64,000 nucleotides of DNA from an uncultured delta proteobacterium (GTDB lineage: Bacteria; Desulfobacterota; Syntrophobacteria; BM002), in NCBI GenBank assembly GCA_963712115.1, contig CAVQGX010000006.1:1-64000 (forward strand), read 5' to 3'. Positions 1 through 64,000 of this stretch are shown one piece after another. The translations under genes and the position numbers were made by a program. Positions within the stretch are counted from its first letter, which is position 1; each line of letters begins with the position of its first letter. The notes beneath the pieces are model-generated. The model was given only the letters and a program-made list of their open reading frames with translations. It was not told the DNA's origin and did no database searches.

Positions 1-223
1 ACCATGCATCTTTACAATGCTGGACTCATCCGCTGTTTATAGTACTTTGATGGTGAGGTTTCTCCGTGACTATACCGGGATGGAAAGTTTCAATAGCTTG
101 ATTTCGAAGCACGACGACAAAAGCAGTGACGAGCTGACTTGCATGTTTGGACCGATGATACATGCCGACAACAAGACATGAGATTATGACTCAAGCGAAT
201 GCCATCATAGTGGATATCAAAGA

Positions 224-823
224 ATGATGTACAGTTGGTACGAGGCCGAGCGCGCGTGGATGAAACAAGGAGTTGCTGCTCAAGAGGCTCTTCACATGAA
301 AGTTGTGACCATTGTTCAGGATCCCTTTGACCGATTGCAATCCTTCTTTGGTTATGTTTATCATACAAGGCTATTGGAAGGATCTGCATACAGAAGCTCA
401 GTATGAACGTGTGCACGCGGGGGACTTTGCCGGTTGGCTCTACCTTTTGTATAGCGAAAAGCACATGCCGCATCATGCACAGTATGAGTATATTCATTAT
501 GATATTGACAAGGCCATTTCTGGTATCACTGGTGATTCACCAAAGGTGATGGTCTTGGTGAATGAGTGCTTCAGGCAAGCTTGAGACTAATGGAAAACAA
601 GTTCACTATCCAAACTGGCGCTGTGGACAACTTTATGCAGTCATCGAGTTTTCATTCCAATCAAGGAAACGAAATCAATGCCACAGAGTCATTGAATCTC
701 GACGAATTACGTGAAAGAAGCAAGCGATACTTCCCAGAAGAGTACAGGTTTTACAATGCTGCGGTTGATCAGCTGAAACGGCAGCTGGATGAGTCTCGGC
801 TGCGTCACTACTGCGACCTTTGA
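224..823 (+). pseudogene. Frameshifted eukaryotic sulfotransferase-like gene (decayed or mis-assembled)
   Basis: Three overlapping ORF pieces (224-406, 312-584, 566-823) join by two frameshifts. VVTIVQDPFDRLQSFFGY resembles the RDPxxRxxS PAPS-binding motif. The C-terminal EYRFYNAAVDQLKRQL resembles sulfotransferase C-termini. Confidence 0.4.
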
Positions 824-1499
824 CCATGGGTAGTAGGAACTGCTGTTCAAAGCATATTGAAAGTACCGATTGTAGGTCCGTATTCTACAGACAATATATG
901 CATAGTTGCATCCAGCAGTCGTAACGCTACTCAGTCTCGGAAAGGAGTTTCAGCATTTGAAACCATTGTTTTGTTTGCATCCGAAGCAATCCCTCGACCC
1001 TTCTCTCCCCCAACGACATGGTATCTTTTATCAAAACTGGCGGGTACATTTAAGTCTGGTTGGGCACATTATTTGAAGTGGGTCCCCGCGGGCGCAGTCG
1101 GCAGCACACCAACATGCTCGCTCAACGCGGGAAAAAGCGTGCGCACCCGCACTTTTTGCTGTGAACCTTGTATGGCTAAAGCCACTTCGTCTAGTTAGCC
1201 CAGTCTCGTTTCCTAGATAGTAGGCTAGGTGTGTTGGTGGTGTGGAGCAATTTGCTGGCATCCACTACCATAGGCCACTAAGAACCTAAGGGAGTGGCAG
1301 GCGGCCCCGCCTTACTTTCAGACCTTCACAAGCAGCGCTTGTTGATCATGTAGTCTATAATAAGAACCCCAATGCAGTAATACATGCGCGGTGACGAGCA
1401 TTCTATGGTTTTATCTAGCAGTAGTCGACGAGATAAGAAGGCCTTGGTTTCTGGTGCAACCAAGCGAGCGCTTGCTTATGCCTGGCGAAGATACGCTCT

Positions 1500-2465
1500 T
1501 CATGGTGGCCTTGGATCGGCCTGAGGCTTGCTGTCCTCTGTGTCGGTTGGCCGGTCCTCGTCATCTCCATCACCGGCAATCACGGCTTGCAATGGGTTCT
1601 CCTCAAGCCATTGTGTGTAGCTGGGAGTTCGTCGGACTGTGATGACTATTCGAGCTCTTTTGAGTTCCCTGTCCCCTCTTTTGCCTCCCGGTGATCCCCT
1701 GCCGCCTCTTTGTCTTGATGGCGGTCTTCCTTCTTGAGTTGACGCATGTGGATGTGTTGGAGGGTGCAACGCGGCTGGAGGCGGAGCAACATGGGCAACG
1801 GCTTGCTGTTGGCCAGTCCCGGATCCAGCTTCAACCGGAGTCGTCTCTTGCCTCTTTCGCTTTGGTTCGACGGTGACATAGGATGTTTGGACCCTAGTAT
1901 GCAACGAGGGGAGAATTTTAGTGTTAGCAGGTTCTCAATGAGTAGCAGTGACCAGATCTGTACCAACAAACTTACCGCACAATTGTAGCTAGCTTCGAAC
2001 GCTCAAGGAGATGAGCCGCGTCAACTGCTGACACAATAGCTCCTTCCAGAGCGGACAGATCAACCATTTCATCTGTGATGAGAAAACGTCTGGCCAGGTT
2101 GAAGAAAGCTGTCGGCCCTCTATTTGCACTGACTGCTATTACCTGCCGCGGTCTCTCGGTAGCATCCTCAGCCGATACGGGCGAGACTTCCGATGGGGCG
2201 CTTGATGTTGGAGCCGTGCCTTCCCCTTGCTCTGATGTCGTTGGGCGAGCAGCCGGTTTCCGGTCATGATCTTCTCGCTTCCCTCATGCTTTGTCTTTTC
2301 ATCTTTGTTATTTTTTCACTTTCTCGTTTAGGGTCTGTTCGAGTGGGACGTTAGCATCTGTTGTGGGTGGTTGCTCCTTTGGGGGCGTTTTCTTTGATGC
2401 CTCCCCGTCGTCCCCTCGTCTTGCCTCGACGAAGATTTGTTTCCTCCCCCTCTCTCTGAGGACAT
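1500..2465 (-). CDS. Alba-domain DNA/RNA-binding protein, spliced (intron 1894-1975); 5' part has apparent frameshift(s)
   Basis: The minus strand reads IAVSANRGPTAFFNLARRFLITDEMVDLSALEGAIVSAVDAAHLLERSKLATIVR, then an 82-nt intron (GTAAG...GCTAAC...TAG), then VQTSYVTV...RARIVITVRRT, the Alba fold signature. The frame breaks at the A-run near 2311-2316. The start at 2465 is tentative. Confidence 0.7.
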
Positions 2466-3143
2466 TCTCTAGTAAAAGCCTACTAGGACTCGGGTGTTGC
2501 ACTTTTCCACAAATCTCGCCACAATTTCGTCTTTGTATGACTTTGGGTTGATCAACATTCTGCGAATACAGCAGAAATTGGACGGCAAAGTTGAAAGGCC
2601 CTTCCAGTTTCATCCAAGTGCACGACTACCACACAGGGAAAGCTCGAATATGGCTTCGATACGGGAGCAGAGGGAGGGGGAGGAGGCCTTTTAGACCTAT
2701 CGTTTCGTCTCGAGGATCGAAATGGTGAGCAGCTATCGGATCCATGACCTTCAATAAGGAAAGATACTCGTAGACTTCTACATACAGGAATTGGTACTGA
2801 AATCCAGAAGAGAAGATTCCCTGCAACTTCGACCCGCGCGAGGGCGCGCAAGTGCACTCTCTTATTGTTGGTGACGTGACAGAACTAAGACAGAATTTCG
2901 AAAAAAATAGTTAATTTCTAAATCTCTTGAAATATTTCAAACGTAAAGGCTTATGAATCAATCACATTTATTAAACAGTAAAAATATCATCGTACAAATT
3001 CCAGAACAATGCAGTTTGCACGAAGTGTAGAGTCCAACCATCAACGACTCGACGCCGCGCGGGCTAGCCCGTCGTCCAACGAAGACTAGCCACGTGGCTG
3101 AAGAAGAGAAGCAACAGAAAACGGTGCTGTCGAGAAGTAGTGG

Positions 3144-4532
3144 ATGGAAGGGCGCGGCAGATCGAGCGGGACCAAGGAAGGAACAGAACGTCGGAGTACT
3201 GTATCGTACCTTCTCACATCTCCCTTCTCTTCCTCCCAGAGCGAGCTCTCTTTGTTCCGTGCTGCCCTTGCTGGCAGGCAAGGAGGTCTCGGCGCCATGG
3301 ACGACCTTGCTTTTTTGGAGAATTCGACAGCAAGTTATGACGATCTCGTTGAGAACGGTCCGCCAATGGATGCACTGGCGTTCGATCCTGCCGTCGTTGG
3401 ACTTGCAGAACGTGTCGATGCTGAAGTGTACAATCCAGTGACGCACACTAGTCTGGAGGTATCGAACATCATCTACGAGCGACACCCCAACGGGAGGCCT
3501 CCGGATCGGGCGTATTGGGTGGGCCGGAAGCTCAAGAACTGTATCTTTGGCGTGGTCAAGTCTTGTACCATCCTCAAATTCCGGAATGATCCGATCATCC
3601 CTTGGGAAGTGACGGAACACAAGGCTGCAGTCAAGATCATGTCTTGGCAAAAGATGCGCGATATCCCACACATTGAAGATCCGCGGAAGGAGGTTGCTGC
3701 GATGCAGTTCGTGTCGAGAGCCGGTATCCATCCTCATGTTATGGGGCCGCTTGACGTGCTCCAAGACGATGAGTACCTCCTCTTGTTCATGCCTTTTTGC
3801 TCCTCAGGTGATCTTTTCAGTTTTGTGCAGCAGGCAGGACGATTCCCTGAGCCCATGGCACGATACTGGTTCAAACAGATTTTGAGCGTGAGTCGTGCCA
3901 ACGGTTGTTTGTGTGCCGGTTGCAGGTCATTCACCTTCTCACTCTGTTTGTGGTGCATTTGTTATTTCCAGGGAGTGAGTCATTTACAGCGCATGGGTGT
4001 GTGTCATCGAGACATGTCACTTGAGAACATTTTGGTCGACGACTATCGAAGATCGATCGTCATTGATCTTGGAATGTGTTTGCGAGTTCCGTTTGTTTCT
4101 GATGACGGCGTCATTACGGATGCTTCTAGGGGAAGGATGCGACTGCTTATGAAGCCAATAATACCATGCGGCAAGCCAAATTACATTTCGCCGGAAATTA
4201 TTAGGAGTGACGGACCTTTTGACGGCTATGCGATTGATCTGTGGGCAGTGGGAGTGATTTTGTTCATCATGTTGGTTGGATTGCCTCCATGGGAATTTGC
4301 CAAAGAAGAAGATCCGCGCTATCGCATGGTTGCCCGAGGGTGTCTTGAACAGATGTTGCAGAGTTGGCGTCGGTCCATCAGTCCCGCCGCGACAGACCTG
4401 TTGCAGAGAATGTTGATGCACGATCCGCGAGATCGATTGTCACTCGATGAAGTTCTAAATCATCCGTGGGTACTTGATGAGACTCCAAGGGTCGCAATGC
4501 CACCTAGGGAGAGGGAGGGATGGAGAGGCTAA
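3144..4532 (+). CDS. Eukaryotic Ser/Thr protein kinase (CAMK-like, stramenopile HRDMSLEN type), intron 3888-3971
   Basis: Motifs AAVKIM, HRDMSLEN, IDLG, GKPNYISPE and DLWAVG are present. Removing the in-frame 84-nt GTGAGT...TTCCAG intron restores FKQILS|GVSHLQ. Confidence 0.9.
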   Translation: MEGRGRSSGTKEGTERRSTVSYLLTSPFSSSQSELSLFRAALAGRQGGLGAMDDLAFLENSTASYDDLVENGPPMDALAFDPAVVGLAERVDAEVYNPVTHTSLEVSNIIYERHPNGRPPDRAYWVGRKLKNCIFGVVKSCTILKFRNDPIIPWEVTEHKAAVKIMSWQKMRDIPHIEDPRKEVAAMQFVSRAGIHPHVMGPLDVLQDDEYLLLFMPFCSSGDLFSFVQQAGRFPEPMARYWFKQILSVSRANGCLCAGCRSFTFSLCLWCICYFQGVSHLQRMGVCHRDMSLENILVDDYRRSIVIDLGMCLRVPFVSDDGVITDASRGRMRLLMKPIIPCGKPNYISPEIIRSDGPFDGYAIDLWAVGVILFIMLVGLPPWEFAKEEDPRYRMVARGCLEQMLQSWRRSISPAATDLLQRMLMHDPRDRLSLDEVLNHPWVLDETPRVAMPPREREGWRG

Positions 4533-5013
4533 TGCCACTACATGGATCGAGTTGATAATACTGTCGCGAGCAGTTGCAGTATTACTTCAGATCGAATTTC
4601 GTTGGCAAACAGGCCTGTCCCGCAACACGTCACGTCACCACGTTTGACTCGCAGACAGTTCAAGCCGCTCTCCGAAACTCGCTCTCTTCTTATGCCATTG
4701 AAAAATGATACAGTACTAACCCTTATCGAAAGTGGCGTCAAAACTAGAGTAGGTACTGAGTAGTAGGTTTGGGTTGTGGCCACGACGGACGAACGGAAAA
4801 TGAAGCGGCCCCGAAACGTTCGACGGACAGACAGTCTGATCCCTGCCAGTATGTAAAAAAATATCACGCCACGGCGGCGACCGCGTTCATGCTGGAATGC
4901 ATGATGGTGTCTGATGGTGTCAGTCTCCATTTTGTTCTTTGCTTTTGAGGAGCATGAAGGGCACGACAAACAAGCGTCGGGTGCTCTGGATATAACTAAG
5001 AAGAGAGGCGAAG

Positions 5014-6424
5014 ATGATGTTCTCGGAGTTCTTTGAACAGGCAGGAAGCCAAGCACCCAAAAATTCGCATTCGCAGAGCGAGAGCCATCCGAGTTCTCCT
5101 TCCCGCAAACCAAAAAAGCGTCGCCGTCGACGACGACGAAGCAGTGGCGATGAGGAAAAGCCTGCAGCATCTGGAGACGCCACGAGCGGTGCAAAGCGAC
5201 ATTCTTCAGGTGCGATGAACAGGAACGCAAAGCGGCAGCGAGTTTCTACAAAGGGACCACCGTCAGAGGAAGCTCTCGCATTATCTGCCAGACTCAAAGA
5301 GTACTCATCGCAGAAGCGATTGAAAGAGGCGCTCGAGCTTTACTGGAGTGAGTCAAACGATCAGATAAGAGATGGGCATCATGCTTGTATCGTGGTAGAT
5401 TGCTGTGGCCGTTGTGGGGATATTGCAGTAAGTAGTGTTGGCGGGAGAACCTTGGCGGTACCGTAACATTTTCGTTTAACCTCGTTCTTGCGCGTTGTTG
5501 TAGGAAGGGGAGAAGATTGTCAATGCAATGAAACGGTCAGGAGTGCATATCAATGTGGAAACAAAAACTGCACTGCTCAAAGGATATGCTCATTCCGGCA
5601 TGATGCACAAGGCGGCAGAACTGTTTAGGAGCATGTGTCTTTCAAAGGGTAAGTCCCCATGCATCTCACGGCTCATCCTCTAGTCGTCACGGACTTACCA
5701 CTTTACACGTGTATATTCAAGTCAAGCGCGACTTTCCCAATGTACGGACCCTAAATACATTACTTCGTGGGTGCCTTTGGACAGCAGCGAGCGCAGGCGG
5801 CGACGGTGATGGGAAGTGCATTCTAACTGGTGGAGTTGTCACCAGTGAAACATGCTGGGAATTGTTTCATAGCTGTGCCTCTAACCAGAAAAAGAAGTAC
5901 GAGAATAGCGGCGTCGTAGACTGCTCGTCGTATGAATACTACATTGCGCAGTTGTGCTATTCTCTCCGGGTAGAGGATGCGAAAGCAAAGATTGATGAAA
6001 TGAAACGACTCTACCAAGTGTCGTCCGGCAAGAGTGGCAAGTTTGATGCAGCTGGAGTAGATCCAAGTCTAATGGAGTCGCTTTGTGTTTCCTTTGTCGC
6101 GTTGGCTCGTGCGATGGCGCTGTTGATGCAGAATGATCAAGCAGCTGCAACGGCTAGATGCGCGTTAGATGCCGCAGAGACTGCGAAGCGATTAATGACA
6201 GAAAAAGACCATGATTTTACATTTGAAGGAAGTGCATCGATGGGAGGTAAGACAGGGCTTTCATCCGCCTCTAAGATTATTGGTGAGATACTCATTGCGT
6301 GGATTTATGTTTTCTGTCCATCTCAGGAAAGCGTAGTTGGAAGAAGAGTGACGATGGGCGAGGCCCTGAAGTGACGCCGCAGCGGCGCTCAGTCTCGAAC
6401 TCTTTGTTCAGGTCGCATCGTTTA
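5014..6424 (+). CDS. Pentatricopeptide-repeat (PPR) protein, 3 introns, truncated at the junction
   Basis: Introns 5428-5503, 5649-5721 and 6247-6326 (GTAAG...AG) keep the frame. PPR-like helices: ACIVVDCCGRCGDIAEGEKIVNAMKRSGV, TKTALLKGYAHSGMMHKAAELFRSM, PNVRTLNTLLRGC. Confidence 0.8.
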
Positions 6425-6430
6425 TGCTTG
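6420..6430. other. Eukaryote/bacterium sequence junction (contig join or chimera)
   Basis: An intron-containing PPR gene and a bacterial USP gene are both cut off here. No repeat or mobile element marks the boundary. Confidence 0.85.
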
Positions 6431-6736
6431 GGCCTTGAGAGCTATGGTCTGAAATACGATCCCCACAGCTGTAATTTTCTCTACAACAAGTCCCTCAGAA
6501 TCGCTCTTAGACAAAAAAATCTCGAGTTTTTCCTTTGCCTGTAAGGACAGTTTCCGGCTGACCTTCTCTTCAGGCTCACCGTTGAGTTCGGCAATTCTCT
6601 CCACGTACCGTATATCCACAACGTGGATCAGATGGATGCCGGCGGAGAACTTCTTTGCGAGATATTTAGCGTAACTGAAAGCCATTTCCGAACTCTTGGA
6701 AAAATCCACCGGTACCAGAATCTTTTCTAGTTTCAC
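6422..6736 (-). CDS. Universal stress protein (USP), C-terminally truncated by the junction
   Basis: Starts KILVPVDFSKSSEMA and ends before the expected DLIVMG motif. Confidence 0.85.
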   Translation of the reverse strand: MKLEKILVPVDFSKSSEMAFSYAKYLAKKFSAGIHLIHVVDIRYVERIAELNGEPEEKVSRKLSLQAKEKLEIFLSKSDSEGLVVEKITAVGIVFQTIALKAQA

Positions 6737-6777
6737 TGTGCCATTCCTGAGTTATCTTCCTCAGTTATTCTCAAATT

Positions 6778-7719
6778 TTACGGCACGATCCACAGGGCAA
6801 AGAGGTCGGCGCGATGAAGCACTTTAGTGGTTACTCGACCCAAAGGAAACTCGTGCACCTTGGACAACCCCCTGCGACCCATAACAATTGTGCCAAATTC
6901 CCCTTCCTTGGCTGTCTCAATAATATCTTCTGCCCGGGACCTACTCTGAAGTGTATATTTGCTCGAGATTCGGCTTTCCTCCACTCCAGCCTCCTCGAGT
7001 CCTCTCTTGTAAGTATCAAACATCTGCTGGACATCCCTCTCCAGCTCTTCCAATATGTTCGCCTCTATCTCTGGCCCTCTGGGGGTGGAAATGTCTAACA
7101 GTTCCAAGCTGAATTCTCTCACTGCGTTGAACAAGGTCACTTCGGCCCCACTGGCAGCGGCGAAGGTACCTGCATAGTCCACCGCCTTGCGTGAGTTATC
7201 TGAGTTATCCACAGCAAGAAGCATTTTTCTCGATTTTATACTATCCCCAACTACCCACACGGGAGTATCTCCAACCGCCTGGACAATCTTGTAGGATACC
7301 GAGCCGAGATAAATGTCTTCAAACTTACCCAATCCCCTTCTTCCCACCACCACCGCATCGTATCCTCTTGAGCTCTCTGCAATGATGTCCCGCGCGATAC
7401 CCACTTGGCGGGGATGGAGAATCACCCGCACATGATCATCTGCTATGCTGGCTCTAGACAGCAGGTCTCTGGCCTGAGCTAGGAACAACTGTGCAGCCTC
7501 CTTTTCCTTGCTCAGGTACTCTTCACGTTTTTTCTCCGTCATTTTCTTGAAAAAACCGGTCTTCTCTAGATCCCACAATGGTTCAGGCGCAGTGGGCATT
7601 ACATAGATCAAGTTCACTTCAAGGTCATCAGGGGGAAAGTTCAGAACCACATAGTGCACCGCATTGAGCGATTGCGATGATCCATCCACCGCAACTAGAA
7701 TCTTCTTGGAGTTGCTCAT
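6778..7719 (-). CDS. Tandem-domain universal stress protein
   Basis: Two USP domains: ILVAVDGS...VVGRRG...LGSVS and MLLAVDNS...VMGRRG...LGRVT. Confidence 0.93.
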   Translation of the reverse strand: MSNSKKILVAVDGSSQSLNAVHYVVLNFPPDDLEVNLIYVMPTAPEPLWDLEKTGFFKKMTEKKREEYLSKEKEAAQLFLAQARDLLSRASIADDHVRVILHPRQVGIARDIIAESSRGYDAVVVGRRGLGKFEDIYLGSVSYKIVQAVGDTPVWVVGDSIKSRKMLLAVDNSDNSRKAVDYAGTFAAASGAEVTLFNAVREFSLELLDISTPRGPEIEANILEELERDVQQMFDTYKRGLEEAGVEESRISSKYTLQSRSRAEDIIETAKEGEFGTIVMGRRGLSKVHEFPLGRVTTKVLHRADLFALWIVP

Positions 7720-7748
7720 ATCTTGCTTCCTTCTAAATGCAAGCTCTT

Positions 7749-7979
7749 TCAGGCCTTACACAAGGCTGGGTGGTTGGGCACGTCCAAAAAAACCCGATCT
7801 AAAATTCTTTCAACTCCCAAGTCTTGCAGAGTCTCTCTGTATCGCTCAGAGCAGTCGATAATTCTTATATAGGCATAACTGTCCTGAAAACGGAAGAGGA
7901 TTTGTAAGAAGACCTCAAAACCTTTTGAGTCGAAATCATCCAAATTGCTCAGATTGATGTAGAGCGACGAACGATTCAC
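7749..7979 (-). CDS. Small STAS-like (anti-anti-sigma-like) protein
   Basis: LYINLSNLDDFDSKGFEVF...IRIIDCSERYRETLQDLGVERIL follows the STAS pattern (lDLsgvdfiDSsG...v.rvlel.Gl..l). The start is uncertain. Confidence 0.5.
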   Translation of the reverse strand: MNRSSLYINLSNLDDFDSKGFEVFLQILFRFQDSYAYIRIIDCSERYRETLQDLGVERILDRVFLDVPNHPALCKA

Positions 7980-8168
7980 TTGCCCATCTTAACTATGACT
8001 TGCAGCCGTTCCATTTCATTCTCCTGACCTCAGGAACAGAAAAAGGATTGTTCTGACTGGATAATCTGGTTTTTGCCCTTCTCCATTTTTCACTAGCCGA
8101 AGATGTGGTGGACATGGACAATGGCGGAGCAACTTAGCCGCCAGATTGGCTCCAACAGGCTTTTTCAT

Positions 8169-8558
8169 TTATTGTATCAACAGCCGAACATTGTGGAGCA
8201 GATCTTGGGGATTGATTGGCTTTTCCATAAACATGTCTGCGGAAATCCAATCCATTTCCTTATCCACAGATCTCTGGTATCCCTTCTCGGCATCGGGTTG
8301 TGCCGAAACAATCATAATGGGAATTTTGCTCAAATCTTTATTTTGCCTCATGGAGGTGGCAAAGTTAAGACCTTCATCCATGGTTGCCATCATGATGTCC
8401 AGAAGCAAAAGGTCCGGCCGTTGTGAAACTAACTTTTCCAGTCCCTCTTTGCTGCTGGAAGCCGTGTCCACTTGATAATCGGACTCTTCCAGTATGGCCG
8501 AACAGATTTCAAGAAAACTGGGATCATCGTCGATGATCAAGATCTTCTTCCGATTCAT
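8169..8558 (-). CDS. Stand-alone response regulator receiver
   Basis: ILIIDDD, LLLLDIMM, VSA and EKP receiver motifs. Confidence 0.92.
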   Translation of the reverse strand: MNRKKILIIDDDPSFLEICSAILEESDYQVDTASSSKEGLEKLVSQRPDLLLLDIMMATMDEGLNFATSMRQNKDLSKIPIMIVSAQPDAEKGYQRSVDKEMDWISADMFMEKPINPQDLLHNVRLLIQ

Positions 8559-10212
8559 TTTCTCTGCTCCCTTCCTGCGATTTAGGCAGTTCTATGACAA
8601 AATTTATCCATTCTCCCCCAACCCCCTCAGCCCATATCTTCCCCCCGTGAAGTTCCACGATTTTACGGCTTATGAAAAGCCCCAGCCCTGTACCTTTGGC
8701 AGCTCCTTTTTGGCTTTGCTGAATTCGGCTGAATTTTTGAAAAAGTTGACCCATCTTTTCCCCCGCCACCCCAGGTCCATCATTCCACACCTCCAACCGG
8801 CAGATAGCTCCCTGATTTTTTGCTCGGAGTCGGATAACACCACCTTCCCGGCCGTACTTACAGGCGTTCCCGATGAGGTTGCCATAGACCACCCGAAGCA
8901 GCTCCTCATCGCCTTCCACCATCACTCCCTCATCCGTCTGGTCTTCCACCCTCATGCGGCTACTGTCGATCAAAGTGCTCAGCGCGGTCAGAGTCGGGGA
9001 CACCACCTCAGAAGCAAGGTGCAACCGCCTGGGTTGGAAAAGCAATTCACCCGTTTCAATTCTGGAAAGGTCTAGATAGTTTTTTACCATCTCCACTGAG
9101 GAGCTGAGATTGCTGTAAATGAGCTTAACCATCCTCTCCTGGGGAGGTGTGAGATCGCCGAAAATGCTCTGGAGCAAGGCTTGAGCGGACATGCTGCTGT
9201 TGGCGATGGGAGTCTTTAGTTCGTGAGATACAAATCTCAGCATCTCCATGTAATTGCGGTTGAGCTTTCTCAGGTCCTCATTTGTAAGCTTCAACTCTTC
9301 CTGATAGAGGTCAAGCTTGTGGATCATGTGGCAAAATGCTGCTGCAAGCTGCTCGATTTCATCTCCCACATTCTCTTTGTAAATTTGGCATCTGCTGCAC
9401 TCTTCTAGCTTGCTTGCGAGTGGTCCAGCCTCAGCCCTGTATGGCGGCTCACTATCCATAAGCCAGCATGGAGGTCTTCCACGCTCATGGGCGGGACAGA
9501 TCTCTTGATTGCAATCTTTAGTCAGCCAACACTCAACCCTCTTGCCCAGATGACCGCACGCCTGGAAATTGCAGGCGATCAGGTCGCGTGTCAGACCGCT
9601 CAATTGCAGTATTGGTCCGGTGATCTGCCGTGAAAACCAGTTGGTGAGGACTACTCCAATAGAAATAATTAGGGCAAGCACGACCAGAAGGATGTTGATT
9701 AGTCGACCCATGGTCTCGTCAACCAGGACTTTGCTGAGCCCGACTCTGACCGTACCTATGCGGTGACTTTCTTCATAGATCGCCATGGCCGTATCGTAGA
9801 CAGCGCCAAAGGAGGTCTTCACCAATTTCGTCTGTTCAATTCGGTCGGCAGGTAGGGGATTTATCCCTATCAGAGACTGAGGAAATGGCTGCAAGAGGGT
9901 GTGGGCGACAACACCCTCAACCTCATTGATGACGAAAACATAGGTAAGGTAAGGCTCCATCCACTTTTCCGTAAAGATCACATCCAGTAGGTTCGGGCGG
10001 TCATCTGCTGTCAGATACTGTTGGGCCCGCTGAGCTATACTCTTGGCAATAATCCCTCCGCGGTTGGTGATCTGATCGCTGAGATTGGGCAAGACCACAC
10101 ACTGGATGCTCAACCACGATACGGTGGCAATAAACAGGACGACCAACACGGTACTTACAGCTATTTTTTGTTTGACTTTCAGTCTTTTGAACCACTTCAT
10201 TAGGGTCCCCAA
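8524..10212 (-). CDS. Membrane sensor histidine kinase with a Cys-rich (two-CW-like) insert in the HAMP region
   Basis: Two TM helices, insert CWLTKDCNQEICPAH..PCW..CSRC, H-box SHELKTP, N-box NLIGNACKY, and G2 GTGLGL. Confidence 0.92.
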   Translation of the reverse strand: MGTLMKWFKRLKVKQKIAVSTVLVVLFIATVSWLSIQCVVLPNLSDQITNRGGIIAKSIAQRAQQYLTADDRPNLLDVIFTEKWMEPYLTYVFVINEVEGVVAHTLLQPFPQSLIGINPLPADRIEQTKLVKTSFGAVYDTAMAIYEESHRIGTVRVGLSKVLVDETMGRLINILLVVLALIISIGVVLTNWFSRQITGPILQLSGLTRDLIACNFQACGHLGKRVECWLTKDCNQEICPAHERGRPPCWLMDSEPPYRAEAGPLASKLEECSRCQIYKENVGDEIEQLAAAFCHMIHKLDLYQEELKLTNEDLRKLNRNYMEMLRFVSHELKTPIANSSMSAQALLQSIFGDLTPPQERMVKLIYSNLSSSVEMVKNYLDLSRIETGELLFQPRRLHLASEVVSPTLTALSTLIDSSRMRVEDQTDEGVMVEGDEELLRVVYGNLIGNACKYGREGGVIRLRAKNQGAICRLEVWNDGPGVAGEKMGQLFQKFSRIQQSQKGAAKGTGLGLFISRKIVELHGGKIWAEGVGGEWINFVIELPKSQEGSRENESEEDLDHRR

Positions 10213-10466
10213 AACCTGGTCCTTTGGGCCAGGTCAGTCCTGCCCGCGGCGGGATTGCCAATAAAGATGGCGATGTGTTTTGGATTACTGGAGTATTGGA
10301 GTTTTGGAAAAAGCTAAAACCGGAAGTTCAATTTGAATAAGTCGTTCTCCTTACTCCATTACTCCATCACTCCATTACTCCAGGAGGCTCCCGCATCAAG
10401 CAAAGACCTTAAAAGCCGCCACTGGGGGGCAGCTCAAAGCAAGGCCCTCCGGGCCTGGATTCTTTA
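10203..10466 (-). mobile_element. AAAGAATCC-family hairpin/MITE-like element, copy C (octamer cargo)
   Basis: Its ends match the copies at 34962 and 47036 (AAAGAATCCAGGCCCGGAGGGCC..GCTTTGAGCTGCCC and TGACCTGGCCCAAAGGACCAGGTTTT). It contains internal GGAGTATT/TTACTCCA inverted octamer arms. Confidence 0.7.
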
Positions 10467-11690
10467 TTTTTTGAGCCATGATTTGCCCACCTCTCCCGTC
10501 TCCATTAGGGAAGGTTTAGTAACCAGCTCGAGCTTACCTCCACGTATCTGGGTGAAGTAGACTTTTTCCAATCCCTGGTGATCTTGAGCGTTAAAACTCA
10601 GCGGGTTGGCGATACCGAGGGAATAATTTTCAATGGTCTCAATTGCATTGATAAAATTTTCCCGAGTGAGATCTGGGCCTGCTCGTCTCAATCCTTCAAC
10701 CATAACCCTACCGTTCAGGTAGCCTTCGAATCCCACGTAGTTGGGTTTGTCCTCAGGATAGTAACGAGCGAGCAGTTGGGTGTATTCTTCGGCCGCGTCC
10801 AGCAACAGGGTTTCTGCAGGCGGCGGAACCACCTGGGTGACTATGACACCCTCTCCCTCTCGACCCAGTTTTTTCGCCAATTCATCACCACCCACGAAGG
10901 AAACGCAGTGAAAAATAGGATGAAAGCCCCTGGTTCGAGCCACTCGGATAAATTGGGCACAGGGGTCATAGGTGCCGATCATTATCACTACCTCAGCTCC
11001 TGAAGGCAGTATTTGCTCCAAGGCCTGTTCAACCTCGATGCTTCCGCGGCGATAGCTGCCTGTGGCCACCGGCGTCAGACCATACCTCTTGAGGGCAATC
11101 TGGGTTCCGGTGAGACCGTCGAAACCGTAGTCATCGTACTGGTAGAAAACTGCAAACTTCTTGAGACCGAGGGCTTCCACCAGTTCTTTGACCGCGGCAC
11201 CGGTCTCCTGATAGTAGGAGGCTCGAATATTGACTATGTATCGCTGAAAAGGGTTTCGCAGAATCTGGGCCCCCGTAAACAGACCCACCAAGGGAATACG
11301 CGCTTCCTGCACTAGTGGCATGATCTTTACCGATGTGGGCGTACCAACATAGCAAAACAAGGCGAAGACTTTGTCCTCAACAATAAGCTTTTGGGTATTT
11401 TCTAGGCAACGGGGCGGATCATAACCATCATCGTAGGCAATGACTCTTATGCTCCTCCCATGTACACCCCCTGCCCCGTTTATGGACCGGAGGTAACATA
11501 GGGCGCCATGAAGGGTTTGGGTTCCGAGAAAGCTGGCGTGGCCACTGAGGGCTAGGGAGGAACCCAAGCGAATTTCATCAGCACTAACCCCTGGTGTCTG
11601 AACGCCTACAACTTCCTGGTTGGCTGTTCCACTGCAGCCTGTTCCTAGACATAAGAGCAATAGTCCTAGACATAAAAGCCGATTTTTCAT
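10464..11690 (-). CDS. Periplasmic binding lipoprotein, type I (Leu/Ile/Val-binding family)
   Basis: Lipobox GTGC, plus INGAGGVHGRSI..YDDGYDP and VGTPTS motifs. Confidence 0.92.
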   Translation of the reverse strand: MKNRLLCLGLLLLCLGTGCSGTANQEVVGVQTPGVSADEIRLGSSLALSGHASFLGTQTLHGALCYLRSINGAGGVHGRSIRVIAYDDGYDPPRCLENTQKLIVEDKVFALFCYVGTPTSVKIMPLVQEARIPLVGLFTGAQILRNPFQRYIVNIRASYYQETGAAVKELVEALGLKKFAVFYQYDDYGFDGLTGTQIALKRYGLTPVATGSYRRGSIEVEQALEQILPSGAEVVIMIGTYDPCAQFIRVARTRGFHPIFHCVSFVGGDELAKKLGREGEGVIVTQVVPPPAETLLLDAAEEYTQLLARYYPEDKPNYVGFEGYLNGRVMVEGLRRAGPDLTRENFINAIETIENYSLGIANPLSFNAQDHQGLEKVYFTQIRGGKLELVTKPSLMETGEVGKSWLKK

Positions 11691-11920
11691 GTACCGGTCC
11701 GTATCTCTTCGACGATATCAGAAGTCTCAACCAGCTTGAGGTGACTGGCCATGGCCCTTAGGGTATCCACCTCTATTTGATTTTTTATCTGCAGCTTTTC
11801 CTTGCTATCCATCTGGGAGTATAGGGTCAGGTAGTGATCTATGGCTCTGCGCAAACTCCTGCACTCCTGCAAAGAAAGCTCAATTTTGACCTGATGTATT
11901 CTTTTGTCTGTTACCTGCAT
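11687..11920 (-). CDS. Small hypothetical protein
   Basis: GGAGG precedes the ATG at 11920, and the stop overlaps the next start (ATGA). Confidence 0.55.
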   Translation of the reverse strand: MQVTDKRIHQVKIELSLQECRSLRRAIDHYLTLYSQMDSKEKLQIKNQIEVDTLRAMASHLKLVETSDIVEEIRTGT

Positions 11921-11957
11921 GGCCCTGTCCCTCCAAATATCTTTGCAGCTTCCAAGG

Positions 11958-13043
11958 TTACCCGGTAGTCTCAAGAGGGAGTTCAATAACTACGGCTGTT
12001 CCCTCGTTTGCCTCGCTTGCGATCTTGATCTCCCCTCCATGGTCGTCAATGATTTTTTTGCTCGTCGCCATATCCAGACCAGTGCTGCTGCCTTGTTCAT
12101 CGGTGAAGGGGTTGAACATGTTCTCCAAATCAGCTGGTGGAATCCAGCCACCTTTGCCCAGCAAGTAAATTCCCACGGTGTCCCAGCAAAGTTCGGTTTG
12201 CAGGGAAAGTCTTTGATTCTTTTCCATGGACTGCGCGAGTCTTCGGGTGATGGTGACCAGAGCCTCCAACATGAGTTCCATGTCAAAAAGACTATCCGGG
12301 ATGTCGCTGTCTAGGTCCACGGAAGTCTCTAAGCCCCTGGTTTTGAATTCCGGCGCCAGAATATCGTGGGCCCGCCGTACCAGCTCGTTGTAATTGTATT
12401 TGCCCTTGTTTTGCTTCAGGGGCCGGATGAAATCACGCATTTTTTTGAGCACCGTCTCCAATCGCTTGACCTCGTTCACAATGATTTCTACCTTAGGTCT
12501 CAGACTTTCGTGAAGTTCTGGCGAGTTCTGAATTACCGTGGCAAAACCTCCGATGGAGACGAGGGGATTCCTAATTTCGTGGGCCAGGTATGAGGCCATT
12601 CGCCCCACAGTGGCCAAACGGCTTGAATGGGCCAACTTTTTTTCGCAGCTTATCTTTTCTTCTTGCACTTCGATGAGGTCCCAGAACAATCTGGCACTGA
12701 GGTGATCAATGACTTTCACCTGCTTTGGTTTGCTCCTCATGAGTTCATCCAGCACATCTTCCCGTCCGGTGATTTCAATGAGCAAGTGGAGATCTGCAAA
12801 AGAAAAAAAATCTCTATAGTCCGTGGTTGTATAGATCCCCTTCTTGCGGGCATAGACCACACCTGGCGCATCTTCACTTAAATCAGCCACTCCGACGATG
12901 CAGAGGTGTAAGTTCCTTAGCCTGTGGGTTTCGAGGAATTTTATCAGCGCTCTGCCGCCTGAACCCCCACCCACCAGGGCGATGTTTAGACATGCCTGCT
13001 CCGTCTTTGAGTTGATATTGAGCTTAGTTTCGGCTGCTTGCAT
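11958..13043 (-). CDS. Cytoplasmic HisKA protein with N-terminal Rossmann-like domain and degenerate HATPase
   Basis: IALVGGGSGG..VGVAD..APG at the N-terminus and H-box LAHEIRNP. The N/G1/G2 boxes are degenerate (ALVTITRRL, GKGGWIP, STGLDM). Confidence 0.85.
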   Translation of the reverse strand: MQAAETKLNINSKTEQACLNIALVGGGSGGRALIKFLETHRLRNLHLCIVGVADLSEDAPGVVYARKKGIYTTTDYRDFFSFADLHLLIEITGREDVLDELMRSKPKQVKVIDHLSARLFWDLIEVQEEKISCEKKLAHSSRLATVGRMASYLAHEIRNPLVSIGGFATVIQNSPELHESLRPKVEIIVNEVKRLETVLKKMRDFIRPLKQNKGKYNYNELVRRAHDILAPEFKTRGLETSVDLDSDIPDSLFDMELMLEALVTITRRLAQSMEKNQRLSLQTELCWDTVGIYLLGKGGWIPPADLENMFNPFTDEQGSSTGLDMATSKKIIDDHGGEIKIASEANEGTAVVIELPLETTG

Positions 13044-13080
13044 TGTTATCCAGCGCCATCTTTAACGAAATAGGGAACCT

Positions 13081-13737
13081 TTAGTCCAACTCGTCATGAA
13101 TTCGATAGATCAGTTTGAATTTCCCTTCCAGCTCAGCAAAAAGAGCCTTTTCATCCTGCACGTTTTTGGTCCGAACGTAGAGGTGTCTAAACCCCTGTGG
13201 AGCTTGCTCATAGGTGCTAATCATGCTGACTATGCGCCCACCGTGCGCCCGGATCACGTCAGTGACTTTCCTAATGGAACCCGGCCGGTCTTCTATCTCC
13301 ACACAGAGCTGCAAGGGCGCCTGATAGATTCCAGAAACAGAAACCATGGCACGGAAGACATCGCCCTTGGTGATGATGCCCTGCAGGTCGCCTCTTTGAT
13401 CAACCACGGGTAAAGCAGATATGTCGTGCTTGAGCATCAGGGCGGCAGCCTTGTCTGTGGTCTCATTGTCGCTGACAGTGTGAGGATTCTTCGACATCAC
13501 CCTCTTTACCTGGAGCTTGTCCAGGAGGTAGTAGAGTTCATGAATGTCCAGGGTGGTTGCCTTGGAAGGATGAGCCTCTTTTAAATCCCGGTCAGACACT
13601 ATCCCGGTAAGACGACCTTGCCTGACTACCGGCAGGTGTTGAAACCCCTTATCCTTCATTAGCTTTGAAGCTTTCATTATTGAGACATCTTCTTCTACGG
13701 TTATGACCTCTCTGGTCATCCAATCTTTTACTAGCAT
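13081..13737 (-). CDS. CBS-pair + ACT domain protein (AcuB-like)
   Basis: HLPVV..GIVSDRDLKEA, a second CBS repeat, and an EDRPG ACT motif. Confidence 0.92.
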   Translation of the reverse strand: MLVKDWMTREVITVEEDVSIMKASKLMKDKGFQHLPVVRQGRLTGIVSDRDLKEAHPSKATTLDIHELYYLLDKLQVKRVMSKNPHTVSDNETTDKAAALMLKHDISALPVVDQRGDLQGIITKGDVFRAMVSVSGIYQAPLQLCVEIEDRPGSIRKVTDVIRAHGGRIVSMISTYEQAPQGFRHLYVRTKNVQDEKALFAELEGKFKLIYRIHDELD

Positions 13738-13778
13738 GCTAAGGCCTCCATATCCGGTTAGTAGGTACAGATGATTAT

Positions 13779-13794
13779 TGAAATATCTGTGCCA
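13779..13794 (-). promoter_or_regulatory. Probable sigma-54 promoter (TGGCAC-N5-TTTC) with upstream TTTACA-N3-TGTAAA site at 13869-13883
   Basis: Near-consensus -24/-12 element (one mismatch at -12) upstream of the CBS-ACT gene. Confidence 0.5.
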
Positions 13795-13900
13795 GACAGT
13801 TTTTGTATTTATACTATTGAAATTTCTGTGTTTTTTTAATTGCAGCCGGTGAAGAAAAGCAGAGTAACTTTACAGATTGTAAAAATAGCTGGCAGGGAAC

Positions 13901-13993
13901 AGGATGGAATATTGGAAGACTGGAATGATGGAGTGCTGGGGGTTGGTCACTGGATGCTGGATACTAGATGCTGGTCACTGGATGCTGGATACT
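13901..13993. repeat. Octamer (TGGAxxxx) then heptamer (CTGGATG/A) tandem repeat tract
   Basis: tggaatat tggaagac tggaatga tggagtgc, then ctggatg ctggata ctagatg ctggtca ctggatg ctggata. Confidence 0.8.
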
Positions 13994-16599
13994 CAAGGGG
14001 AGGAATGAGCCATTATTGAATTAAGATCTTTTCTGATTTTTGCCCAGTAACTCTGCGCTGAAGCCTGATCTGACATGATCATATCCAACTGGCGGGTATG
14101 AATTGTCAGGTAGCCGAGCCCCTTCAGCCGTTCACAGATGAAATTTTGCTCTCGTCCTTCCAAACGGGCGAACACTGAATCCTCTTTGATTTCCACTCTA
14201 AAGTCCAATTCCGAAAGAATGTCACCCACAAAGTGTGCCCGTCGCACTCTTCTTGAATAGTCAGCAGCTCCACCCTTGAATTGAAAACTCACGTAGTTTT
14301 CACGAGGCCTATCACTCACTAAGGTCTCAACAACAGAGAAGTGAAAGCCAAAACGAGAGGTTAGGCTGCAGAAATTTTTTGAGATCATGAAATAGTTCCG
14401 ATTGGCATATTGGGAGCTCAAGGCTGGGTCCAGGGCCCGATCGGTTGTAGCTTGCACTAACACCGATAAAAATCCCTTTGGGTCAACAGGCGGCGGACCT
14501 TCCCAGGAAACGGCAGTGATGCCCTCCCAGAGTGCCAACATTGGAATGGAAACAATGTTCTGCAGTTCAACATACTTGCCTTCCACGTCCTCCCTGAAAC
14601 CATCGTCTAAATTAATAATCCACCACTGCATGGGAACGTCACATACCAGCTGCTTGCTGGACCGTTCTGAAAAGTGGTGCTCCTTGCCGAAGTTGAACAT
14701 CTCGTGGACCGACTTCTCGTGGGCAAAGCGGGTAATATCATGAAAGGTCATACAACGCTTCGGATTGAACTCGGGAGCATCTGGATCGAGAAGAGTCAAA
14801 GGAATAATTTGTTGGGCAACTTCCCCGAGGACCTCATACACCGGACTTCCTTGCATTAAATTCTTTTTCGGCTCTGACTGTGCCAATAAAGACTCCACTC
14901 GGCCAGCATAAACCGCCCGCCCGTCTGCATCCACAGTGACCAGGTCACCATTTTTCAAAGATTTTTTCGCTCCCACCGCACCAAAGAGAGCAGGCACGCC
15001 GAATTCTCTGGCGACGTTGGCCAGGTGGCTGGCAACACTGCCGTGTTCGGTGACCACGGCAGCAGCCCGATGCAGAAGTGACGACCAGGCAGGGAGGGCC
15101 TGGGAGGTAACCAGCACCGCTCCTTGGGGAAACCCTAAGGTATCAGCGCTCTTGACCACCTGAAAAACCGGACCGCATCTTACCCCGGAGCTGGCGGTTG
15201 TTCCCCCTCGGATAATAATCTGTCCTGCTACACTGGCTTCCTGCTCAACTCGCAAAGCTCGCTCGCCAGATTCAATTTGTTTCAGCGGCCGGCACTGCAA
15301 AAGACAGATGGTGCCATCTGTCTTAATGGCCCACTCGATGTCCTGGGGCGAGCCGTAATAGTCGTCAAGTTCCACTGCCATAACAGCCAGGGCAAACACT
15401 TGATCTTCCGAAATTGAAGGTACTATGCTCTCATGGGGAGTAACTTCAAGGCGGCACACCCCCTCCTCAGGGTCGCAGAGGAATATGCGATCCTTCTTGC
15501 CGATTTTCTTGTCAACAATCTTCATTGGTGCACGCCTAGATACCATGAACAGGTCGGCATCAACACTTCCGTCAACTACCGATTTCGGCAGTCCGTAAGC
15601 AGCATGAATACGAACGGTGTCGTCGCGAACATTCATAGGATTGCGGCTATAGATTACTCCCCCCGCCATGGCTTCCACCATGGCCATGCACCCCACACAC
15701 ATGGCAATGTCTTCATCGCGAATTCCCCTGGCCAGCCTGTAGGTGATGGCGGGCAGGCTGTACTTGCTAGCCACAATCTCTTTGTATACGTCGAAAATAT
15801 TCTCTGAGCTAATGTTTAGTTCCGAGCGATATTGACCCGCAAAAGATGTTCCGGAGTGGTCTTCTCCAAGAGCACTGCTTCGCAGAGATACTCTTGCGGA
15901 CGGACCCGGAGCTATCTCCTCGTAGGCAGCCGCCATGGCTCTTTGAAGATCTTCTGGCACTTTAGCCTGGATAATCAGTTGTTGGACCCTGGTACTCAGG
16001 CCGTAAAGCTCATCCATCCTCTCCATGCTTAAGGACTGGAGAAGACGATCGATCTCGCTCTGCAGCTCATTGTGTTCCATGAATTTTTCGAAAGCAAGAG
16101 AGGTTACCACGAAGCCCTCGGGAACGGTGACTTTAATACGGTTTTTAATTTCGCCCAGATTGGCCATTTTACTACCAACCTGGTCTGCCATCTCTCTGTT
16201 CACCTTGGCCAGGGGAATAACCAGTTCTTGTCCTCTGGAAATCCTTTTTTGAGCGAGGGTATGGTTAATGCGCTCCTGAATATCATTGAAGCGCTCATAG
16301 AGTTTCCCGTATTTTCCTGGAGCAAGATCATCCAGGTTCTTGATGATCCGGTAGACATTTACAGAGACAGCAGTACAATTGGCCCTCACGAAGGACATAC
16401 CGAAAGTTCGTGCACCGCGAAGAGCCTCTTCCAGATCCGCCATAATCTCGAGGGATCTATTGTTGGCGCTGAGAAGTAGCTTGAAACTATGGTATCGTGC
16501 TTTGAACAGGTTGCGCAGTTCTTCCGCGTCCGCACTGCATTGGGGCTTACCGCGCCATTTGCATATTAGGGAGGAAAGAGATTTAATCAGGTTGGCCAT
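13993..16599 (-). CDS. PEP-synthase/pyruvate-water-dikinase-like protein (ATP-grasp + phospho-His domain, non-canonical C-terminus)
   Basis: Motifs VGSKMANLGE, RSSALGED..SFAGQY, PQDIEWA and LQCRP, plus phospho-His motif SHLANVAREFGVP. No PEP/pyruvate TIM-barrel motifs are visible. Confidence 0.88.
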   Translation of the reverse strand: MANLIKSLSSLICKWRGKPQCSADAEELRNLFKARYHSFKLLLSANNRSLEIMADLEEALRGARTFGMSFVRANCTAVSVNVYRIIKNLDDLAPGKYGKLYERFNDIQERINHTLAQKRISRGQELVIPLAKVNREMADQVGSKMANLGEIKNRIKVTVPEGFVVTSLAFEKFMEHNELQSEIDRLLQSLSMERMDELYGLSTRVQQLIIQAKVPEDLQRAMAAAYEEIAPGPSARVSLRSSALGEDHSGTSFAGQYRSELNISSENIFDVYKEIVASKYSLPAITYRLARGIRDEDIAMCVGCMAMVEAMAGGVIYSRNPMNVRDDTVRIHAAYGLPKSVVDGSVDADLFMVSRRAPMKIVDKKIGKKDRIFLCDPEEGVCRLEVTPHESIVPSISEDQVFALAVMAVELDDYYGSPQDIEWAIKTDGTICLLQCRPLKQIESGERALRVEQEASVAGQIIIRGGTTASSGVRCGPVFQVVKSADTLGFPQGAVLVTSQALPAWSSLLHRAAAVVTEHGSVASHLANVAREFGVPALFGAVGAKKSLKNGDLVTVDADGRAVYAGRVESLLAQSEPKKNLMQGSPVYEVLGEVAQQIIPLTLLDPDAPEFNPKRCMTFHDITRFAHEKSVHEMFNFGKEHHFSERSSKQLVCDVPMQWWIINLDDGFREDVEGKYVELQNIVSIPMLALWEGITAVSWEGPPPVDPKGFLSVLVQATTDRALDPALSSQYANRNYFMISKNFCSLTSRFGFHFSVVETLVSDRPRENYVSFQFKGGAADYSRRVRRAHFVGDILSELDFRVEIKEDSVFARLEGREQNFICERLKGLGYLTIHTRQLDMIMSDQASAQSYWAKIRKDLNSIMAHSSP

Positions 16600-16727
16600 A
16601 TTAATCTCAGAAAAAAGTGCCTTCTATTTCACCCGCCTCCAGAATAATTGAAACTTTGAACCTCTGTCAAACAGTCCACAAATTGCCTGCCTGACCCCTC
16701 TCCTCTCAAGAAGCTGCGTCCCAATGC

Positions 16728-16877
16728 GTCATCCCGGCCAAGTCCGCCTGCGGCGGACGAGAGCCGGGATCCAGACAACGTCCCCGCGAAGACGGGGAAC
16801 CAGACACCAAATGACGTCATTGAAGTTTCACTGGATTCCGGATCTCGCCCCGCGAAGCGCAGCTCGTCCGGAATGAC
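16728..16877. repeat. GTCATCCCGG...CCGGAATGAC palindromic element (RPE/dRS3-like) with nested inner palindrome
   Basis: GTCATCCCGG..GAGCCGGGATCCAG ... CTGGATTCCGG..CCGGAATGAC, with an inner TCCCCGCGAAGACGGGGAA. Confidence 0.75.
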
Positions 16878-16899
16878 GGGTTCGGCGGATTGTGATCCT

Positions 16900-16996
16900 C
16901 TGACCTCCGACTTCCGACCTCTGACTTCTCAGCGCCTTGCTGCCTAGTGGTTAGTTGAAACTGCTGCATGCTGTCTGCTGCACGCTGCCTGCTGCT
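16900..16996. repeat. Heptamer repeat arms (TCTGACC/TCCGACT; CTGCTGC-type)
   Basis: tctgacc tccgact tccgacc tctgact, followed by tgcctagtggttagttgaaa ctgctgcatgctgtctgctgcacgctgcctgctgc. Confidence 0.75.
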
Positions 16997-17009
16997 TTCT
17001 TCTCGCTGC

Positions 17010-17717
17010 TTATATTTCTTTCTTGGCCCCTTTCTTCATTTGCATGCCCATGCCCTCGAAGAGAAAGAGGATGGCGTAGCCCCACCACAGGGTATAGATT
17101 ACATAGAAGACCAGGGAAAAGCTCAGAATGCCTGCCTTGTCAGAAGCATTCTGCGGCTCGATACCGTGGAAGTTGTAGCCTACCTCCACGCCTTTTTTCA
17201 CCACATCGGCCAGAAAAGAGGCTTCAGCAAACATCTTATGTTTCTTTAACTCTTTATCCAGGCTTTTGAAGGTAGACCACCAAACATAGAGCACCTCTTT
17301 TCCCGGATATCCATATTTTGCAGCGATTGCCTCTTCCTGGTTGTTGAACATGGCCTCTGAATCCTGAAGGGCGGCCTGGACCATCTGACCCATATAACCA
17401 GAGGCTTTGACCTCAGCGGAGTCGACGGCAGCCCCTACCCCGGCCTCGGCCAGTAATTTAGTGGCCTTCCCTGCCATATCCTCATCGGCCAGTTTCAAGG
17501 TGACCTCGAATTTGACGTCCTTGTAGTGTTCGTTTTTCTCATGTAAGCCAGGAAAATAGTAGGTTGATCCTTTGGCAATGGAATTAAACAACCTGTCTGC
17601 CGCCTGCAAACTGTTTTCCCCATGGAAAATTGGTGAAAACATCAGCAGCAGAATCACCAAAAAGGATGCCCCGAGCGTCAAACCCCAGACGAATTGTTTC
17701 TTCTTCTTGACAATCAT
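17010..17717 (-). CDS. Conserved membrane protein partner of the TSUP transporter
   Basis: N- and C-terminal TM helices and an FNSIAKGS.Y motif. It lies 4 nt downstream of the TSUP gene. Confidence 0.8.
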   Translation of the reverse strand: MIVKKKKQFVWGLTLGASFLVILLLMFSPIFHGENSLQAADRLFNSIAKGSTYYFPGLHEKNEHYKDVKFEVTLKLADEDMAGKATKLLAEAGVGAAVDSAEVKASGYMGQMVQAALQDSEAMFNNQEEAIAAKYGYPGKEVLYVWWSTFKSLDKELKKHKMFAEASFLADVVKKGVEVGYNFHGIEPQNASDKAGILSFSLVFYVIYTLWWGYAILFLFEGMGMQMKKGAKKEI

Positions 17718-17721
17718 TTGC

Positions 17722-19041
17722 TTAGACCTCCCCTCGCAGCACCTTTATATTGCCAGTGTATTTTCCGATTACCCAGACTGCAAATATGGTCACCACCGCG
17801 AAAAAGATCCAGGTGCCGGCAGTGGTGAGACCTTGTGCCACCGGCTTGGAAAGCTTGATGATTTCCATTTGCTGGAGCTTCTCCGGCAGGGCGAACAATC
17901 TGTTTATGAAACCTGCCATGATCGCAGTAGCATAGAAGCCTCTGATGTAAATACCCTTTACCACCTTGGTGGTGAGAGCGCCGACCTGGACTCCAATTAA
18001 GGAACCGATGAGCATGCCCATGGCCAGGGTGTAGAAAATGAACCCGTAGACCGCATATTGAGCGATGGAGGCATAGCCTGCGGTGAAGATGATCTGGAGG
18101 ATATCTGTGCCTACGGTGGTAAAGGAGGAAACTCCCAGGATATAAACGAACATGGGAAAGGTGAGAAAGCCACCACCAACGCCCATAATGGCGGCAACGA
18201 AGCCCACAAATGAACCGCAGACGGCCACGAAAAGGGCTGGAATCCTTTTGCCGCCCGGAACCAGATCCTCATCAAAGGTTATGAGCGGAGGAATCTTGGC
18301 CCTCTGTAATTTGGCCGGCAGACCCACTTTACCCGCGGCGACCTCGGCCCCATGACCGCTTTCACCGTGGTGGGCCCCCACCTCAACACCTCCCTTTCTC
18401 AACCTCAGGAAGTCAGTGAGAGCGTAAATGCCCAGAAAACCCAAAAGCACGACATAGACAATACTTATGAAGGTGTCGCTCAGAACCGGATTAGCCTCAT
18501 AGAGTGTCCGGTTGATTACCCCGCCGCCGGTCACGCCCACTCCTGCACCCACCAGAAAGGCGAGGGCCAATTTTACCGAGACATTGCCGAGCTTCTTGTG
18601 CACCGCAGTTCCCATTATGGCCTTGGCAAAGATGTGGAAGAGGTCGGTGCCCACAGCAAGGATCCCTTTTACTCCGGCGCTCATAAGGGCGGGGGTGATG
18701 ATAAAGCCACCGCCGGCCCCGATACAGCCGGTTATCAATCCGGCGCACAAACCGATGAAGATGGAGACCACAAAGATTGTTGTGGTGTAATAGGCTGGAG
18801 TGTAAGCCTTGTGACCTCCCAAGATTTCCGGCAGGCCGGCGGCAAAAGCGACCGAAACCAGGATTACCGGAAGAACCATCAACCCCAGAATCCAGAGCCT
18901 CCTCCTACTCTTGACGATGTTCATGCTGGTTTCATAGTCCCACTTTGCGTGGGCCACGGCGGCCTGCATGAGCAGGTTATACAATCCTCTCATTCTTTTC
19001 ATAGTAACCACCCCTTCTTCTCGTTGTTCGGTATTGATCAT
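17722..19041 (-). CDS. TSUP (TauE/SafE sulfite exporter family) transporter
   Basis: GCIGAGGGFIITP and MGVGGGFLTFP repeats, VGTD motifs. Alternative start at 19002. Confidence 0.92.
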   Translation of the reverse strand: MINTEQREEGVVTMKRMRGLYNLLMQAAVAHAKWDYETSMNIVKSRRRLWILGLMVLPVILVSVAFAAGLPEILGGHKAYTPAYYTTTIFVVSIFIGLCAGLITGCIGAGGGFIITPALMSAGVKGILAVGTDLFHIFAKAIMGTAVHKKLGNVSVKLALAFLVGAGVGVTGGGVINRTLYEANPVLSDTFISIVYVVLLGFLGIYALTDFLRLRKGGVEVGAHHGESGHGAEVAAGKVGLPAKLQRAKIPPLITFDEDLVPGGKRIPALFVAVCGSFVGFVAAIMGVGGGFLTFPMFVYILGVSSFTTVGTDILQIIFTAGYASIAQYAVYGFIFYTLAMGMLIGSLIGVQVGALTTKVVKGIYIRGFYATAIMAGFINRLFALPEKLQQMEIIKLSKPVAQGLTTAGTWIFFAVVTIFAVWVIGKYTGNIKVLRGEV

Positions 19042-19087
19042 CTCTTCAATTCACACCAGCATGGAACCAGGTGACAGTCTAGGACGC

Positions 19088-19525
19088 TCAAGACACCTCC
19101 TCGCTGGTTTGCTGCTCTTTCTGCCGCTCTAGCCTGGCGATCTTTTCTTCCTGAATGGTCTTAGCCCGGTGAGCATCCTGTATCTTGTACAAAAGCTCAT
19201 CGATCTCAGCAGGTTTCATCAGATAATCAAAGGCGCCTGAGCGCATGCCCTCAAGAGCCACCTCGAGGCTAGCGTGGCCGGTTAGCATTATTACCTCTAT
19301 CAATGGGTTAAGTTTCTTGATTTCTCGCAATGCCGTGAGCCCGTCCATCCCGGGCATTTTCACGTCAAGTACCGCCACATCAATTGGCTTGGCTTGCAGG
19401 TATTGCAGGGCCTCCTCTCCGCTGGAAACCCCTTCCACATTAACGTCTCGCTTGCCAAGTCTTCTGGTTAGCACTTCCAGAAAGTCCCTCTCGTCATCCA
19501 CCAGAAGAACCCTGCACTTTTCCAC
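19088..19525 (-). CDS. Stand-alone response regulator
   Basis: LLVDDE, LDVKMPG, LTGH and DYLMKP. The GTG at 19525 follows AAGGAG. Confidence 0.9.
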   Translation of the reverse strand: MEKCRVLLVDDERDFLEVLTRRLGKRDVNVEGVSSGEEALQYLQAKPIDVAVLDVKMPGMDGLTALREIKKLNPLIEVIMLTGHASLEVALEGMRSGAFDYLMKPAEIDELLYKIQDAHRAKTIQEEKIARLERQKEQQTSEEVS

Positions 19526-19530
19526 CGAAT

Positions 19531-19926
19531 CTACTCCTTTCTCTCTGCGGCTTTGGTGATCGTAGCCAGAAGGTCTTCGAGGTCGCACGGTTTGGTGAGA
19601 TAGTCGAAAGCACCCAGTGCCAAGCCATCTCTGGCGGCCTTTTCCGAACCATGGCCTGTGAGCATGACCACCGGCAATTCCGGATCCATCTTTTTGAATA
19701 TTTTTAAGACCTCGATCCCGTCTATGTCTTCCATCTTGAGATCGACAACCGCTACGTCGAAGTCCTTTTTGCGCAGTGTCTGAATAGCTTCTGAGCCGCT
19801 TAGGGCAATACTCACCTCGACCTGTCTTTTCGTCATCCTTTTGGCAAGGACGTTTACATATCCCTCTTCGTCATCTACGAGGAGGACTTTGATCTGCCCT
19901 TTTTGCCCTTTCCTTCCCTCGGTCAT
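19531..19926 (-). CDS. Stand-alone response regulator
   Basis: LLVDDE, VDLKM, LTGHG and DYLTKP. Confidence 0.92.
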   Translation of the reverse strand: MTEGRKGQKGQIKVLLVDDEEGYVNVLAKRMTKRQVEVSIALSGSEAIQTLRKKDFDVAVVDLKMEDIDGIEVLKIFKKMDPELPVVMLTGHGSEKAARDGLALGAFDYLTKPCDLEDLLATITKAAERKE

Positions 19927-19928
19927 TC

Positions 19929-20360
19929 TTACATCCCGCGCCGCAAGGTTATTTCTTTCATCCGGGCATCGATTATCTTTTGTTCGTGTTTGCCCTTCTT
20001 TTCCTTTGCCTCGTCGACTTTAGCCAGGAGTTCCTCGATCTCACAGGGTTTCATCAGGTAGTCGAAAGCTCCCAGTCTCATTCCTTCCACCGCGGTCTCG
20101 ATGGTTGCATGGCCGGTGAGCATTATTACCTCTACCAGTGGATAGGCCTTCTTGATTTCCCTCAGAGTCTCAATGCCATCCATACCCGGCATCTTGACGT
20201 CGAGAATGACGACATCTACAGCATTCTTTTCAAGCTTTTCTAGGGCTTCCCGGCCACTGTATGCGGAAAGCACCATCAACTGGCGTTTGCTCAAACGCTT
20301 GGTCATGGTTTCGACAAAGGGAACTTCGTCGTCTACCAGCAAAACTAAAGGTGAGATCAT
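19929..20360 (-). CDS. Stand-alone response regulator
   Basis: LLVDDE, LDVKMPG, LTGH and DYLMKP. Confidence 0.92.
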   Translation of the reverse strand: MISPLVLLVDDEVPFVETMTKRLSKRQLMVLSAYSGREALEKLEKNAVDVVILDVKMPGMDGIETLREIKKAYPLVEVIMLTGHATIETAVEGMRLGAFDYLMKPCEIEELLAKVDEAKEKKGKHEQKIIDARMKEITLRRGM

Positions 20361-20361
20361 C

Positions 20362-20775
20362 TTACCCCCCCTTCCTCTCTCTTTGTTTGGTTGAAAAACG
20401 ATTAGGATAGTATTCCCTAAGAACCTTAAAAACCGTCGCTTTCAGGCGATCAGTATTTCCCATTTTCTCTACAAAGGCGGCGGTTTGCTTAACAGCCGGA
20501 TGGCTTGCATCTTCTGTGGCAAACCCATGAATGATCACCGGGAGTCCGGAGTTTACCCGTCGCAGTCGTTCAAGAATTGCCGGCCCACCAGAATAGGGAA
20601 TCTCCAGATCCAGTATCAATAAATCAGGCGGATCGGCTATGCTGACTTTTCGCAAAAGATCACGCCCGTCAGCAGCAACTTCCACCTGGTAACCTTCAGC
20701 AATGAGTTCACGGCGTAGGAAGTTGCGCACGTGCCTGTTGCGGTCTGTGATCAAGACGGTAAAACCATCCAGCAT
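20362..20775 (-). CDS. Atypical response regulator receiver
   Basis: The acidic pocket is degenerate (LITDRNRHVR), while LDLEIP and FVEK are retained. The ATG at 20775 follows GAGGTG. Confidence 0.8.
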   Translation of the reverse strand: MLDGFTVLITDRNRHVRNFLRRELIAEGYQVEVAADGRDLLRKVSIADPPDLLILDLEIPYSGGPAILERLRRVNSGLPVIIHGFATEDASHPAVKQTAAFVEKMGNTDRLKATVFKVLREYYPNRFSTKQRERKGG

Positions 20776-20807
20776 AAAACCACCTCTCACTAGTGCAAAA
20801 CCTTAAG

Positions 20808-20823
20808 AGCAACCGCCATGCCA
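20808..20823 (-). promoter_or_regulatory. Sigma-54 promoter TGGCAT-GGCGG-TTGCT with TTTACA-N3-TGTAAA site at 20911-20925
   Basis: Consensus GG-N10-GC heading the RR-RR-RR-RR-TSUP operon. Confidence 0.75.
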
Positions 20824-20935
20824 CAACATTGCTGAGGCTTAAGTAGCTTAATTTAATAGATTAATTTCAGAGAGAGGGGTTTGATCAGGCTGGAGTGAGT
20901 GCCGGGGTTTTTTACAACTTGTAAAAGGAAAGGAC

Positions 20936-21278
20936 GTCCGTGGTCTGTGGTCAGTTGTCCGTTGCGATTCCACGCAAGAACCGTTCAAATCGTTAAAGTC
21001 GTTGAAATCGTTGAAGTCGCAAGATCGCGGCTAAAAGCCGCTCCCACAAAAGGGGGGACGACGCGGAGAGACGGGGATAGAGGTCAGAAGTCAGAGGACA
21101 GACGACAGAAAAGAGTTAGAGTAGTGGAAGTGTGGAGTATTTTAAGATCTTAAACTCTAAGCACCAAGTCTCAAGGTGTCAGGTGTCAGGGAGGGAAACA
21201 AAAAAGCTGAAACCTGAAACCTGAACACTGAAACCTTAGTCTTTGCCTATATCCGCAACGGACGACGGACCACGGACG
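20936..21278. repeat. Nested mosaic of inverted short-unit repeat arms and a REP-like palindrome
   Basis: The outer arms GTCCGTGGTC..GTCCGTTGC / GCAACGGAC..GACCACGGAC enclose a CGTTGAAAT nonamer run, a REP-like ATCGCGGCTAAAAGCCGCTCCCACA (21024-21048), AGAGGTC heptamers and an AGGTGTC/CTGAAAC hairpin. Confidence 0.85.
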
Positions 21279-21288
21279 CAGCGAGTAT

Positions 21289-22740
21289 TTACGACGAGCT
21301 GCTCACAGCAGTTTCAATCTTAAGCCGGTACTTTTCTATCTTCGCTTGTAGGGTGGGGCGGGAGAGACCCAAGAGCTTGGCGGCACGGGATCGATTGCCG
21401 CCCGTCAGGTTGAGGGCCTCGCTGATAAGAATGCTGGCAGTGTCGTCCATCATGGAGTCGAAAAGACCTTCACCGTGACTTTTGGCCAGCTTTTGTCTGA
21501 ACAACTGACGGAGGGATTCGGTCACTGATTCTTCGTCCACGCTTTTGATTTCGCTGCCTTCCTCCATGACTCGACTCAAGTCTTCAGCGCCGATTGGAGT
21601 CCCTCGATTGAAAATCAATGCCTTCTGCAATGTGTTCGCCAACTCCCGGACGTTTCCCGGCCAGGGATAGCCTCGCAGCAAAGTCTTGGCTTCCGGGACG
21701 CTACCCGGGTTATCCATTTTCATTTCACTCGACAAGCGCTTGAGAAAGTATTCGGTCAAAAGGTCAATGTCTTCAGCCCGTTCGCGCAGCGGTGGCAGCC
21801 AGAGAGTAACCACTTTGAGACGGTAGTAGAGATCTTCCCTAAAGCGTCCTTCTGCGATGGCAGCTTCGAGGTCTCTGTTGGTTGCGGCGATGATCCGGAC
21901 ATCCACCGGAATGGGCTCCCGTCCACCTAGTCTTTCAATACTTTTTTCCTGAAGCAACCGCAGTATCTTGGCCTGGATGCTGAGGGGCATGTCCCCTATT
22001 TCATCCAGAAAAATGGTGCCGCCGTTGGCTTGCTGAATTTTTCCCAGACGACGACTTACCGCTCCGGTAAAGGCTCCCCTTTCATAACCGAAAAGCTCGC
22101 TCTCGAGGAGAGTCTCGGGAATTGCCACGCAATTGATCACCAAAAATGGTCTATGTGCCCTTTTGCTGTGCTGATATATGGCCCGAGCCACCAGCTCCTT
22201 GCCCGTCCCGGACTCGCCCCTAATCAGTGCGGTGGCATCGGTGGAAGCAACCCTCCCTATGGCCTTGTAAATCTCCTGCATTGGTTTGCTCCGGCCAATA
22301 ATGGCATCCGCCGACGGCTTGTCTGGAACTATGTCCATCTCTACCCGCGAGTGCATAAGTCGACCGGCCTCCAAGGCATCCCTTACCAGGGCAAGGATAT
22401 CGGGAATATTGAAGGGTTTGAGGACGTAGTCGAAGGCACCCTCCTTGGTGGCCTCTATAGCCGTTTCAGTAGTGCCATAGGCGGTCATTATTATTATGGG
22501 CAGCTTGGGCTCTACTTTGCGCATGGCCCTGCTGGCTTCCAGGCCATTAATTCCTGGCAAGCGCACATCCATGACCACCAAATCAGGAGGAGATTGTCGC
22601 ACCATGGCCAGACCTGATTCGCCATTGGCCGCTGTCTGCACCGTGTGCCCCTCCTCAATGAGAAGCTTTTCAAAGCTCTGCCTCAGTTGAGGATCGTCAT
22701 CAACGATTAGGACCTTGCCCAAACTGCATCCTCCCGGCAC
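21289..22740 (-). CDS. Sigma-54-dependent response regulator (NtrC/AtoC family bEBP)
   Basis: Receiver domain, GESGTGKE, GAFTGA, FLDEIG, WPGNVREL and a Fis-type HTH. Confidence 0.96.
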   Translation of the reverse strand: MPGGCSLGKVLIVDDDPQLRQSFEKLLIEEGHTVQTAANGESGLAMVRQSPPDLVVMDVRLPGINGLEASRAMRKVEPKLPIIIMTAYGTTETAIEATKEGAFDYVLKPFNIPDILALVRDALEAGRLMHSRVEMDIVPDKPSADAIIGRSKPMQEIYKAIGRVASTDATALIRGESGTGKELVARAIYQHSKRAHRPFLVINCVAIPETLLESELFGYERGAFTGAVSRRLGKIQQANGGTIFLDEIGDMPLSIQAKILRLLQEKSIERLGGREPIPVDVRIIAATNRDLEAAIAEGRFREDLYYRLKVVTLWLPPLRERAEDIDLLTEYFLKRLSSEMKMDNPGSVPEAKTLLRGYPWPGNVRELANTLQKALIFNRGTPIGAEDLSRVMEEGSEIKSVDEESVTESLRQLFRQKLAKSHGEGLFDSMMDDTASILISEALNLTGGNRSRAAKLLGLSRPTLQAKIEKYRLKIETAVSSSS

Positions 22741-24195
22741 GGCAGGGTAATGGTAAAGGTCGTCCCCTCACCCTCCTTGGATTTCAGAGATAGCCAACCA
22801 CCGTGTTCCTCTACGATGCGGTAGGCAATGCTGAGCCCCAAGCCCGTCCCCTCTTCCTTGGTGCTAAAAAAGGGTTGAAATACCTGATCACGAACTGATT
22901 TTGGAATACCAGGACCGTTGTCTTTCACCCGTATTACCACCACCCGGCCCAAAGGCTCAACCACGCCTTCTTCCTCACGAATGACAATCAAGCCGCCTTC
23001 GCCCATGGCCTCACAACCGTTTACCAGTAGATTAATCAAGACCTCTTTTAACTGCTCGGGATCGGCCTCTATCATGGGCAGACGGTGTTCCCGGTCAAGC
23101 TCTACCTGGACACCGTAGGACTCTAACCGATGTCGAAGGAGCTGCAGTGCCATGTCCACTACCTCGGAAGGACTGATACTCTGAATTTTCAGCTTGGGTG
23201 GTCGGGCAAACTCGAGAAAGTTTTGGACGATAGTGTCAATGTGGCGCACTTCCTCCGAGATCACCTCGAAGTCCTCTTGCTGGGTTTGAGAAAGTTCCAG
23301 CGACCGTTCCAGGGAGAAAAGCCTCATGTTCACAGAAGTCAGCGGGTTGCGGATGGTGTGAGCCACTCCCGCAGCCAGTTTTCCCACCATGGCCAGTTTC
23401 TCCGCCTGCAGAAGGTGCGCGCGGCTCTGTTGTAGTTCAGACTGTGTCTGATCTACGTTCTCCATGAGGCTGTGGACTCTCTGGCTTAAGGCGGTCATCT
23501 CCCTGGGGAGGGAGCTGTTGATGTCTACGTCACCCGCTTCCATGGATAGTATTCTAATTGGTTTCAGGATCTGATTCAGCAGGATATAGGCCAGCAGAAT
23601 AGCCCAAAACCAGGACGCTTGGTAGAGCCACCAGGGTCATACCTTTAACCAACCGTGTCTGAGCACGACTCTTGATCCGAGCGTCATTGATTTCTTCCTT
23701 CTTGATTGCCCTATATTGATCGCAGAGACCCTGGATGGCGAAGAACTGCTTCCTCACATCCCAGTGGCGCTCGGCCCCGGCTTCCCGCTTGCCGGCCTGA
23801 TATAGCTGAATTACTTGGTCCCGGGCAAAGATATAACGAAGGTACTCTGATTCGATCTGATTGAGGATGCTTCGCTCATTATCTGTCTGGGCCGAGTTGC
23901 GGGCTTTCTTTAGCCAGGTATGGAAGGACTCGTTGAGTTCCTCCAATTGGTTGAGCCAGTCAGGGTTGCCATCGAGGAAATAATAGGTTGTCAAACCCTT
24001 TTGCCTGACCAGAGCCGTCTCCAGCTCTTCCGCCGCCTGTAACCCCATCACGGCACTATCAAAGACCGAATCGAAGAGATTCGCCATCCGGTAGGTATGC
24101 CACATGGTGACGAGGCCACCGCCTAGAGTGGTCAACACCAAGGCAGCCAGAATCAAGATGATTCGACTGCGCAGGCTTAGTCGTTTCATGATCAC
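22707..24195 (-). CDS. Sensor histidine kinase (four-helix periplasmic sensor), split by a 1-nt frameshift near 23602
   Basis: Removing one base after ..VLG gives ILLAYILLNQILKPIRILSMEAGD, which joins ORFs 23554-24195 and 22707-23543. H-box AHTIRNP and GTGLGL are present. Confidence 0.85.
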
Positions 24196-24295
24196 GGTTT
24201 TATTGTATTACCTGTTTGTTCTTTCTCCGGACACCATGACCCCATAAGGAATCATGGAGTATGGAGCATTAAACAACAAGCAAAAACCCCATGGG

Positions 24296-26119
24296 CTATG
24301 CTGAGTCGCCCCCGCCCAGGTGTACCGCAAGCCTCTGGTGAACAGGCTCTTTCTTGGCCCCATCCTCTGGTGGCAGTGGTAAGCGGACATGGAAGGTGGT
24401 TCCCAAACCCACCGCACTATTCACGCTGATTTCTCCTTCCATCTTTTTAATGATGCCATAGCAGATGGAAAGACCCAATCCGGTTCCCTTGCCCACTGGT
24501 TTGGTGGTGAAGAAGGGATCGAAGATCCTGGCAAGATTAGCTTTAGGAATGCCTTGCCCGGTATCGGCAACGTCCACCACCACCTGGCCGCCATCAACTC
24601 GGGTAGTAATTTCAAGAGTTCCACCGTCAGGGGTCATGGCGTCCAGAGCGTTATTGACCAGATTAAGTAATACCTGTTCAAATTCCGATGGTGAAACATG
24701 GACCTCCGGCAGGTGTTGAGCAAGGTTTAAGTTGAGTTTCACATTGCTGTACTTTACTCGCTGTTCGGAAAGCGCGACCACTTCGTCTATGAGCTCGTTC
24801 AATTGTACTTTACGAAGTTCCGGATCTGTCTTCCGGGCAAAGCTCAAAAGCTTGTGAGTTATTTGTTTACAACGTACCCCTTGGTTTTTGATCTGTTTGA
24901 GAGCTCTTCGGACCTCGGCTGGATCTTCACAGGTGCCGTCTTCCTCTAGTAGATCCTCAATCCAGCCTGCCTCCTCCACCATTATTGCCACCGGGTTGTT
25001 GATTTCGTGGGCTATGCCGGCCGCCAACTCTCCCACCGAGGCCAGTTTGCCTGCTTCAATGATCTGCTCGTTCATCATTTCTTTTTCCCGGTCAGCCCAG
25101 ACTACGCGCTTGATGATTCTACTGGATAAGATGAAAGCCATGCTTACGATGCCCAGGCCGCCCACAAGGAAGATGACCAGGGCCAGCTTTCGAGCGCGAT
25201 ACAGATCTGCGAAGGCATCCGTCGCATCCTGTTGGTAGACTAGCAGCCACTCCCCTTTTTTCAGCGGAGTGCTGACACTGATGTACTCCCCACCCCTATT
25301 TGGATCGCTCTCTATTACGGTCACCGGCTGCCGGTCATTTTTCTTTTTACGAAGCCGATCCGTTGCTTCTAAATGACCTTGGTCCTCGGGGGGCAAACCT
25401 TGGTGGAAACTCTTGACGAGCAGGTCCACATGCTTTCTGCTGTTCTGCCTAGCCGCCAGTGGGGCGTTGGTCTGAAATTCTCCCTCGTGGTTGACGATAA
25501 AAGCGATGCCGGTCTTACCAATGCGGAGATTCTCCACCAGAGAATTGAAAGCGACGAAATCAATAGTGGACCGCAAAATCCAGGTGCCACCCTGCCACTC
25601 CTTCTTGACTGCCACAATAAAATGGGGCAGCCCTCTGATGCCCAGAAATACATCGCTGATAAATTGCTCACTTTTCAGAGCCTTTTTAAACCAGTCCGCC
25701 TCAGAATAGTTGACCCGAGCCAGCTTGAAAGCCCCGGCGTAAGCGACCTGGAGGCCGTCCCCATTGACTAAACCCAGGTCCACGAACACCCCACCGTGTT
25801 CTTCCTGGAGGATGGCCAGTTTTCCCTGAAGAAACGACTCATCACGCAACTGCTCTAGGCTAAAGGTTCTGGTCATCACCCTGATATCGGCCAATTTTTC
25901 ATCGAGAAAACCGTCGATATTTTGCCTGTGTTTCTGCACCACTTCTTCCAGGTGGGCAATTACCTTTTCTTGGTAGGATACTTGGAACTGGTAGAGGATC
26001 ATCCCGGCAATAAGAAGGAGGGGCGCAAAAGACACAAGAATCATGACCAAGAGCATGTTTCTCTTGAGCGTTCTGTAATAGTATGGGCCTACTATTTTCT
26101 TACCTTTCATGGACCACAA
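24296..26119 (-). CDS. Cache-domain sensor histidine kinase
   Basis: Two TM helices, YSEADWF..SDVFLG Cache motif, AHEINNP, and [15 protein letters not shown]. Confidence 0.95.
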
Positions 26120-26138
26120 CTCTGTTCATCTGGCTCTT

Positions 26139-26392
26139 CCGGAATTTGATTGGATGATCACCTATTAGCCATTGATGCCATGGTTTCCCTTGGACAGGAG
26201 GTGCTCCGAGCCAAAGCGCATCTGAGCCACCGGTGTTTTGCTTTTGCAGCCTGGAATGACTTACATCTGCGTCGGCGGCAGTCATCTTGCAAAGCCATTA
26301 ACCCAATCCAACTGATGCGAATATGCAGCTTTGTCGAGGAGCTCTTCCTGGCGAATCCAACACTTGTATTATGCTATCCAAGCATATTCCGG
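26139..26392 (+). mobile_element. ~250-bp long-hairpin element (MITE-like or structured RNA), copy 1
   Basis: Terminal IR CCGGAAT(T/A)TG(A/C)TTGGAT. It is homologous to 56641-56891, and the internal stems are conserved with compensatory changes. Confidence 0.75.
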
Positions 26393-26459
26393 AAAAACTG
26401 TTTATCTGGCTTTTATCTGCCCATTTCTAGTCAAAACTGTCCGCTGACTCCCTCTTTAG

Positions 26460-27977
26460 TTACTTGGGCAGTACCACAGGCATGCCCAGCAAAGGCCAGA
26501 TGACCAAGGCAGCTACACCCACCAGAACCATGAGCAGAACACTGGCCGGAATACCATAGAGAAAGAATTCCCCGGTGGTAAACTGCTTGGAGTCATAGGC
26601 AATAGCATTGGGCGCCGCACCCACCAAGAGCAGGAAGGGCATACCGGCGGTGACCAGGGAGGCAAATAGAACAACCTCGGGGGCAACCCCCAGGTATGGG
26701 GCGATGACCAGGGCCACCGGCAGTGAAATGGCGATGGCTGCCACGTTCATGATGAAATTGGTCATAATCATTACGAAGAAGGCAATGCTCAAGACAAAAA
26801 CAAACCAGTTTGCCTTCTGGAACATTACCAGCCAGTTCACTGCCAGCCATTTGGCCGCGCCCGTTTCCCACAAGCAAAAGCCGATGGACATGGCACCGCC
26901 GAAAAGCAGGATGATGTTCCAGGGAATATCTTCCAGGTCTTTGAGGTCCAGAATCCTGGTGAGATAGAAGAGGATGGTGGCAATGAGGATGACCGCGGAC
27001 TTGTTGAAAGGTTTCAGTGCTGGAAGGAAAGATTGCAGCGACAGAAAGATAATTGCAGCAAGGACGATTAAAATAGTCAAAATCTCCCTGCCGGTGATGC
27101 GACCCATTTGAGCCTGGAGAGTCTTTGCCTTTTCTCGCAGACCGGGGATGGTCTTTTTCTCCGGTTTGAAAAAGATCATGAAGAACCCCCAGAGCACGAA
27201 GACCATCAGCCAACCAATGGGAAACATATAGTAGGTCAGCTCAAAAAAAGTGACCTCCCTGCCGACAATGCCCTTGAAAAAGCCTATGGCCACCGCCCCT
27301 CGGGCTGCGCCCAGGAGGGTGATGATGCTGCCTGCCCCGGCCACGTAGGCCATGCCGATGAAGAGACCTTTGCCGAACTTTGTGGGTCTCTCCCCTTCAC
27401 CATAGAGTGAATAGATGGTTAGCATCAGAGGGTAGACTGTGGCTGCCACCGCAGTGTGGGCCATGACGTGGGTGAGGGCTGCCGTTACCAGAAAGCAGCC
27501 GAGATAGATCATGCTGGTTTTCTCGCCGACAATGGAGAGCATTTTATAGGCGAGCCGCCTGGTAAGCCCAGTTTTTGTGAAAACCATACCAATCACAATG
27601 GACCCAAAAATAAACCACACCGAAGGATCCATGAAATCCTTGAAGGCTTCCGAAGCTGTTCGAATGAGAAACATCGACTGCATCACCCCGATGGTAATGG
27701 AGGTGACGCCGATGGGGACCACCTCAAATACCCACCAGGTCCCTGCCAACAAGAACACGGCCAGGGCACCCTTCGCTTCTTTGCTCAGGGGGAAATGTTC
27801 TCCCATGGGATCAACAGCGTCGGGCCAGGGAGGTGAGTAGTAGACGATAGTGAACAGCACCACTCCCAACATAATAAAAAAGATTCTCTTCCAATTCATT
27901 CTCGCCAACAGAGAGGCAATGCCTCCTTCCTCGCGGGATGCTTCAAGGGCCAGTTCTTGCACAGGTGTATCAGACAT
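26460..27977 (-). CDS. SLC13/DASS family permease (paralog 1)
   Basis: Multi-TM protein with WWVFEVVPIG, MAHTAVAA, IPWNIILLFGG and GAAPNAIAY. Confidence 0.93.
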   Translation of the reverse strand: MSDTPVQELALEASREEGGIASLLARMNWKRIFFIMLGVVLFTIVYYSPPWPDAVDPMGEHFPLSKEAKGALAVFLLAGTWWVFEVVPIGVTSITIGVMQSMFLIRTASEAFKDFMDPSVWFIFGSIVIGMVFTKTGLTRRLAYKMLSIVGEKTSMIYLGCFLVTAALTHVMAHTAVAATVYPLMLTIYSLYGEGERPTKFGKGLFIGMAYVAGAGSIITLLGAARGAVAIGFFKGIVGREVTFFELTYYMFPIGWLMVFVLWGFFMIFFKPEKKTIPGLREKAKTLQAQMGRITGREILTILIVLAAIIFLSLQSFLPALKPFNKSAVILIATILFYLTRILDLKDLEDIPWNIILLFGGAMSIGFCLWETGAAKWLAVNWLVMFQKANWFVFVLSIAFFVMIMTNFIMNVAAIAISLPVALVIAPYLGVAPEVVLFASLVTAGMPFLLLVGAAPNAIAYDSKQFTTGEFFLYGIPASVLLMVLVGVAALVIWPLLGMPVVLPK

Positions 27978-28034
27978 TTTCCTTCCTCATTTCGAATGAG
28001 ATGTAGTTCAACCCAGGTGGATTTCTCTCCAGTC

Positions 28035-28475
28035 TCACCACGACTTGGATTTCATCAGCTCTTTGATCCTCTCCTCATGTCTTTTTGAAACGAGAAGCAT
28101 TCTCTTGTCTTTGGCTTTTTTGATTTTCTCCAAGAGCTCCTTGAAATCGGCAGGTTTTTCCACGAAATCCATGGCGCCCAGTTTCATGGCCTCCACACCT
28201 TTGTCAATAGTGCCGTGACCGGTGAGTAGAATAATTTGTAGGTCTGGATTGATTTCTTTGAGCTTCTTCAGGGTCTCCAAGCCGTCCATCTCTGGCATGA
28301 GAAGGTCGAGGACGATTGCATCGTAGGCCTCTCCTTTGGCCTTGTCGATAGCCTCGGAACCTCCCCCGGCTGTTTCAACGTTGAACCCCCGGCCCTCCAG
28401 TCTTTCCGCCAGCAATTTGATAAAGTGCGGCTCGTCGTCAACCAGGAGTACCTTAATTTCTTCTGCTGAAGTCAT
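28035..28475 (-). CDS. Stand-alone response regulator
   Basis: LLVDDE, LDLLMP, LTGHG and FVEKP. Confidence 0.92.
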   Translation of the reverse strand: MTSAEEIKVLLVDDEPHFIKLLAERLEGRGFNVETAGGGSEAIDKAKGEAYDAIVLDLLMPEMDGLETLKKLKEINPDLQIILLTGHGTIDKGVEAMKLGAMDFVEKPADFKELLEKIKKAKDKRMLLVSKRHEERIKELMKSKSW

Positions 28476-28489
28476 TACCTCCTCCCTGC

Positions 28490-28939
28490 CTAATCATCTT
28501 CATCCATGATTTTCTTTGCGGATTCGAAGTCTCCGGCCTCCGCAAAGGTTGCAGCCACCATGGTATCTTCCATCTTGCGCCTGTAGGCGGCTTTCATCTT
28601 TTTTACCAACACATCCAGATTCACCGGTTTTTCCAGGTAGTCAAAGGCACCCAGCCTCTTGGCTTCCTCCTCGTCCTTTTCAGTCCCGTGGCCGGTGAGT
28701 ATGATCACCTGGATCTTCGGATATGCCTTCCTCACCTGGCGCAAGACCTCCATCCCATCTATACCGGGCATCTTCAGATCCAGGACCATGACGTCTGGCT
28801 CCTGGTCTTCCACAAAGGAGAGGGCCTCCTCGCCGTCTAGGACGGTATCCGAGCGCAGATCGCGCATCTTTAACCGTTCTGCCAAAGCCTTGACGAATTC
28901 CTCCTCATCATCCACCAGCAAAACCTTCATATCTTTCAT
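28490..28939 (-). CDS. Response regulator with C-terminal AATFAEAG tail
   Basis: Canonical receiver followed by MEDTMVAATFAEAGDFESAKKIM. Confidence 0.92.
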   Translation of the reverse strand: MKDMKVLLVDDEEEFVKALAERLKMRDLRSDTVLDGEEALSFVEDQEPDVMVLDLKMPGIDGMEVLRQVRKAYPKIQVIILTGHGTEKDEEEAKRLGAFDYLEKPVNLDVLVKKMKAAYRRKMEDTMVAATFAEAGDFESAKKIMDEDD

Positions 28940-28941
28940 GC

Positions 28942-29496
28942 TTACTCCTCCTTTTCGGGAGCAGATATCGGCTCTTTCCCCTCTTTGAGGATCTGCGTGG
29001 CACCGTTGAAGTCTCCCGATTCGGCCAATGTAGCAGATACCATAAGATCTTCAAGTCTTTTCCGGATTGATCTCTTTTTCTTGCCCTTCTTCGACTTTTT
29101 CTTCGCTCCAGCCTCTCGCAGTTTGGCCAGGAGATCCTCGAGGTCAAAGGGAATCAGCAGGTCGGCAAAAGCACCCCGTTTCATGCCCTCGATTGACCAG
29201 TGGATGCTTGAAGGACTCGTCAGGGTAATGAATTCGGCGAAAGTTTTTGTCTCCTTGATGGAATCCAGGATTCTGATTCCACTTGCACCAAGATCATTGA
29301 CGTTTATGACCACCACATCAATGTCATCACGCTGCAAAATGGCAAGTGCCTCTGAGGCTGTCTGGGCAAAGCTGACCGCCACTCCCTTTGAGCAGATACG
29401 CTCGGACAGTGTCCCCATAAATCTTGAGTCTTCGCCAATCAGCAGGACATTCTCCTTCACACTATCCAAACCCCCTCTTGGTGAGAGCGTTTCCAT
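28942..29496 (-). CDS. Pseudo-receiver (Asp to Asn) with C-terminal SATLAESG tail
   Basis: LLIGED, and VVVINVND at the phospho-Asp position. Tail LEDLMVSATLAESGDFNGATQIL. Confidence 0.8.
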   Translation of the reverse strand: METLSPRGGLDSVKENVLLIGEDSRFMGTLSERICSKGVAVSFAQTASEALAILQRDDIDVVVINVNDLGASGIRILDSIKETKTFAEFITLTSPSSIHWSIEGMKRGAFADLLIPFDLEDLLAKLREAGAKKKSKKGKKKRSIRKRLEDLMVSATLAESGDFNGATQILKEGKEPISAPEKEE

Positions 29497-29530
29497 TATT
29501 GGTTCTTCCGCAAGAACCCCATTATTAAGG

Positions 29531-29592
29531 CTAGCCCGGATTTTTCATGAATCGCGGTCGCAGCAGGTGATTCATGGAATTTCCGGGCTAAG
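29531..29592. repeat. TAGCCCGGAT..TTCATGAAT palindromic element (short copy); supplies the stop codon of the upstream gene
   Basis: CTAGCCCGGATTTTTCATGAATC ... GATTCATGGAATTTCCGGGCTA, related to 43801-43933. Confidence 0.7.
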
Positions 29593-29917
29593 CATTTACC
29601 GGGACCAGGCCGGACCAGATTTTCACGCCCGCCAGTGGAGAATCTTCTACGGGGATCCAGCCGATCCAAACTTTAACACCGGGAAGTTCCAGACGAGCCG
29701 CTTTTGCCTTTCTGCCGCTCACTTGCAGAAACTCCCTGGCCGTATCAGCTAGCCCGGCCTCGGCGAAGGTGATTGCGGTCATCCAATCATCCAAAACCAA
29801 CTTTTTCTTCCTAGTCGCCTTCGCGCCCACAAAACACAAGGCAGTTTCATGCTCGTTTGCCTCGGCAAAAGTCACCGCATTCATCAAATCTTCTAATCTC
29901 TTTCTCAGACCTTTCAT
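29588..29917 (-). CDS. Small hypothetical protein with two A(V/I)TFAEA repeats
   Basis: RBS AAGGAG. Contains LEDLMNAVTFAEANEHETA and LDDWMTAITFAEAGLADTA, plus a duplicated L(P/A)GVK(V/I)W.G..PV. Confidence 0.75.
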   Translation of the reverse strand: MKGLRKRLEDLMNAVTFAEANEHETALCFVGAKATRKKKLVLDDWMTAITFAEAGLADTAREFLQVSGRKAKAARLELPGVKVWIGWIPVEDSPLAGVKIWSGLVPVNA

Positions 29918-29960
29918 GGCCATTCTCCTTTGTCCGCAATGATCTTTGCCTATACTATTT

Positions 29961-29976
29961 AGCAATGACCGTGCCA
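29961..29976 (-). promoter_or_regulatory. Sigma-54 promoter TGGCAC-GGTCA-TTGCT
   Basis: Perfect consensus, with TG(T/A)TTCAAAT-type dyads upstream at ~30039-30089. Confidence 0.8.
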
Positions 29977-30130
29977 TACAATTTTTTATAGTTATTATAA
30001 TTATTTAGATTCTAAGGTCATTACAGAATGATTTATTATGTTTCAAATTAAGTCAGTAGATATTGATTCAAATTGTTTCAAATGAATCATAAGGGGAAAA
30101 GATGGGAGATTGCAATCTATGGGGTGTGTA

Positions 30131-30847
30131 TCATGCATACTTTGCAGGAAAGGAGAGGATTACCTTGTTTTGCCTTTCGTCCTCTTGCTCAGCGGCAATG
30201 GTGCCGCCCAACCCTTTCATGGTTTGGGCTAATAGGGCGAGGTCTGATTCACCTTGTTCTGCCTCAGCCGAAGGGTCGGCGGAGACTAGTGCTCCTATCT
30301 TGTCTGCCTCAACCGTCCCTTGGTCTGTTACCGTCACCTGGAACATTTCTCCGGACCGATCTGTCTTCACCGTTACCTCAGCCTCCCTGGGGGAGCAATT
30401 GATCGCCCGTTCGATGAATCCAAAAATTACATAAAGAAGGCGAAAGGGGTCGCTCTGGAGGTGCAAGGGTTCAGAGTCCAGTTTCGTTTCTAGATTTACC
30501 CGACGCAGGGTGGCAAACCTTTGGGCCAGAATAACAGTTTGCTTGACCGTCTCATTGAGATCCAAGTCTACCAACGACTTGTCCATGCTGTGAGCGAACT
30601 GGTTCAACCGTTTAACGATAGCCGCACTCCGTTGCACCTGTTCCTCTATGGAACCAATCAGGTTGGTCAATCGTGAGTACTGTGGCCAATCGTCGGGCGC
30701 GTCTTTGCGCAGAAGATCTCCCATGAGCCCGACTGACTCGTTGATAATGGCGAGAGTGTTTTTGATCTCATGGGAAAGGCTGGCAGTCACTTTGCCCATG
30801 AAACCTATCTCTTTTACTCTGGAGAGTTCTTCAACCTTTTTCTCCAT
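30131..30847 (-). CDS. Sensor-less HisKA protein with degenerate HATPase domain
   Basis: H-box SLSHEIKN is intact. The N-box is replaced by FGFIERAI and there is no GxGLG. Confidence 0.8.
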   Translation of the reverse strand: MEKKVEELSRVKEIGFMGKVTASLSHEIKNTLAIINESVGLMGDLLRKDAPDDWPQYSRLTNLIGSIEEQVQRSAAIVKRLNQFAHSMDKSLVDLDLNETVKQTVILAQRFATLRRVNLETKLDSEPLHLQSDPFRLLYVIFGFIERAINCSPREAEVTVKTDRSGEMFQVTVTDQGTVEADKIGALVSADPSAEAEQGESDLALLAQTMKGLGGTIAAEQEDERQNKVILSFPAKYA

Positions 30848-30851
30848 GGCT

Positions 30852-31229
30852 TCAATCCGTGCTTACTTTACTTGCGGCTTCTTTCATTTTCTCCAGCATT
30901 TCTTCTATGTCCACCGGCTTGATCAGATAATCAAAGGCACCCAACCTCATTCCTTCGATACCCTCCCTGGTGGATCCATGGCCGGTCAGCAGGATGACCT
31001 GGGTATTGGGGTGGGTCGATTTGATTTGCCTCAGGACCTCCAGTCCACCCAACCCCGGCATCATCACATCAAGAATGACCACCTCGAATTCCTTTTCCAC
31101 CAGCCTGGCCAATGCTTCTTCCCCGTTCAGTGCGCTGTCCACCTCAATACCTCGCAACATGAGTCTCTCTGAGAGGGCCGAGACAAATTCTTCTTCGTCA
31201 TCAACCAGCAACACTCTATATTCTGCCAT
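30852..31229 (-). CDS. Stand-alone response regulator
   Basis: LLVDDE, LDVMMPG, LTGHG and DYLIKP. Confidence 0.92.
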   Translation of the reverse strand: MAEYRVLLVDDEEEFVSALSERLMLRGIEVDSALNGEEALARLVEKEFEVVILDVMMPGLGGLEVLRQIKSTHPNTQVILLTGHGSTREGIEGMRLGAFDYLIKPVDIEEMLEKMKEAASKVSTD

Positions 31230-31239
31230 CTTCGAGCTC

Positions 31240-32974
31240 CTATGCCATCTTGCATTTCCGAGGAAGAACTACGGTGAAAGTGCTACCCTTTCCTAACTTA
31301 CTTTCCACTCTGATGTCACCACCGCATTTGGCTACAATGCCGTAAGAAATGGATAGTCCCAGTCCGGTACCTTGCTCTTTGCCCCTCGTGTAGAAGGGAT
31401 CAAATATGTGTTTCAGGTCATCCGGGTGAATACCACGGCCGTCGTCGGCGATTGCAACTTCAACGATGTCCGGTTCCGTCTCATTTTCCTTGGTAGCAAT
31501 GGTGATGTTGCCCCCATCCGCCACCGCTTCAAAGGCATTGTTAATGATGTTCAAGAACACCTGCTGCAGCTGACCCCTGTCGTGGGCGATGGGGGCGAGA
31601 TCCGGGGCAAGGTTGAAATTTACCTTGATATTTCGGTGGAAGGCCTCCTTCTCCAAAAAGCCCAGCACCTCTTGCACCAGCTCGTTGAGGTAGATTGTCT
31701 CAACCTTGACATCCATGCGCTTGGCGAATCCGAGGAGTCGATGAGTGATTTCCCGGCAGCGGTTAACCGACCTCAAGATGGATTCCACCTGCGACAGCAA
31801 TTTCTCCCGGTCATGGTATTCCTTGGAGAATTCTACCAGGTCTTTAAGCAAGCCTGCTTTTTCGTTGATGATGGCCAGGGGGTTGTTTATCTCATGAGCC
31901 ACACCAGCGGCCAGCCTCCCCAGTGAAGCCAGCTTGGCAGTTTGCTCCACTTCGATGTAGCAGGATTCACGCTTTTGATCGGCTTCGCGGATTCGATCTA
32001 CCAAGAGGCCGGCAGTCCTGAAAGAGACTATGAGGATGACTGCCACACTGACCACCAGGACCAGGAGAAGTTCGCTTTTCAAGGTAAACCAGCCGGCCAT
32101 CACCTCACCAGGTTCCTTGATCAGAACGAGAATAAAAGTGGCACCCCGCAAGTAGGCGTAACCTAGCAGGTGTTCTCCGTGATCGTCCTTCGTTCTGGTT
32201 ATAACCGCTTCCTGACTCATTGGTGGGACTGGAAGAGAAACTTTTTCCAGGACGTTACCGTGGAATCGCGAAGGTGTCTGCAGGACACCCTCCCGATCTA
32301 TAAGAAATATATCGCTCCCAGGTCTGAGGGTGATGGTGCTAATGAGCTGGTTGAACTTCTCGGTGTCAATGGTGGCTCGCAAAACATAAAAATCACCTTC
32401 GACAGTATCCCGCTTGATGGCTATGACGAAATGGGGAAATTTCCGGTATCCCAGGAAAACGTTGCTGACGTAGACCCCACGAAGCTGTACCTCCTGAAAC
32501 CAGTCTTGATCTCGGTAATTCTTGCCCTTGAGTTCGTAGGGCCCGGCGTAGCTTCGCTGTAGACCGGAAGAGTCGATAAGACCGAGGTCTACAAACTCGG
32601 GGAACTCTGCCCTCAGACTCTGAAAAATGAAATTGAGACGGCCTTGGTTGCTCAGTTCCTCAAAAGTGCGCTCCCGGATCAGCAACCTCAGGGTGGACTC
32701 CCGCTCGCTCAGGAAAAGCTCGAGGGTGTGTTTTGCACTGGTGATCAACCTCGTCAGCGGTTTGACAATTTCTTCCTTGAGCGCACTCTGATACTGATAG
32801 TAGTTGATTGCCGCCATGAGCAGCAGAGGAATGATCGCAGTGGCGCAGACAATCAAGACAAAATTCTTGCGCAGGAGGTTGTATCGTTCAGGCCCCTCCC
32901 CGTAGTTGGGGAAAGTCCTTCAAGCCTTTGGGCATCAGCCGTCGAAACTTTTGCCAGATACCGCTCATCTTCAT
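31240..32974 (-). CDS. Cache-domain sensor histidine kinase (5' end frameshifted near 32912)
   Basis: Paralog of 24296-26119 with AHEINNP and GTGLGL. The ATG at 32974 (TGATG overlap) joins the main frame if one base is removed from TTTCCCC. Confidence 0.88.
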
Positions 32975-33325
32975 CAACCTTGAGAAGCTTCTCCACTCAG
33001 GATCGCTCCGGGCTCAAGTCTACCACCTCTGGCAAACTCCAGGGCCCGGTCGTACGGCGCTATTACAGAATCAATAACCCTTACCTCTTTTCCAGGTGAG
33101 ATACTGGAAATACTCCTCCTCTATACCACCACAGATTACCATGGTGATCCCTTCGGTGAGAATCAGGTGACAAAGATCTTCAGCGGACACGCTTGGTAAA
33201 ACCACAGTTTTGCAGTGCAGCACCTCGCCAGTGGAATCCACCGTGGCAACCAGTACCTCGCTGGTCAGGTCAAAGCGGGGCGCCACCTGGTCTCGCCAAA
33301 TGGTAATCAACAGTTTCTCGTTCAT
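32974..33325 (-). CDS. NifB/NifX (dinitrogenase FeMo-co biosynthesis-like) family small protein, frameshift near 33087
   Basis: VAPRFD..ICGGI. After the shift it continues VRVIDSVIAPYDRALEFARGGRLEPGAIL to a TGA overlapping the next ATG. Confidence 0.75.
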
Positions 33326-33337
33326 TTCCTACAAATC

Positions 33338-33353
33338 AGCAATTATCGTGCCA
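33338..33353 (-). promoter_or_regulatory. Sigma-54 promoter TGGCAC-GATAA-TTGCT with TGTCTTATTTTGAGACA dyad at 33405-33421
   Basis: Perfect -24/-12 consensus directly downstream of a bEBP gene. Confidence 0.75.
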
Positions 33354-33493
33354 CATATAAACTGTAATAAAATCAATATTTTGAGTATATAGTAAGATTT
33401 TATTTGTCTTATTTTGAGACAAAACAAAACACTAGGTTAATTTCATTTTGGTACAAAATTGAGACTATTTGAGACATTATTTCTGCCCAACGG

Positions 33494-34903
33494 TCAAACC
33501 AGATTGTGCTGCTTCATTTTCCTCCACAGGGTTGACCTACCCCAGCCAAGAAGTTTGGCCGCCTTGCTCCTGTTGCCCCTGCTCTTCAGCAGGGCCTCGG
33601 AGATCATGCGACGCTCCATCTCTCGCCAGTTGAGCCGATTGTCAGCGACTCTCGTTTTCATCTTCTCGTCCGCCAGTCCAGGGTAACTGTCCCTTTCGCC
33701 ACCAGTCACCCCGGCCTCCGGTTGCAGGGACTCATCCCATGCTCCTCCAAGATAATCAGGCAAATGTTCTGGCTTTATAATGGTTTCATGGCAAACATTG
33801 GTGGCATATTCCACCATGTTGCCCAACTCGCGCACATTACCCGGGTATGGATACCGTCTGAGGATCTCAATGGCTTCCGGGGAAAAGGTTCTGATTTTCT
33901 TTTGAAATTGTTTGTTGAATTTGTTGAGGAAATACTCCATGAGTAGTCTTATATCTCCTTCCCGCTCACGCAGGGGCGGTACTTCGAGCCTCACCACATT
34001 GAGTCGGAAAAGAAGGTCTTCCCGAAAATTTCCCTGCCGCACCATGGCCTGCAAATCACGATGGGTTGCGGCGATCAGCCGCACATCGGCTCTTGCGCTT
34101 CTGGTCCCGCCCAGAGGGATAATTTCCTTGTCATCGAGGAAAGTCAGAAGCTTGACCTGAAGGGTCAAAGGTAAATCGCCAATTTCAGTTAGATAAAGCG
34201 TCCCTCCGTCGGCCAGTTGGAATCGACCGGGCTTATCCCGCACAGCACCCGTGAAAGCGCCTCTTGTATGACCGAAAAGCTCTGACTCCAAGAGAGTCTC
34301 GGGCAAAGCGCCGCAGTTGATCTTAATAAAAGGCCCTTGCGCTCTGGGGGACACCCGATGGATCACCGAGGCAATGAGGTCTTTACCAGTGCCGGTCTCT
34401 CCTGTTATCAGCACTGAGGAATCAGTCTGTGAGATAATGGGAAGAATGTCTAAAAGTTTTTGCATCTTGGGGCTGTGACCAACCAGGTCACTGAAATCGT
34501 GAGCTATTTGAGTCTTCTTATCCAACTGACGGAGCAGCGAAATATCCTCGATCGTCTCTATCACCCCTACAGGCTGACCTTCATCGTCCTTGAGGACAGA
34601 GGCGTGGATCATAACCGGAATTTTTTGTCGTTCCCGGTTGATTATGTTTCCTTCAAGGTGAACAGCTCGGTCACTTTCCAAGGCCTGTTTTGCCGGACAC
34701 TGCTGAGTACAGAGGTTATTCCTGATGATGTGAGAACAGCCAACCCCAATGGCCTCCTCTCGGCTGAAGCCGGTCATGGCCTCAAGGGCTCGGTTTATTG
34801 CCTGGATCCGCATGTTTGTGTCAAGAACAGCGACCCCTAGAGGAATGCAGTCTATTACTTCGTCTAGCTGGACACTTTTGTTTGGAAAAGAAGAAAAATC
34901 CAT
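33494..34903 (-). CDS. PAS-domain sigma-54 enhancer-binding protein
   Basis: PAS with Cys motif (CSHIIRNNLCTQQCP), GETGTGKD, GAFTGA, YPGNVREL and HTH. Walker B reads YLTEIG. Confidence 0.95.
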   Translation of the reverse strand: MDFSSFPNKSVQLDEVIDCIPLGVAVLDTNMRIQAINRALEAMTGFSREEAIGVGCSHIIRNNLCTQQCPAKQALESDRAVHLEGNIINRERQKIPVMIHASVLKDDEGQPVGVIETIEDISLLRQLDKKTQIAHDFSDLVGHSPKMQKLLDILPIISQTDSSVLITGETGTGKDLIASVIHRVSPRAQGPFIKINCGALPETLLESELFGHTRGAFTGAVRDKPGRFQLADGGTLYLTEIGDLPLTLQVKLLTFLDDKEIIPLGGTRSARADVRLIAATHRDLQAMVRQGNFREDLLFRLNVVRLEVPPLREREGDIRLLMEYFLNKFNKQFQKKIRTFSPEAIEILRRYPYPGNVRELGNMVEYATNVCHETIIKPEHLPDYLGGAWDESLQPEAGVTGGERDSYPGLADEKMKTRVADNRLNWREMERRMISEALLKSRGNRSKAAKLLGWGRSTLWRKMKQHNLV

Positions 34904-34961
34904 GGTGAAAATCTCCTTGACACCTCATAATATCAAGGATAACAGTTACTCTCGGCTAACA

Positions 34962-35188
34962 TAAAGAATCTGGGCTCTGCCTCCGGCCCGGAGGGAGGAA
35001 CGGACTTTGGCCTGCCCAACTGAAAGGCACAGGGTTCAAGGTATAAGGCACATGGCAACAATAGATCTTGAATATTCCTTTCTTCCCTGCGCCCTACGCC
35101 TTGCGCCTTAAGCCTAAGACCTCTTCGGCTGGCAAAGCCATTGTGATTTGACCTAGCCCCGAGAACAGGTTTTTGATAATTAAATAAA
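34962..35188 (+). mobile_element. AAAGAATCC-family hairpin/MITE-like element, copy A (heptamer cargo)
   Basis: Close homolog of 47036-47246, with AAGGCAC arms pairing with GCGCCTT arms. Confidence 0.75.
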
Positions 35189-35220
35189 ACCTACGCCAGA
35201 ATCGGAACATTGTCAACAAA

Positions 35221-35694
35221 ATGAAACGTAGTGAAACAGCTCCTTTTACTGTGCAAGAAGCCTCAGGAGCGGATGCTACCGCCATTCTAGCTTTGGCAGA
35301 TGTGCACCGGGACGAATTGGGGGCAATCATGCAGCATCGACAGTGGCTGTTGCAACAAGTAGAAATGGGAGAGGTTTTCGTCGCCAAAGCTGCCGAGGGC
35401 AAAGTGATAGGCTTCGTTGTTTTCAGTCACCAAAGTCTCAGGAAACAAGAAAATACCACCGTCTACTATCTTTGCACCAGTAAAGATTATAGGGGGCAGG
35501 GAGTTGGAAAATTGCTTATGGAGGCAGTGGCCTCCGATGCGCGAATCCGCGGCAAAAAAACTATAGACCTGAAATGCCCGGCTCACGCTCCAGCAAATTA
35601 CTTTTACAAAGGCATTGGCTACAAGTTATTGCAGAGTGAAACAGATCAGCAGGGCGGCCGTCTAAATGTCTGGACTCTACGTCTCTCGGAGTGA
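35221..35694 (+). CDS. GNAT family N-acetyltransferase
   Basis: YRGQGVGKLLM acetyl-CoA motif and ANYFYKGIGY. Confidence 0.9.
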   Translation: MKRSETAPFTVQEASGADATAILALADVHRDELGAIMQHRQWLLQQVEMGEVFVAKAAEGKVIGFVVFSHQSLRKQENTTVYYLCTSKDYRGQGVGKLLMEAVASDARIRGKKTIDLKCPAHAPANYFYKGIGYKLLQSETDQQGGRLNVWTLRLSE

Positions 35695-35767
35695 TTGATT
35701 TTGTTTTTTTATTGTATCGAATTATAAATACATCATTTCAAATCACCGGGGTTTCGGGAGAATCACC

Positions 35768-36322
35768 ATGAAAATAAAGACCGTCAGGGATATAATGACT
35801 CCTCTTTCCGAGTACGGGACGATTTCGGAGGAGGCCACTTTGTATGAGGCTGCTGTGGCCCTGGATAAAGCTCAGCAGGAGTTCCAGCAGGATCGTAGCC
35901 GGCACAGATTGCTTCTTATCGTTGATCAGAATGGAGAGGTCAAGGGAAAGATCAGCCAGTTGGATGTGCTAAGAGCCCTGGAACCAAAGGGAGAGCACAT
36001 CGAGGACTCACGGTTATTGAGACGTTTCGGCGTCAGCAGGGAGTATCTAAAGCCCATGCTCAAGCAGTTTCACTTTTGGGAAAAACCACTGATGGACCTC
36101 TGCAAAGAGGCAGGGAGGCTCAAGGTGAAAAGGTTGCTCCATGCCCCAGCAGAAGGAGAGTTCGTCGATGAAAATGCTTCTCTGGCCGAAGCCATCCACC
36201 AATTAGATATGGGGCATTATCAGTCTTTGTTGGTCACAAGGGGCAAAAAGATTGTGGGAATCTTGAGACAGAGAGATATGTTCAAAGAGGTTTTTGAGAC
36301 TCTAAGCATTTGTGAGTTGTGA
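35768..36322 (+). CDS. CBS domain protein
   Basis: VRDIMTPLSEY..GKISQLDVLRALEP and SLLVTRGKKIVGILR. Confidence 0.9.
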   Translation: MKIKTVRDIMTPLSEYGTISEEATLYEAAVALDKAQQEFQQDRSRHRLLLIVDQNGEVKGKISQLDVLRALEPKGEHIEDSRLLRRFGVSREYLKPMLKQFHFWEKPLMDLCKEAGRLKVKRLLHAPAEGEFVDENASLAEAIHQLDMGHYQSLLVTRGKKIVGILRQRDMFKEVFETLSICEL

Positions 36323-36379
36323 ACAGGCACCACCTGCTAGACTGACAGTTATCTGCAATCTATCTTCTGGAATTTACCA

Positions 36380-37855
36380 ATGCCTAAGGTTTTAGAAGCT
36401 GGTACCAACAGCGACAGTTTCAATTGGAAGAGGATAGTTCTCTTACTAATGGGAATACTGCTCTTTGCCTTGGTCTATTATTCCCCTTCCTGGTCCGAGG
36501 CTGTTGACCCAGTGGGAAAGCACTTCTCTCTGAGCAGAGAGGGAAAAGGTGCCTTGGCGGTCGCACTCCTTGCCTCAACCTGGTGGGTATTTGAAGTGGT
36601 GCCAGTGGGAATAACCAGCCTGGCCATTGGCGTACTCCAGGTTTTTTTCTTTATTCGTCCTGCTAAAGAAGCTTTCAATGACTTCATGGACCCTTCGGTC
36701 ATGTTCATCTTCGCCTCCATTGTCATCGGCATGGTTTTCACCAAGACAGGCTTGACCAGGCGTCTGGCCTACAAGATGCTGGTGATCGTGGGGGAGAGAA
36801 CCAGCATGATTTACCTGGGCTGTTTTGTTGTCACCGCAGCTCTCACCCACATCATGGCCCATACAGCAGTGGCAGCGACTATTTATCCTCTAATTCTATC
36901 CATTTATGGACTTTACGAAGCAGACGACAAACCGACCCGATTTGGAAAAGGGCTCCTCATTGGCATGGCCTATGTGGCTGGAGCCGGCAGCATCGTTACC
37001 CTTCTGGGGGCCGCGCGAGGCCCCGTTGCCATAGGCATCTTCAACGATGTTGTAGGAAAGGATGTTGGCTTTTTCGAGTTGAGTTACTACATGCTCCCCA
37101 TCGGATGGCTTATGACCTTTCTGCTATGGGTGTTTTTCTTGATCCTCTTCAGGCCTGAAAAAAAGGTCATACCCGGCTTAAGAGAAAGAGCCATCCGGCT
37201 CAATGCCAGCCTTGGTCCCATGACCAGAAACGAGATCACTGCCGGTTGCATAATTTTGGGCTGTGTCCTGGTAATGTCCTTGCGTTCCTTTATTCCTCTT
37301 CTAAAACCGCTGGATAAAACTGCCATTATTGTGACATCCACAATCTTGTTTTTTATTACCGGCATTCTCGATATCGACGATCTCGAAGAGATCCCCTGGG
37401 ACATCATTCTCCTTTTCGCAGGTGCAATAAGCTTAGGTTTTTGCCTCTGGGAAACTGGGGCAGCGAGATGGCTGGCGGTGAAGTGGCTTATGAAATTGGA
37501 AGGAGCCAACTGGTTCCTGTTCGTCATGGGCATTGCATTTTTCGTCATGATCATGACCAACTTCATCATGAACGTGGCTGCTATTGCCATCTCCCTTCCG
37601 GTGGCCCTGGTTATCGCTCCCTATCTGGGGGTGGCGCCGGATGTCATACTCTTTGTATCTTTGGTGGCAGCCGGCATGCCATTTCTCCTACTGGTAGGAG
37701 CTGCACCGAATGCCATTGCTTATGAGTCAGGGCAGTTCACTGCCGGTGAATTCTTCGCCTACGGAACTCTGGCAAGCATCATACTTATGGCAGTAATGGC
37801 TCTTGCGGTTTTCTTTCTCTGGCCTCTGATGGGAATGCCCATTTTTGTGTCGTAG
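36380..37855 (+). CDS. SLC13/DASS family permease (paralog 2)
   Basis: Colinear and closely similar to 26460-27977. Confidence 0.93.
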   Translation: MPKVLEAGTNSDSFNWKRIVLLLMGILLFALVYYSPSWSEAVDPVGKHFSLSREGKGALAVALLASTWWVFEVVPVGITSLAIGVLQVFFFIRPAKEAFNDFMDPSVMFIFASIVIGMVFTKTGLTRRLAYKMLVIVGERTSMIYLGCFVVTAALTHIMAHTAVAATIYPLILSIYGLYEADDKPTRFGKGLLIGMAYVAGAGSIVTLLGAARGPVAIGIFNDVVGKDVGFFELSYYMLPIGWLMTFLLWVFFLILFRPEKKVIPGLRERAIRLNASLGPMTRNEITAGCIILGCVLVMSLRSFIPLLKPLDKTAIIVTSTILFFITGILDIDDLEEIPWDIILLFAGAISLGFCLWETGAARWLAVKWLMKLEGANWFLFVMGIAFFVMIMTNFIMNVAAIAISLPVALVIAPYLGVAPDVILFVSLVAAGMPFLLLVGAAPNAIAYESGQFTAGEFFAYGTLASIILMAVMALAVFFLWPLMGMPIFVS

Positions 37856-37891
37856 CGCACCCTGGCTTCAGCGTCCTATTAGTTCCAAGCG

Positions 37892-37920
37892 AAAAAAAGC
37901 CAGGAGACATTCCCCTGGCT
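37892..37920 (-). terminator. Intrinsic terminator
   Basis: AGCCAGG stem followed by a T7 run on the minus strand, downstream of the DUF1634-like gene. Confidence 0.65.
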
Positions 37921-37997
37921 CAGTTGATTGTCTGGCAATAGAATCAACCCAGAAAACGTATAGTCTCTCTGGGACTCATTTAATTAAATATACCCTC

Positions 37998-38417
37998 CTA
38001 ATGGCCGCCTGTGCCCAGCAGTCCGGAGGCCCCCAGGCAAAGTACCAACACTTCCAATATGATGAGCACCACAAAAGCGATATCTTTCTGTTTAACATAG
38101 TAAGGCAGAATGACTATGTAGCAGACAATCGTCATCCCCGCCAGCAGGGCAATTCCGATAAAATTGAGAAAGTCGCCCTTACCAAGTAGGGTAGCCCAAC
38201 CCCACCCTATGGGGATGTTGGCCTCTTGCACATACTGGCTCACCGGCATGGACCAGTATTGCGAAATTTCGTTGATCGGTACGTAACTTTCAAAAATTCC
38301 GCTTACGTAGACGAAGAAGGTAACAATCAGTATGGCTATGGCGCCCCAGCTGCCATAAAAAAGCAGGTTGGCATAGGTGATCTGTTCGGGTGGAGCTTGT
38401 GGTGACTTAGATGACAT
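37998..38417 (-). CDS. DUF1634-like membrane protein (TSUP partner)
   Basis: EQITYANLL..GWGW...GDFLNFIGIALLAG, directly downstream of a TSUP gene. Confidence 0.8.
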   Translation of the reverse strand: MSSKSPQAPPEQITYANLLFYGSWGAIAILIVTFFVYVSGIFESYVPINEISQYWSMPVSQYVQEANIPIGWGWATLLGKGDFLNFIGIALLAGMTIVCYIVILPYYVKQKDIAFVVLIILEVLVLCLGASGLLGTGGH

Positions 38418-38434
38418 TTCTTCACCTCACTGAA

Positions 38435-39388
38435 TTAAATACCAAGCCCTTTCATAAAGGCTCTAACCCCTGCGAACAGGAGCACACCAATGACAATGTA
38501 GCGGATGACCTTCGGTTTCGCCACCGCCAGAATTCTCACTCCCACAAAAGATCCCAGCATTAGTCCTACGATGGAAGGCACCGCCATAAGGGGAATGACG
38601 CAGCCCTGATTGAGATAGATCCAGGCCGCCGAGGTGTCGGTGATGGAGAGCAAAAACTTGCTGGTTCCCACCGAGAGCTTCAAGGGGGCTCCCATGAGCA
38701 AATTAAGCACCGGAACATTGGCCCACCCCGCACCCAGGCCGAACATACCGGCCATGACGCCGATGACGATAAAAAGAAGCAAGCCTGGCAGGGTGCGGTG
38801 GGTTTTCCACTCGATATTTTCTCCGGTGGATGGCTCCAGATAAGCACCGGCCATTTTCAAAGCTCCCCCTATTCCGTCCTGCTTTTCCACCACCGGCCGT
38901 TCCACGTTCTTGGACAAGGTGATCAAGGCCGCGATGAAAATGATTGTCGCCCCCAGGGCAATCTGGATGATGTTGGTGGGAAGAGCAAGACCCAGCAGAG
39001 CACCGACAATGGCGCAACTGGAGGCAATGAGAGCAACCGGCAGAGCGAGGCGGAGATTGGCAAAGTTTCTCTTGAGCAAGCCCGGCCCTGCTGCCAGAGC
39101 CCCTGCCAGGGCCACCAGCAATCCTGTCCCCCTGACAAAGTCAAGGTGAAATGGAAAGAAGCCACTCACCAGGGGCACATAAAGCACGCCGCCGCCAACA
39201 CCAGCCAGAACCGCCAGGATTCCCAGGACAAAGCAGAAGAAAAAGAGAACAATGGGCCAGAACCACCAGGCACGTTGTGAACCTTCTACAATCGCCCCTT
39301 CTGCTGTGGCCCATGCGGGGGATGATACTAACCATAAGAAAAGAAAAACCGCCTTGACCGTAAGCACTCTGCAGCCGTTTCTAATCAT
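38435..39388 (-). CDS. TSUP (TauE/SafE) family transporter
   Basis: AGVGGGVLYVP and FGLGAGWANVP motifs. Confidence 0.9.
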   Translation of the reverse strand: MIRNGCRVLTVKAVFLFLWLVSSPAWATAEGAIVEGSQRAWWFWPIVLFFFCFVLGILAVLAGVGGGVLYVPLVSGFFPFHLDFVRGTGLLVALAGALAAGPGLLKRNFANLRLALPVALIASSCAIVGALLGLALPTNIIQIALGATIIFIAALITLSKNVERPVVEKQDGIGGALKMAGAYLEPSTGENIEWKTHRTLPGLLLFIVIGVMAGMFGLGAGWANVPVLNLLMGAPLKLSVGTSKFLLSITDTSAAWIYLNQGCVIPLMAVPSIVGLMLGSFVGVRILAVAKPKVIRYIVIGVLLFAGVRAFMKGLGI

Positions 39389-39613
39389 TGACTAACCTCA
39401 ACAGATATGGATCGACCGAATCGGATAGGACTTACAAAAGAGATGTGAACAAGAGTACGTGCATTTTATAACAAAGTCCCGCCTAAACTAGCAAACCCCT
39501 GACATTTCTGTCAAGGTAAATCTGTTTTCAAATTACGTAGATATTCAGGCCAGAAGCGAAATTGCGGGTCCTCTGAGACCGGGGAGAAAGAGCCATTCCC
39601 CCCCTACACGCTG

Positions 39614-40453
39614 TTAAGCCTTTGGCCTATAAAGAAGTACTGGCCGGTTGGTCCGTCGAATAATCTGCAGTGATCTCTCACTCAGGATGTTAAAACGACC
39701 GGACTTGCCAAAACCCTGAGCTCCAAGCACCACGAGATCGTAGTTATTTAGGGCTATTTCTCGAACCACTTCGTCAACAACATTGCCTTCTATAAGCTTG
39801 GTTTGAGGTTGGTGTTCCAGCTTACTCAGGGCGGACTCCCCTTTGAGAACACAGGCGTCAGCGAACTCCTGGCTTTCCTGGTCGTCGGTATCGCGAACGT
39901 GCATCAGGGTGATCTCGGGCTTTTTCTTCAACAGCATGGGGCCGATGAAATTGAGAGCTTCTTGGTCGCAAGAGGAGCCGGAGTAGGCCACCAGCACCCG
40001 ATGTATGTTTCTCAGTTCTCTGACAATGAGCACGGGCCGGTTTGAGTGATGGATGACCTGGGTGTGCACCTGCCCCAGAAGCATCTCCCTGAGAGCAGAA
40101 GACCGATGGCAGCCGAGCACAATGAGGTCGACATCTTTATCGCTGGCTTCACGGATAATCACCTCCGCCGGGTCCCCCACCAGAATTTTGGGTTCACAAG
40201 GGACCTTCCCCTCGAGGCATATCTCGCAGGCATCAGCAATGGCTGCCTCAATCTCTTTGGCTTGCTCATCAATCTTCTTTTTGTGATCCTTTTTAAGAAA
40301 TGGAACGTCGAAGTCTTCAAGAATGATGTTCCCCACATCCTTCTTCACGTGGATGGCCTCCACCTCGGCATCGAAGTGTTCCAGCAGGTGGCAAGCGTAC
40401 CGAAGCGCCAGACGTGATTCCAGGTCTTGGTCAACCGCAACAAGAACCTTCAT
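39614..40453 (-). CDS. Tandem-domain universal stress protein
   Basis: VLVAVD..GDPAEVI..DLIVLG..LLGQV, followed by a second USP domain. Confidence 0.92.
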   Translation of the reverse strand: MKVLVAVDQDLESRLALRYACHLLEHFDAEVEAIHVKKDVGNIILEDFDVPFLKKDHKKKIDEQAKEIEAAIADACEICLEGKVPCEPKILVGDPAEVIIREASDKDVDLIVLGCHRSSALREMLLGQVHTQVIHHSNRPVLIVRELRNIHRVLVAYSGSSCDQEALNFIGPMLLKKKPEITLMHVRDTDDQESQEFADACVLKGESALSKLEHQPQTKLIEGNVVDEVVREIALNNYDLVVLGAQGFGKSGRFNILSERSLQIIRRTNRPVLLYRPKA

Positions 40454-40790
40454 ACGACCCCCTTCTTTATCGCTTTTTCAAAGTAGTCTGTCTCCACCGT
40501 TGGCCCCATAATATTTGGGCAGCACCAGCAGATAGTTTTTTCAATCTAGAAAAAAATAATCACTCTGGGAAAACTTTACTAGTTTCTAGCCTCCGAACCT
40601 CCACCATCCCTTCACTGTGGTCGATCCGGCCCTTGTCCTTTAGGGGACAAACCTGGGTTAATCTATCAGAACTCGACAGTAAGTGCAACTTTTAACAAAC
40701 TATTTATGGGCTCAATTTCCATCCCCCTCATCTGGCCACTATAATCTCTCAACCCCCCGCCCATTTCCCACCCTAGCTCTTTCGACAAAC

Positions 40791-40860
40791 AATTACCCAC
40801 TTTTTACCGGGTATAAAATGGGTAAAATTACCCATTTCATACCCGGTTAGTTTTGGGTAA
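40791..40860. promoter_or_regulatory. 70-bp palindrome made of two 35-bp TTACCCA...TGGGTAA units (copy 1)
   Basis: Same architecture recurs at 62602-62671. The centre ATGGGTAAAATTACCCAT is a near-perfect dyad. Confidence 0.65.
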
Positions 40861-40959
40861 AAAAAGGCGGGAGGGGAAACAATATGATAAAATGATGAAA
40901 AGATGATTGAGCCTGATGCTCATGACCTTTGTTACGCCTGTGATCTGGAGAGCAAGGAA

Positions 40960-41574
40960 ATGGAGCAGAAATACATCAATGAGGAGAAGGTGCGAGAGAC
41001 AGTGGCTTTTCACGGCCACATGTGCCCGGGGCTTGCCATTGGCATCCGGGCAGCGGAGGTGGCCTTGCGAGAAATCGGCCCCCACGCCCATGATGAGGAA
41101 GTTGTGGCAGTGGTGGAGACCGACATGTGCGGGGTAGATGCTATCCAGTTTCTCACCGGTTGCACCTTTGGCAAAGGCAATTTAATTCACCTGGACTATG
41201 GCAAAAACAGCTTCACCTTCTTTCGCCGCTCAGATGGGAAGGGTATTCGCCTTGTCACCAGAGGGGAAGCGCTGGATGCACCAGACCCTGAATGGGAAAC
41301 CCTCCGAAGCAGGCTTGGTGACGAAGACCTGACTCAAGAAGAACGGGATCGTTTCCGGCATTTGCATGAGGCCCGCTCCAGGCAGATCTTGGAGATCCCT
41401 TTGGAAAATCTTTTCGAGGTCAAGAAGCCGCAGGGCAAGATCCCCAGCCACGCCCGCCTTATGGACAGCATCACCTGCGAGTCCTGTGGCGAGGGAGTGA
41501 TGGAAACCCGCACCCGGCGCTTTTCGGGGAAGACAGTCTGTATTCCCTGTTTCAATGAAATGGAGCAGCGCTAG
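40960..41574 (+). CDS. FmdE-family protein with C-terminal C4 zinc finger
   Basis: FHGHMCPGLAIG, CGVDAIQFLTGCTFGKGN, CESCGE..CIPC. The ATG at 40960 follows AAGGA; alternative start 40903. Confidence 0.9.
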   Translation: MEQKYINEEKVRETVAFHGHMCPGLAIGIRAAEVALREIGPHAHDEEVVAVVETDMCGVDAIQFLTGCTFGKGNLIHLDYGKNSFTFFRRSDGKGIRLVTRGEALDAPDPEWETLRSRLGDEDLTQEERDRFRHLHEARSRQILEIPLENLFEVKKPQGKIPSHARLMDSITCESCGEGVMETRTRRFSGKTVCIPCFNEMEQR

Positions 41575-41584
41575 CCGCAGAGAT

Positions 41585-41846
41585 ACTAGGCACTAGGGAC
41601 TAAGCACAAGGCACCGTCTAGTCATTTGCTTCGCCGTCATTAGGCCTACGGCCGTCATTAAGTTGTTTCAGCGCCACAATTAAAGTTAACTATGAATGAC
41701 AGGGTAACGAAACTGGGAACCCGCTTGTCGTTGATGCCGGTTGCGGTGCGGGACTGAGCGGTGCGCAGCGAGGCTAGATAATTGACCTAATGACCATAAA
41801 TGACGCCGAAGGCATTATGACAGCGTGGCGTAATGACCTCATGACT
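41585..41846. repeat. Composite repeat: ACTAGGC heptamer arm + GTCATT/AATGAC inverted arms enclosing a module shared with the 59779 MITE
   Basis: CGAAACTGGGAACCCGC...GGGACTGAGCGG(T/A)GCGCAGCGAG at 41708-41772 also occurs at 59843-59893. Confidence 0.75.
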
Positions 41847-42028
41847 CCTGCCGCTTGCCGCTATGCTGCTGCAGTCAATAATTTTTCCCTCCCTTGAGAT
41901 GTAAAGTTTCTCCTGCCTTGACGACTAAAGTGCAATTCCATCAGGTTGCTGATGGGGTTTTCACATTTTTTCCCAGGTAAAAGAACCTTTTCGGGGACTC
42001 AGAACAGAAAAAGATAAGGAGTGACATC

Positions 42029-42454
42029 ATGGATACTAAAAAGACACTGATAGCTCTGTCTGTAGGTTTTGTCGTCCTGGCCTTTGTTTCCGCCTCCTGG
42101 GCGGGCGAAACAAGGATTCCATTAGAGGCTGCCAAACCACATCCAAATGCCAGTGGAACAGCCTATCTGAGTGGGGATAGCTTGAGCGTCCATGCCAAGG
42201 GGCTTCAACCCGGCTCGGTCTACACTGTCTGGTTTGTAAATATGAAGCCGAGGAAGCACGAAACCGGAGCGGGAACTGCGCCCTACATGTTCAAGACCGA
42301 CTCCAGGGGATATGGAGCATATGCTGCCACTCTGTCGGAATCTCCATTTGGAGAGTGGCAAATGATAATGATCGTCCTTCACCCCAATGGGAACCCTAAT
42401 GACATGAAGAATATGAAGGGCGCCCTGAAAGCACCGATCCCTGAGACTGGATAA
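42029..42454 (+). CDS. Secreted hypothetical protein
   Basis: RBS AGGAG, signal peptide ending SWA, and GLQPGSVYTVWFVN. Confidence 0.75.
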   Translation: MDTKKTLIALSVGFVVLAFVSASWAGETRIPLEAAKPHPNASGTAYLSGDSLSVHAKGLQPGSVYTVWFVNMKPRKHETGAGTAPYMFKTDSRGYGAYAATLSESPFGEWQMIMIVLHPNGNPNDMKNMKGALKAPIPETG

Positions 42455-42466
42455 GGGTCAATTTGT

Positions 42467-42501
42467 GGGAGAGGAGAGGCCTCCTCTCCCCTTCTTTTTT
42501 T
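42467..42501 (+). terminator. Intrinsic terminator
   Basis: GGGAGAGGAG/CTCCTCTCCC stem followed by a T-rich tail. Confidence 0.75.
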
Positions 42502-42715
42502 CTTCACCTTCGTCTTTATCTCCCATCTCATTTTATCGCTATGCTCTATGCGCTCTGCGCTATGCGAAGAGGGCTGGCACACCATTTGCCTATTAGATGA
42601 TGCGCTAGATCTATTCAATGGTTGAGCAAGATGCGGTTTTCCCTTAGTTAGAGCCCCCTTGGGCTCCTTGCCGAGGCCAGGTGAGAGTGTAATCTTGTGC
42701 CTTTGGAGTATAAGT

Positions 42716-43540
42716 ATGGATACATTTAGGTCTCCCAAAAGACACCACTACTCCAGAACGGAGGTTAGGTGGGAGGTACATTTTTTCACTGACCATGGCC
42801 ATATGGAGGGTGAAACCGTTAACATCAGCCCAGAGGGGGTAATGGTCTCCTGCAAGGAATTGCCTCCCTTGGAGGACAATTTTCGCCTGGTAATCCGACC
42901 ACCCGACCACTACCCTCTGGACCTCACCGGCAGGGTAGTGTGGACTACCATCTGTAACCCCGTCAGTGGTGCGGAGAGTATCGGTGTTGACATTCAATTT
43001 ATGTCAATAGGGGAAAAAGATAGACTCTATCTCCAAGGATTAATTAGTGGACACTTCGAGAAAGAGGTTGGAGAAATTGGTGAAAACCTGATGACTCGCC
43101 CGGAGGTGGTCACAGAGAAGGGGCTGGGACCGACTAAGGCGCCGCAAATTGCCGACATTAGCTTGCCGGTGTTCTACAATAAGGGGGGGAAAACTGTGCA
43201 AGCCGTTGGTAGTCGGTTTTCCACCAAAGGCTGTCACATCTACACCAGGTTGGCACCCCCCAAGGGGACGGTTTTTTCCTTACAGGTGAAAAATCCTCGA
43301 ACCGGTAAATCCATACAGGTGGACAGCTCGGTGGTTCAATGTAAGCGCTGTCTCATCAAAAATCATTGGGGCATGATCCTCCGTTTCATGAATCTTAGCG
43401 GCTCGGAAAGGGAGGAGATTCGGCAAATCTTGGAAGAGGCCTCCACTGCCGCCAAGCCAAATAAGGAACCCAAGTACATAAAGAGCAGGATAGGACAGGC
43501 GCTCCTGAAACATTTTGGCAGAAAACGTACTGTACACTAG
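42716..43540 (+). CDS. Tandem PilZ-domain protein
   Basis: RxxxR (KRHHYSR) and NISPEG in domain 1, then a degenerate second PilZ-like domain (FSTKG..GMILRF). The ATG at 42716 follows GGAG. Confidence 0.8.
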   Translation: MDTFRSPKRHHYSRTEVRWEVHFFTDHGHMEGETVNISPEGVMVSCKELPPLEDNFRLVIRPPDHYPLDLTGRVVWTTICNPVSGAESIGVDIQFMSIGEKDRLYLQGLISGHFEKEVGEIGENLMTRPEVVTEKGLGPTKAPQIADISLPVFYNKGGKTVQAVGSRFSTKGCHIYTRLAPPKGTVFSLQVKNPRTGKSIQVDSSVVQCKRCLIKNHWGMILRFMNLSGSEREEIRQILEEASTAAKPNKEPKYIKSRIGQALLKHFGRKRTVH

Positions 43541-43800
43541 CCATTGTCACTAGGCACATTTAACATTTATCCTTTCTCAGATCTAAAAATGCAAAGCCAC
43601 ACGAGGTTCAATCACGGCCTGGCCCCAACCGAACCTCCGCGCCCCTACCTCATGTTCTCTTGAAGATAATTCTTCACCGTCCTTCGATCCAATCCTGTCC
43701 TCCGAGCTACTTCTTGATAAATGCCATACCGCTGGTAGAGGAGAGTGCAGTTCTCTTGCCTCGAGGGTTTCCGTGTGAGAAGATAGGGGGCATCTTTGTT

Positions 43801-43933
43801 TAGCCGGATGTTTCATGAATTCTGCGAGACCGCGGATATGGCCGTCCTTCCGGGTCAGGTAGCCTCAGGTACCGCGGTCCCGGTGGCACGCCCATATTCG
43901 CGGTCTCGCCACGAAATTCATGAAACATCCGTG
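43801..43933. repeat. TAGCC(C)GGAT..TTCATGAAT long palindromic element (MITE-like)
   Basis: Stems CGGATGTTTCATGAATT/AATTCATGAAACATCCG and GCGAGACCGCG..ATATGG/CCATAT..CGCGGTCTCGC. Confidence 0.8.
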
Positions 43934-43943
43934 AGTTTTACTT

Positions 43944-44135
43944 ATGACCATAAGAACAAAATGCATTATCACTCTAATACTCTTGGCCATGGTGGACACC
44001 GTAATTCCCCTCCCCATTATAGGAGCGATCCTCATATACGTTCTGCTTCAGAGGCCGCCATGGTTCAGAAATGTTGTTGCGGACATCTACAGGGACGGAC
44101 CAGGCTCAATAGAGGGAGGAATAAAAGGAGGATAA
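43944..44135 (+). CDS. Small membrane hypothetical protein
   Basis: Hydrophobic ORF (D..IPLPI.G.ILIYV...RPPWF) that ends 3 nt before the DUF302 gene. Confidence 0.65.
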   Translation: MTIRTKCIITLILLAMVDTVIPLPIIGAILIYVLLQRPPWFRNVVADIYRDGPGSIEGGIKGG

Positions 44136-44138
44136 GAT

Positions 44139-44591
44139 ATGCGTAAGATATTGCTGATCCTAATGTCACTTTTCTTACTTGTTTCAATCGCTTATGCTGA
44201 TAACGGGCTCATCAGCATAAAAAGCCCTTACGATGTAGAAAAGACGGCGGACCGCCTCGAAAATGCTTTAAATGAAAAAGGTATGACCGTCTTTATCAGG
44301 ATCAATCATGCCGAGGGTGCTCGCAAGGTGGGAAAGAACTTGCGCCCAACCGAATTAGTTATATTTGGCAATCCGAAAGTGGGCACACCACTGATGCAGT
44401 GTGGCCAGAGCGTTGCAATCGATCTTCCGCAGAAAGCTCTGATTTGGGAAGACGAAGCTGGGCAAGTATGGTTGACTTATAATGATCCAAACTATCTGGC
44501 CAATCGTCACAACCTGGCGGGATGTGATGAAGTCATAAAGAAAATAGAGAAGGCGTTGGGCAACTTTGCCAAGACTGCAACTATGCCATAA
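44139..44591 (+). CDS. DUF302 family protein
   Basis: RINHAEGA..LRPTELVIFGNPKVGTPLMQ..IDLPQK. Confidence 0.92.
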   Translation: MRKILLILMSLFLLVSIAYADNGLISIKSPYDVEKTADRLENALNEKGMTVFIRINHAEGARKVGKNLRPTELVIFGNPKVGTPLMQCGQSVAIDLPQKALIWEDEAGQVWLTYNDPNYLANRHNLAGCDEVIKKIEKALGNFAKTATMP

Positions 44592-44781
44592 ACCACAAAC
44601 CTAACAATTTGATGTATCCAAACCCGCCTTGAGCGCTGCCGCAGCCTCGGGCACGGCCTCGTTATGCGGTTGTTGAACACGGCTGCTGTTATATGATAGC
44701 CTGCCTGTATTCTGTCTAACCAGGTGGAACGGTAATGCCTGCAAAATTCTGACCTTTGACAACCATAGAGGGGGCACGTAA

Positions 44782-45582
44782 ATGAATAAAGAACGTCTCA
44801 AGAAGTTGGCTGAAGATCCTCGATTCATCCAATCCATCTACAACTACTGCGACCGATGGTGTGAGCGCTGTCCGTTCACCGCACGCTGTTTGAATTTTGC
44901 TCTCGATGAGGAGGACTTCGACCACCTGGAGACTCAGGATTTAGATAACGAAGCCTTCTGGAAAAAGTTATCAGAGACCTTTCAAATGACCCTGGAACTA
45001 CTGGAGGAAGCGGCAGAGGAGCAAGGAATAGACCTAGATTCCCTCGATACGGAGGAAGTCGAAGAGGAAGATAGATTAAACGACGAATTGGCCAGAGATC
45101 ATGAATGCTCTCGCATGGCTAAACTCTACAGTGAAATGGTTGATGATTGGTTGGATTCAGCCAGAGACCTTTTTTCCTCAGAGGAAGAAGAACTTTCTGC
45201 TGACGAATCGCTTGAACCACTGGACAACAGCCCGGCTGAAAAAGATGACGGCTTGCTGGAGCCAGTGGAAGTTGTCGGCTGGTATCAGCACCTGATTTAC
45301 GTCAAACTCATGCGGGCGATCCGAGGGGAGTTGTTAGAGGAACCAGAGATTCTTGATGAATATCCTAAGGACTCGGATGGGTCGGCTAAAGTCGCATTAA
45401 TCGGCATTGACCGTTCCATTGCTGCCTGGGGAGAGATCCGCAACCTTTTTCCCCACCGGAGCGACCAGATCATGGACATTCTCCTTCACCTCGAACAATT
45501 ACGGAGGAAAGCAGAAAAAACATTCCCCGATGCGAGAGCATTCATCCGACCTGGGTTCGATAAAATTGATCTGAATAGCTAG
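44782..45582 (+). CDS. Conserved hypothetical protein with N-terminal CDRWCERC..C motif
   Basis: YNYCDRWCERCPFTARC, DSDGSAKVALI and FPDARAFIRPGFD. Confidence 0.8.
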   Translation: MNKERLKKLAEDPRFIQSIYNYCDRWCERCPFTARCLNFALDEEDFDHLETQDLDNEAFWKKLSETFQMTLELLEEAAEEQGIDLDSLDTEEVEEEDRLNDELARDHECSRMAKLYSEMVDDWLDSARDLFSSEEEELSADESLEPLDNSPAEKDDGLLEPVEVVGWYQHLIYVKLMRAIRGELLEEPEILDEYPKDSDGSAKVALIGIDRSIAAWGEIRNLFPHRSDQIMDILLHLEQLRRKAEKTFPDARAFIRPGFDKIDLNS

Positions 45583-45589
45583 AAAGGAG

Positions 45590-45777
45590 ACAGGAGTCAG
45601 AATCAGAATTCAGTAGGCAAAGAGCATAGAGCAGAGGGCATAGGGTTAAAATTTCGAAATACGAAATCCGAAATTACCACAGTGCCTAGTGCTTAGTCCG
45701 CTAGTGACCTAGTTGAAACGGTCTGCTTGCTGTCGGCTGTCCGCTGCCTGCTGGTCGCTTGCACTATGCTCCATGCC
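45590..45777. repeat. Mosaic of heptamer repeat arms
   Basis: AGTCAGAATCAGAATTCAG; GAGCATAGAGCAGAGGGCATAG...CTATGCTCCATGCC; CGAAATACGAAATCCGAAAT; GTGCCTAGTGCTTAGT. Confidence 0.8.
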
Positions 45778-45790
45778 TCATGGTCCATGC

Positions 45791-47002
45791 TTAACTGCTG
45801 CCTCCTGACTCCTTCCCTTTGACCAATTCTTTGGTGTACTGGAAGGCGCCGTCTCGCTCGATCCAACGGTCGCCCTTTCTCTCCAGAATCCAGCCACTGT
45901 CTTTTTTGCCACCAAAGGGTAGGCGAAGGGGCGTGAAGAGAAAATCGGGATTATCATATACCATGCCGAAGTGAGCCTGAAATGCCTCCCTTGAATACTC
46001 AGTTGGAGATCCGAAAAAAGCCAAGAGAAAGCCATATTTGGTTTGAATTAACTCCTGTGCCAAGGCTTCCTCATGCTGGAAGGGACTGAGGACGAGAAAT
46101 GGGCCGAATAGTTCCAGGTCTGGAATTTTATCCACGTCCATCTCCAGAACCAGAGGAAAAACCAACTCTCCCTCCATCCCTCCAGCGAGCAGGCGAGCCT
46201 CTGAGCACTGTTCTAAGGCCCTCTCAAGAATCGCCCTGGTTCGTTCCACCCGAATCGGTCCAATATCAGTATTTGGATCTAAAGGATCTCCAACTTTGAG
46301 ATTTCCCGTAAACTCCAAGATCTGGTTGCGTACCTCTTGGTACAGATCCCTGTGAATAAAGGCCTTTTTCAGGGTAGTGCAGTATTGACCACCGTTAATG
46401 AAAGCCCGCCGTGCTATAAACCTGCTCGCTGCCTGAATATCAGCATCCTCAAATACTACAGCCACGGGCATGCCGCCCGGTCCAGCGAAAAAGAGTTTAT
46501 CAAAGGCGCGATGCTCTTTCCGGTATGCTTCTCCCACTGCCGAGGCCCCCGAAATAAATAGAACCCGGACCGCTTCATCCTCCACGCATCCCCGGCCAAA
46601 AGCCCGGTTGTTATTACCTATAACCGGTTGGAAAGCTTTCAGGGGCTTGCCAATCTCCGCAATCAGATTCGCCGAACGGGGGGTTTGCGAGGAAAAGCTA
46701 AACCTCAGTTGGTTTCCTGTGAGGAGCGCCGCACCACCAAGACGCGCCAACATAACAGTCGGGGCATCATAAGGAAAAATAGCAGCAACGGTTCCGTATG
46801 GTCGGCCATTTTCCAACCACTGGATCTCCTCTTCCATGGTATTGAGATGCTGAACCGCCAATTCCACTTCAACGGAGGTGATTTTCACAGGAAAGCCAGC
46901 GTCCAATGCCGCGGCTTCCAGAAAATCCGCTTTTCGACTTTCGAGACTTCTCGCAAGGCCCTTTATGTCATTCAGCCGCTTGGTATAGTCTATACTTGAC
47001 AC
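45791..47002 (-). CDS. Aldehyde dehydrogenase family protein (atypical)
   Basis: FINGGQYCTT (catalytic Cys), VGDPLDPNTDIGP, ELFGP and PFGGKKDSG. The GTG at 47002 follows GGAGG; the longer ORF merely reads through a repeat. Confidence 0.85.
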   Translation of the reverse strand: MSSIDYTKRLNDIKGLARSLESRKADFLEAAALDAGFPVKITSVEVELAVQHLNTMEEEIQWLENGRPYGTVAAIFPYDAPTVMLARLGGAALLTGNQLRFSFSSQTPRSANLIAEIGKPLKAFQPVIGNNNRAFGRGCVEDEAVRVLFISGASAVGEAYRKEHRAFDKLFFAGPGGMPVAVVFEDADIQAASRFIARRAFINGGQYCTTLKKAFIHRDLYQEVRNQILEFTGNLKVGDPLDPNTDIGPIRVERTRAILERALEQCSEARLLAGGMEGELVFPLVLEMDVDKIPDLELFGPFLVLSPFQHEEALAQELIQTKYGFLLAFFGSPTEYSREAFQAHFGMVYDNPDFLFTPLRLPFGGKKDSGWILERKGDRWIERDGAFQYTKELVKGKESGGSS

Positions 47003-47035
47003 TGGTACACTCCTCCCTGCTAAATAGGGACACAG

Positions 47036-47246
47036 TAAAGAATCCGGACCCAAAGGATCCGGCTTTGGGCTGCCCAAGTGAAAGGCACAGGATTCAAGGC
47101 ACAAGGCACATGGTAACAATAGATTTTGAATATTCTTTTCTTCCCTGCGCCCTACGCCTTGCGCCTTAAGCCTAAGATCTCTTCGGCTGGCAAAGCCGTT
47201 GAACTCTGACCCGACCCTAAGGACCTGGTTTTCGATGATGAATAAA
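47036..47246 (+). mobile_element. AAAGAATCC-family hairpin/MITE-like element, copy B
   Basis: Homologous to 34962-35188 and, at its ends, to 10203-10466. Confidence 0.75.
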
Positions 47247-47401
47247 TCTACATGGATTTTACAAAATGGCAAGCGTTTCCCCCAATACCTGCCGAAAATC
47301 CCCTCTTCCTGTCGGGGGAGTGCCCGACTAACTAGCTTGGAAAGAGCACCTGCGTTATACTTTACGACCGTAGTGCTCAACAGAGGGGCGGAATCTCGAC
47401 C

Positions 47402-48166
47402 ATGACTCCTTCTCCAGACTTCATCAAGGTATGGAAGGATAAATATACAATCCATTCATACCAAGTAGATATCAAAAGCAAGGCAACCTTAGTAGCCTTG
47501 TGTCAGCTCTTGCAGGAATCGGCCTGGCAGCATGCCGAACATTTAGGGCTTGGGTTCTCCCATTTGAAGGAAAATAACTTTATCTGGGTCTTAGCTCGAC
47601 AGCTGATTAGGATTAGCTCCTATCCCAAATGGGGGGATAACATCGAGGTCCACACCTGGCCCACAGGAAAGGACAGAATCTTTTGCTACCGTGACTTTAG
47701 AATCATAGACCCTAGTGGCTCCATAGCCGCTGAAGCTACCACTACCTGGTTTGTTATTGACCAAGTTAATAGAAAGCCACAGAAAACAGCTCTCTATTAT
47801 CACTTGGAACTTCCAGAAGAGGTTGAATTTGTCTTTCCTGATCGGTTAAACAAATTGGATCCTCTCGATTCAGAGGATTTCACCAAGTCGATTCAGGTTT
47901 CTTACGGGGATTTGGACATGCACAAGCATGTAAATAACCTGAGATATGTAGAGTGGATGTTCAATTGCCTCCCCCTCGAATTTCTGAGCACTCATATTTT
48001 AAAGGAAATAGAGATTAACTATATGTCTGAAGCGTCATATAAGGATGAAATCGCGGTGAGTTATGAAAAAAAAGGAAAATCAAACTTCTTCCACACAATA
48101 AGGAGAAAAAGAGACAATACAGAGATTTGCAGAGCCAGAACAGTCTGGGAGCAAAGCGGAGGGTAG
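47402..48166 (+). CDS. Acyl-ACP thioesterase (double hot-dog)
   Basis: LQESAWQHA, WVLARQ..YPKWGD..TWP, and DLDMHKHVNNLRY. Confidence 0.92.
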   Translation: MTPSPDFIKVWKDKYTIHSYQVDIKSKATLVALCQLLQESAWQHAEHLGLGFSHLKENNFIWVLARQLIRISSYPKWGDNIEVHTWPTGKDRIFCYRDFRIIDPSGSIAAEATTTWFVIDQVNRKPQKTALYYHLELPEEVEFVFPDRLNKLDPLDSEDFTKSIQVSYGDLDMHKHVNNLRYVEWMFNCLPLEFLSTHILKEIEINYMSEASYKDEIAVSYEKKGKSNFFHTIRRKRDNTEICRARTVWEQSGG

Positions 48167-48171
48167 TTGAG

Positions 48172-48645
48172 ATGGAAGGGGAGCCGGAGAAAAAAGATGG
48201 TTATCTCATTGGCGTGATATCGGACACCCATGGTCACCTACGAGCCGAGGCGGCCGAGGCTTTAAAGGGTGTAGACCTGATCATTCATGCTGGTGACATA
48301 GGTAAGCCCGAGGTGCTTGCGGCATTGGGAAAAATAGCCCCTGTCCATGCTGTGCGCGGAAACATGGATGGCCATTGGGCCTTTGGGCTGCCTGAAACTG
48401 AGGTAGTAGAATTAGGAGATTTTTTGCTCTACGTGCTCCATGATGTTTTTCGCCTCGACATAGACCCGGTTGCAGCCGGCTTTGTCGCAGTGATTAACGG
48501 TCACACTCACACCGCAGCCATAGAGAACCGCAAGGGTGTTCTCTATCTAAACCCTGGCAGTGCCGCATCTTTCAGGTCACCCGCCACAATTGCCCTCCTG
48601 CGCATACGGGGTAACTCATTGCAAGCGGAAGTGGTGGAGGTCTAG
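48172..48645 (+). CDS. YfcE-like metallophosphoesterase
   Basis: ISDTHG, HAGD, VRGNMD, GHTH and LNPGS. Confidence 0.92.
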   Translation: MEGEPEKKDGYLIGVISDTHGHLRAEAAEALKGVDLIIHAGDIGKPEVLAALGKIAPVHAVRGNMDGHWAFGLPETEVVELGDFLLYVLHDVFRLDIDPVAAGFVAVINGHTHTAAIENRKGVLYLNPGSAASFRSPATIALLRIRGNSLQAEVVEV

Positions 48646-48653
48646 TTAACAAT

Positions 48654-49208
48654 ATGAGCCCTGTTCTGACATCCTGTCCAAGAATTGGAGGACGGAAATT
48701 TTTTCTCCTCAGGCCTGCAGTACTTGGGGTGATTCTCTTATTGTTTTCTCCCTCCTGCTCCAAAGAAGACGAAGCTGAGAAAATCCGCAGTTTAATCAAG
48801 GAAGGGGCCGAGCTCGCCGAAAAACACGACCTGAGTGGGCTGATTAAATTTACCACCGAGGACTTTGTTGCCCAGCCCGGTAAGCATGATAGTCGAGAGG
48901 TCAGGAGGATACTCTGGTTCGCCTTCAACCATTATGGCAATTTCAGAATCATGTATCCTGAGCCAAGTGTCGATCTTGGGCCTGAAGGTCGAGACGGTTC
49001 AGCCAGAGTTTATTTCTTGATCGTCAAAAGAGAACAATCCGCGCCTAAAGTCAAAGACCTGTACAAAGATCCGAAGGGCTGGATTGAAGAGGTGGGTGAA
49101 AGTGCCGATCTCTATCGACTCAGCCTTGACTTGTTGAAAGAAAATGGAGATTGGTTGGTAAAAGGAGCCCTGCTTGAGCCTTTCAGGGGAACTGGATTCA
49201 GTGGCTAG
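48654..49208 (+). CDS. Hypothetical lipoprotein (NTF2-like fold suspected)
   Basis: Signal ending in SC, AEKHDLSGL..TEDF, and LLKENGDWLV. Confidence 0.65.
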   Translation: MSPVLTSCPRIGGRKFFLLRPAVLGVILLLFSPSCSKEDEAEKIRSLIKEGAELAEKHDLSGLIKFTTEDFVAQPGKHDSREVRRILWFAFNHYGNFRIMYPEPSVDLGPEGRDGSARVYFLIVKREQSAPKVKDLYKDPKGWIEEVGESADLYRLSLDLLKENGDWLVKGALLEPFRGTGFSG

Positions 49209-49217
49209 CAGATGGTT

Positions 49218-49415
49218 GACCACAGAGAGACGGAAGCCACGGAGGATATAGATTATCTCCGGCCTGGAGACAGTTAGTGTCAGTCGTCCGTTGTGGGTTC
49301 ACTTCGTTCAGCGCTTCGAGCATGGCGCTTGGCGCATGGAGTTTTCGTTTTAGCCCTCTGCTCCATGCTCTATGCCCCATGCCTTACAACGGACTACTGA
49401 CCACGGACCATGGAC
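49218..49415. repeat. Nested inverted heptamer arms
   Basis: Outer GTCAGTCGTCCGTTGT/ACAACGGACTACTGAC encloses GCATGGCGCTTGGCGCATGGAG/CTCCATGCTCTATGCCCCATGC. Confidence 0.8.
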
Positions 49416-49437
49416 AATATTAGGTGAGATATCCGGG

Positions 49438-51852
49438 TTAATCTACAGGCGGTTTAGTCTTGGGCAAGCAGACGGTAAAGGCCATATGACCTCCCTCGGA
49501 GGTATATGAGAGAAGACCTCCCATATTCTTCAGCAGACGGTAGCAAAGTGGCAATCCTATACTCTCACCGCCTTCAGCAAAAGGCATGAAGAGCAGTTCA
49601 GGGTGTTTAATTTCCTGTCCTGGGACTGGATTCTTGAACTCAATGCAGAAGTCCTGCTCACTCTCAAAGGTTCTTATGGCAAGAACGCCGCCGTTTTCCA
49701 TGGCTTCTGCTGCGTTGAGAATTAGATTGACAAAAATTTGCGTCAATATATCAGGATCTGTGTAGACCTCCGACAGATCTGGATGGAGTTTCAATTTGCA
49801 GGTAATCCTCCTGAGTTCCGTTTCGGGAGAGAGCAGATCCACACAATGAGCAATAATGCTGTTGACCGAGCACCCCTGAGGACGGACTTGTACTGGTTTG
49901 AGGTAGTTTCTTATTCTAGACAATATCCTTTCCAACCGTTGGGACTCCTGGAGAATAATCTCACATTCGGGTAGGTCCGGCAGTTTTTGTTGGAGGCGCC
50001 GGGCAAAGCCCCCAAGGGATACCAAAGGATTGCGGATTTCGTGAGCTACTTCTGCAGCGATGGTACCCAGGGTATTTAGCTTCTCCCTCTGGACGATGGC
50101 TTTTTCCAGTTGCTTCCGCTGGGTGACATCGAAGAACACTCCGCTCACATAGTCGATATTACCCTTTTCATCGCACACTATTTGTCCCCTGTCTTGTATC
50201 CAGAGGATTTCCCCGGATTTCGTCTCAATCCTGTATTCCCTCACATAAAATTTGTTTGTTTTTAAGGCTTGGACAAAAGCTCTCTTGGCAACCTCGAAGT
50301 CGCTATCTATGACAAGGTCGCGCCACTTTTTCTTTCGAGAGTTGAATTCCTCCATGCTGAAACCCGTAAGCAGCTCGATCTTTTCATCCATGAAATCCAC
50401 AGACCAGTCTTGGTATCCCCGGTAAACAATGCTTGGTATGCTATTTATTAAGTGGCGGTACCTGGTCTCACTTTCCCGGAGCTCTCCCTCGACCCTCTTT
50501 CGATCTTCTATCTCTCGTTTGAGCTGCTCGTTTGTGAACAACAGTTCGGCGGTACGCTCTTGCACTCGAAGCTCCAGCTCGGCATGCGCTCTCTGCAGGG
50601 CCTCCTCCGCCCGCTTGCGGTCGGTTATGTCTGTGAGCACGCCCAAACTTCCAGTGAATTGCCCCTCCGAATCGTAAAAACCCCTGGGGGATACGAGCGT
50701 ATATACTCTGCGACCGTCTTTTGCTCTCCAGTCGATCTCATAGCTCTTTGTTTCGCCTGTTCTACGTTTAGCCATCTCCTCTCTCATGAAGTCCTGGTAG
50801 TCTCCGTGGACGAATTCCAAAAGGTGATAGCCTACCATTTCCTCCCGAGAATATCCCAGCATTTCCGCAAGTTTTTCATTGACGAAAGTAAATATATAAT
50901 CACGGTCCGCCATGGCCAACCCCTCGTTCATCGTCTCTACAAGGTGGCGATAGCGTTCCTCACTTTCCCGCATTGTCTCCTCAGCAATCTTCCGATTAGT
51001 GATGTCACGAATCAGACCATCGTACGAGAGCAGATTTCTCTCCACGTCGTAGTTGGGCACCAGACTATTGCTCACCCACCTGATCTGACCATCCTTTCGC
51101 ATGATCCGATGTTCAATCGATCTGGGCTCGTGGCCGGCCAATATCTCGGAGGCCTGGGATCGGACAAGATCCTGATCTTCTTGCGGCACCATTCTAATCC
51201 ACAGAAAAGGATCTGCGCTAAATTCCTCTGTAGTGTAACCTGTCACCGCCACACAGTTCGGCCCGTGATAGGTTTCCGCAGGGTGACCGTTTGCCACCCG
51301 CACAGTAAATATGTAATCGGTTATGGCCTCGGTAATTCTCCGGTATCGACTCTCACTTTCACTCAGCGCCTTTTCAGCACGCTTGGCCTCGGTAATGTCA
51401 AGGGCAGTGAATATTACCCCTTGCGAAAGGTCCGCCGGATCTACGGGGGTTGATCTCAAATGAACTTCAATCGCTCTACCGTCTTTGCGCCGCCAGCGAG
51501 TTTCAATCCTTCCTATCCCCTTCTCCTCCATATCCTGGTATTTCTCCCGCCCGACACGCTCAAATTCCTCGTCGTTTTCATAAAGAATTCTGGCGCTTTG
51601 ACCAATCAATTCGTCTCCAGAATATCCGAGCATTTCACACATATGGTCACTCAGCCAGTTCAGCACTCTATTGTGAACCAGGCCGATACCTATGGGCGCT
51701 GCTTTCAAAATGGACTTGATTGATGCTTCCCTCTCTTTAAGCGTTTCTGCTACCTTTAAACCATCTGTTTCTAATCTGCCACAGAGCTGGCGCAGCTCAA
51801 CCAGTTCATTGATGAGCTGTTTTTTAGTTTTATTTTCGTCTTTCATTGTCAT
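49438..51852 (-). CDS. Multi-PAS sensor histidine kinase
   Basis: Four PAS/PAC repeats ending DIT/DVT and H-box AHEIRNP. G1/G2 are atypical (FKNPV, SIGLPLC). Confidence 0.92.
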   Translation of the reverse strand: MTMKDENKTKKQLINELVELRQLCGRLETDGLKVAETLKEREASIKSILKAAPIGIGLVHNRVLNWLSDHMCEMLGYSGDELIGQSARILYENDEEFERVGREKYQDMEEKGIGRIETRWRRKDGRAIEVHLRSTPVDPADLSQGVIFTALDITEAKRAEKALSESESRYRRITEAITDYIFTVRVANGHPAETYHGPNCVAVTGYTTEEFSADPFLWIRMVPQEDQDLVRSQASEILAGHEPRSIEHRIMRKDGQIRWVSNSLVPNYDVERNLLSYDGLIRDITNRKIAEETMRESEERYRHLVETMNEGLAMADRDYIFTFVNEKLAEMLGYSREEMVGYHLLEFVHGDYQDFMREEMAKRRTGETKSYEIDWRAKDGRRVYTLVSPRGFYDSEGQFTGSLGVLTDITDRKRAEEALQRAHAELELRVQERTAELLFTNEQLKREIEDRKRVEGELRESETRYRHLINSIPSIVYRGYQDWSVDFMDEKIELLTGFSMEEFNSRKKKWRDLVIDSDFEVAKRAFVQALKTNKFYVREYRIETKSGEILWIQDRGQIVCDEKGNIDYVSGVFFDVTQRKQLEKAIVQREKLNTLGTIAAEVAHEIRNPLVSLGGFARRLQQKLPDLPECEIILQESQRLERILSRIRNYLKPVQVRPQGCSVNSIIAHCVDLLSPETELRRITCKLKLHPDLSEVYTDPDILTQIFVNLILNAAEAMENGGVLAIRTFESEQDFCIEFKNPVPGQEIKHPELLFMPFAEGGESIGLPLCYRLLKNMGGLLSYTSEGGHMAFTVCLPKTKPPVD

Positions 51853-51989
51853 GCCTTATGCTTGGTGAATATTTGGCTTGGATAGGTAACATTACAGGAG
51901 GAAAGGAAGAGTTTCAAGAGGAAGATGGTCAGGAGTTACCCCATTTTTTCCTCGCGTGATTTGCCCATCTGCTGTGGTGGCTTGTTGGT

Positions 51990-52160
51990 TTGGCGAGACG
52001 GGCGAGACGAGTAATATCCGACCCCTGTCTCACCCGACCTCACGCTGAGTTTACCCTGAGTGAGCTTGCCCTGAGCCTATCGAAGGGTCGAAGGGCCCGA
52101 TTTCCCGTCTCGTTGGGTTTTGCCCTTTGCCTCGATTGTGTTTTGTGGCCCTTGTGGTTA
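51990..52160. repeat. Composite repeat with a self-nested CCCTGAG..TCGAAGGG element
   Basis: ACCCTGAGT[GAGCTTGCCCTGAGCCTATCGAAGGG]TCGAAGGGC, flanked by CGAGACGGG/CCCGTCTCG arms. Confidence 0.7.
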
Positions 52161-52243
52161 GCTTAAGTGGCCGAAAAACTGATCGATTTTTGTTTTGAGC
52201 AAGAGTCTGTTGACATTACTAGTATTATGGTGAAGGGTATTGT

Positions 52244-53137
52244 ATGGGACAAAAACTGAGGGGCGAACTATTGCACTACTCAATTATCACCAATCCCGTC
52301 TCAGGCGGAATGGCGGTGGACCAAAAGCGCTCTGCCTTGGCAAAAGCTGCGGAGATCCTCAAAGCAAGTATACACGGGCTTGACACTGCATCAGCCGAGG
52401 ACTTCAGCGATTGTGCCAGGGATCTTGCCAGCCGATGCCAAGTACTGGTAGTCGCCGGGGGAGATGGGACTCTCTCCGACATTATCAATTCTATTGATAC
52501 CACCAGAACACCAATAGGATTTCTCCCTCTGGGGACCGGTAATGCCATGCTGCACGGTTTGAAATACAAGGGCGATCTAGCCGACATTGCCAGGCGAATA
52601 AGAGACGGGAAGATTCACCAATTCGACCTGATCAGTTGCGATGAAAAAAGACGCGCTTTCATAGCTTCGGTGGGGATCGAAGGTACGATAATACGGCTTT
52701 GGCAACAATCCCGTGATCGAGGGAGTTCTGGCTTCAAGGCCTACTTCCTTGCTACCTTGAGCTCATATTTTAAAGAATATAAACGAGCCAACGGTATGAT
52801 TGACTTGGATGGGGAAAGGTTTGAAGCTAAAAATCTTTTGAGTCTGATGATAATGAAACAACCCTATTTTGGCTTCGGCATGAAAGTTATGCCTAAAGCA
52901 CGATTTGATGATGGGCAACTGCACATTCGCTGCATCAATTCTGGCCTTCTCAAGACTTCCTTTGGGATACTAACTGCATTTACTCTGGGCAATTTAACTG
53001 GCCGATATCTTACTGGTAAGGAGCTGACCCTGAAGTTGGACCGTCCGCTGGTGTTGCAATGTGATGGGAACGAGGGCTGGGAGGCTGACTCCTTTTACTT
53101 CAAGATTTTACCCAAAGCTCTAAAGATTAAATGTTAG
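52244..53137 (+). CDS. Diacylglycerol kinase family lipid kinase
   Basis: NPVSG, GGDGT, LPLGTGN, DDGQL and QCDG. Confidence 0.92.
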   Translation: MGQKLRGELLHYSIITNPVSGGMAVDQKRSALAKAAEILKASIHGLDTASAEDFSDCARDLASRCQVLVVAGGDGTLSDIINSIDTTRTPIGFLPLGTGNAMLHGLKYKGDLADIARRIRDGKIHQFDLISCDEKRRAFIASVGIEGTIIRLWQQSRDRGSSGFKAYFLATLSSYFKEYKRANGMIDLDGERFEAKNLLSLMIMKQPYFGFGMKVMPKARFDDGQLHIRCINSGLLKTSFGILTAFTLGNLTGRYLTGKELTLKLDRPLVLQCDGNEGWEADSFYFKILPKALKIKC

Positions 53138-54027
53138 AAACAGCGAATAAACCTGAAGAGATTCCCTCCCCTTGGGAAGAGTTGGATCTGTCTGAACTCA
53201 GCGGAACCATGATGATCGTAGGGGCTTCGGATGTGGGCAAATCCACTTTCTCCCGTTACCTCTTCAAACGTCTATGTACGATCTATCCTCGGGTGGCATA
53301 TCTGGATGGCGACCCGGGTCAATCCACCTTGGGACCTCCCGGCACCATGACTCTGGCCATGGCTAACAATGTCGATGACACCTTCCCACCTCGGGGACGC
53401 AGGTGGCGAAAATTTGTCGGCTCCGTTTCGCCGGTCGGTAACATGTTAGCCGTGCTGACCTGCGCAGCCCGCCTGTTGGAAGCAGCTCGGGAAGCAGAGG
53501 CGCAAGCAGTAATCTATGACACTACCGGCCTGATAGAAGCCGCCCGGGGGGGAATTCATCTCAAACTGGCAAAGATTGATCTCTTGCGCCCCGCGGTGCT
53601 CTTTGCCCTCCAGCGCGAGCAAGAATTGAAGACTCTGTTGCTGCCCCTGCGCCGAAGACGCCATATCTTAGTTTTAGAGTTTTCCCCGTCCTCGGCGGCG
53701 CAACGACGAGATATACCAGTTCGCAAGGCACACCGTGCCGCACAATTCGCCCAATACTTCACCAACGGTTCTCAACTCAGGGTGAACTGGACCCAGTTTG
53801 CTGTGTTGCCTGCGCCGCGATTCAATCTCCACCGCTTGGTGGCATTGGAAGATGCAGATGGTTTCACCATCGGCCTGGGCATTGTGGTGCAGATTGATCG
53901 GTTTTACAGGCAGGTCATATTGCACACACCGGTAGACACACTTAACGGGGTAGATGTTATCCGGCTTGGGGATTTGCTGGTTGATCCGCTAACTTTTGAA
54001 GATAGTCCTCTCACCGGTAAATACTGA
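53131..54027 (+). CDS. Clp1/Nol9-family polynucleotide 5'-OH kinase
   Basis: Walker A GASDVGKST, LDGDPGQ..GPP, DTTG, and a lid-like R..HR..F..YF. Confidence 0.85.
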   Translation: MLETANKPEEIPSPWEELDLSELSGTMMIVGASDVGKSTFSRYLFKRLCTIYPRVAYLDGDPGQSTLGPPGTMTLAMANNVDDTFPPRGRRWRKFVGSVSPVGNMLAVLTCAARLLEAAREAEAQAVIYDTTGLIEAARGGIHLKLAKIDLLRPAVLFALQREQELKTLLLPLRRRRHILVLEFSPSSAAQRRDIPVRKAHRAAQFAQYFTNGSQLRVNWTQFAVLPAPRFNLHRLVALEDADGFTIGLGIVVQIDRFYRQVILHTPVDTLNGVDVIRLGDLLVDPLTFEDSPLTGKY

Positions 54028-54141
54028 TCCAGGAAGTTTTTCCCAGACAGCAACCAGTCGCACGCGAGGACAGGGTGAGCTGCGAGGTAATAGGTCATGG
54101 GATGCCTCCTACCCATAACCCATTACCTTTGACAGAAAATT

Positions 54142-54681
54142 TTAGCTTTTGTACTCCAAAACCAGGCCTGTGTAGGTTCCATCATCGGCCCGGACTATGT
54201 CGTCCTGGCTGCTAGGGTCGCTTAGGTCAGGTGCGCTCATCCTATCTTTGCCCATGCTGAAAAGATCGAAGTCTTCATTCAGCGAAGAGGATTTGCCGCT
54301 GCCCTTGCCTTTGCCCTTGTTCTTCTTTCCTGTTGTTCGCCTAATTTCTTCCCCCCCGGATGTGGTATCGAAATTGATATACTGATAAGGCGTCTTCCAA
54401 GGGTCCAGCATAGCTGAGCGATCTAGCTCAGCAAGGCTGTCTGGTAGCCGGTCGTTGGTGTGCCAGAACTCCAATATTTCTTTTTCCAGTACCCGGATCT
54501 CCGCTATGGCGCGGGTATTCTTGGCTCTGTCGATGAAATGAGAGTAGACTCCCATTCCTATAATAGTGAGAAGAGCAAGCACACCTAGGACCACGATTAG
54601 CTCTATTAGAGTAAACCCTCGAGACCATCGAGTCCTTTTAGGGCAAGCAAATGGAAGAGTGTTCCTATTCAAAATTGGCAT
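54142..54681 (-). CDS. Prepilin-type (GspG/pseudopilin-like) protein
   Basis: GFTLIELIVV cleavage site, DPWKTPYQY and FDLFSMGKD. Confidence 0.88.
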   Translation of the reverse strand: MPILNRNTLPFACPKRTRWSRGFTLIELIVVLGVLALLTIIGMGVYSHFIDRAKNTRAIAEIRVLEKEILEFWHTNDRLPDSLAELDRSAMLDPWKTPYQYINFDTTSGGEEIRRTTGKKNKGKGKGSGKSSSLNEDFDLFSMGKDRMSAPDLSDPSSQDDIVRADDGTYTGLVLEYKS

Positions 54682-54717
54682 ACACCCTCTCTTGGAGTGT
54701 TACTGCATCGCTTATTT

Positions 54718-55371
54718 CTATGAAGCCGTTAATTCTTCCGTAGAACTTTTATCCTCTGGCTCTCCATTCTCTTCAGAACTAACCCGAAAATACTTGACCT
54801 GATCTATAAGATCTTCAAGAAGCTGACGATGTTGTTTAAAGAGCTCTTGATCAGGATTTTGTCCTCCATGGTCATTGTTTGACCCTTGCTCGAGGGCCGT
54901 CAATGAATCGAGAGCTCTTGAGCCTGCTTGCTGCATGGATTCACACTGACCTGCGAGAGCATCTATCATCTCATTCAGAGACTCATTTTCTCGGTGCAAG
55001 TAATCGTTTTTTCTTATCTGCACCCGGAAGTTCAAAACCCCTTTGGCAATTTCTGCAAAAGCCCAACGAAACCGATAAAGGGGGCCTATGAGTCGATGGA
55101 AGATACGTACCGAATGAATGCCCAAAACGCACACCATGGCGATGATTGCCGGCCACACCCGTGAATGAAGAGTAAGAAGTTTTTCGGCAGCTGCCGCACG
55201 AACTTCCCAACTCAAATCTTCATTGCTCATGGCCATTATGTCGGGAACAAATAGGCAGACTATAAGAAACAGCACGATCACCAGACTGTAAGTGACGATT
55301 ATGGCCAAGACTCTATATTGGAGCGACCGATCGACGATAGAATATTGCTGACGCCTCGTCCTTGCTGTCAT
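54718..55371 (-). CDS. Two-TM membrane protein with HAMP-like region
   Basis: RRQQY.IVDRSLQ, HRLIGPLYRF..G.L..RVQIRKND. Confidence 0.75.
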   Translation of the reverse strand: MTARTRRQQYSIVDRSLQYRVLAIIVTYSLVIVLFLIVCLFVPDIMAMSNEDLSWEVRAAAAEKLLTLHSRVWPAIIAMVCVLGIHSVRIFHRLIGPLYRFRWAFAEIAKGVLNFRVQIRKNDYLHRENESLNEMIDALAGQCESMQQAGSRALDSLTALEQGSNNDHGGQNPDQELFKQHRQLLEDLIDQVKYFRVSSEENGEPEDKSSTEELTAS

Positions 55372-55464
55372 GACTACTCCTCATGGGCATTTTGGTGAAA
55401 CCCCGGCCCATTTACAAAAATGCAGAGTGAGAACTAGTACTTAGATTTCTTGTCTTTTCGCAGA

Positions 55465-55480
55465 TGCAGAACTTATGCCA
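55465..55480 (-). promoter_or_regulatory. Probable sigma-54 promoter TGGCAT-AAGTT-CTGCA
   Basis: GG-N10-GC upstream of the HAMP/pseudopilin pair. Confidence 0.6.
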
Positions 55481-55636
55481 AGAAAAGCAAAAGAGAATGG
55501 TTTTGTCTGGTGTTTGGCAGACTAGACCACTTTCCCGTTTACTCTCTTCCACGCTATGCGCTACCATGTCCTGTCGAAGAATGCCCTCTGGGCTCAGCCT
55601 AAATCGTTCTCTTTTATTTAGAAATAGGGAGGTAAC

Positions 55637-56614
55637 ATGGCAAAAGCGATTATTATGTATGATACTGGTGGTCCCGAGGTTCTCCGTTGGGAGGAGTATG
55701 ATCCGGGGAAGCCGGGCCCGGGGGAGGTCTTGCTTCGTCATGAAGCTGTGGGCTTGAATTACATCGACATATATCACCGCTCCGGCCTTTACCCCTTGCC
55801 CTCTCTTCCCGGGATACCGGGCATGGAAGGTGGAGGTGTTGTGGAGGCCATTGGTGAGTCAGTAACTGAAGTCGCCGTGGGGGAGCGGGTGGCCTATGCC
55901 GGACTTCCTCCTGGTGCTTACGCCGAGGCCAGAATCATTCCGGCCCACCGTCTGGTAAAGCTTCCCGATTCCATCTCCACCCGGCAAGGTGCGGCCATGA
56001 TGCTCCAGGGCATGACCGCGAGGTATCTTCTCCACGGCTGTTACAAGGTTAAAACCGGTGACACTATCTTGATTCAGGCAGCCGCGGGAGGCGTCGGCTT
56101 GATTGTTTGCCAGTGGGCCAAATATCTGGGCGCTACAGTAATCGGTACGGTGGGATCCCCGGAGAAGGCGGAATTAGCTCAAAGTCACGGTTGCCATTAT
56201 CCCATCCTCTACCAAGAGGAGGACTTTGTTTCGAGAGTTAAGGAGATTACTCAAGGGAAGGGCGTTGATGTGGTGTACGATTCAGTGGGCCAGGCCACCT
56301 TTATGAAGTCCCTGGATTGCTTGCGGCCCCTGGGAATGATGGTGAGCTTCGGTCAGGCTTCTGGGCCGATCCCGCCTTTTGATCTTGGAATTCTCGCTGC
56401 CAAGGGCTCTTTGTTCCTCACCCGACCAAGTCTCATGGCCTACACAGCAAAGAGGGAGGATCTCCTTGCTCACGCCCAAGACCTATTCGAGGTAGTGGAA
56501 AAAGGCGCGGTCAAGATAGAAATACGCCAGACCTATGCCCTGGCTGAAGCGGTCCAGGCCCACCGCGATCTCGAGGGTCGCAAGACCACCGGCTCGACAG
56601 TGTTAATTCCCTGA
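55637..56614 (+). CDS. qor: NADPH:quinone oxidoreductase (zeta-crystallin/MDR family)
   Basis: GGPEVL, GLNYIDIYHRSGLY, AAAGGVG, KGSLFLTRPSL and RKTTGSTVL. Confidence 0.95.
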   Translation: MAKAIIMYDTGGPEVLRWEEYDPGKPGPGEVLLRHEAVGLNYIDIYHRSGLYPLPSLPGIPGMEGGGVVEAIGESVTEVAVGERVAYAGLPPGAYAEARIIPAHRLVKLPDSISTRQGAAMMLQGMTARYLLHGCYKVKTGDTILIQAAAGGVGLIVCQWAKYLGATVIGTVGSPEKAELAQSHGCHYPILYQEEDFVSRVKEITQGKGVDVVYDSVGQATFMKSLDCLRPLGMMVSFGQASGPIPPFDLGILAAKGSLFLTRPSLMAYTAKREDLLAHAQDLFEVVEKGAVKIEIRQTYALAEAVQAHRDLEGRKTTGSTVLIP

Positions 56615-56640
56615 ATCAAAGGCTAAAACATAGTCCGTCT

Positions 56641-56891
56641 GGAATTTGCTTGGATGATCATTTATTAACCATTGATGTGATGATTTTGCTTGGGCAGGGG
56701 GATTTCCGAGGCAAAGTGCATCTGAGCCACCGGTGTCTTGCTTTGGCAGCCTGGAATGACTTTCATCTGCGTCGGCGGCAGCCTTATTGCGGAGCGACGA
56801 ACCGCAGTCCAACTGATGCGAATATGCAGCTCTGTCGAGGAGTTCTCCCTGGCCAAGCCGGCGCTTTGATCATGCTATCCAAGCAAATTCC
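56641..56891 (+). mobile_element. ~250-bp long-hairpin element, copy 2
   Basis: Perfect 15-bp terminal IR GGAATTTGCTTGGAT; homologous to 26139-26392. Confidence 0.75.
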
Positions 56892-56914
56892 GCAGACCTT
56901 AAAACTGGAAGAGA

Positions 56915-56951
56915 CAACTGTAAGTGCAGATTTAACCTGCACTTACAGTTG
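56915..56951. terminator. Perfect 15-bp hairpin between convergent genes (possible bidirectional terminator)
   Basis: CAACTGTAAGTGCAG-N7-CTGCACTTACAGTTG. Confidence 0.55.
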
Positions 56952-56987
56952 ACTAGGGCTAGTTATGCTTCGCCAGGCAGTTTCTTC

Positions 56988-57434
56988 CTACGAGGTAAAA
57001 AGACAGATTTTGCAATGTCTGGCGTATTTCAGAAAATCCTCAGCTGACCAAACGACTACGTCATCTATCAGTTTATTCTCATCAATTTCCATCATGTCCA
57101 CCGTCATCTTGCAGGCGATCAGCTCGACCCCTTCGAGTTGGGCCACCTCCTGGAGTTCAGCCAGGCTGGGAATGTTAGCCTTGGTAATCTTTTTCTTCAT
57201 CATCCCCGTGGCAATGCTGGACATCCCCGGAATGGCTCCCATGACTCCGGGGGGGATGAACTTGGCCCTCTCGGCACCGCCTTTGAGCACCATGTTCAAA
57301 CCCATAAATGAGTAAAAGATCTTGCTCTCCATCCCCTGGCGAGCTGCGTTGATCGCCAGCACCAGTGAGGGATAAGCCCCATCAAGGGTGTCCTTCACGC
57401 AAATGAAGGCAGCTTTTTCTTTCTCTTCAGCCAT
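56988..57434 (-). CDS. DsrE2-like (DsrE/DsrF/DrsH family) protein
   Basis: AYPSLVLA..IFYSFMGL..IPSLAEL..ACKMTVDMM. Confidence 0.88.
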   Translation of the reverse strand: MAEEKEKAAFICVKDTLDGAYPSLVLAINAARQGMESKIFYSFMGLNMVLKGGAERAKFIPPGVMGAIPGMSSIATGMMKKKITKANIPSLAELQEVAQLEGVELIACKMTVDMMEIDENKLIDDVVVWSAEDFLKYARHCKICLFTS

Positions 57435-57577
57435 TGATTTTCCTCCTTGACTAAAACACTAGGAAACCAAAGGTAAAGTTTCCTTGGTTGAATTTTCTTA
57501 CAAAACCTCTTTTTACTTCTTACAAGTGAGACCATTGTAGACTTGCCACTGACCCAAAGGATGTTCTCTATTTTTAA

Positions 57578-58852
57578 CTAGAACCTCCAGGTAAAGGCGA
57601 AACTAAGACTGTCTTCGGACAGCTTAGATTTCAACTTTGCACTTGAGCCATCTGGGGCTGTGCCACTTTCAGAAAGTTCGTTCTCGAAGGCATGCATGTA
57701 AGACAAATTGAGCACTAAACTCTCACCAAGCTCATACCCTACGCCTGCAGCTATGTGGTGTTCCACCACGGCGGGGAACCCTATGACTCTAAAGCTTTCA
57801 TAGTAGTAACGTGGTAGGCTTTTACCCTGAACATTGACGAAATCTGGTGGGCCTAAGAGACTCCCATTCCAGTTATCGTGATCGTCTACTGGATTCTCCG
57901 CATAATTATAACCTACGCGGAAAAATACATGGTCGATGGCTTCCCATTGCCCCCCGACAGCGAAGACCCACTGGTCGTTCCAATCGAAATCCTCATAACC
58001 GTCGGCATCCGACCAGTTTATATATTTCACATTGGTCTCGAGCAACACTCTGGCCTTGAGAAACTCGTAGGCAACACCCAAGCCAACCTCCTGTGGCTGT
58101 TCCAAGGTTAGATTCTGTCTACGACCATTCCCGCTAAAATCGTAGACGTGATTGTATGTTGCCTTCTGCGGCGAGGTGTAGACCAGGCCAAGGGTTAGTT
58201 GATCGATAGGTTTGTAGGTACCCCCAAGTTTAATCCCATAGGAATAGGCAGCAACCGTACCGTCACCCAGGTCGAGGGTTGAGTAGTTGATCTGAAAAGA
58301 CGTGCCCACTGAAAGATTCGGCAGAACCTGGTAAGCAATGGTGGGGGCGAATTTCATTAACTGTAGATTAGTGTACGTTCCTGCGGCAAGGGGCTGAGTC
58401 CCCCCAAAGAAGTACCCCGATTGATCGAGAGCGGTGTCCCGGTAATCCACCCCAAGACCGGAAACGCCATAGGCTGAAAGGCCGAATCTCCATCTGGCAT
58501 CAGGTCCACCTATGGGAACGGAAAATCCTATTGCGGGAATAGCATAATTTTGATCCCGAGCATCAGCCTTGAAGGTCTGCCCCGAAGCAGTGACTTCAGC
58601 CTTTGGCTCCGGCATAAAAATTGTCCCGGCAAAGTCAAACTGGGAACTGGGGCAGTATGGACCGAAACACATGGCCGACGGGTTGGAAAAAACCGCACTG
58701 ATGGCATCCTGCGGGGCAGCTATACCCACACCACCCATTGACCTGGAAGTAGGGCCAATGCCAATCAACTGCTGACCATTCGTCGCAAAAGCAGCCGGCG
58801 ACAATGTGGCAATGAGCATAACAGCTAGCAATACGGTTAATAGCTTTCGCAT
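57578..58852 (-). CDS. FadL/OmpP1-family outer-membrane channel
   Basis: Signal peptide, ATNG..IG..SRSMGG..A..NP hatch, and C-terminal Phe. Confidence 0.88.
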   Translation of the reverse strand: MRKLLTVLLAVMLIATLSPAAFATNGQQLIGIGPTSRSMGGVGIAAPQDAISAVFSNPSAMCFGPYCPSSQFDFAGTIFMPEPKAEVTASGQTFKADARDQNYAIPAIGFSVPIGGPDARWRFGLSAYGVSGLGVDYRDTALDQSGYFFGGTQPLAAGTYTNLQLMKFAPTIAYQVLPNLSVGTSFQINYSTLDLGDGTVAAYSYGIKLGGTYKPIDQLTLGLVYTSPQKATYNHVYDFSGNGRRQNLTLEQPQEVGLGVAYEFLKARVLLETNVKYINWSDADGYEDFDWNDQWVFAVGGQWEAIDHVFFRVGYNYAENPVDDHDNWNGSLLGPPDFVNVQGKSLPRYYYESFRVIGFPAVVEHHIAAGVGYELGESLVLNLSYMHAFENELSESGTAPDGSSAKLKSKLSEDSLSFAFTWRF

Positions 58853-59104
58853 AAATCACTCCTTTCCTCTTTTAGAATTAAGGTAACCTGATATCCATCA
58901 ATTGACCCTCTCACCCCCTTTTCATTTAAAATATTTCACTAGCAGGCTGCTAGATAAACTTGTTTCTAATCGGGACAAGGTTCACGCTATGAACTTTATC
59001 CCTGAAACAAATAAATATTGCCACAACCTAGGTTGTCAGTTTCATTTGGAATCGATTTTATCGATTCTTCGCAGGAGAAATTGGTGCTCTATATGAAAAA
59101 TCCG

Positions 59105-59596
59105 TTAGACCATCTGATTCTTAACGGCTTCCATGCTTGCTCGGAGTATTTCGAGGCAGGAAATGACCATTTTACGCTGTTCGGGCTCGAATTCTAGCAG
59201 TAACCTCTGGTGCAGGTCTTTGGTGACATCGTTTAATTCTCTGGATTGCTTTTGGCCTTTACTGGTAAGCCCGATCAGCTTGACCCTGGCATCTTTGGGG
59301 TCGTCTATGCTTTCAACCAATCTTTTCTGAAGCAAACCATTGATGATCTTGGTGACGCGACTTTTAGCAACATCCAGCCTTTGGGAAATTCCTTTGGCAG
59401 TTAGATACCTTTCCTCGCCGAAAAGCATCAAACATCGCAGTTCTGCCTCGGGAATGTCGAATTTTTTCGAGAGAAATGAGGTCCGCTCTTTGCAGCATTG
59501 GACAACCTCTGCGATGAGGTCCTCCAATTTCTGGCTTTGATAATCTAGCAAAACATCATTGGAATTTGTTTCTCGATCATTCATAGTGTTAAGCAT
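59105..59596 (-). CDS. MarR family regulator
   Basis: KSRVTKIINGL..LV....DPKDAR...LTSKG. Confidence 0.92.
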   Translation of the reverse strand: MLNTMNDRETNSNDVLLDYQSQKLEDLIAEVVQCCKERTSFLSKKFDIPEAELRCLMLFGEERYLTAKGISQRLDVAKSRVTKIINGLLQKRLVESIDDPKDARVKLIGLTSKGQKQSRELNDVTKDLHQRLLLEFEPEQRKMVISCLEILRASMEAVKNQMV

Positions 59597-59778
59597 ATTA
59601 GCGATTATTAGAATTCTCAGTCAAGAAAATTTTTAAACAAAATTTCAAATTTACTAAAAATATAGTAAAATTAAATATATATAAAATAACTATTTAATTC
59701 ACTCCCATTATTATTTAAGTACATATCGTGAACCAATATTCCGACAAATCCCTGGTCTCGATTCTTCGAGTACAATAG

Positions 59779-59991
59779 TTGTTGATCCCGTAAAAACCCA
59801 CTAATGATACGGCACAGTAAAAAGCTCCAGATGCAAGGCGCGCGAAACTGGGAACCCGCCACAAAGTGGTGGGACTGAGCGGAGCGCAGCGAGCGCGAAT
59901 AATCTTTAGGAATGAGGCGTACTTACAGGTACGCCGCAATGACTAAAGATGAAGCGCAACACAGCAGATGGACTTTTTACGAAGCCGTCAA
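59779..59991. mobile_element. MITE-like element with CGTAAAAA..CA terminal IRs
   Basis: TTG..G.TCCCGTAAAAACCCA / TGGACTTTTTACGAAGCCGTCAA ends and an internal GGCGTAC..GTACGCC hairpin. No ORF of value. Confidence 0.7.
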
Positions 59992-60071
59992 TGGTTGGGA
60001 AGGATCTGAGAACCCCTTTGGCACTCTTCTTGCTCACCTAGCCCTACCAAGTAAACCCTCGGAGCACCAAG

Positions 60072-62573
60072 GTGGACGTAGTGGATACGGGGCAACTAAC
60101 CCTCGAGAATGTGCCAGGTGGAAAAAGCGAAGAAGCTGTAGCCTCCTATTTAGCCAAGCTTTTCAAAAGTGTTTCTCGGGACAAGTTGGTTGGCTTGATC
60201 AGGAGAGCGCCTGTTGTCTTGAGCAGAAACGTGCCTGCCGCAACTGCCAGGAAGATTATCGCCGAACTGCAAAGGCTCGGTGCCACGGCAGTCTATGTTC
60301 CCAATGGTTCAGAACAAACCAGAACAACAGAGGAGAAAACATCTGGTGCAGATCTTGGCATGCCAATTCTGCAAGCCTTCCAGGGTGATCTTCCTCGTGT
60401 ACCGGTTTCCCCTTTGTACAATCTTGGTCTTACCCTGGTTGCTTTTGCCATGCTGCTTTTACCGCTCATCTATCTGGGGCTAATCACCGGAGTTGTCTAT
60501 CTCCTCTACTACCATGCCACGGAAAACATAGAGTTATTGCAGAGGCTCACTAGCGGTAGAGCTGCAATTTTTGTTTACCTGGCACCGATGGTGGTAGGAA
60601 GTTTGCTCGTGCTTTTTATGATAAAGCCGCTCTTTGTCCGGCGAGCTTGGTACATCAGGCCCAGCAAAATAGAACGGCAAGATGAACCCCTCCTCTTTGC
60701 CTTTGTGGAAAAGCTTTGCAATCGAGTGGGCGCACCCATGCCAAGTGAAATGCACCTGGACATTAACGTGAACGCCTCGGCCAGTTTCCGGCGGGGCCTT
60801 TTGAGTATTTTTGCTAATGACCTCGTCCTCACCATTGGCCTACCTTTGGCTGCAGGACTTAACCTTCACCAGTTCGCCGGGATTCTGGCCCATGAGTTCG
60901 GCCATTTCGCCCAGGCCACCGGAATGCGGGTCACCTACATTATTCGCTCGATCAACTTTTGGTTCGAGCGAGTAGTTTATGAGGAAGACGAGTGGGATGA
61001 GCGCATCCGTCGCTGGAGCCGGAACTGGGATTTCCGCATTGGCATAATCCTGTTAATAGCCCGGCTCTTTATCTGGATTACTCGCAAGATCCTTTGGGTG
61101 CTAATGCTTTTCGGTCATGCCATCAGCAGTTTCATGCTTCGGCAGATGGAGTACGACGCGGATCGATATGAAACCCATCTTGTGGGCTCGGAGGTCTTCG
61201 AATCCACTACCCAAAGAATGGTAGAGCTATCCCTGGCCCATGAGTGGGCCTTTCAGGATCTGGGAAACGCTTGGGAGGAAGGGCGCTTGGTTGACAACCT
61301 CCCAGCCCTGATCCTGGCCAATGAGAGACAAATACCCGAAGATGTCAGGCAGAAGGTCCTGAAAGCCCACCTGATAGATGCTCGCACCGGCCTTTTCCAC
61401 ACTCATCCTTGCGATCTAGACCGTATCACCAGCGCCCGAAAGCTCAAAGCCCAACCCTTATTCAAACTGGATCTCTCCCATGGGAAAATTCAAAGTCATA
61501 TAGAGCAGGCAAGAACAAGGTACACGGCAAAGGTTTTTACTTCTTCTCCCCCCGCCTCAATCCTGTTTAAAGATTTTGGCGCTCGAGCCCACAGGGTTTC
61601 TCTGGATTATTACCGCGGTGTCTTCGGCAAAGAGGTCATGCCAAAAAATCTTGTAAGCGTGGAGGCCATGGTGAAAAGCCATGACCAGGAGTGGGAATAT
61701 TCCAGAGCCCTGAACCGCTTTTCCCAGGGTCAGTTTACCGTGCTAAGACCAATAGGCCTGCCTCAAAATTGCCTCCAGGCCACGGTCGATTACAACAAGA
61801 TTCCCCCAAAGCTCAAGTCTGCCCGAGAACTCATCATCAGTTCTGCAGGGGACTACGATCAGAGGCTCAAAAGATTCAACAGCCTGGAAATTCGTATAAT
61901 GGAGGCTTTCCAGAATCGAGCCCTCTTGGACGGTGGCCTCCACCTATCCGCCGCCGAGGTTAAAGCCATGGAAAAAGTTTTTCAGGAGGTAGAGCAGGGA
62001 CAACGTCTGGCCGTCATAGATGAACTCAATTCCTTTGAGAAGCTCCTGCGCGCTCGTATGACAGGTGCTCTGCAGCTACTCAACGTCCAGAGCGTAGTTG
62101 CTAAGATTGACAATGGTGAAGACCCGAAACAGACAGCCGAAAGATTTATAAAAACTGCCCATGCTGTGGAAAACCAACTCACGGCTGTAAGAGATCTTCA
62201 AATTGCCTATCAGCAGTTGGCTGTGCTGGTAAACCGCTTGGAAGGAGAAGAGAACAACGAAAAACTGGTGCGACAGGTGCGGTTAAAAATGGAGGATTTA
62301 CGACAGATCCTTGCTCGTCTCAGAAGATTGCTCATGGATATAACCTACCCCTTCGAACACACTCAAGCTCAGATGACCTTGGGTGAGTTCGCCATTACGA
62401 ATGTGCCTGGCAAAGATGAGCTAGGACCACTTCTTGAAGTGGCCTATGAGGCGGTAGACAGGCTCTTCAGGGTTTACGTTCGCCTAGTTGGCAGGCTTGC
62501 CCACTTGGCAGAATTGGTGGAAAACGGACTAGGTCTCCCCCCCCTGCCAGAACCACCCCAACAACACAACTAA
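60072..62573 (+). CDS. M48 (HtpX/Ste24-like) zinc metallopeptidase with extra N- and C-terminal domains
   Basis: AHEFGH, RQMEYDAD and HTHP; TM helices. The N-terminal APVVLSRNV..A..I..EL..LGA segment resembles L7/L12-CTD. Confidence 0.88.
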   Translation: MDVVDTGQLTLENVPGGKSEEAVASYLAKLFKSVSRDKLVGLIRRAPVVLSRNVPAATARKIIAELQRLGATAVYVPNGSEQTRTTEEKTSGADLGMPILQAFQGDLPRVPVSPLYNLGLTLVAFAMLLLPLIYLGLITGVVYLLYYHATENIELLQRLTSGRAAIFVYLAPMVVGSLLVLFMIKPLFVRRAWYIRPSKIERQDEPLLFAFVEKLCNRVGAPMPSEMHLDINVNASASFRRGLLSIFANDLVLTIGLPLAAGLNLHQFAGILAHEFGHFAQATGMRVTYIIRSINFWFERVVYEEDEWDERIRRWSRNWDFRIGIILLIARLFIWITRKILWVLMLFGHAISSFMLRQMEYDADRYETHLVGSEVFESTTQRMVELSLAHEWAFQDLGNAWEEGRLVDNLPALILANERQIPEDVRQKVLKAHLIDARTGLFHTHPCDLDRITSARKLKAQPLFKLDLSHGKIQSHIEQARTRYTAKVFTSSPPASILFKDFGARAHRVSLDYYRGVFGKEVMPKNLVSVEAMVKSHDQEWEYSRALNRFSQGQFTVLRPIGLPQNCLQATVDYNKIPPKLKSARELIISSAGDYDQRLKRFNSLEIRIMEAFQNRALLDGGLHLSAAEVKAMEKVFQEVEQGQRLAVIDELNSFEKLLRARMTGALQLLNVQSVVAKIDNGEDPKQTAERFIKTAHAVENQLTAVRDLQIAYQQLAVLVNRLEGEENNEKLVRQVRLKMEDLRQILARLRRLLMDITYPFEHTQAQMTLGEFAITNVPGKDELGPLLEVAYEAVDRLFRVYVRLVGRLAHLAELVENGLGLPPLPEPPQQHN

Positions 62574-62601
62574 TCCAACAATATCAAAAATTTCCTAACA
62601 T

Positions 62602-62671
62602 TTTTACCCACTGGTTACCGTGTAAAAAATGGGTAAATTTACCCACTTCTTACACGGTAAGTTTTGGGTAA
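62602..62671. promoter_or_regulatory. 70-bp TTACCCA/TGGGTAA palindrome (copy 2)
   Basis: Two 35-bp units as at 40791-40860, just upstream of a sigma-54 promoter. Confidence 0.65.
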
Positions 62672-62699
62672 AGTTGGTTTCTCTACTATCCATCTAAAC

Positions 62700-62715
62700 T
62701 GGCACGGCTATTGCA
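62700..62715 (+). promoter_or_regulatory. Sigma-54 promoter TGGCAC-GGCTA-TTGCA
   Basis: Perfect consensus, 47 nt before the ATG at 62763. Confidence 0.8.
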
Positions 62716-62762
62716 CTAATAGGTTTCGGCTTAAACCACCTTGAGAAAGGCACTAGGTTCCC

Positions 62763-64000
62763 ATGAAAAAGAGCCTAACTGATACAGACGTCTTTCTTCG
62801 CACCTCGCGAGCAGATGATCCCCACAGGGAGATCAAAGCCCAACTCGCCCAGTTTCTCCTCGCCCTTATTCAAGCCTTTCTCCGCACCGGTTACTACACT
62901 TCAGATCACCCTGAAGCGCAAAAAGCCAAGGTAGGACTGTACGAAGATTTTCAAGGTCTTTTCTCTCAAAGGGACGAGCTTACCTTCCTCATTCGCGAGG
63001 AACCCGAAGGGAAAAACATCTTAATCGAAGGGGTGTTGCCAGAGATCCAAGACCTCAATAGTCTCATGATAGAGGGGATGGCAGAGATGTATGTCCCCAG
63101 ATTTGCCAAATTCCTTGAGCAGAAAGACCTTATCAGTTTGACTCTTAAAAACGCCATGACTCCGACGGAATTCACCAGTTTCGTTGACATCATGAGCGAA
63201 CCGAGTTTTGTTGATACCAGAGGCAAGGGCGATAAAGAACGATTCAGCCGAACCGTACAAGAGAAAGAAATTGTTAACATCTCCTACATCTACAATGAAG
63301 AACTCGTCACCGTGCGGAACATCCCTTGGCGAGCTCAAATCGCCCTCACTCGTCTCAAGAAAGACTTCAGTATGGTCCCCTATTTCACCGACCTCGACCT
63401 TGAAGGGCTGAGGAAAGTCAGAAGGCAAATCATTCAGGACCTGATTCGACCTCTGCGAAACGCTGAAGCTATCTATTATATTTTGACCAACAGTGATCTA
63501 GCCGTAACCGAGGAATTCAAGGAGGCCGAGATCGACCAAGAAATAATAGAGTGTCTTTCTGATGATCTTCTCGCTCAGGCATCCCGGGCACTGCTCAAGG
63601 AGGCCTTCCGTCGGGGGGAGACAGAACCTGCACAAGGGAAGGCAGTAGAACTTGCCAAAGACCTTGCCCATACCCTCAATCTAAGGAAAGTTGATGGCAG
63701 GGAGTCCATTCTGGAAGAGTACGTCAAGCACAAGCTCATTTCTGCTGATCAGTTGCCAGCGGAGATGCAGCATCAGATCAGGCTTGAGCAGCTAACCAAA
63801 AGAATTCTCCAGGACAGCAACTCTATTCTCGTCCAGCTAGACAAAATTCAGGACGAAGAAAAGTATCTGCGAGTGGCCCGAACTCTTGGGGCAATTATGC
63901 CTGAATTGACCCGAAGAGATCATTATGAGCCAATCCTCGAAATCATCAATTGTTTCGATCGACACCTGAGTGAGAAAAAGGAGTTTTCCAACTGCGCCGC
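62763..64000 (+). CDS. Large helical hypothetical protein (possibly HEAT-repeat type), runs off the window; missing from the ORF track
   Basis: Frame MKKSLTDTDV..ALIQAFLRTGYYTSDHPEAQKA appears open to the window end. The Y..DHP N-terminal pattern is typical of deltaproteobacterial HEAT-repeat proteins. Confidence 0.7.
   Translation, partial: MKKSLTDTDVFLRTSRADDPHREIKAQLAQFLLALIQAFLRTGYYTSDHPEAQKAKVGLYEDFQGLFSQRDELTFLIREEPEGKNILIEGVLPEIQDLNSLMIEGMAEMYVPRFAKFLEQKDLISLTLKNAMTPTEFTSFVDIMSEPSFVDTRGKGDKERFSRTVQEKEIVNISYIYNEELVTVRNIPWRAQIALTRLKKDFSMVPYFTDLDLEGLRKVRRQIIQDLIRPLRNAEAIYYILTNSDLAVTEEFKEAEIDQEIIECLSDDLLAQASRALLKEAFRRGETEPAQGKAVELAKDLAHTLNLRKVDGRESILEEYVKHKLISADQLPAEMQHQIRLEQLTKRILQDSNSILVQLDKIQDEEKYLRVARTLGAIMPELTRRDHYEPILEIINCFDRHLSEKKEFSNCA

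Follow-up and report, generated by a model that had tools for sequence, protein, structure and literature searches.

Few kinds of response regulator are as common as the single-domain receivers, most of which have, to our knowledge, no known output. In chemotaxis, the N-terminus of FliM and the C-terminus of CheZ are short helical peptides; single-domain receivers make contact with their targets through them, and this contact depends on phosphorylation. The C-terminal domain of FimV/HubP is a docking site for partners in a signalling pathway of which a single-domain receiver is a member, and TeaD is a regulator of the TeaABC transporter. In D. vulgaris Hildenborough, the genes DVU3303 (REC-Lon), DVU3304 (kinase) and DVU3305 (sigma-54 regulator), together with the operon DVU3302-DVU3298, form a 'three-component system'; passages of the papers on this system report induction under stress, as well as a chlorate phenotype for DVU3299, a putative anion transporter (PMC3333781, PMC10102598, PMC4641369), and one of these passages gives a cofitness above 0.9 for the Lon, kinase and regulator genes (PMC10102598). 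The DASS and TauE families are presented as sulfate-transporter candidates in sulfate reducers, on the basis of comparative genomics, in passages of a further paper that contain nothing on response regulators or on CBS or USP neighbours (PMC5840216). Here we describe a locus of a sulfate-reducer-type bacterium in which receivers, a tiny protein and a carrier of the DASS family are encoded together.

The locus and its gene set

The window, that is, the whole 64,000-nt stretch of DNA analysed here, contains three adjacent and co-oriented minus-strand genes, which encode a 109-aa protein, a pseudo-receiver and an intact receiver. These genes hold four copies of a motif of about 35 residues within positions 28490-29917, which extend from the stop codon of the receiver gene to the ATG of the small gene. 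A sigma-54-type -24/-12 element (TGGCAC-N5-TTGC; 29962..29976, minus strand), read directly from the DNA, is located 59 nt 5' of this ATG, and the three hairpin genes that follow the promoter are succeeded by a plain receiver, a DASS carrier and a dCache kinase. The first-pass annotation had reported four motif copies on a normal receiver, a pseudo-receiver and a receiver-less small protein that stands first in a sigma-54 operon with a DASS carrier; all four peptide strings were found on the minus strand, and each part of this description was borne out by the domain assignments given below.

The small protein (29588..29917, minus strand, from its open reading frame) comprises two hairpins followed by two short C-terminal repeats, and revealed no match in Pfam or NCBIfam. 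Hairpin copy 1 spans 29807..29917 (core 29840-29896; domain E 4.4e-16 in the profile match) and copy 2 spans 29705..29815 (core 29738-29794; domain E 1.7e-13), both on the minus strand. A possible alternative start is present at 29923 after AAGGAG, and the corresponding 111-aa form was used as the query of a homologue search. This search returned 134 homologues at E ≤ 1 among 150 candidates; the 120 homologues listed showed 57-93% identity, were mostly 109 aa long and had no Pfam domain, and the search was saturated by close orthologues, with no fusions among them. The C-terminal repeats (29591..29692, minus strand) were aligned as P/A-G-V-K-V/I-W-x-G and are predicted, with low confidence, to be short strands. 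They take the form V-G-L-x-G-V-R-V-x-Y-G in relatives and also occur in small proteins of other families; the strict pattern had three matches in the genome, two in the small protein and none in any other real gene. The spacer behind the small gene (29497..29587) contains a multi-copy repeat of about 35 nt with at least 40 blastn matches genome-wide, which lies outside the hairpin module and overlaps no hairpin. In RNA-library contigs of relatives, 3 or 17-18 nt were found in place of 29500-29587.

The pseudo-receiver (184 aa; 28942..29496, minus strand) scored 41.5 bits against Response_reg and carries, behind a basic linker, a C-terminal hairpin at 28966-29076 (core 28999-29055, minus strand; profile match E 1.3e-14). 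In this protein, Asn takes the place of the acceptor Asp and Ile that of the Lys, and the orthologues have N, G, H or S and I or V at these positions, respectively; since the acceptor Asp and the Lys were replaced in 10/10, we consider this protein a pseudo-receiver. The intact single-domain receiver (149 aa; 28490..28939, minus strand) scored 103.3 bits against PF00072 (Response_reg) and has the acidic pair, the acceptor Asp, the Thr and the Lys, with D10, D11, D54, T82 and K104 invariant in 11 sequences. Its hairpin (28493-28594, core 28517-28573, minus strand) comes directly after the last receiver helix and is the sole extension beyond the receiver domain. The identity of this receiver was 69-97% over 10 orthologues of several families, in which the hairpin was nearly invariant, and the top 120 relatives in a database search were all at least 95% identical.

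The next gene encodes a motif-free, plain single-domain receiver (28035..28475, minus strand; Response_reg 111.9 bits, no profile match). The DASS-family anion carrier (26460..27977, minus strand), 504 nt 3' of the tagged receiver, scored 155.7 bits against Na_sulph_symp and passed the NCBIfam cut-off of TIGR00785 (204.4 vs 198.6 bits). A dCache histidine kinase (24296..26119, minus strand; dCache_1, HisKA and HATPase_c in Pfam) is probably the final gene of the unit, and the only terminator-like site at any gene end was found at 24285-24297; the terminator and sigma-70 scans were otherwise at background level. Upstream of the hairpin genes, Pfam identified a set of signalling genes on the minus strand, namely a degenerate kinase (30131-30847), a receiver (30852-31229), a dCache kinase (31240-32856), a NifX-like protein (33071-33325) and a PAS/sigma-54 enhancer-binding protein (33494-34903). 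Additionally, a CBS-pair protein (35768-36322) and a second DASS carrier (36380-37855) are encoded on the plus strand, and no Lon was found in the stretch of the window that was annotated with Pfam.

In four RNA libraries, which come from four studies, contigs were found that bridge the three hairpin genes; these contigs carry no information on strand or level and such libraries can contain DNA, so that they are consistent with transcription of the three genes without proving it. Contigs of two runs end at 29946-29978, which is a weak hint at a transcript start.

Conservation, predicted structure and distribution

Upon a search of the six frames of the 4.9-Mb genome with a strict regular expression, matches were found at these four places only. 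A profile of the copies revealed five fragments' worth of matches at E ≤ 4e-16 among 117,970 open-frame fragments, with the next best at E 1.8, and a broader profile of 65 sequences added a sixth copy on contig C31 (E 6.7e-5; next best in the genome E 0.086). The genome thus holds six copies at two loci, and the two extra copies are both at the second locus. The DNA alignment of five copies showed synonymous third-position variation (ACT/ACC/ACA, TTT/TTC/TTG, GCC/GCG and GAG/GAA), so the motif is conserved at the protein rather than the DNA level, and it is at the protein level that selection acts on the hairpin. Among 65 copies, E19 was invariant (65/65) and the other conserved columns were A18 and A26 (63/65 each), E9 (57/65), G21 (56/65), F17 (55/65) and T16 (54/65), which gives a near-invariant T-F-A-E-A-G core with an invariant Glu. 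The turn is acidic at positions 22 and 24 and has His at position 23 in 21/65 copies. Most copies are flanked by stretches rich in Lys and Arg, which are probably disordered.

AF2 models of two proteins with five copies predicted a helix of 16-18 residues, a turn of 3 residues and a second helix of 8-13 residues, with low confidence for the small protein. In particular, the monomer model of the small protein (pLDDT 59, pTM 0.29) placed helices at 2-19/23-31 and 36-53/57-67, and the pLDDT within its hairpins was about 70-77. The model of a three-hairpin USP-fold protein had a mean pLDDT of 85 and a pTM of 0.62, with hairpin blocks at a pLDDT of about 87-96; VIA-align and Foldseek matched only the USP domain of this model. 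As modelled, the motif looks like a portable helix-turn-helix hairpin of about 35 residues that resembles one isolated TPR-type unit.

Our searches agree with the first-pass annotation in that the peptide is an uncharacterised module, as no record describing it was found in Pfam, NCBIfam, the PDB or the literature. Among the papers listed by the literature search, none contained the longer motif strings, and those with the short strings had titles on unrelated subjects; the matches in the ESM Atlas were exclusively unnamed clusters of the same phylum. The TPR-like character of the hairpin, the second C-terminal repeat of the small protein and the tight link to REC-Lon elsewhere had escaped the earlier annotation. 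A profile of the motif was built, as had been suggested there, and the hairpin carriers found comprised receiver, pseudo-receiver, USP-fold, membrane and motif-only proteins. The hairpin was detected in 1309 representative proteins (E ≤ 1e-3) and in 49/301 genomes sampled in the phylum. It stands alone (1-3 copies), precedes a USP-fold domain (1-4 copies) or follows receivers and pseudo-receivers, and it is joined to these domains by a short or basic linker; one membrane protein, encoded beside TauE, carries it as well. Among the top 150 representatives, 111 were motif-only with 1-3 copies and 33 had 2-4 copies before a USP-like domain. The hairpin is therefore a portable module and not a by-product of receiver homology, since it is likewise carried by a membrane protein, by proteins with a USP fold and by small proteins that lack a receiver. 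The fused USP-like domain was superposed on 3ab7 with a Z-score of 11.8 and an rmsd of 2.3 over 96 aligned residues, and Foldseek gave a probability of 1.00 to UspA (3s3t); its PF00582 scores were 16-25 bits in most proteins vs 24, with 31.1 for P0162 and 24.7 for P0128.

The gene set of the window recurs at 29 loci in 29 genomes of 10 families. The small gene was directly 5' of the tagged receiver in 24/29 loci, and in 20/29 the first hairpin gene was preceded by the sigma-54 element, at -59 to -82, where 0.02 per 300 nt would be expected. The neighbours of these 29 loci included the dCache kinase (27), the degenerate kinase (26), the NifX-like protein (15) and the PAS activator (8, with many loci too short to reach it). 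Downstream of the triad, the most frequent neighbour was a CBS protein, present in 20/29 loci and mostly 0-640 nt behind the tagged receiver. Carriers of the DASS or TauE type were identified in 23-24/29 loci (DASS in 13 and in one more by Pfam, TauE in 12); the stretch covered contained no carrier in L014, L025, L040, L047, L050 and L052, three of which are cut by contig ends.

The second hairpin locus of the genome, on contig C31, encodes a REC-Lon protease, a TauE permease and USP proteins. Loci of this second type had a CitMHS/TrkA_C or TauE carrier in 10/13 cases, and in 9/13 a REC-Lon (Lon_C, AAA and Response_reg in Pfam) was encoded beside the hairpin genes. Given the carriers at both locus types and the CBS proteins at loci of the window type, the link to these transporters that had been proposed for the window extends to other genomes. 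In the phylum sample, 25 genomes had such a Lon gene no more than 7.4 kb from a hairpin ORF, 15 of them within 1 kb and usually in divergent transcription; a gene was assigned to this type if it scored at least 91 bits with the N-terminal 118 aa as query and its ORF was about 670-830 aa long. A presence/absence profile of REC-Lon was discarded, as the N-terminal 118 aa matched Lon in 299/301 genomes; such a profile does not discriminate because the query also matches ordinary Lon, and the comparison used the top matches only, by score, length and position.

Candidate function and competing explanations

We propose, at slightly less than an even chance, that the hairpin is a protein-protein docking handle, which forms the output of otherwise output-less receivers and is tied to the control of anion carriers. 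The docking function, the gating by phosphorylation and the identity of the partners are what we infer here. The sigma-54 promoter would be served by the adjacent PAS activator, itself fed by the dCache kinase set, and would drive five products, namely the two-hairpin small protein, the tailed pseudo-receiver, the tailed phosphorylatable receiver, the plain receiver and the DASS carrier. The receiver face by the last helix is usually the phosphorylation-responsive one; since the hairpin follows this helix, phosphorylation would expose or hide the handle, which would be the sole output of the tagged receiver. Through the hairpin, the receivers, the pseudo-receiver and the small protein may assemble with each other or with a co-encoded CBS or USP-type regulator that would control the anion carrier, and the small protein would serve as a bridge or a competitor. 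The conserved charged and polar residues of the hairpin argue for an external contact over hairpin packing alone. Separately, a scaffold stoichiometry in which the hairpins of the small protein equal the tagged receivers in number was considered and rejected: the ratio was 2:1 in L035-L038, L040 and L045 and 1:1 in L018 and L034, and these uneven counts weaken a one-to-one scaffold picture.

In a broader and more doubtful form of the docking proposal, anaerobic sulfur bacteria would possess an undescribed docking network with the hairpin as its shared plug, by which receivers, pseudo-receivers, USP-fold sensors, tiny proteins induced via sigma-54, a membrane subunit associated with a transporter and the receiver-gated Lon would recognise one another. 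The output of a receiver would then be the 35-residue handle alone, and induced small proteins with several hairpins would rewire or titrate the network and thereby set anion-carrier activity.

The proximity of Lon at the second locus type suits a role in proteolysis at least as well as docking. We considered whether the hairpin might mark proteins for recognition by a DVU3303-type REC-Lon or serve it as an adaptor handle; the receivers, USP-like proteins and small proteins that bear the hairpin would then be handed to Lon, or would regulate it, in a proteolysis under phosphorylation control. The arrangement in 9/13 second-type loci, in the 25 genomes with a nearby Lon and on C31 of the window genome favours this explanation, as do the cofitness of the D. 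vulgaris genes and the basic, probably disordered tails of the small hairpin proteins, which suit a protease substrate. We nevertheless regard it as unlikely: no Lon was present among the Pfam-scanned neighbours of 7 of the 29 window-type loci, the motif-positive families f36, most of f47 and f51 had no such Lon among the top-scoring matches listed, and such a Lon also occurs in motif-negative genomes (seven of f15 and two of f80). The REC domain of the distant Lon matches is deduced from length and similarity. A hairpin that is near-invariant over ten families would, moreover, be unusual for a simple degron. Another possible role is that of a lid or latch: the hairpin would sit on the receiver or USP-fold domain of the same polypeptide, inhibiting it or preventing dimer formation, and the free small proteins would mimic it in trans. 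This would explain the constant position of the hairpin against a globular domain behind a short or basic linker. The model of the three-hairpin protein lends this some weight, in that the hairpin next to the USP domain is the most confident one (blocks at pLDDT 90-96) and the pTM points to some defined placement of the hairpins, given that the USP domain makes up only about half of this protein. The same hairpin is found, however, on two unrelated folds and in the many motif-only proteins, and up to four copies with long unconserved linkers before one USP domain are hard to reconcile with a single lid, so that we consider this quite improbable.

Contacts other than those with proteins were also weighed. 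The invariant Glu, the acidic turn and its frequent His might bind a metal or small ligand, and the Lys/Arg-rich flanks a membrane or nucleic acid, in keeping with the position of the genes within ion- and anion-transport operons. There was, however, no conserved Cys/His pattern, the His is missing in all receiver-type copies, and no family or structure match pointed to a ligand site; a non-protein ligand thus has little probability in our view. The recurrence might finally have no function and reflect chance similarity, low-information TPR-like sequence or a DNA-level repeat, for which one could cite the sub-threshold similarity to generic TPR, PPR and FimV models and the multi-copy repeat in the adjacent spacer. 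This reading is already contradicted by the conservation at the protein level, with synonymous DNA variation and a spacer repeat that lies off the hairpins, by per-copy E-values of about 1e-14 to 1e-19 with the 65-sequence profile vs 0.086 for the next best match in the genome, and by the spread over 1309 representative proteins with synteny kept over 10 families; we give it almost no credence.

The docking proposal matters for several reasons. A receiver that is nearly invariant over ten families has only one extra element, the hairpin, and more than a thousand hairpin-bearing protein clusters are publicly named only 'hypothetical' or 'universal stress protein'. If the hairpin were a docking handle, it would offer a concrete and testable route from phosphorylation to the control of DASS- and TauE-type anion carriers and would connect to the stress system around the receiver-gated Lon. 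The hairpin family also contributes many tiny genes under sigma-54 control, a kind that is often overlooked in annotation, and with a curated model of the family many genomes of this phylum and of Nitrospirota would be better annotated.

Comparison with known systems

To place the hairpin among described folds, we compared it with members of the TPR clan (TPR_4 PF07721, TPR_14, TPR_6 and TPR_12), which likewise form two-helix hairpins of about 34 residues. The small residues and the one aromatic residue of the hairpin are spaced A..F...G....A...L, as at what we take to be the packing positions of the TPR consensus, and the best match to the hairpin profile outside the family in this genome was a real TPR protein. 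Multi-copy relatives gave weak TPR matches, but the best of these was 24.8 bits vs a gathering threshold of 27 for TPR_4, and 19.7 vs 23.5 for TPR_14; the window proteins had no TPR match in Pfam at E ≤ 0.01. In contrast to a TPR solenoid of at least three contiguous adjacent repeats, the hairpins are single or spaced by 10-40 unconserved residues, and they have the T-F-A-E-A-G core and invariant Glu of their own. The C-terminal domain of FimV/HubP (TIGR03504; PDB 4mal) is also a single isolated TPR-like unit at the end of a protein. TIGR03504 scored only 21.5 bits (in a multi-copy relative) and 13.4 bits in two relatives vs a cut-off of 30.65, and did not match the small protein of the window, the receiver tail or the small protein of C31; 4mal was reached at E 0.4 by the profile against PDB sequences, over the second helix only. 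The FimV domain also differs in taxa and gene context.

The fold of the commonest fusion partner of the hairpin was similar to that of TeaD of the TeaABC TRAP transporter (3hgm; Z-score 10.2) and of the USP domain of KdpD (7ji4; Z-score 9.0), and this partner is encoded beside carriers, although the hairpin is absent from both TeaD and KdpD. The likeness to the FliM N-terminus and the CheZ C-terminus is a functional analogy only, as the peptide is here located on the receiver itself and on other proteins.

The DVU3303-DVU3305 system of D. vulgaris resembles the C31 locus. C31 and the 9/13 related loci share its parts, namely a receiver-fused Lon, a kinase and an NtrC-type regulator (on the D. 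vulgaris side as given in the publications), and C31-type loci likewise have an anion carrier in an operon that is driven by sigma-54 and encodes membrane, USP-type and hypothetical proteins. The passages on this system leave the hairpin and the small ORFs unmentioned (PMC3333781, PMC10102598, PMC4641369). Compared with the DVU3303-DVU3305 system, the window locus has a PAS-type instead of a receiver-type activator, dCache kinases, and hairpins that are carried by the receivers themselves.

Recurrence and predicted fold of the hairpin

The first-pass annotation had listed four copies of one peptide in three adjacent genes, and all four strings were confirmed at their exact positions. A strict pattern run over the six frames of the 4.9-Mb genome matched these four window copies only. 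A profile built from the copies and compared with 117,970 open-frame fragments returned five copies at E <= 4e-16, with the next best match at E 1.8; a broader profile brought in one more copy, the sixth, which is degenerate and scored E 6.7e-5 (next best 0.086), and copies five and six lie together on contig C31. The recurrence of the motif in the window genes is genuine and goes well beyond what chance would produce. Between the copies, the DNA varies at synonymous positions, and therefore conservation acts on the protein.

The consensus of 65 copies from many genomes is R-x-K-L-E-D-x-M-x-A-x-T-F-A-E-A-G-x-x-x-x-A-R-x-[IF]-[LM], with a single invariant Glu and near-invariant A, T, F and G residues. 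AlphaFold2 predicted each copy as a helix, a three-residue turn and a helix. The overall model of the window's small protein was poor (pLDDT 59, pTM 0.29; helices about 70-77), and that of a three-copy relative with a USP-like domain after its hairpins reached pLDDT 85 and pTM 0.62, with hairpin blocks at about 87-96. Lys/Arg-rich stretches flank nearly all hairpins in many loci (e.g. window 29077-29130 and L002 1062-1130), as in the pseudo-receiver linker, the USP-like N-terminus and the R-P-R-P-x-L-R-A-P tails of 55-60-aa proteins.

Small and aromatic residues are spaced as in the consensus of a single TPR unit. Matches of motif proteins to TPR_4 (24.8 bits, cut-off 27), FimV_Cterm (21.5, cut-off 30.65) and PPR (17.8, cut-off 20) were below threshold, and the window's own motif proteins gave none to TPR, FimV_Cterm or PPR even sub-threshold. 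Sequence comparison with solved structures in the PDB gave no match, the best being FimV 4mal (E 0.4). The module is without a name in Pfam, NCBIfam and the PDB, and among the papers listed by literature searches none of relevance contains the motif strings or describes the module.

When 1.84 billion representatives were searched exhaustively with the profile, 1309 proteins matched at E <= 1e-3 (186 at E <= 1e-10). Among the best 150 of the 1309, 111 consisted of the motif only, in one to three copies, and 33 carried two to four copies ahead of a USP-like domain; receivers were missing from these 150, and single-copy receiver fusions score lower and rank below them. The USP-like C-terminal domain, whose sequence is mostly below the Pfam cut-off, takes the USP fold, with a Foldseek probability of 1.00 and Z scores of 11.8 to 3ab7, 10.2 to TeaD and 9.0 to the USP domain of KdpD. 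A word-indexed search aimed at longer motif proteins found 777 at E <= 0.01 from several orders of the host phylum and from Nitrospirota; those with names were called 'universal stress protein' or 'hypothetical protein', a few had Response_reg, and cluster look-ups for motif proteins gave 'hypothetical protein' as the sole name. Genome scans found the motif in 29 of 41 close and class-level relatives and, with a patchy distribution, in 49 of 301 genomes (30 of 200 genera) across the phylum.

Some unusual architectures were also observed. At one locus, a membrane protein adjoining a TauE gene carries the hairpin. In L046 5071-6531 (G119) and P0244, a two-hairpin small protein forms the C-terminal end of a protein of ~480 aa whose N-terminus matches transposase-type helix-turn-helix domains (HTH_29, HTH_32, HTH_23), which looks like insertion or read-through rather than designed architecture. 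A USP-like protein in L047 111-878 (G270) has its hairpin mid- or C-terminal in the ORF rather than N-terminal, and may reflect a mis-called start or a permuted architecture.

Gene context in the window and its relatives

On the minus strand, a sigma-54-type element, TGGCAC-N5-TTGC (29962-29976), lies upstream of the small gene (29588-29917, 109 aa), which follows an AAGGAG site. Next come the 184-aa pseudo-receiver gene (28942-29496) and the 149-aa receiver gene (28490-28939), each with a hairpin, then a 146-aa receiver (28035-28475), a DASS carrier (26460-27977) and a dCache histidine kinase (24296-26119). No convincing terminator was found between these genes, and a terminator-like site is located 3' of the dCache kinase stop. 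Upstream on the same strand are a degenerate kinase, a receiver, a second dCache kinase, a NifX-like protein and a PAS/sigma-54 enhancer-binding protein; farther out in the window are a CBS protein with a second DASS carrier, a TauE permease and a tandem USP.

Four metatranscriptomic libraries, each from a different study, gave contigs that cover the three hairpin genes, and single contigs bridged them at 28621-29801 (one run), 29126-29946 (another) and 28745-30194 (a relative). Cover stopped at 29946-29978 in two runs, near the predicted start; this would fit transcription that begins at the sigma-54 element but is proof of neither transcription nor start. Among 29 loci of the two types described here, 20 have a -24/-12 element of this class upstream of their first hairpin gene.

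The spacer between small gene and pseudo-receiver (29497-29587) holds an element of ~35 nt that gave at least 40 blastn matches across the genome; it is swapped for 3 or 17-18 nt in RNA-library contigs of relatives, and depth spikes there. A second receiver-rich unit on the minus strand (17010-24195) is without hairpins and comprises a split sensor (4HB_MCP protein, 23554-24195; kinase core, 22707-23543), an NtrC-type regulator (21289-22740), four single-domain receivers in a row (19088-20790, of which the first scores weakly), a 439-aa TauE (17722-19041) and a 235-aa protein that matches nothing in Pfam.

The annotation of one carrier as a normal receiver and another as a pseudo-receiver was borne out: the 149-aa receiver is intact, and the acceptor Asp and conserved Lys of the 184-aa protein are replaced in 10 of 10 orthologues. 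In the 149-aa protein the hairpin directly follows the last helix, with no other output. Across families of window-type loci, the tagged receiver retains 69-97% identity and its hairpin is nearly invariant.

Loci of the window's type were compared in 29 genomes of 10 families, one locus per genome. The small gene lies directly upstream of the tagged receiver in 24, where it encodes one or two hairpins and, towards the C-terminus, one or two repeats (V-G-L-x-G-V-R-V-x-Y-G or L-P-G-V-K-I-W-Y-G); in 16 loci the two genes enclose a pseudo-receiver that also carries a hairpin. Neighbours include a dCache kinase (27/29), a degenerate kinase 30-500 nt upstream (26/29), a CBS protein mostly 0-640 nt downstream (20/29), a NifX-like protein (15/29), DASS (13/29, plus one by Pfam alone), TauE (12/29) and a PAS activator (8/29); many loci span only about 4 kb on each side, so distant genes are under-counted. 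Comparative data now support the link of the motif to carriers, CBS and USP proteins proposed in the first-pass annotation. The C-terminal repeat of the small protein (window 29591-29692, G-V-K/R-V/I-W/R-x-Y/G; loci L014-L018 and L034-L052) recurs across families and is on no other real gene of the window's genome; it may be the part contacting a different partner.

A second locus type and the proposed role of the hairpin

The C31 locus of the same genome (291982-297689; L001 5983-11690) has a sigma-54-like element, a 57-aa hairpin protein with a basic tail, a 102-aa membrane protein, TauE, USP, a 203-aa USP-like protein with a degenerate N-terminal hairpin and a REC-Lon protease. Its USP gene reads as two overlapping frames of 92 and 221 aa, which a frameshift or an error of assembly might explain. 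Thirteen such loci, C31 included, carry one or two 55-60-aa proteins (hairpin and basic tail), then a ~190-aa protein with a basic N-terminus, a hairpin and a USP-like domain. CitMHS/TrkA_C carriers occur in 7/13 and TauE in 3/13, and an NtrC-type regulator and a HAMP kinase also adjoin the hairpin genes.

The evidence shows that the motif is portable, predicted to fold and conserved in polar residues of its surface; it is found on unrelated domains or alone, and is apparently induced together with receivers, CBS or USP-type regulators and anion carriers. A putative docking handle, as in the 'docking peptide' idea of the earlier annotation, is the best hypothesis. For the second arrangement, its strongest rival is that the hairpin is a putative tag for Lon protease: REC-Lon adjoins the hairpin genes in 9 of 13 loci, and in 25 genomes of the phylum sample a Lon of this type (REC assigned from length and similarity) is no more than 7.4 kb from a hairpin ORF; in 15 of these the distance is under 1 kb, mostly with divergent transcription. 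However, no Lon turned up in the window's arrangement among the Pfam-scanned neighbours of 7 loci, and for several families that bear the motif the top-scoring matches listed include no Lon of that type.

If the hairpin is a docking handle, phosphorylation of the 149-aa receiver could gate it, given how receivers generally work and the place of the hairpin just after the last receiver helix. Candidate binding partners of the hairpins are one another, a CBS or USP-type regulator, the carrier and the Lon protease. Hairpin counts were 2:1 in six loci but 1:1 in two, which contradicts a one-to-one scaffold model.

In its make-up the second arrangement corresponds to the 'three-component system' of D. 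vulgaris, which comprises DVU3303 (Lon with a receiver), DVU3304 (kinase) and DVU3305 (sigma-54 regulator). In the passages on this system, its target operon, DVU3302-3298, encodes membrane, hypothetical and UspA-type proteins and is induced by several stresses (PMC3333781); DVU3303, DVU3304 and DVU3305 have fitness patterns in common, and the putative anion transporter DVU3299 matters under chlorate (PMC10102598; PMC4641369). No mention of the hairpin or the small ORFs was found in those passages of the three papers. The receiver and pseudo-receiver arrangement of the window adds another context in which the module occurs.
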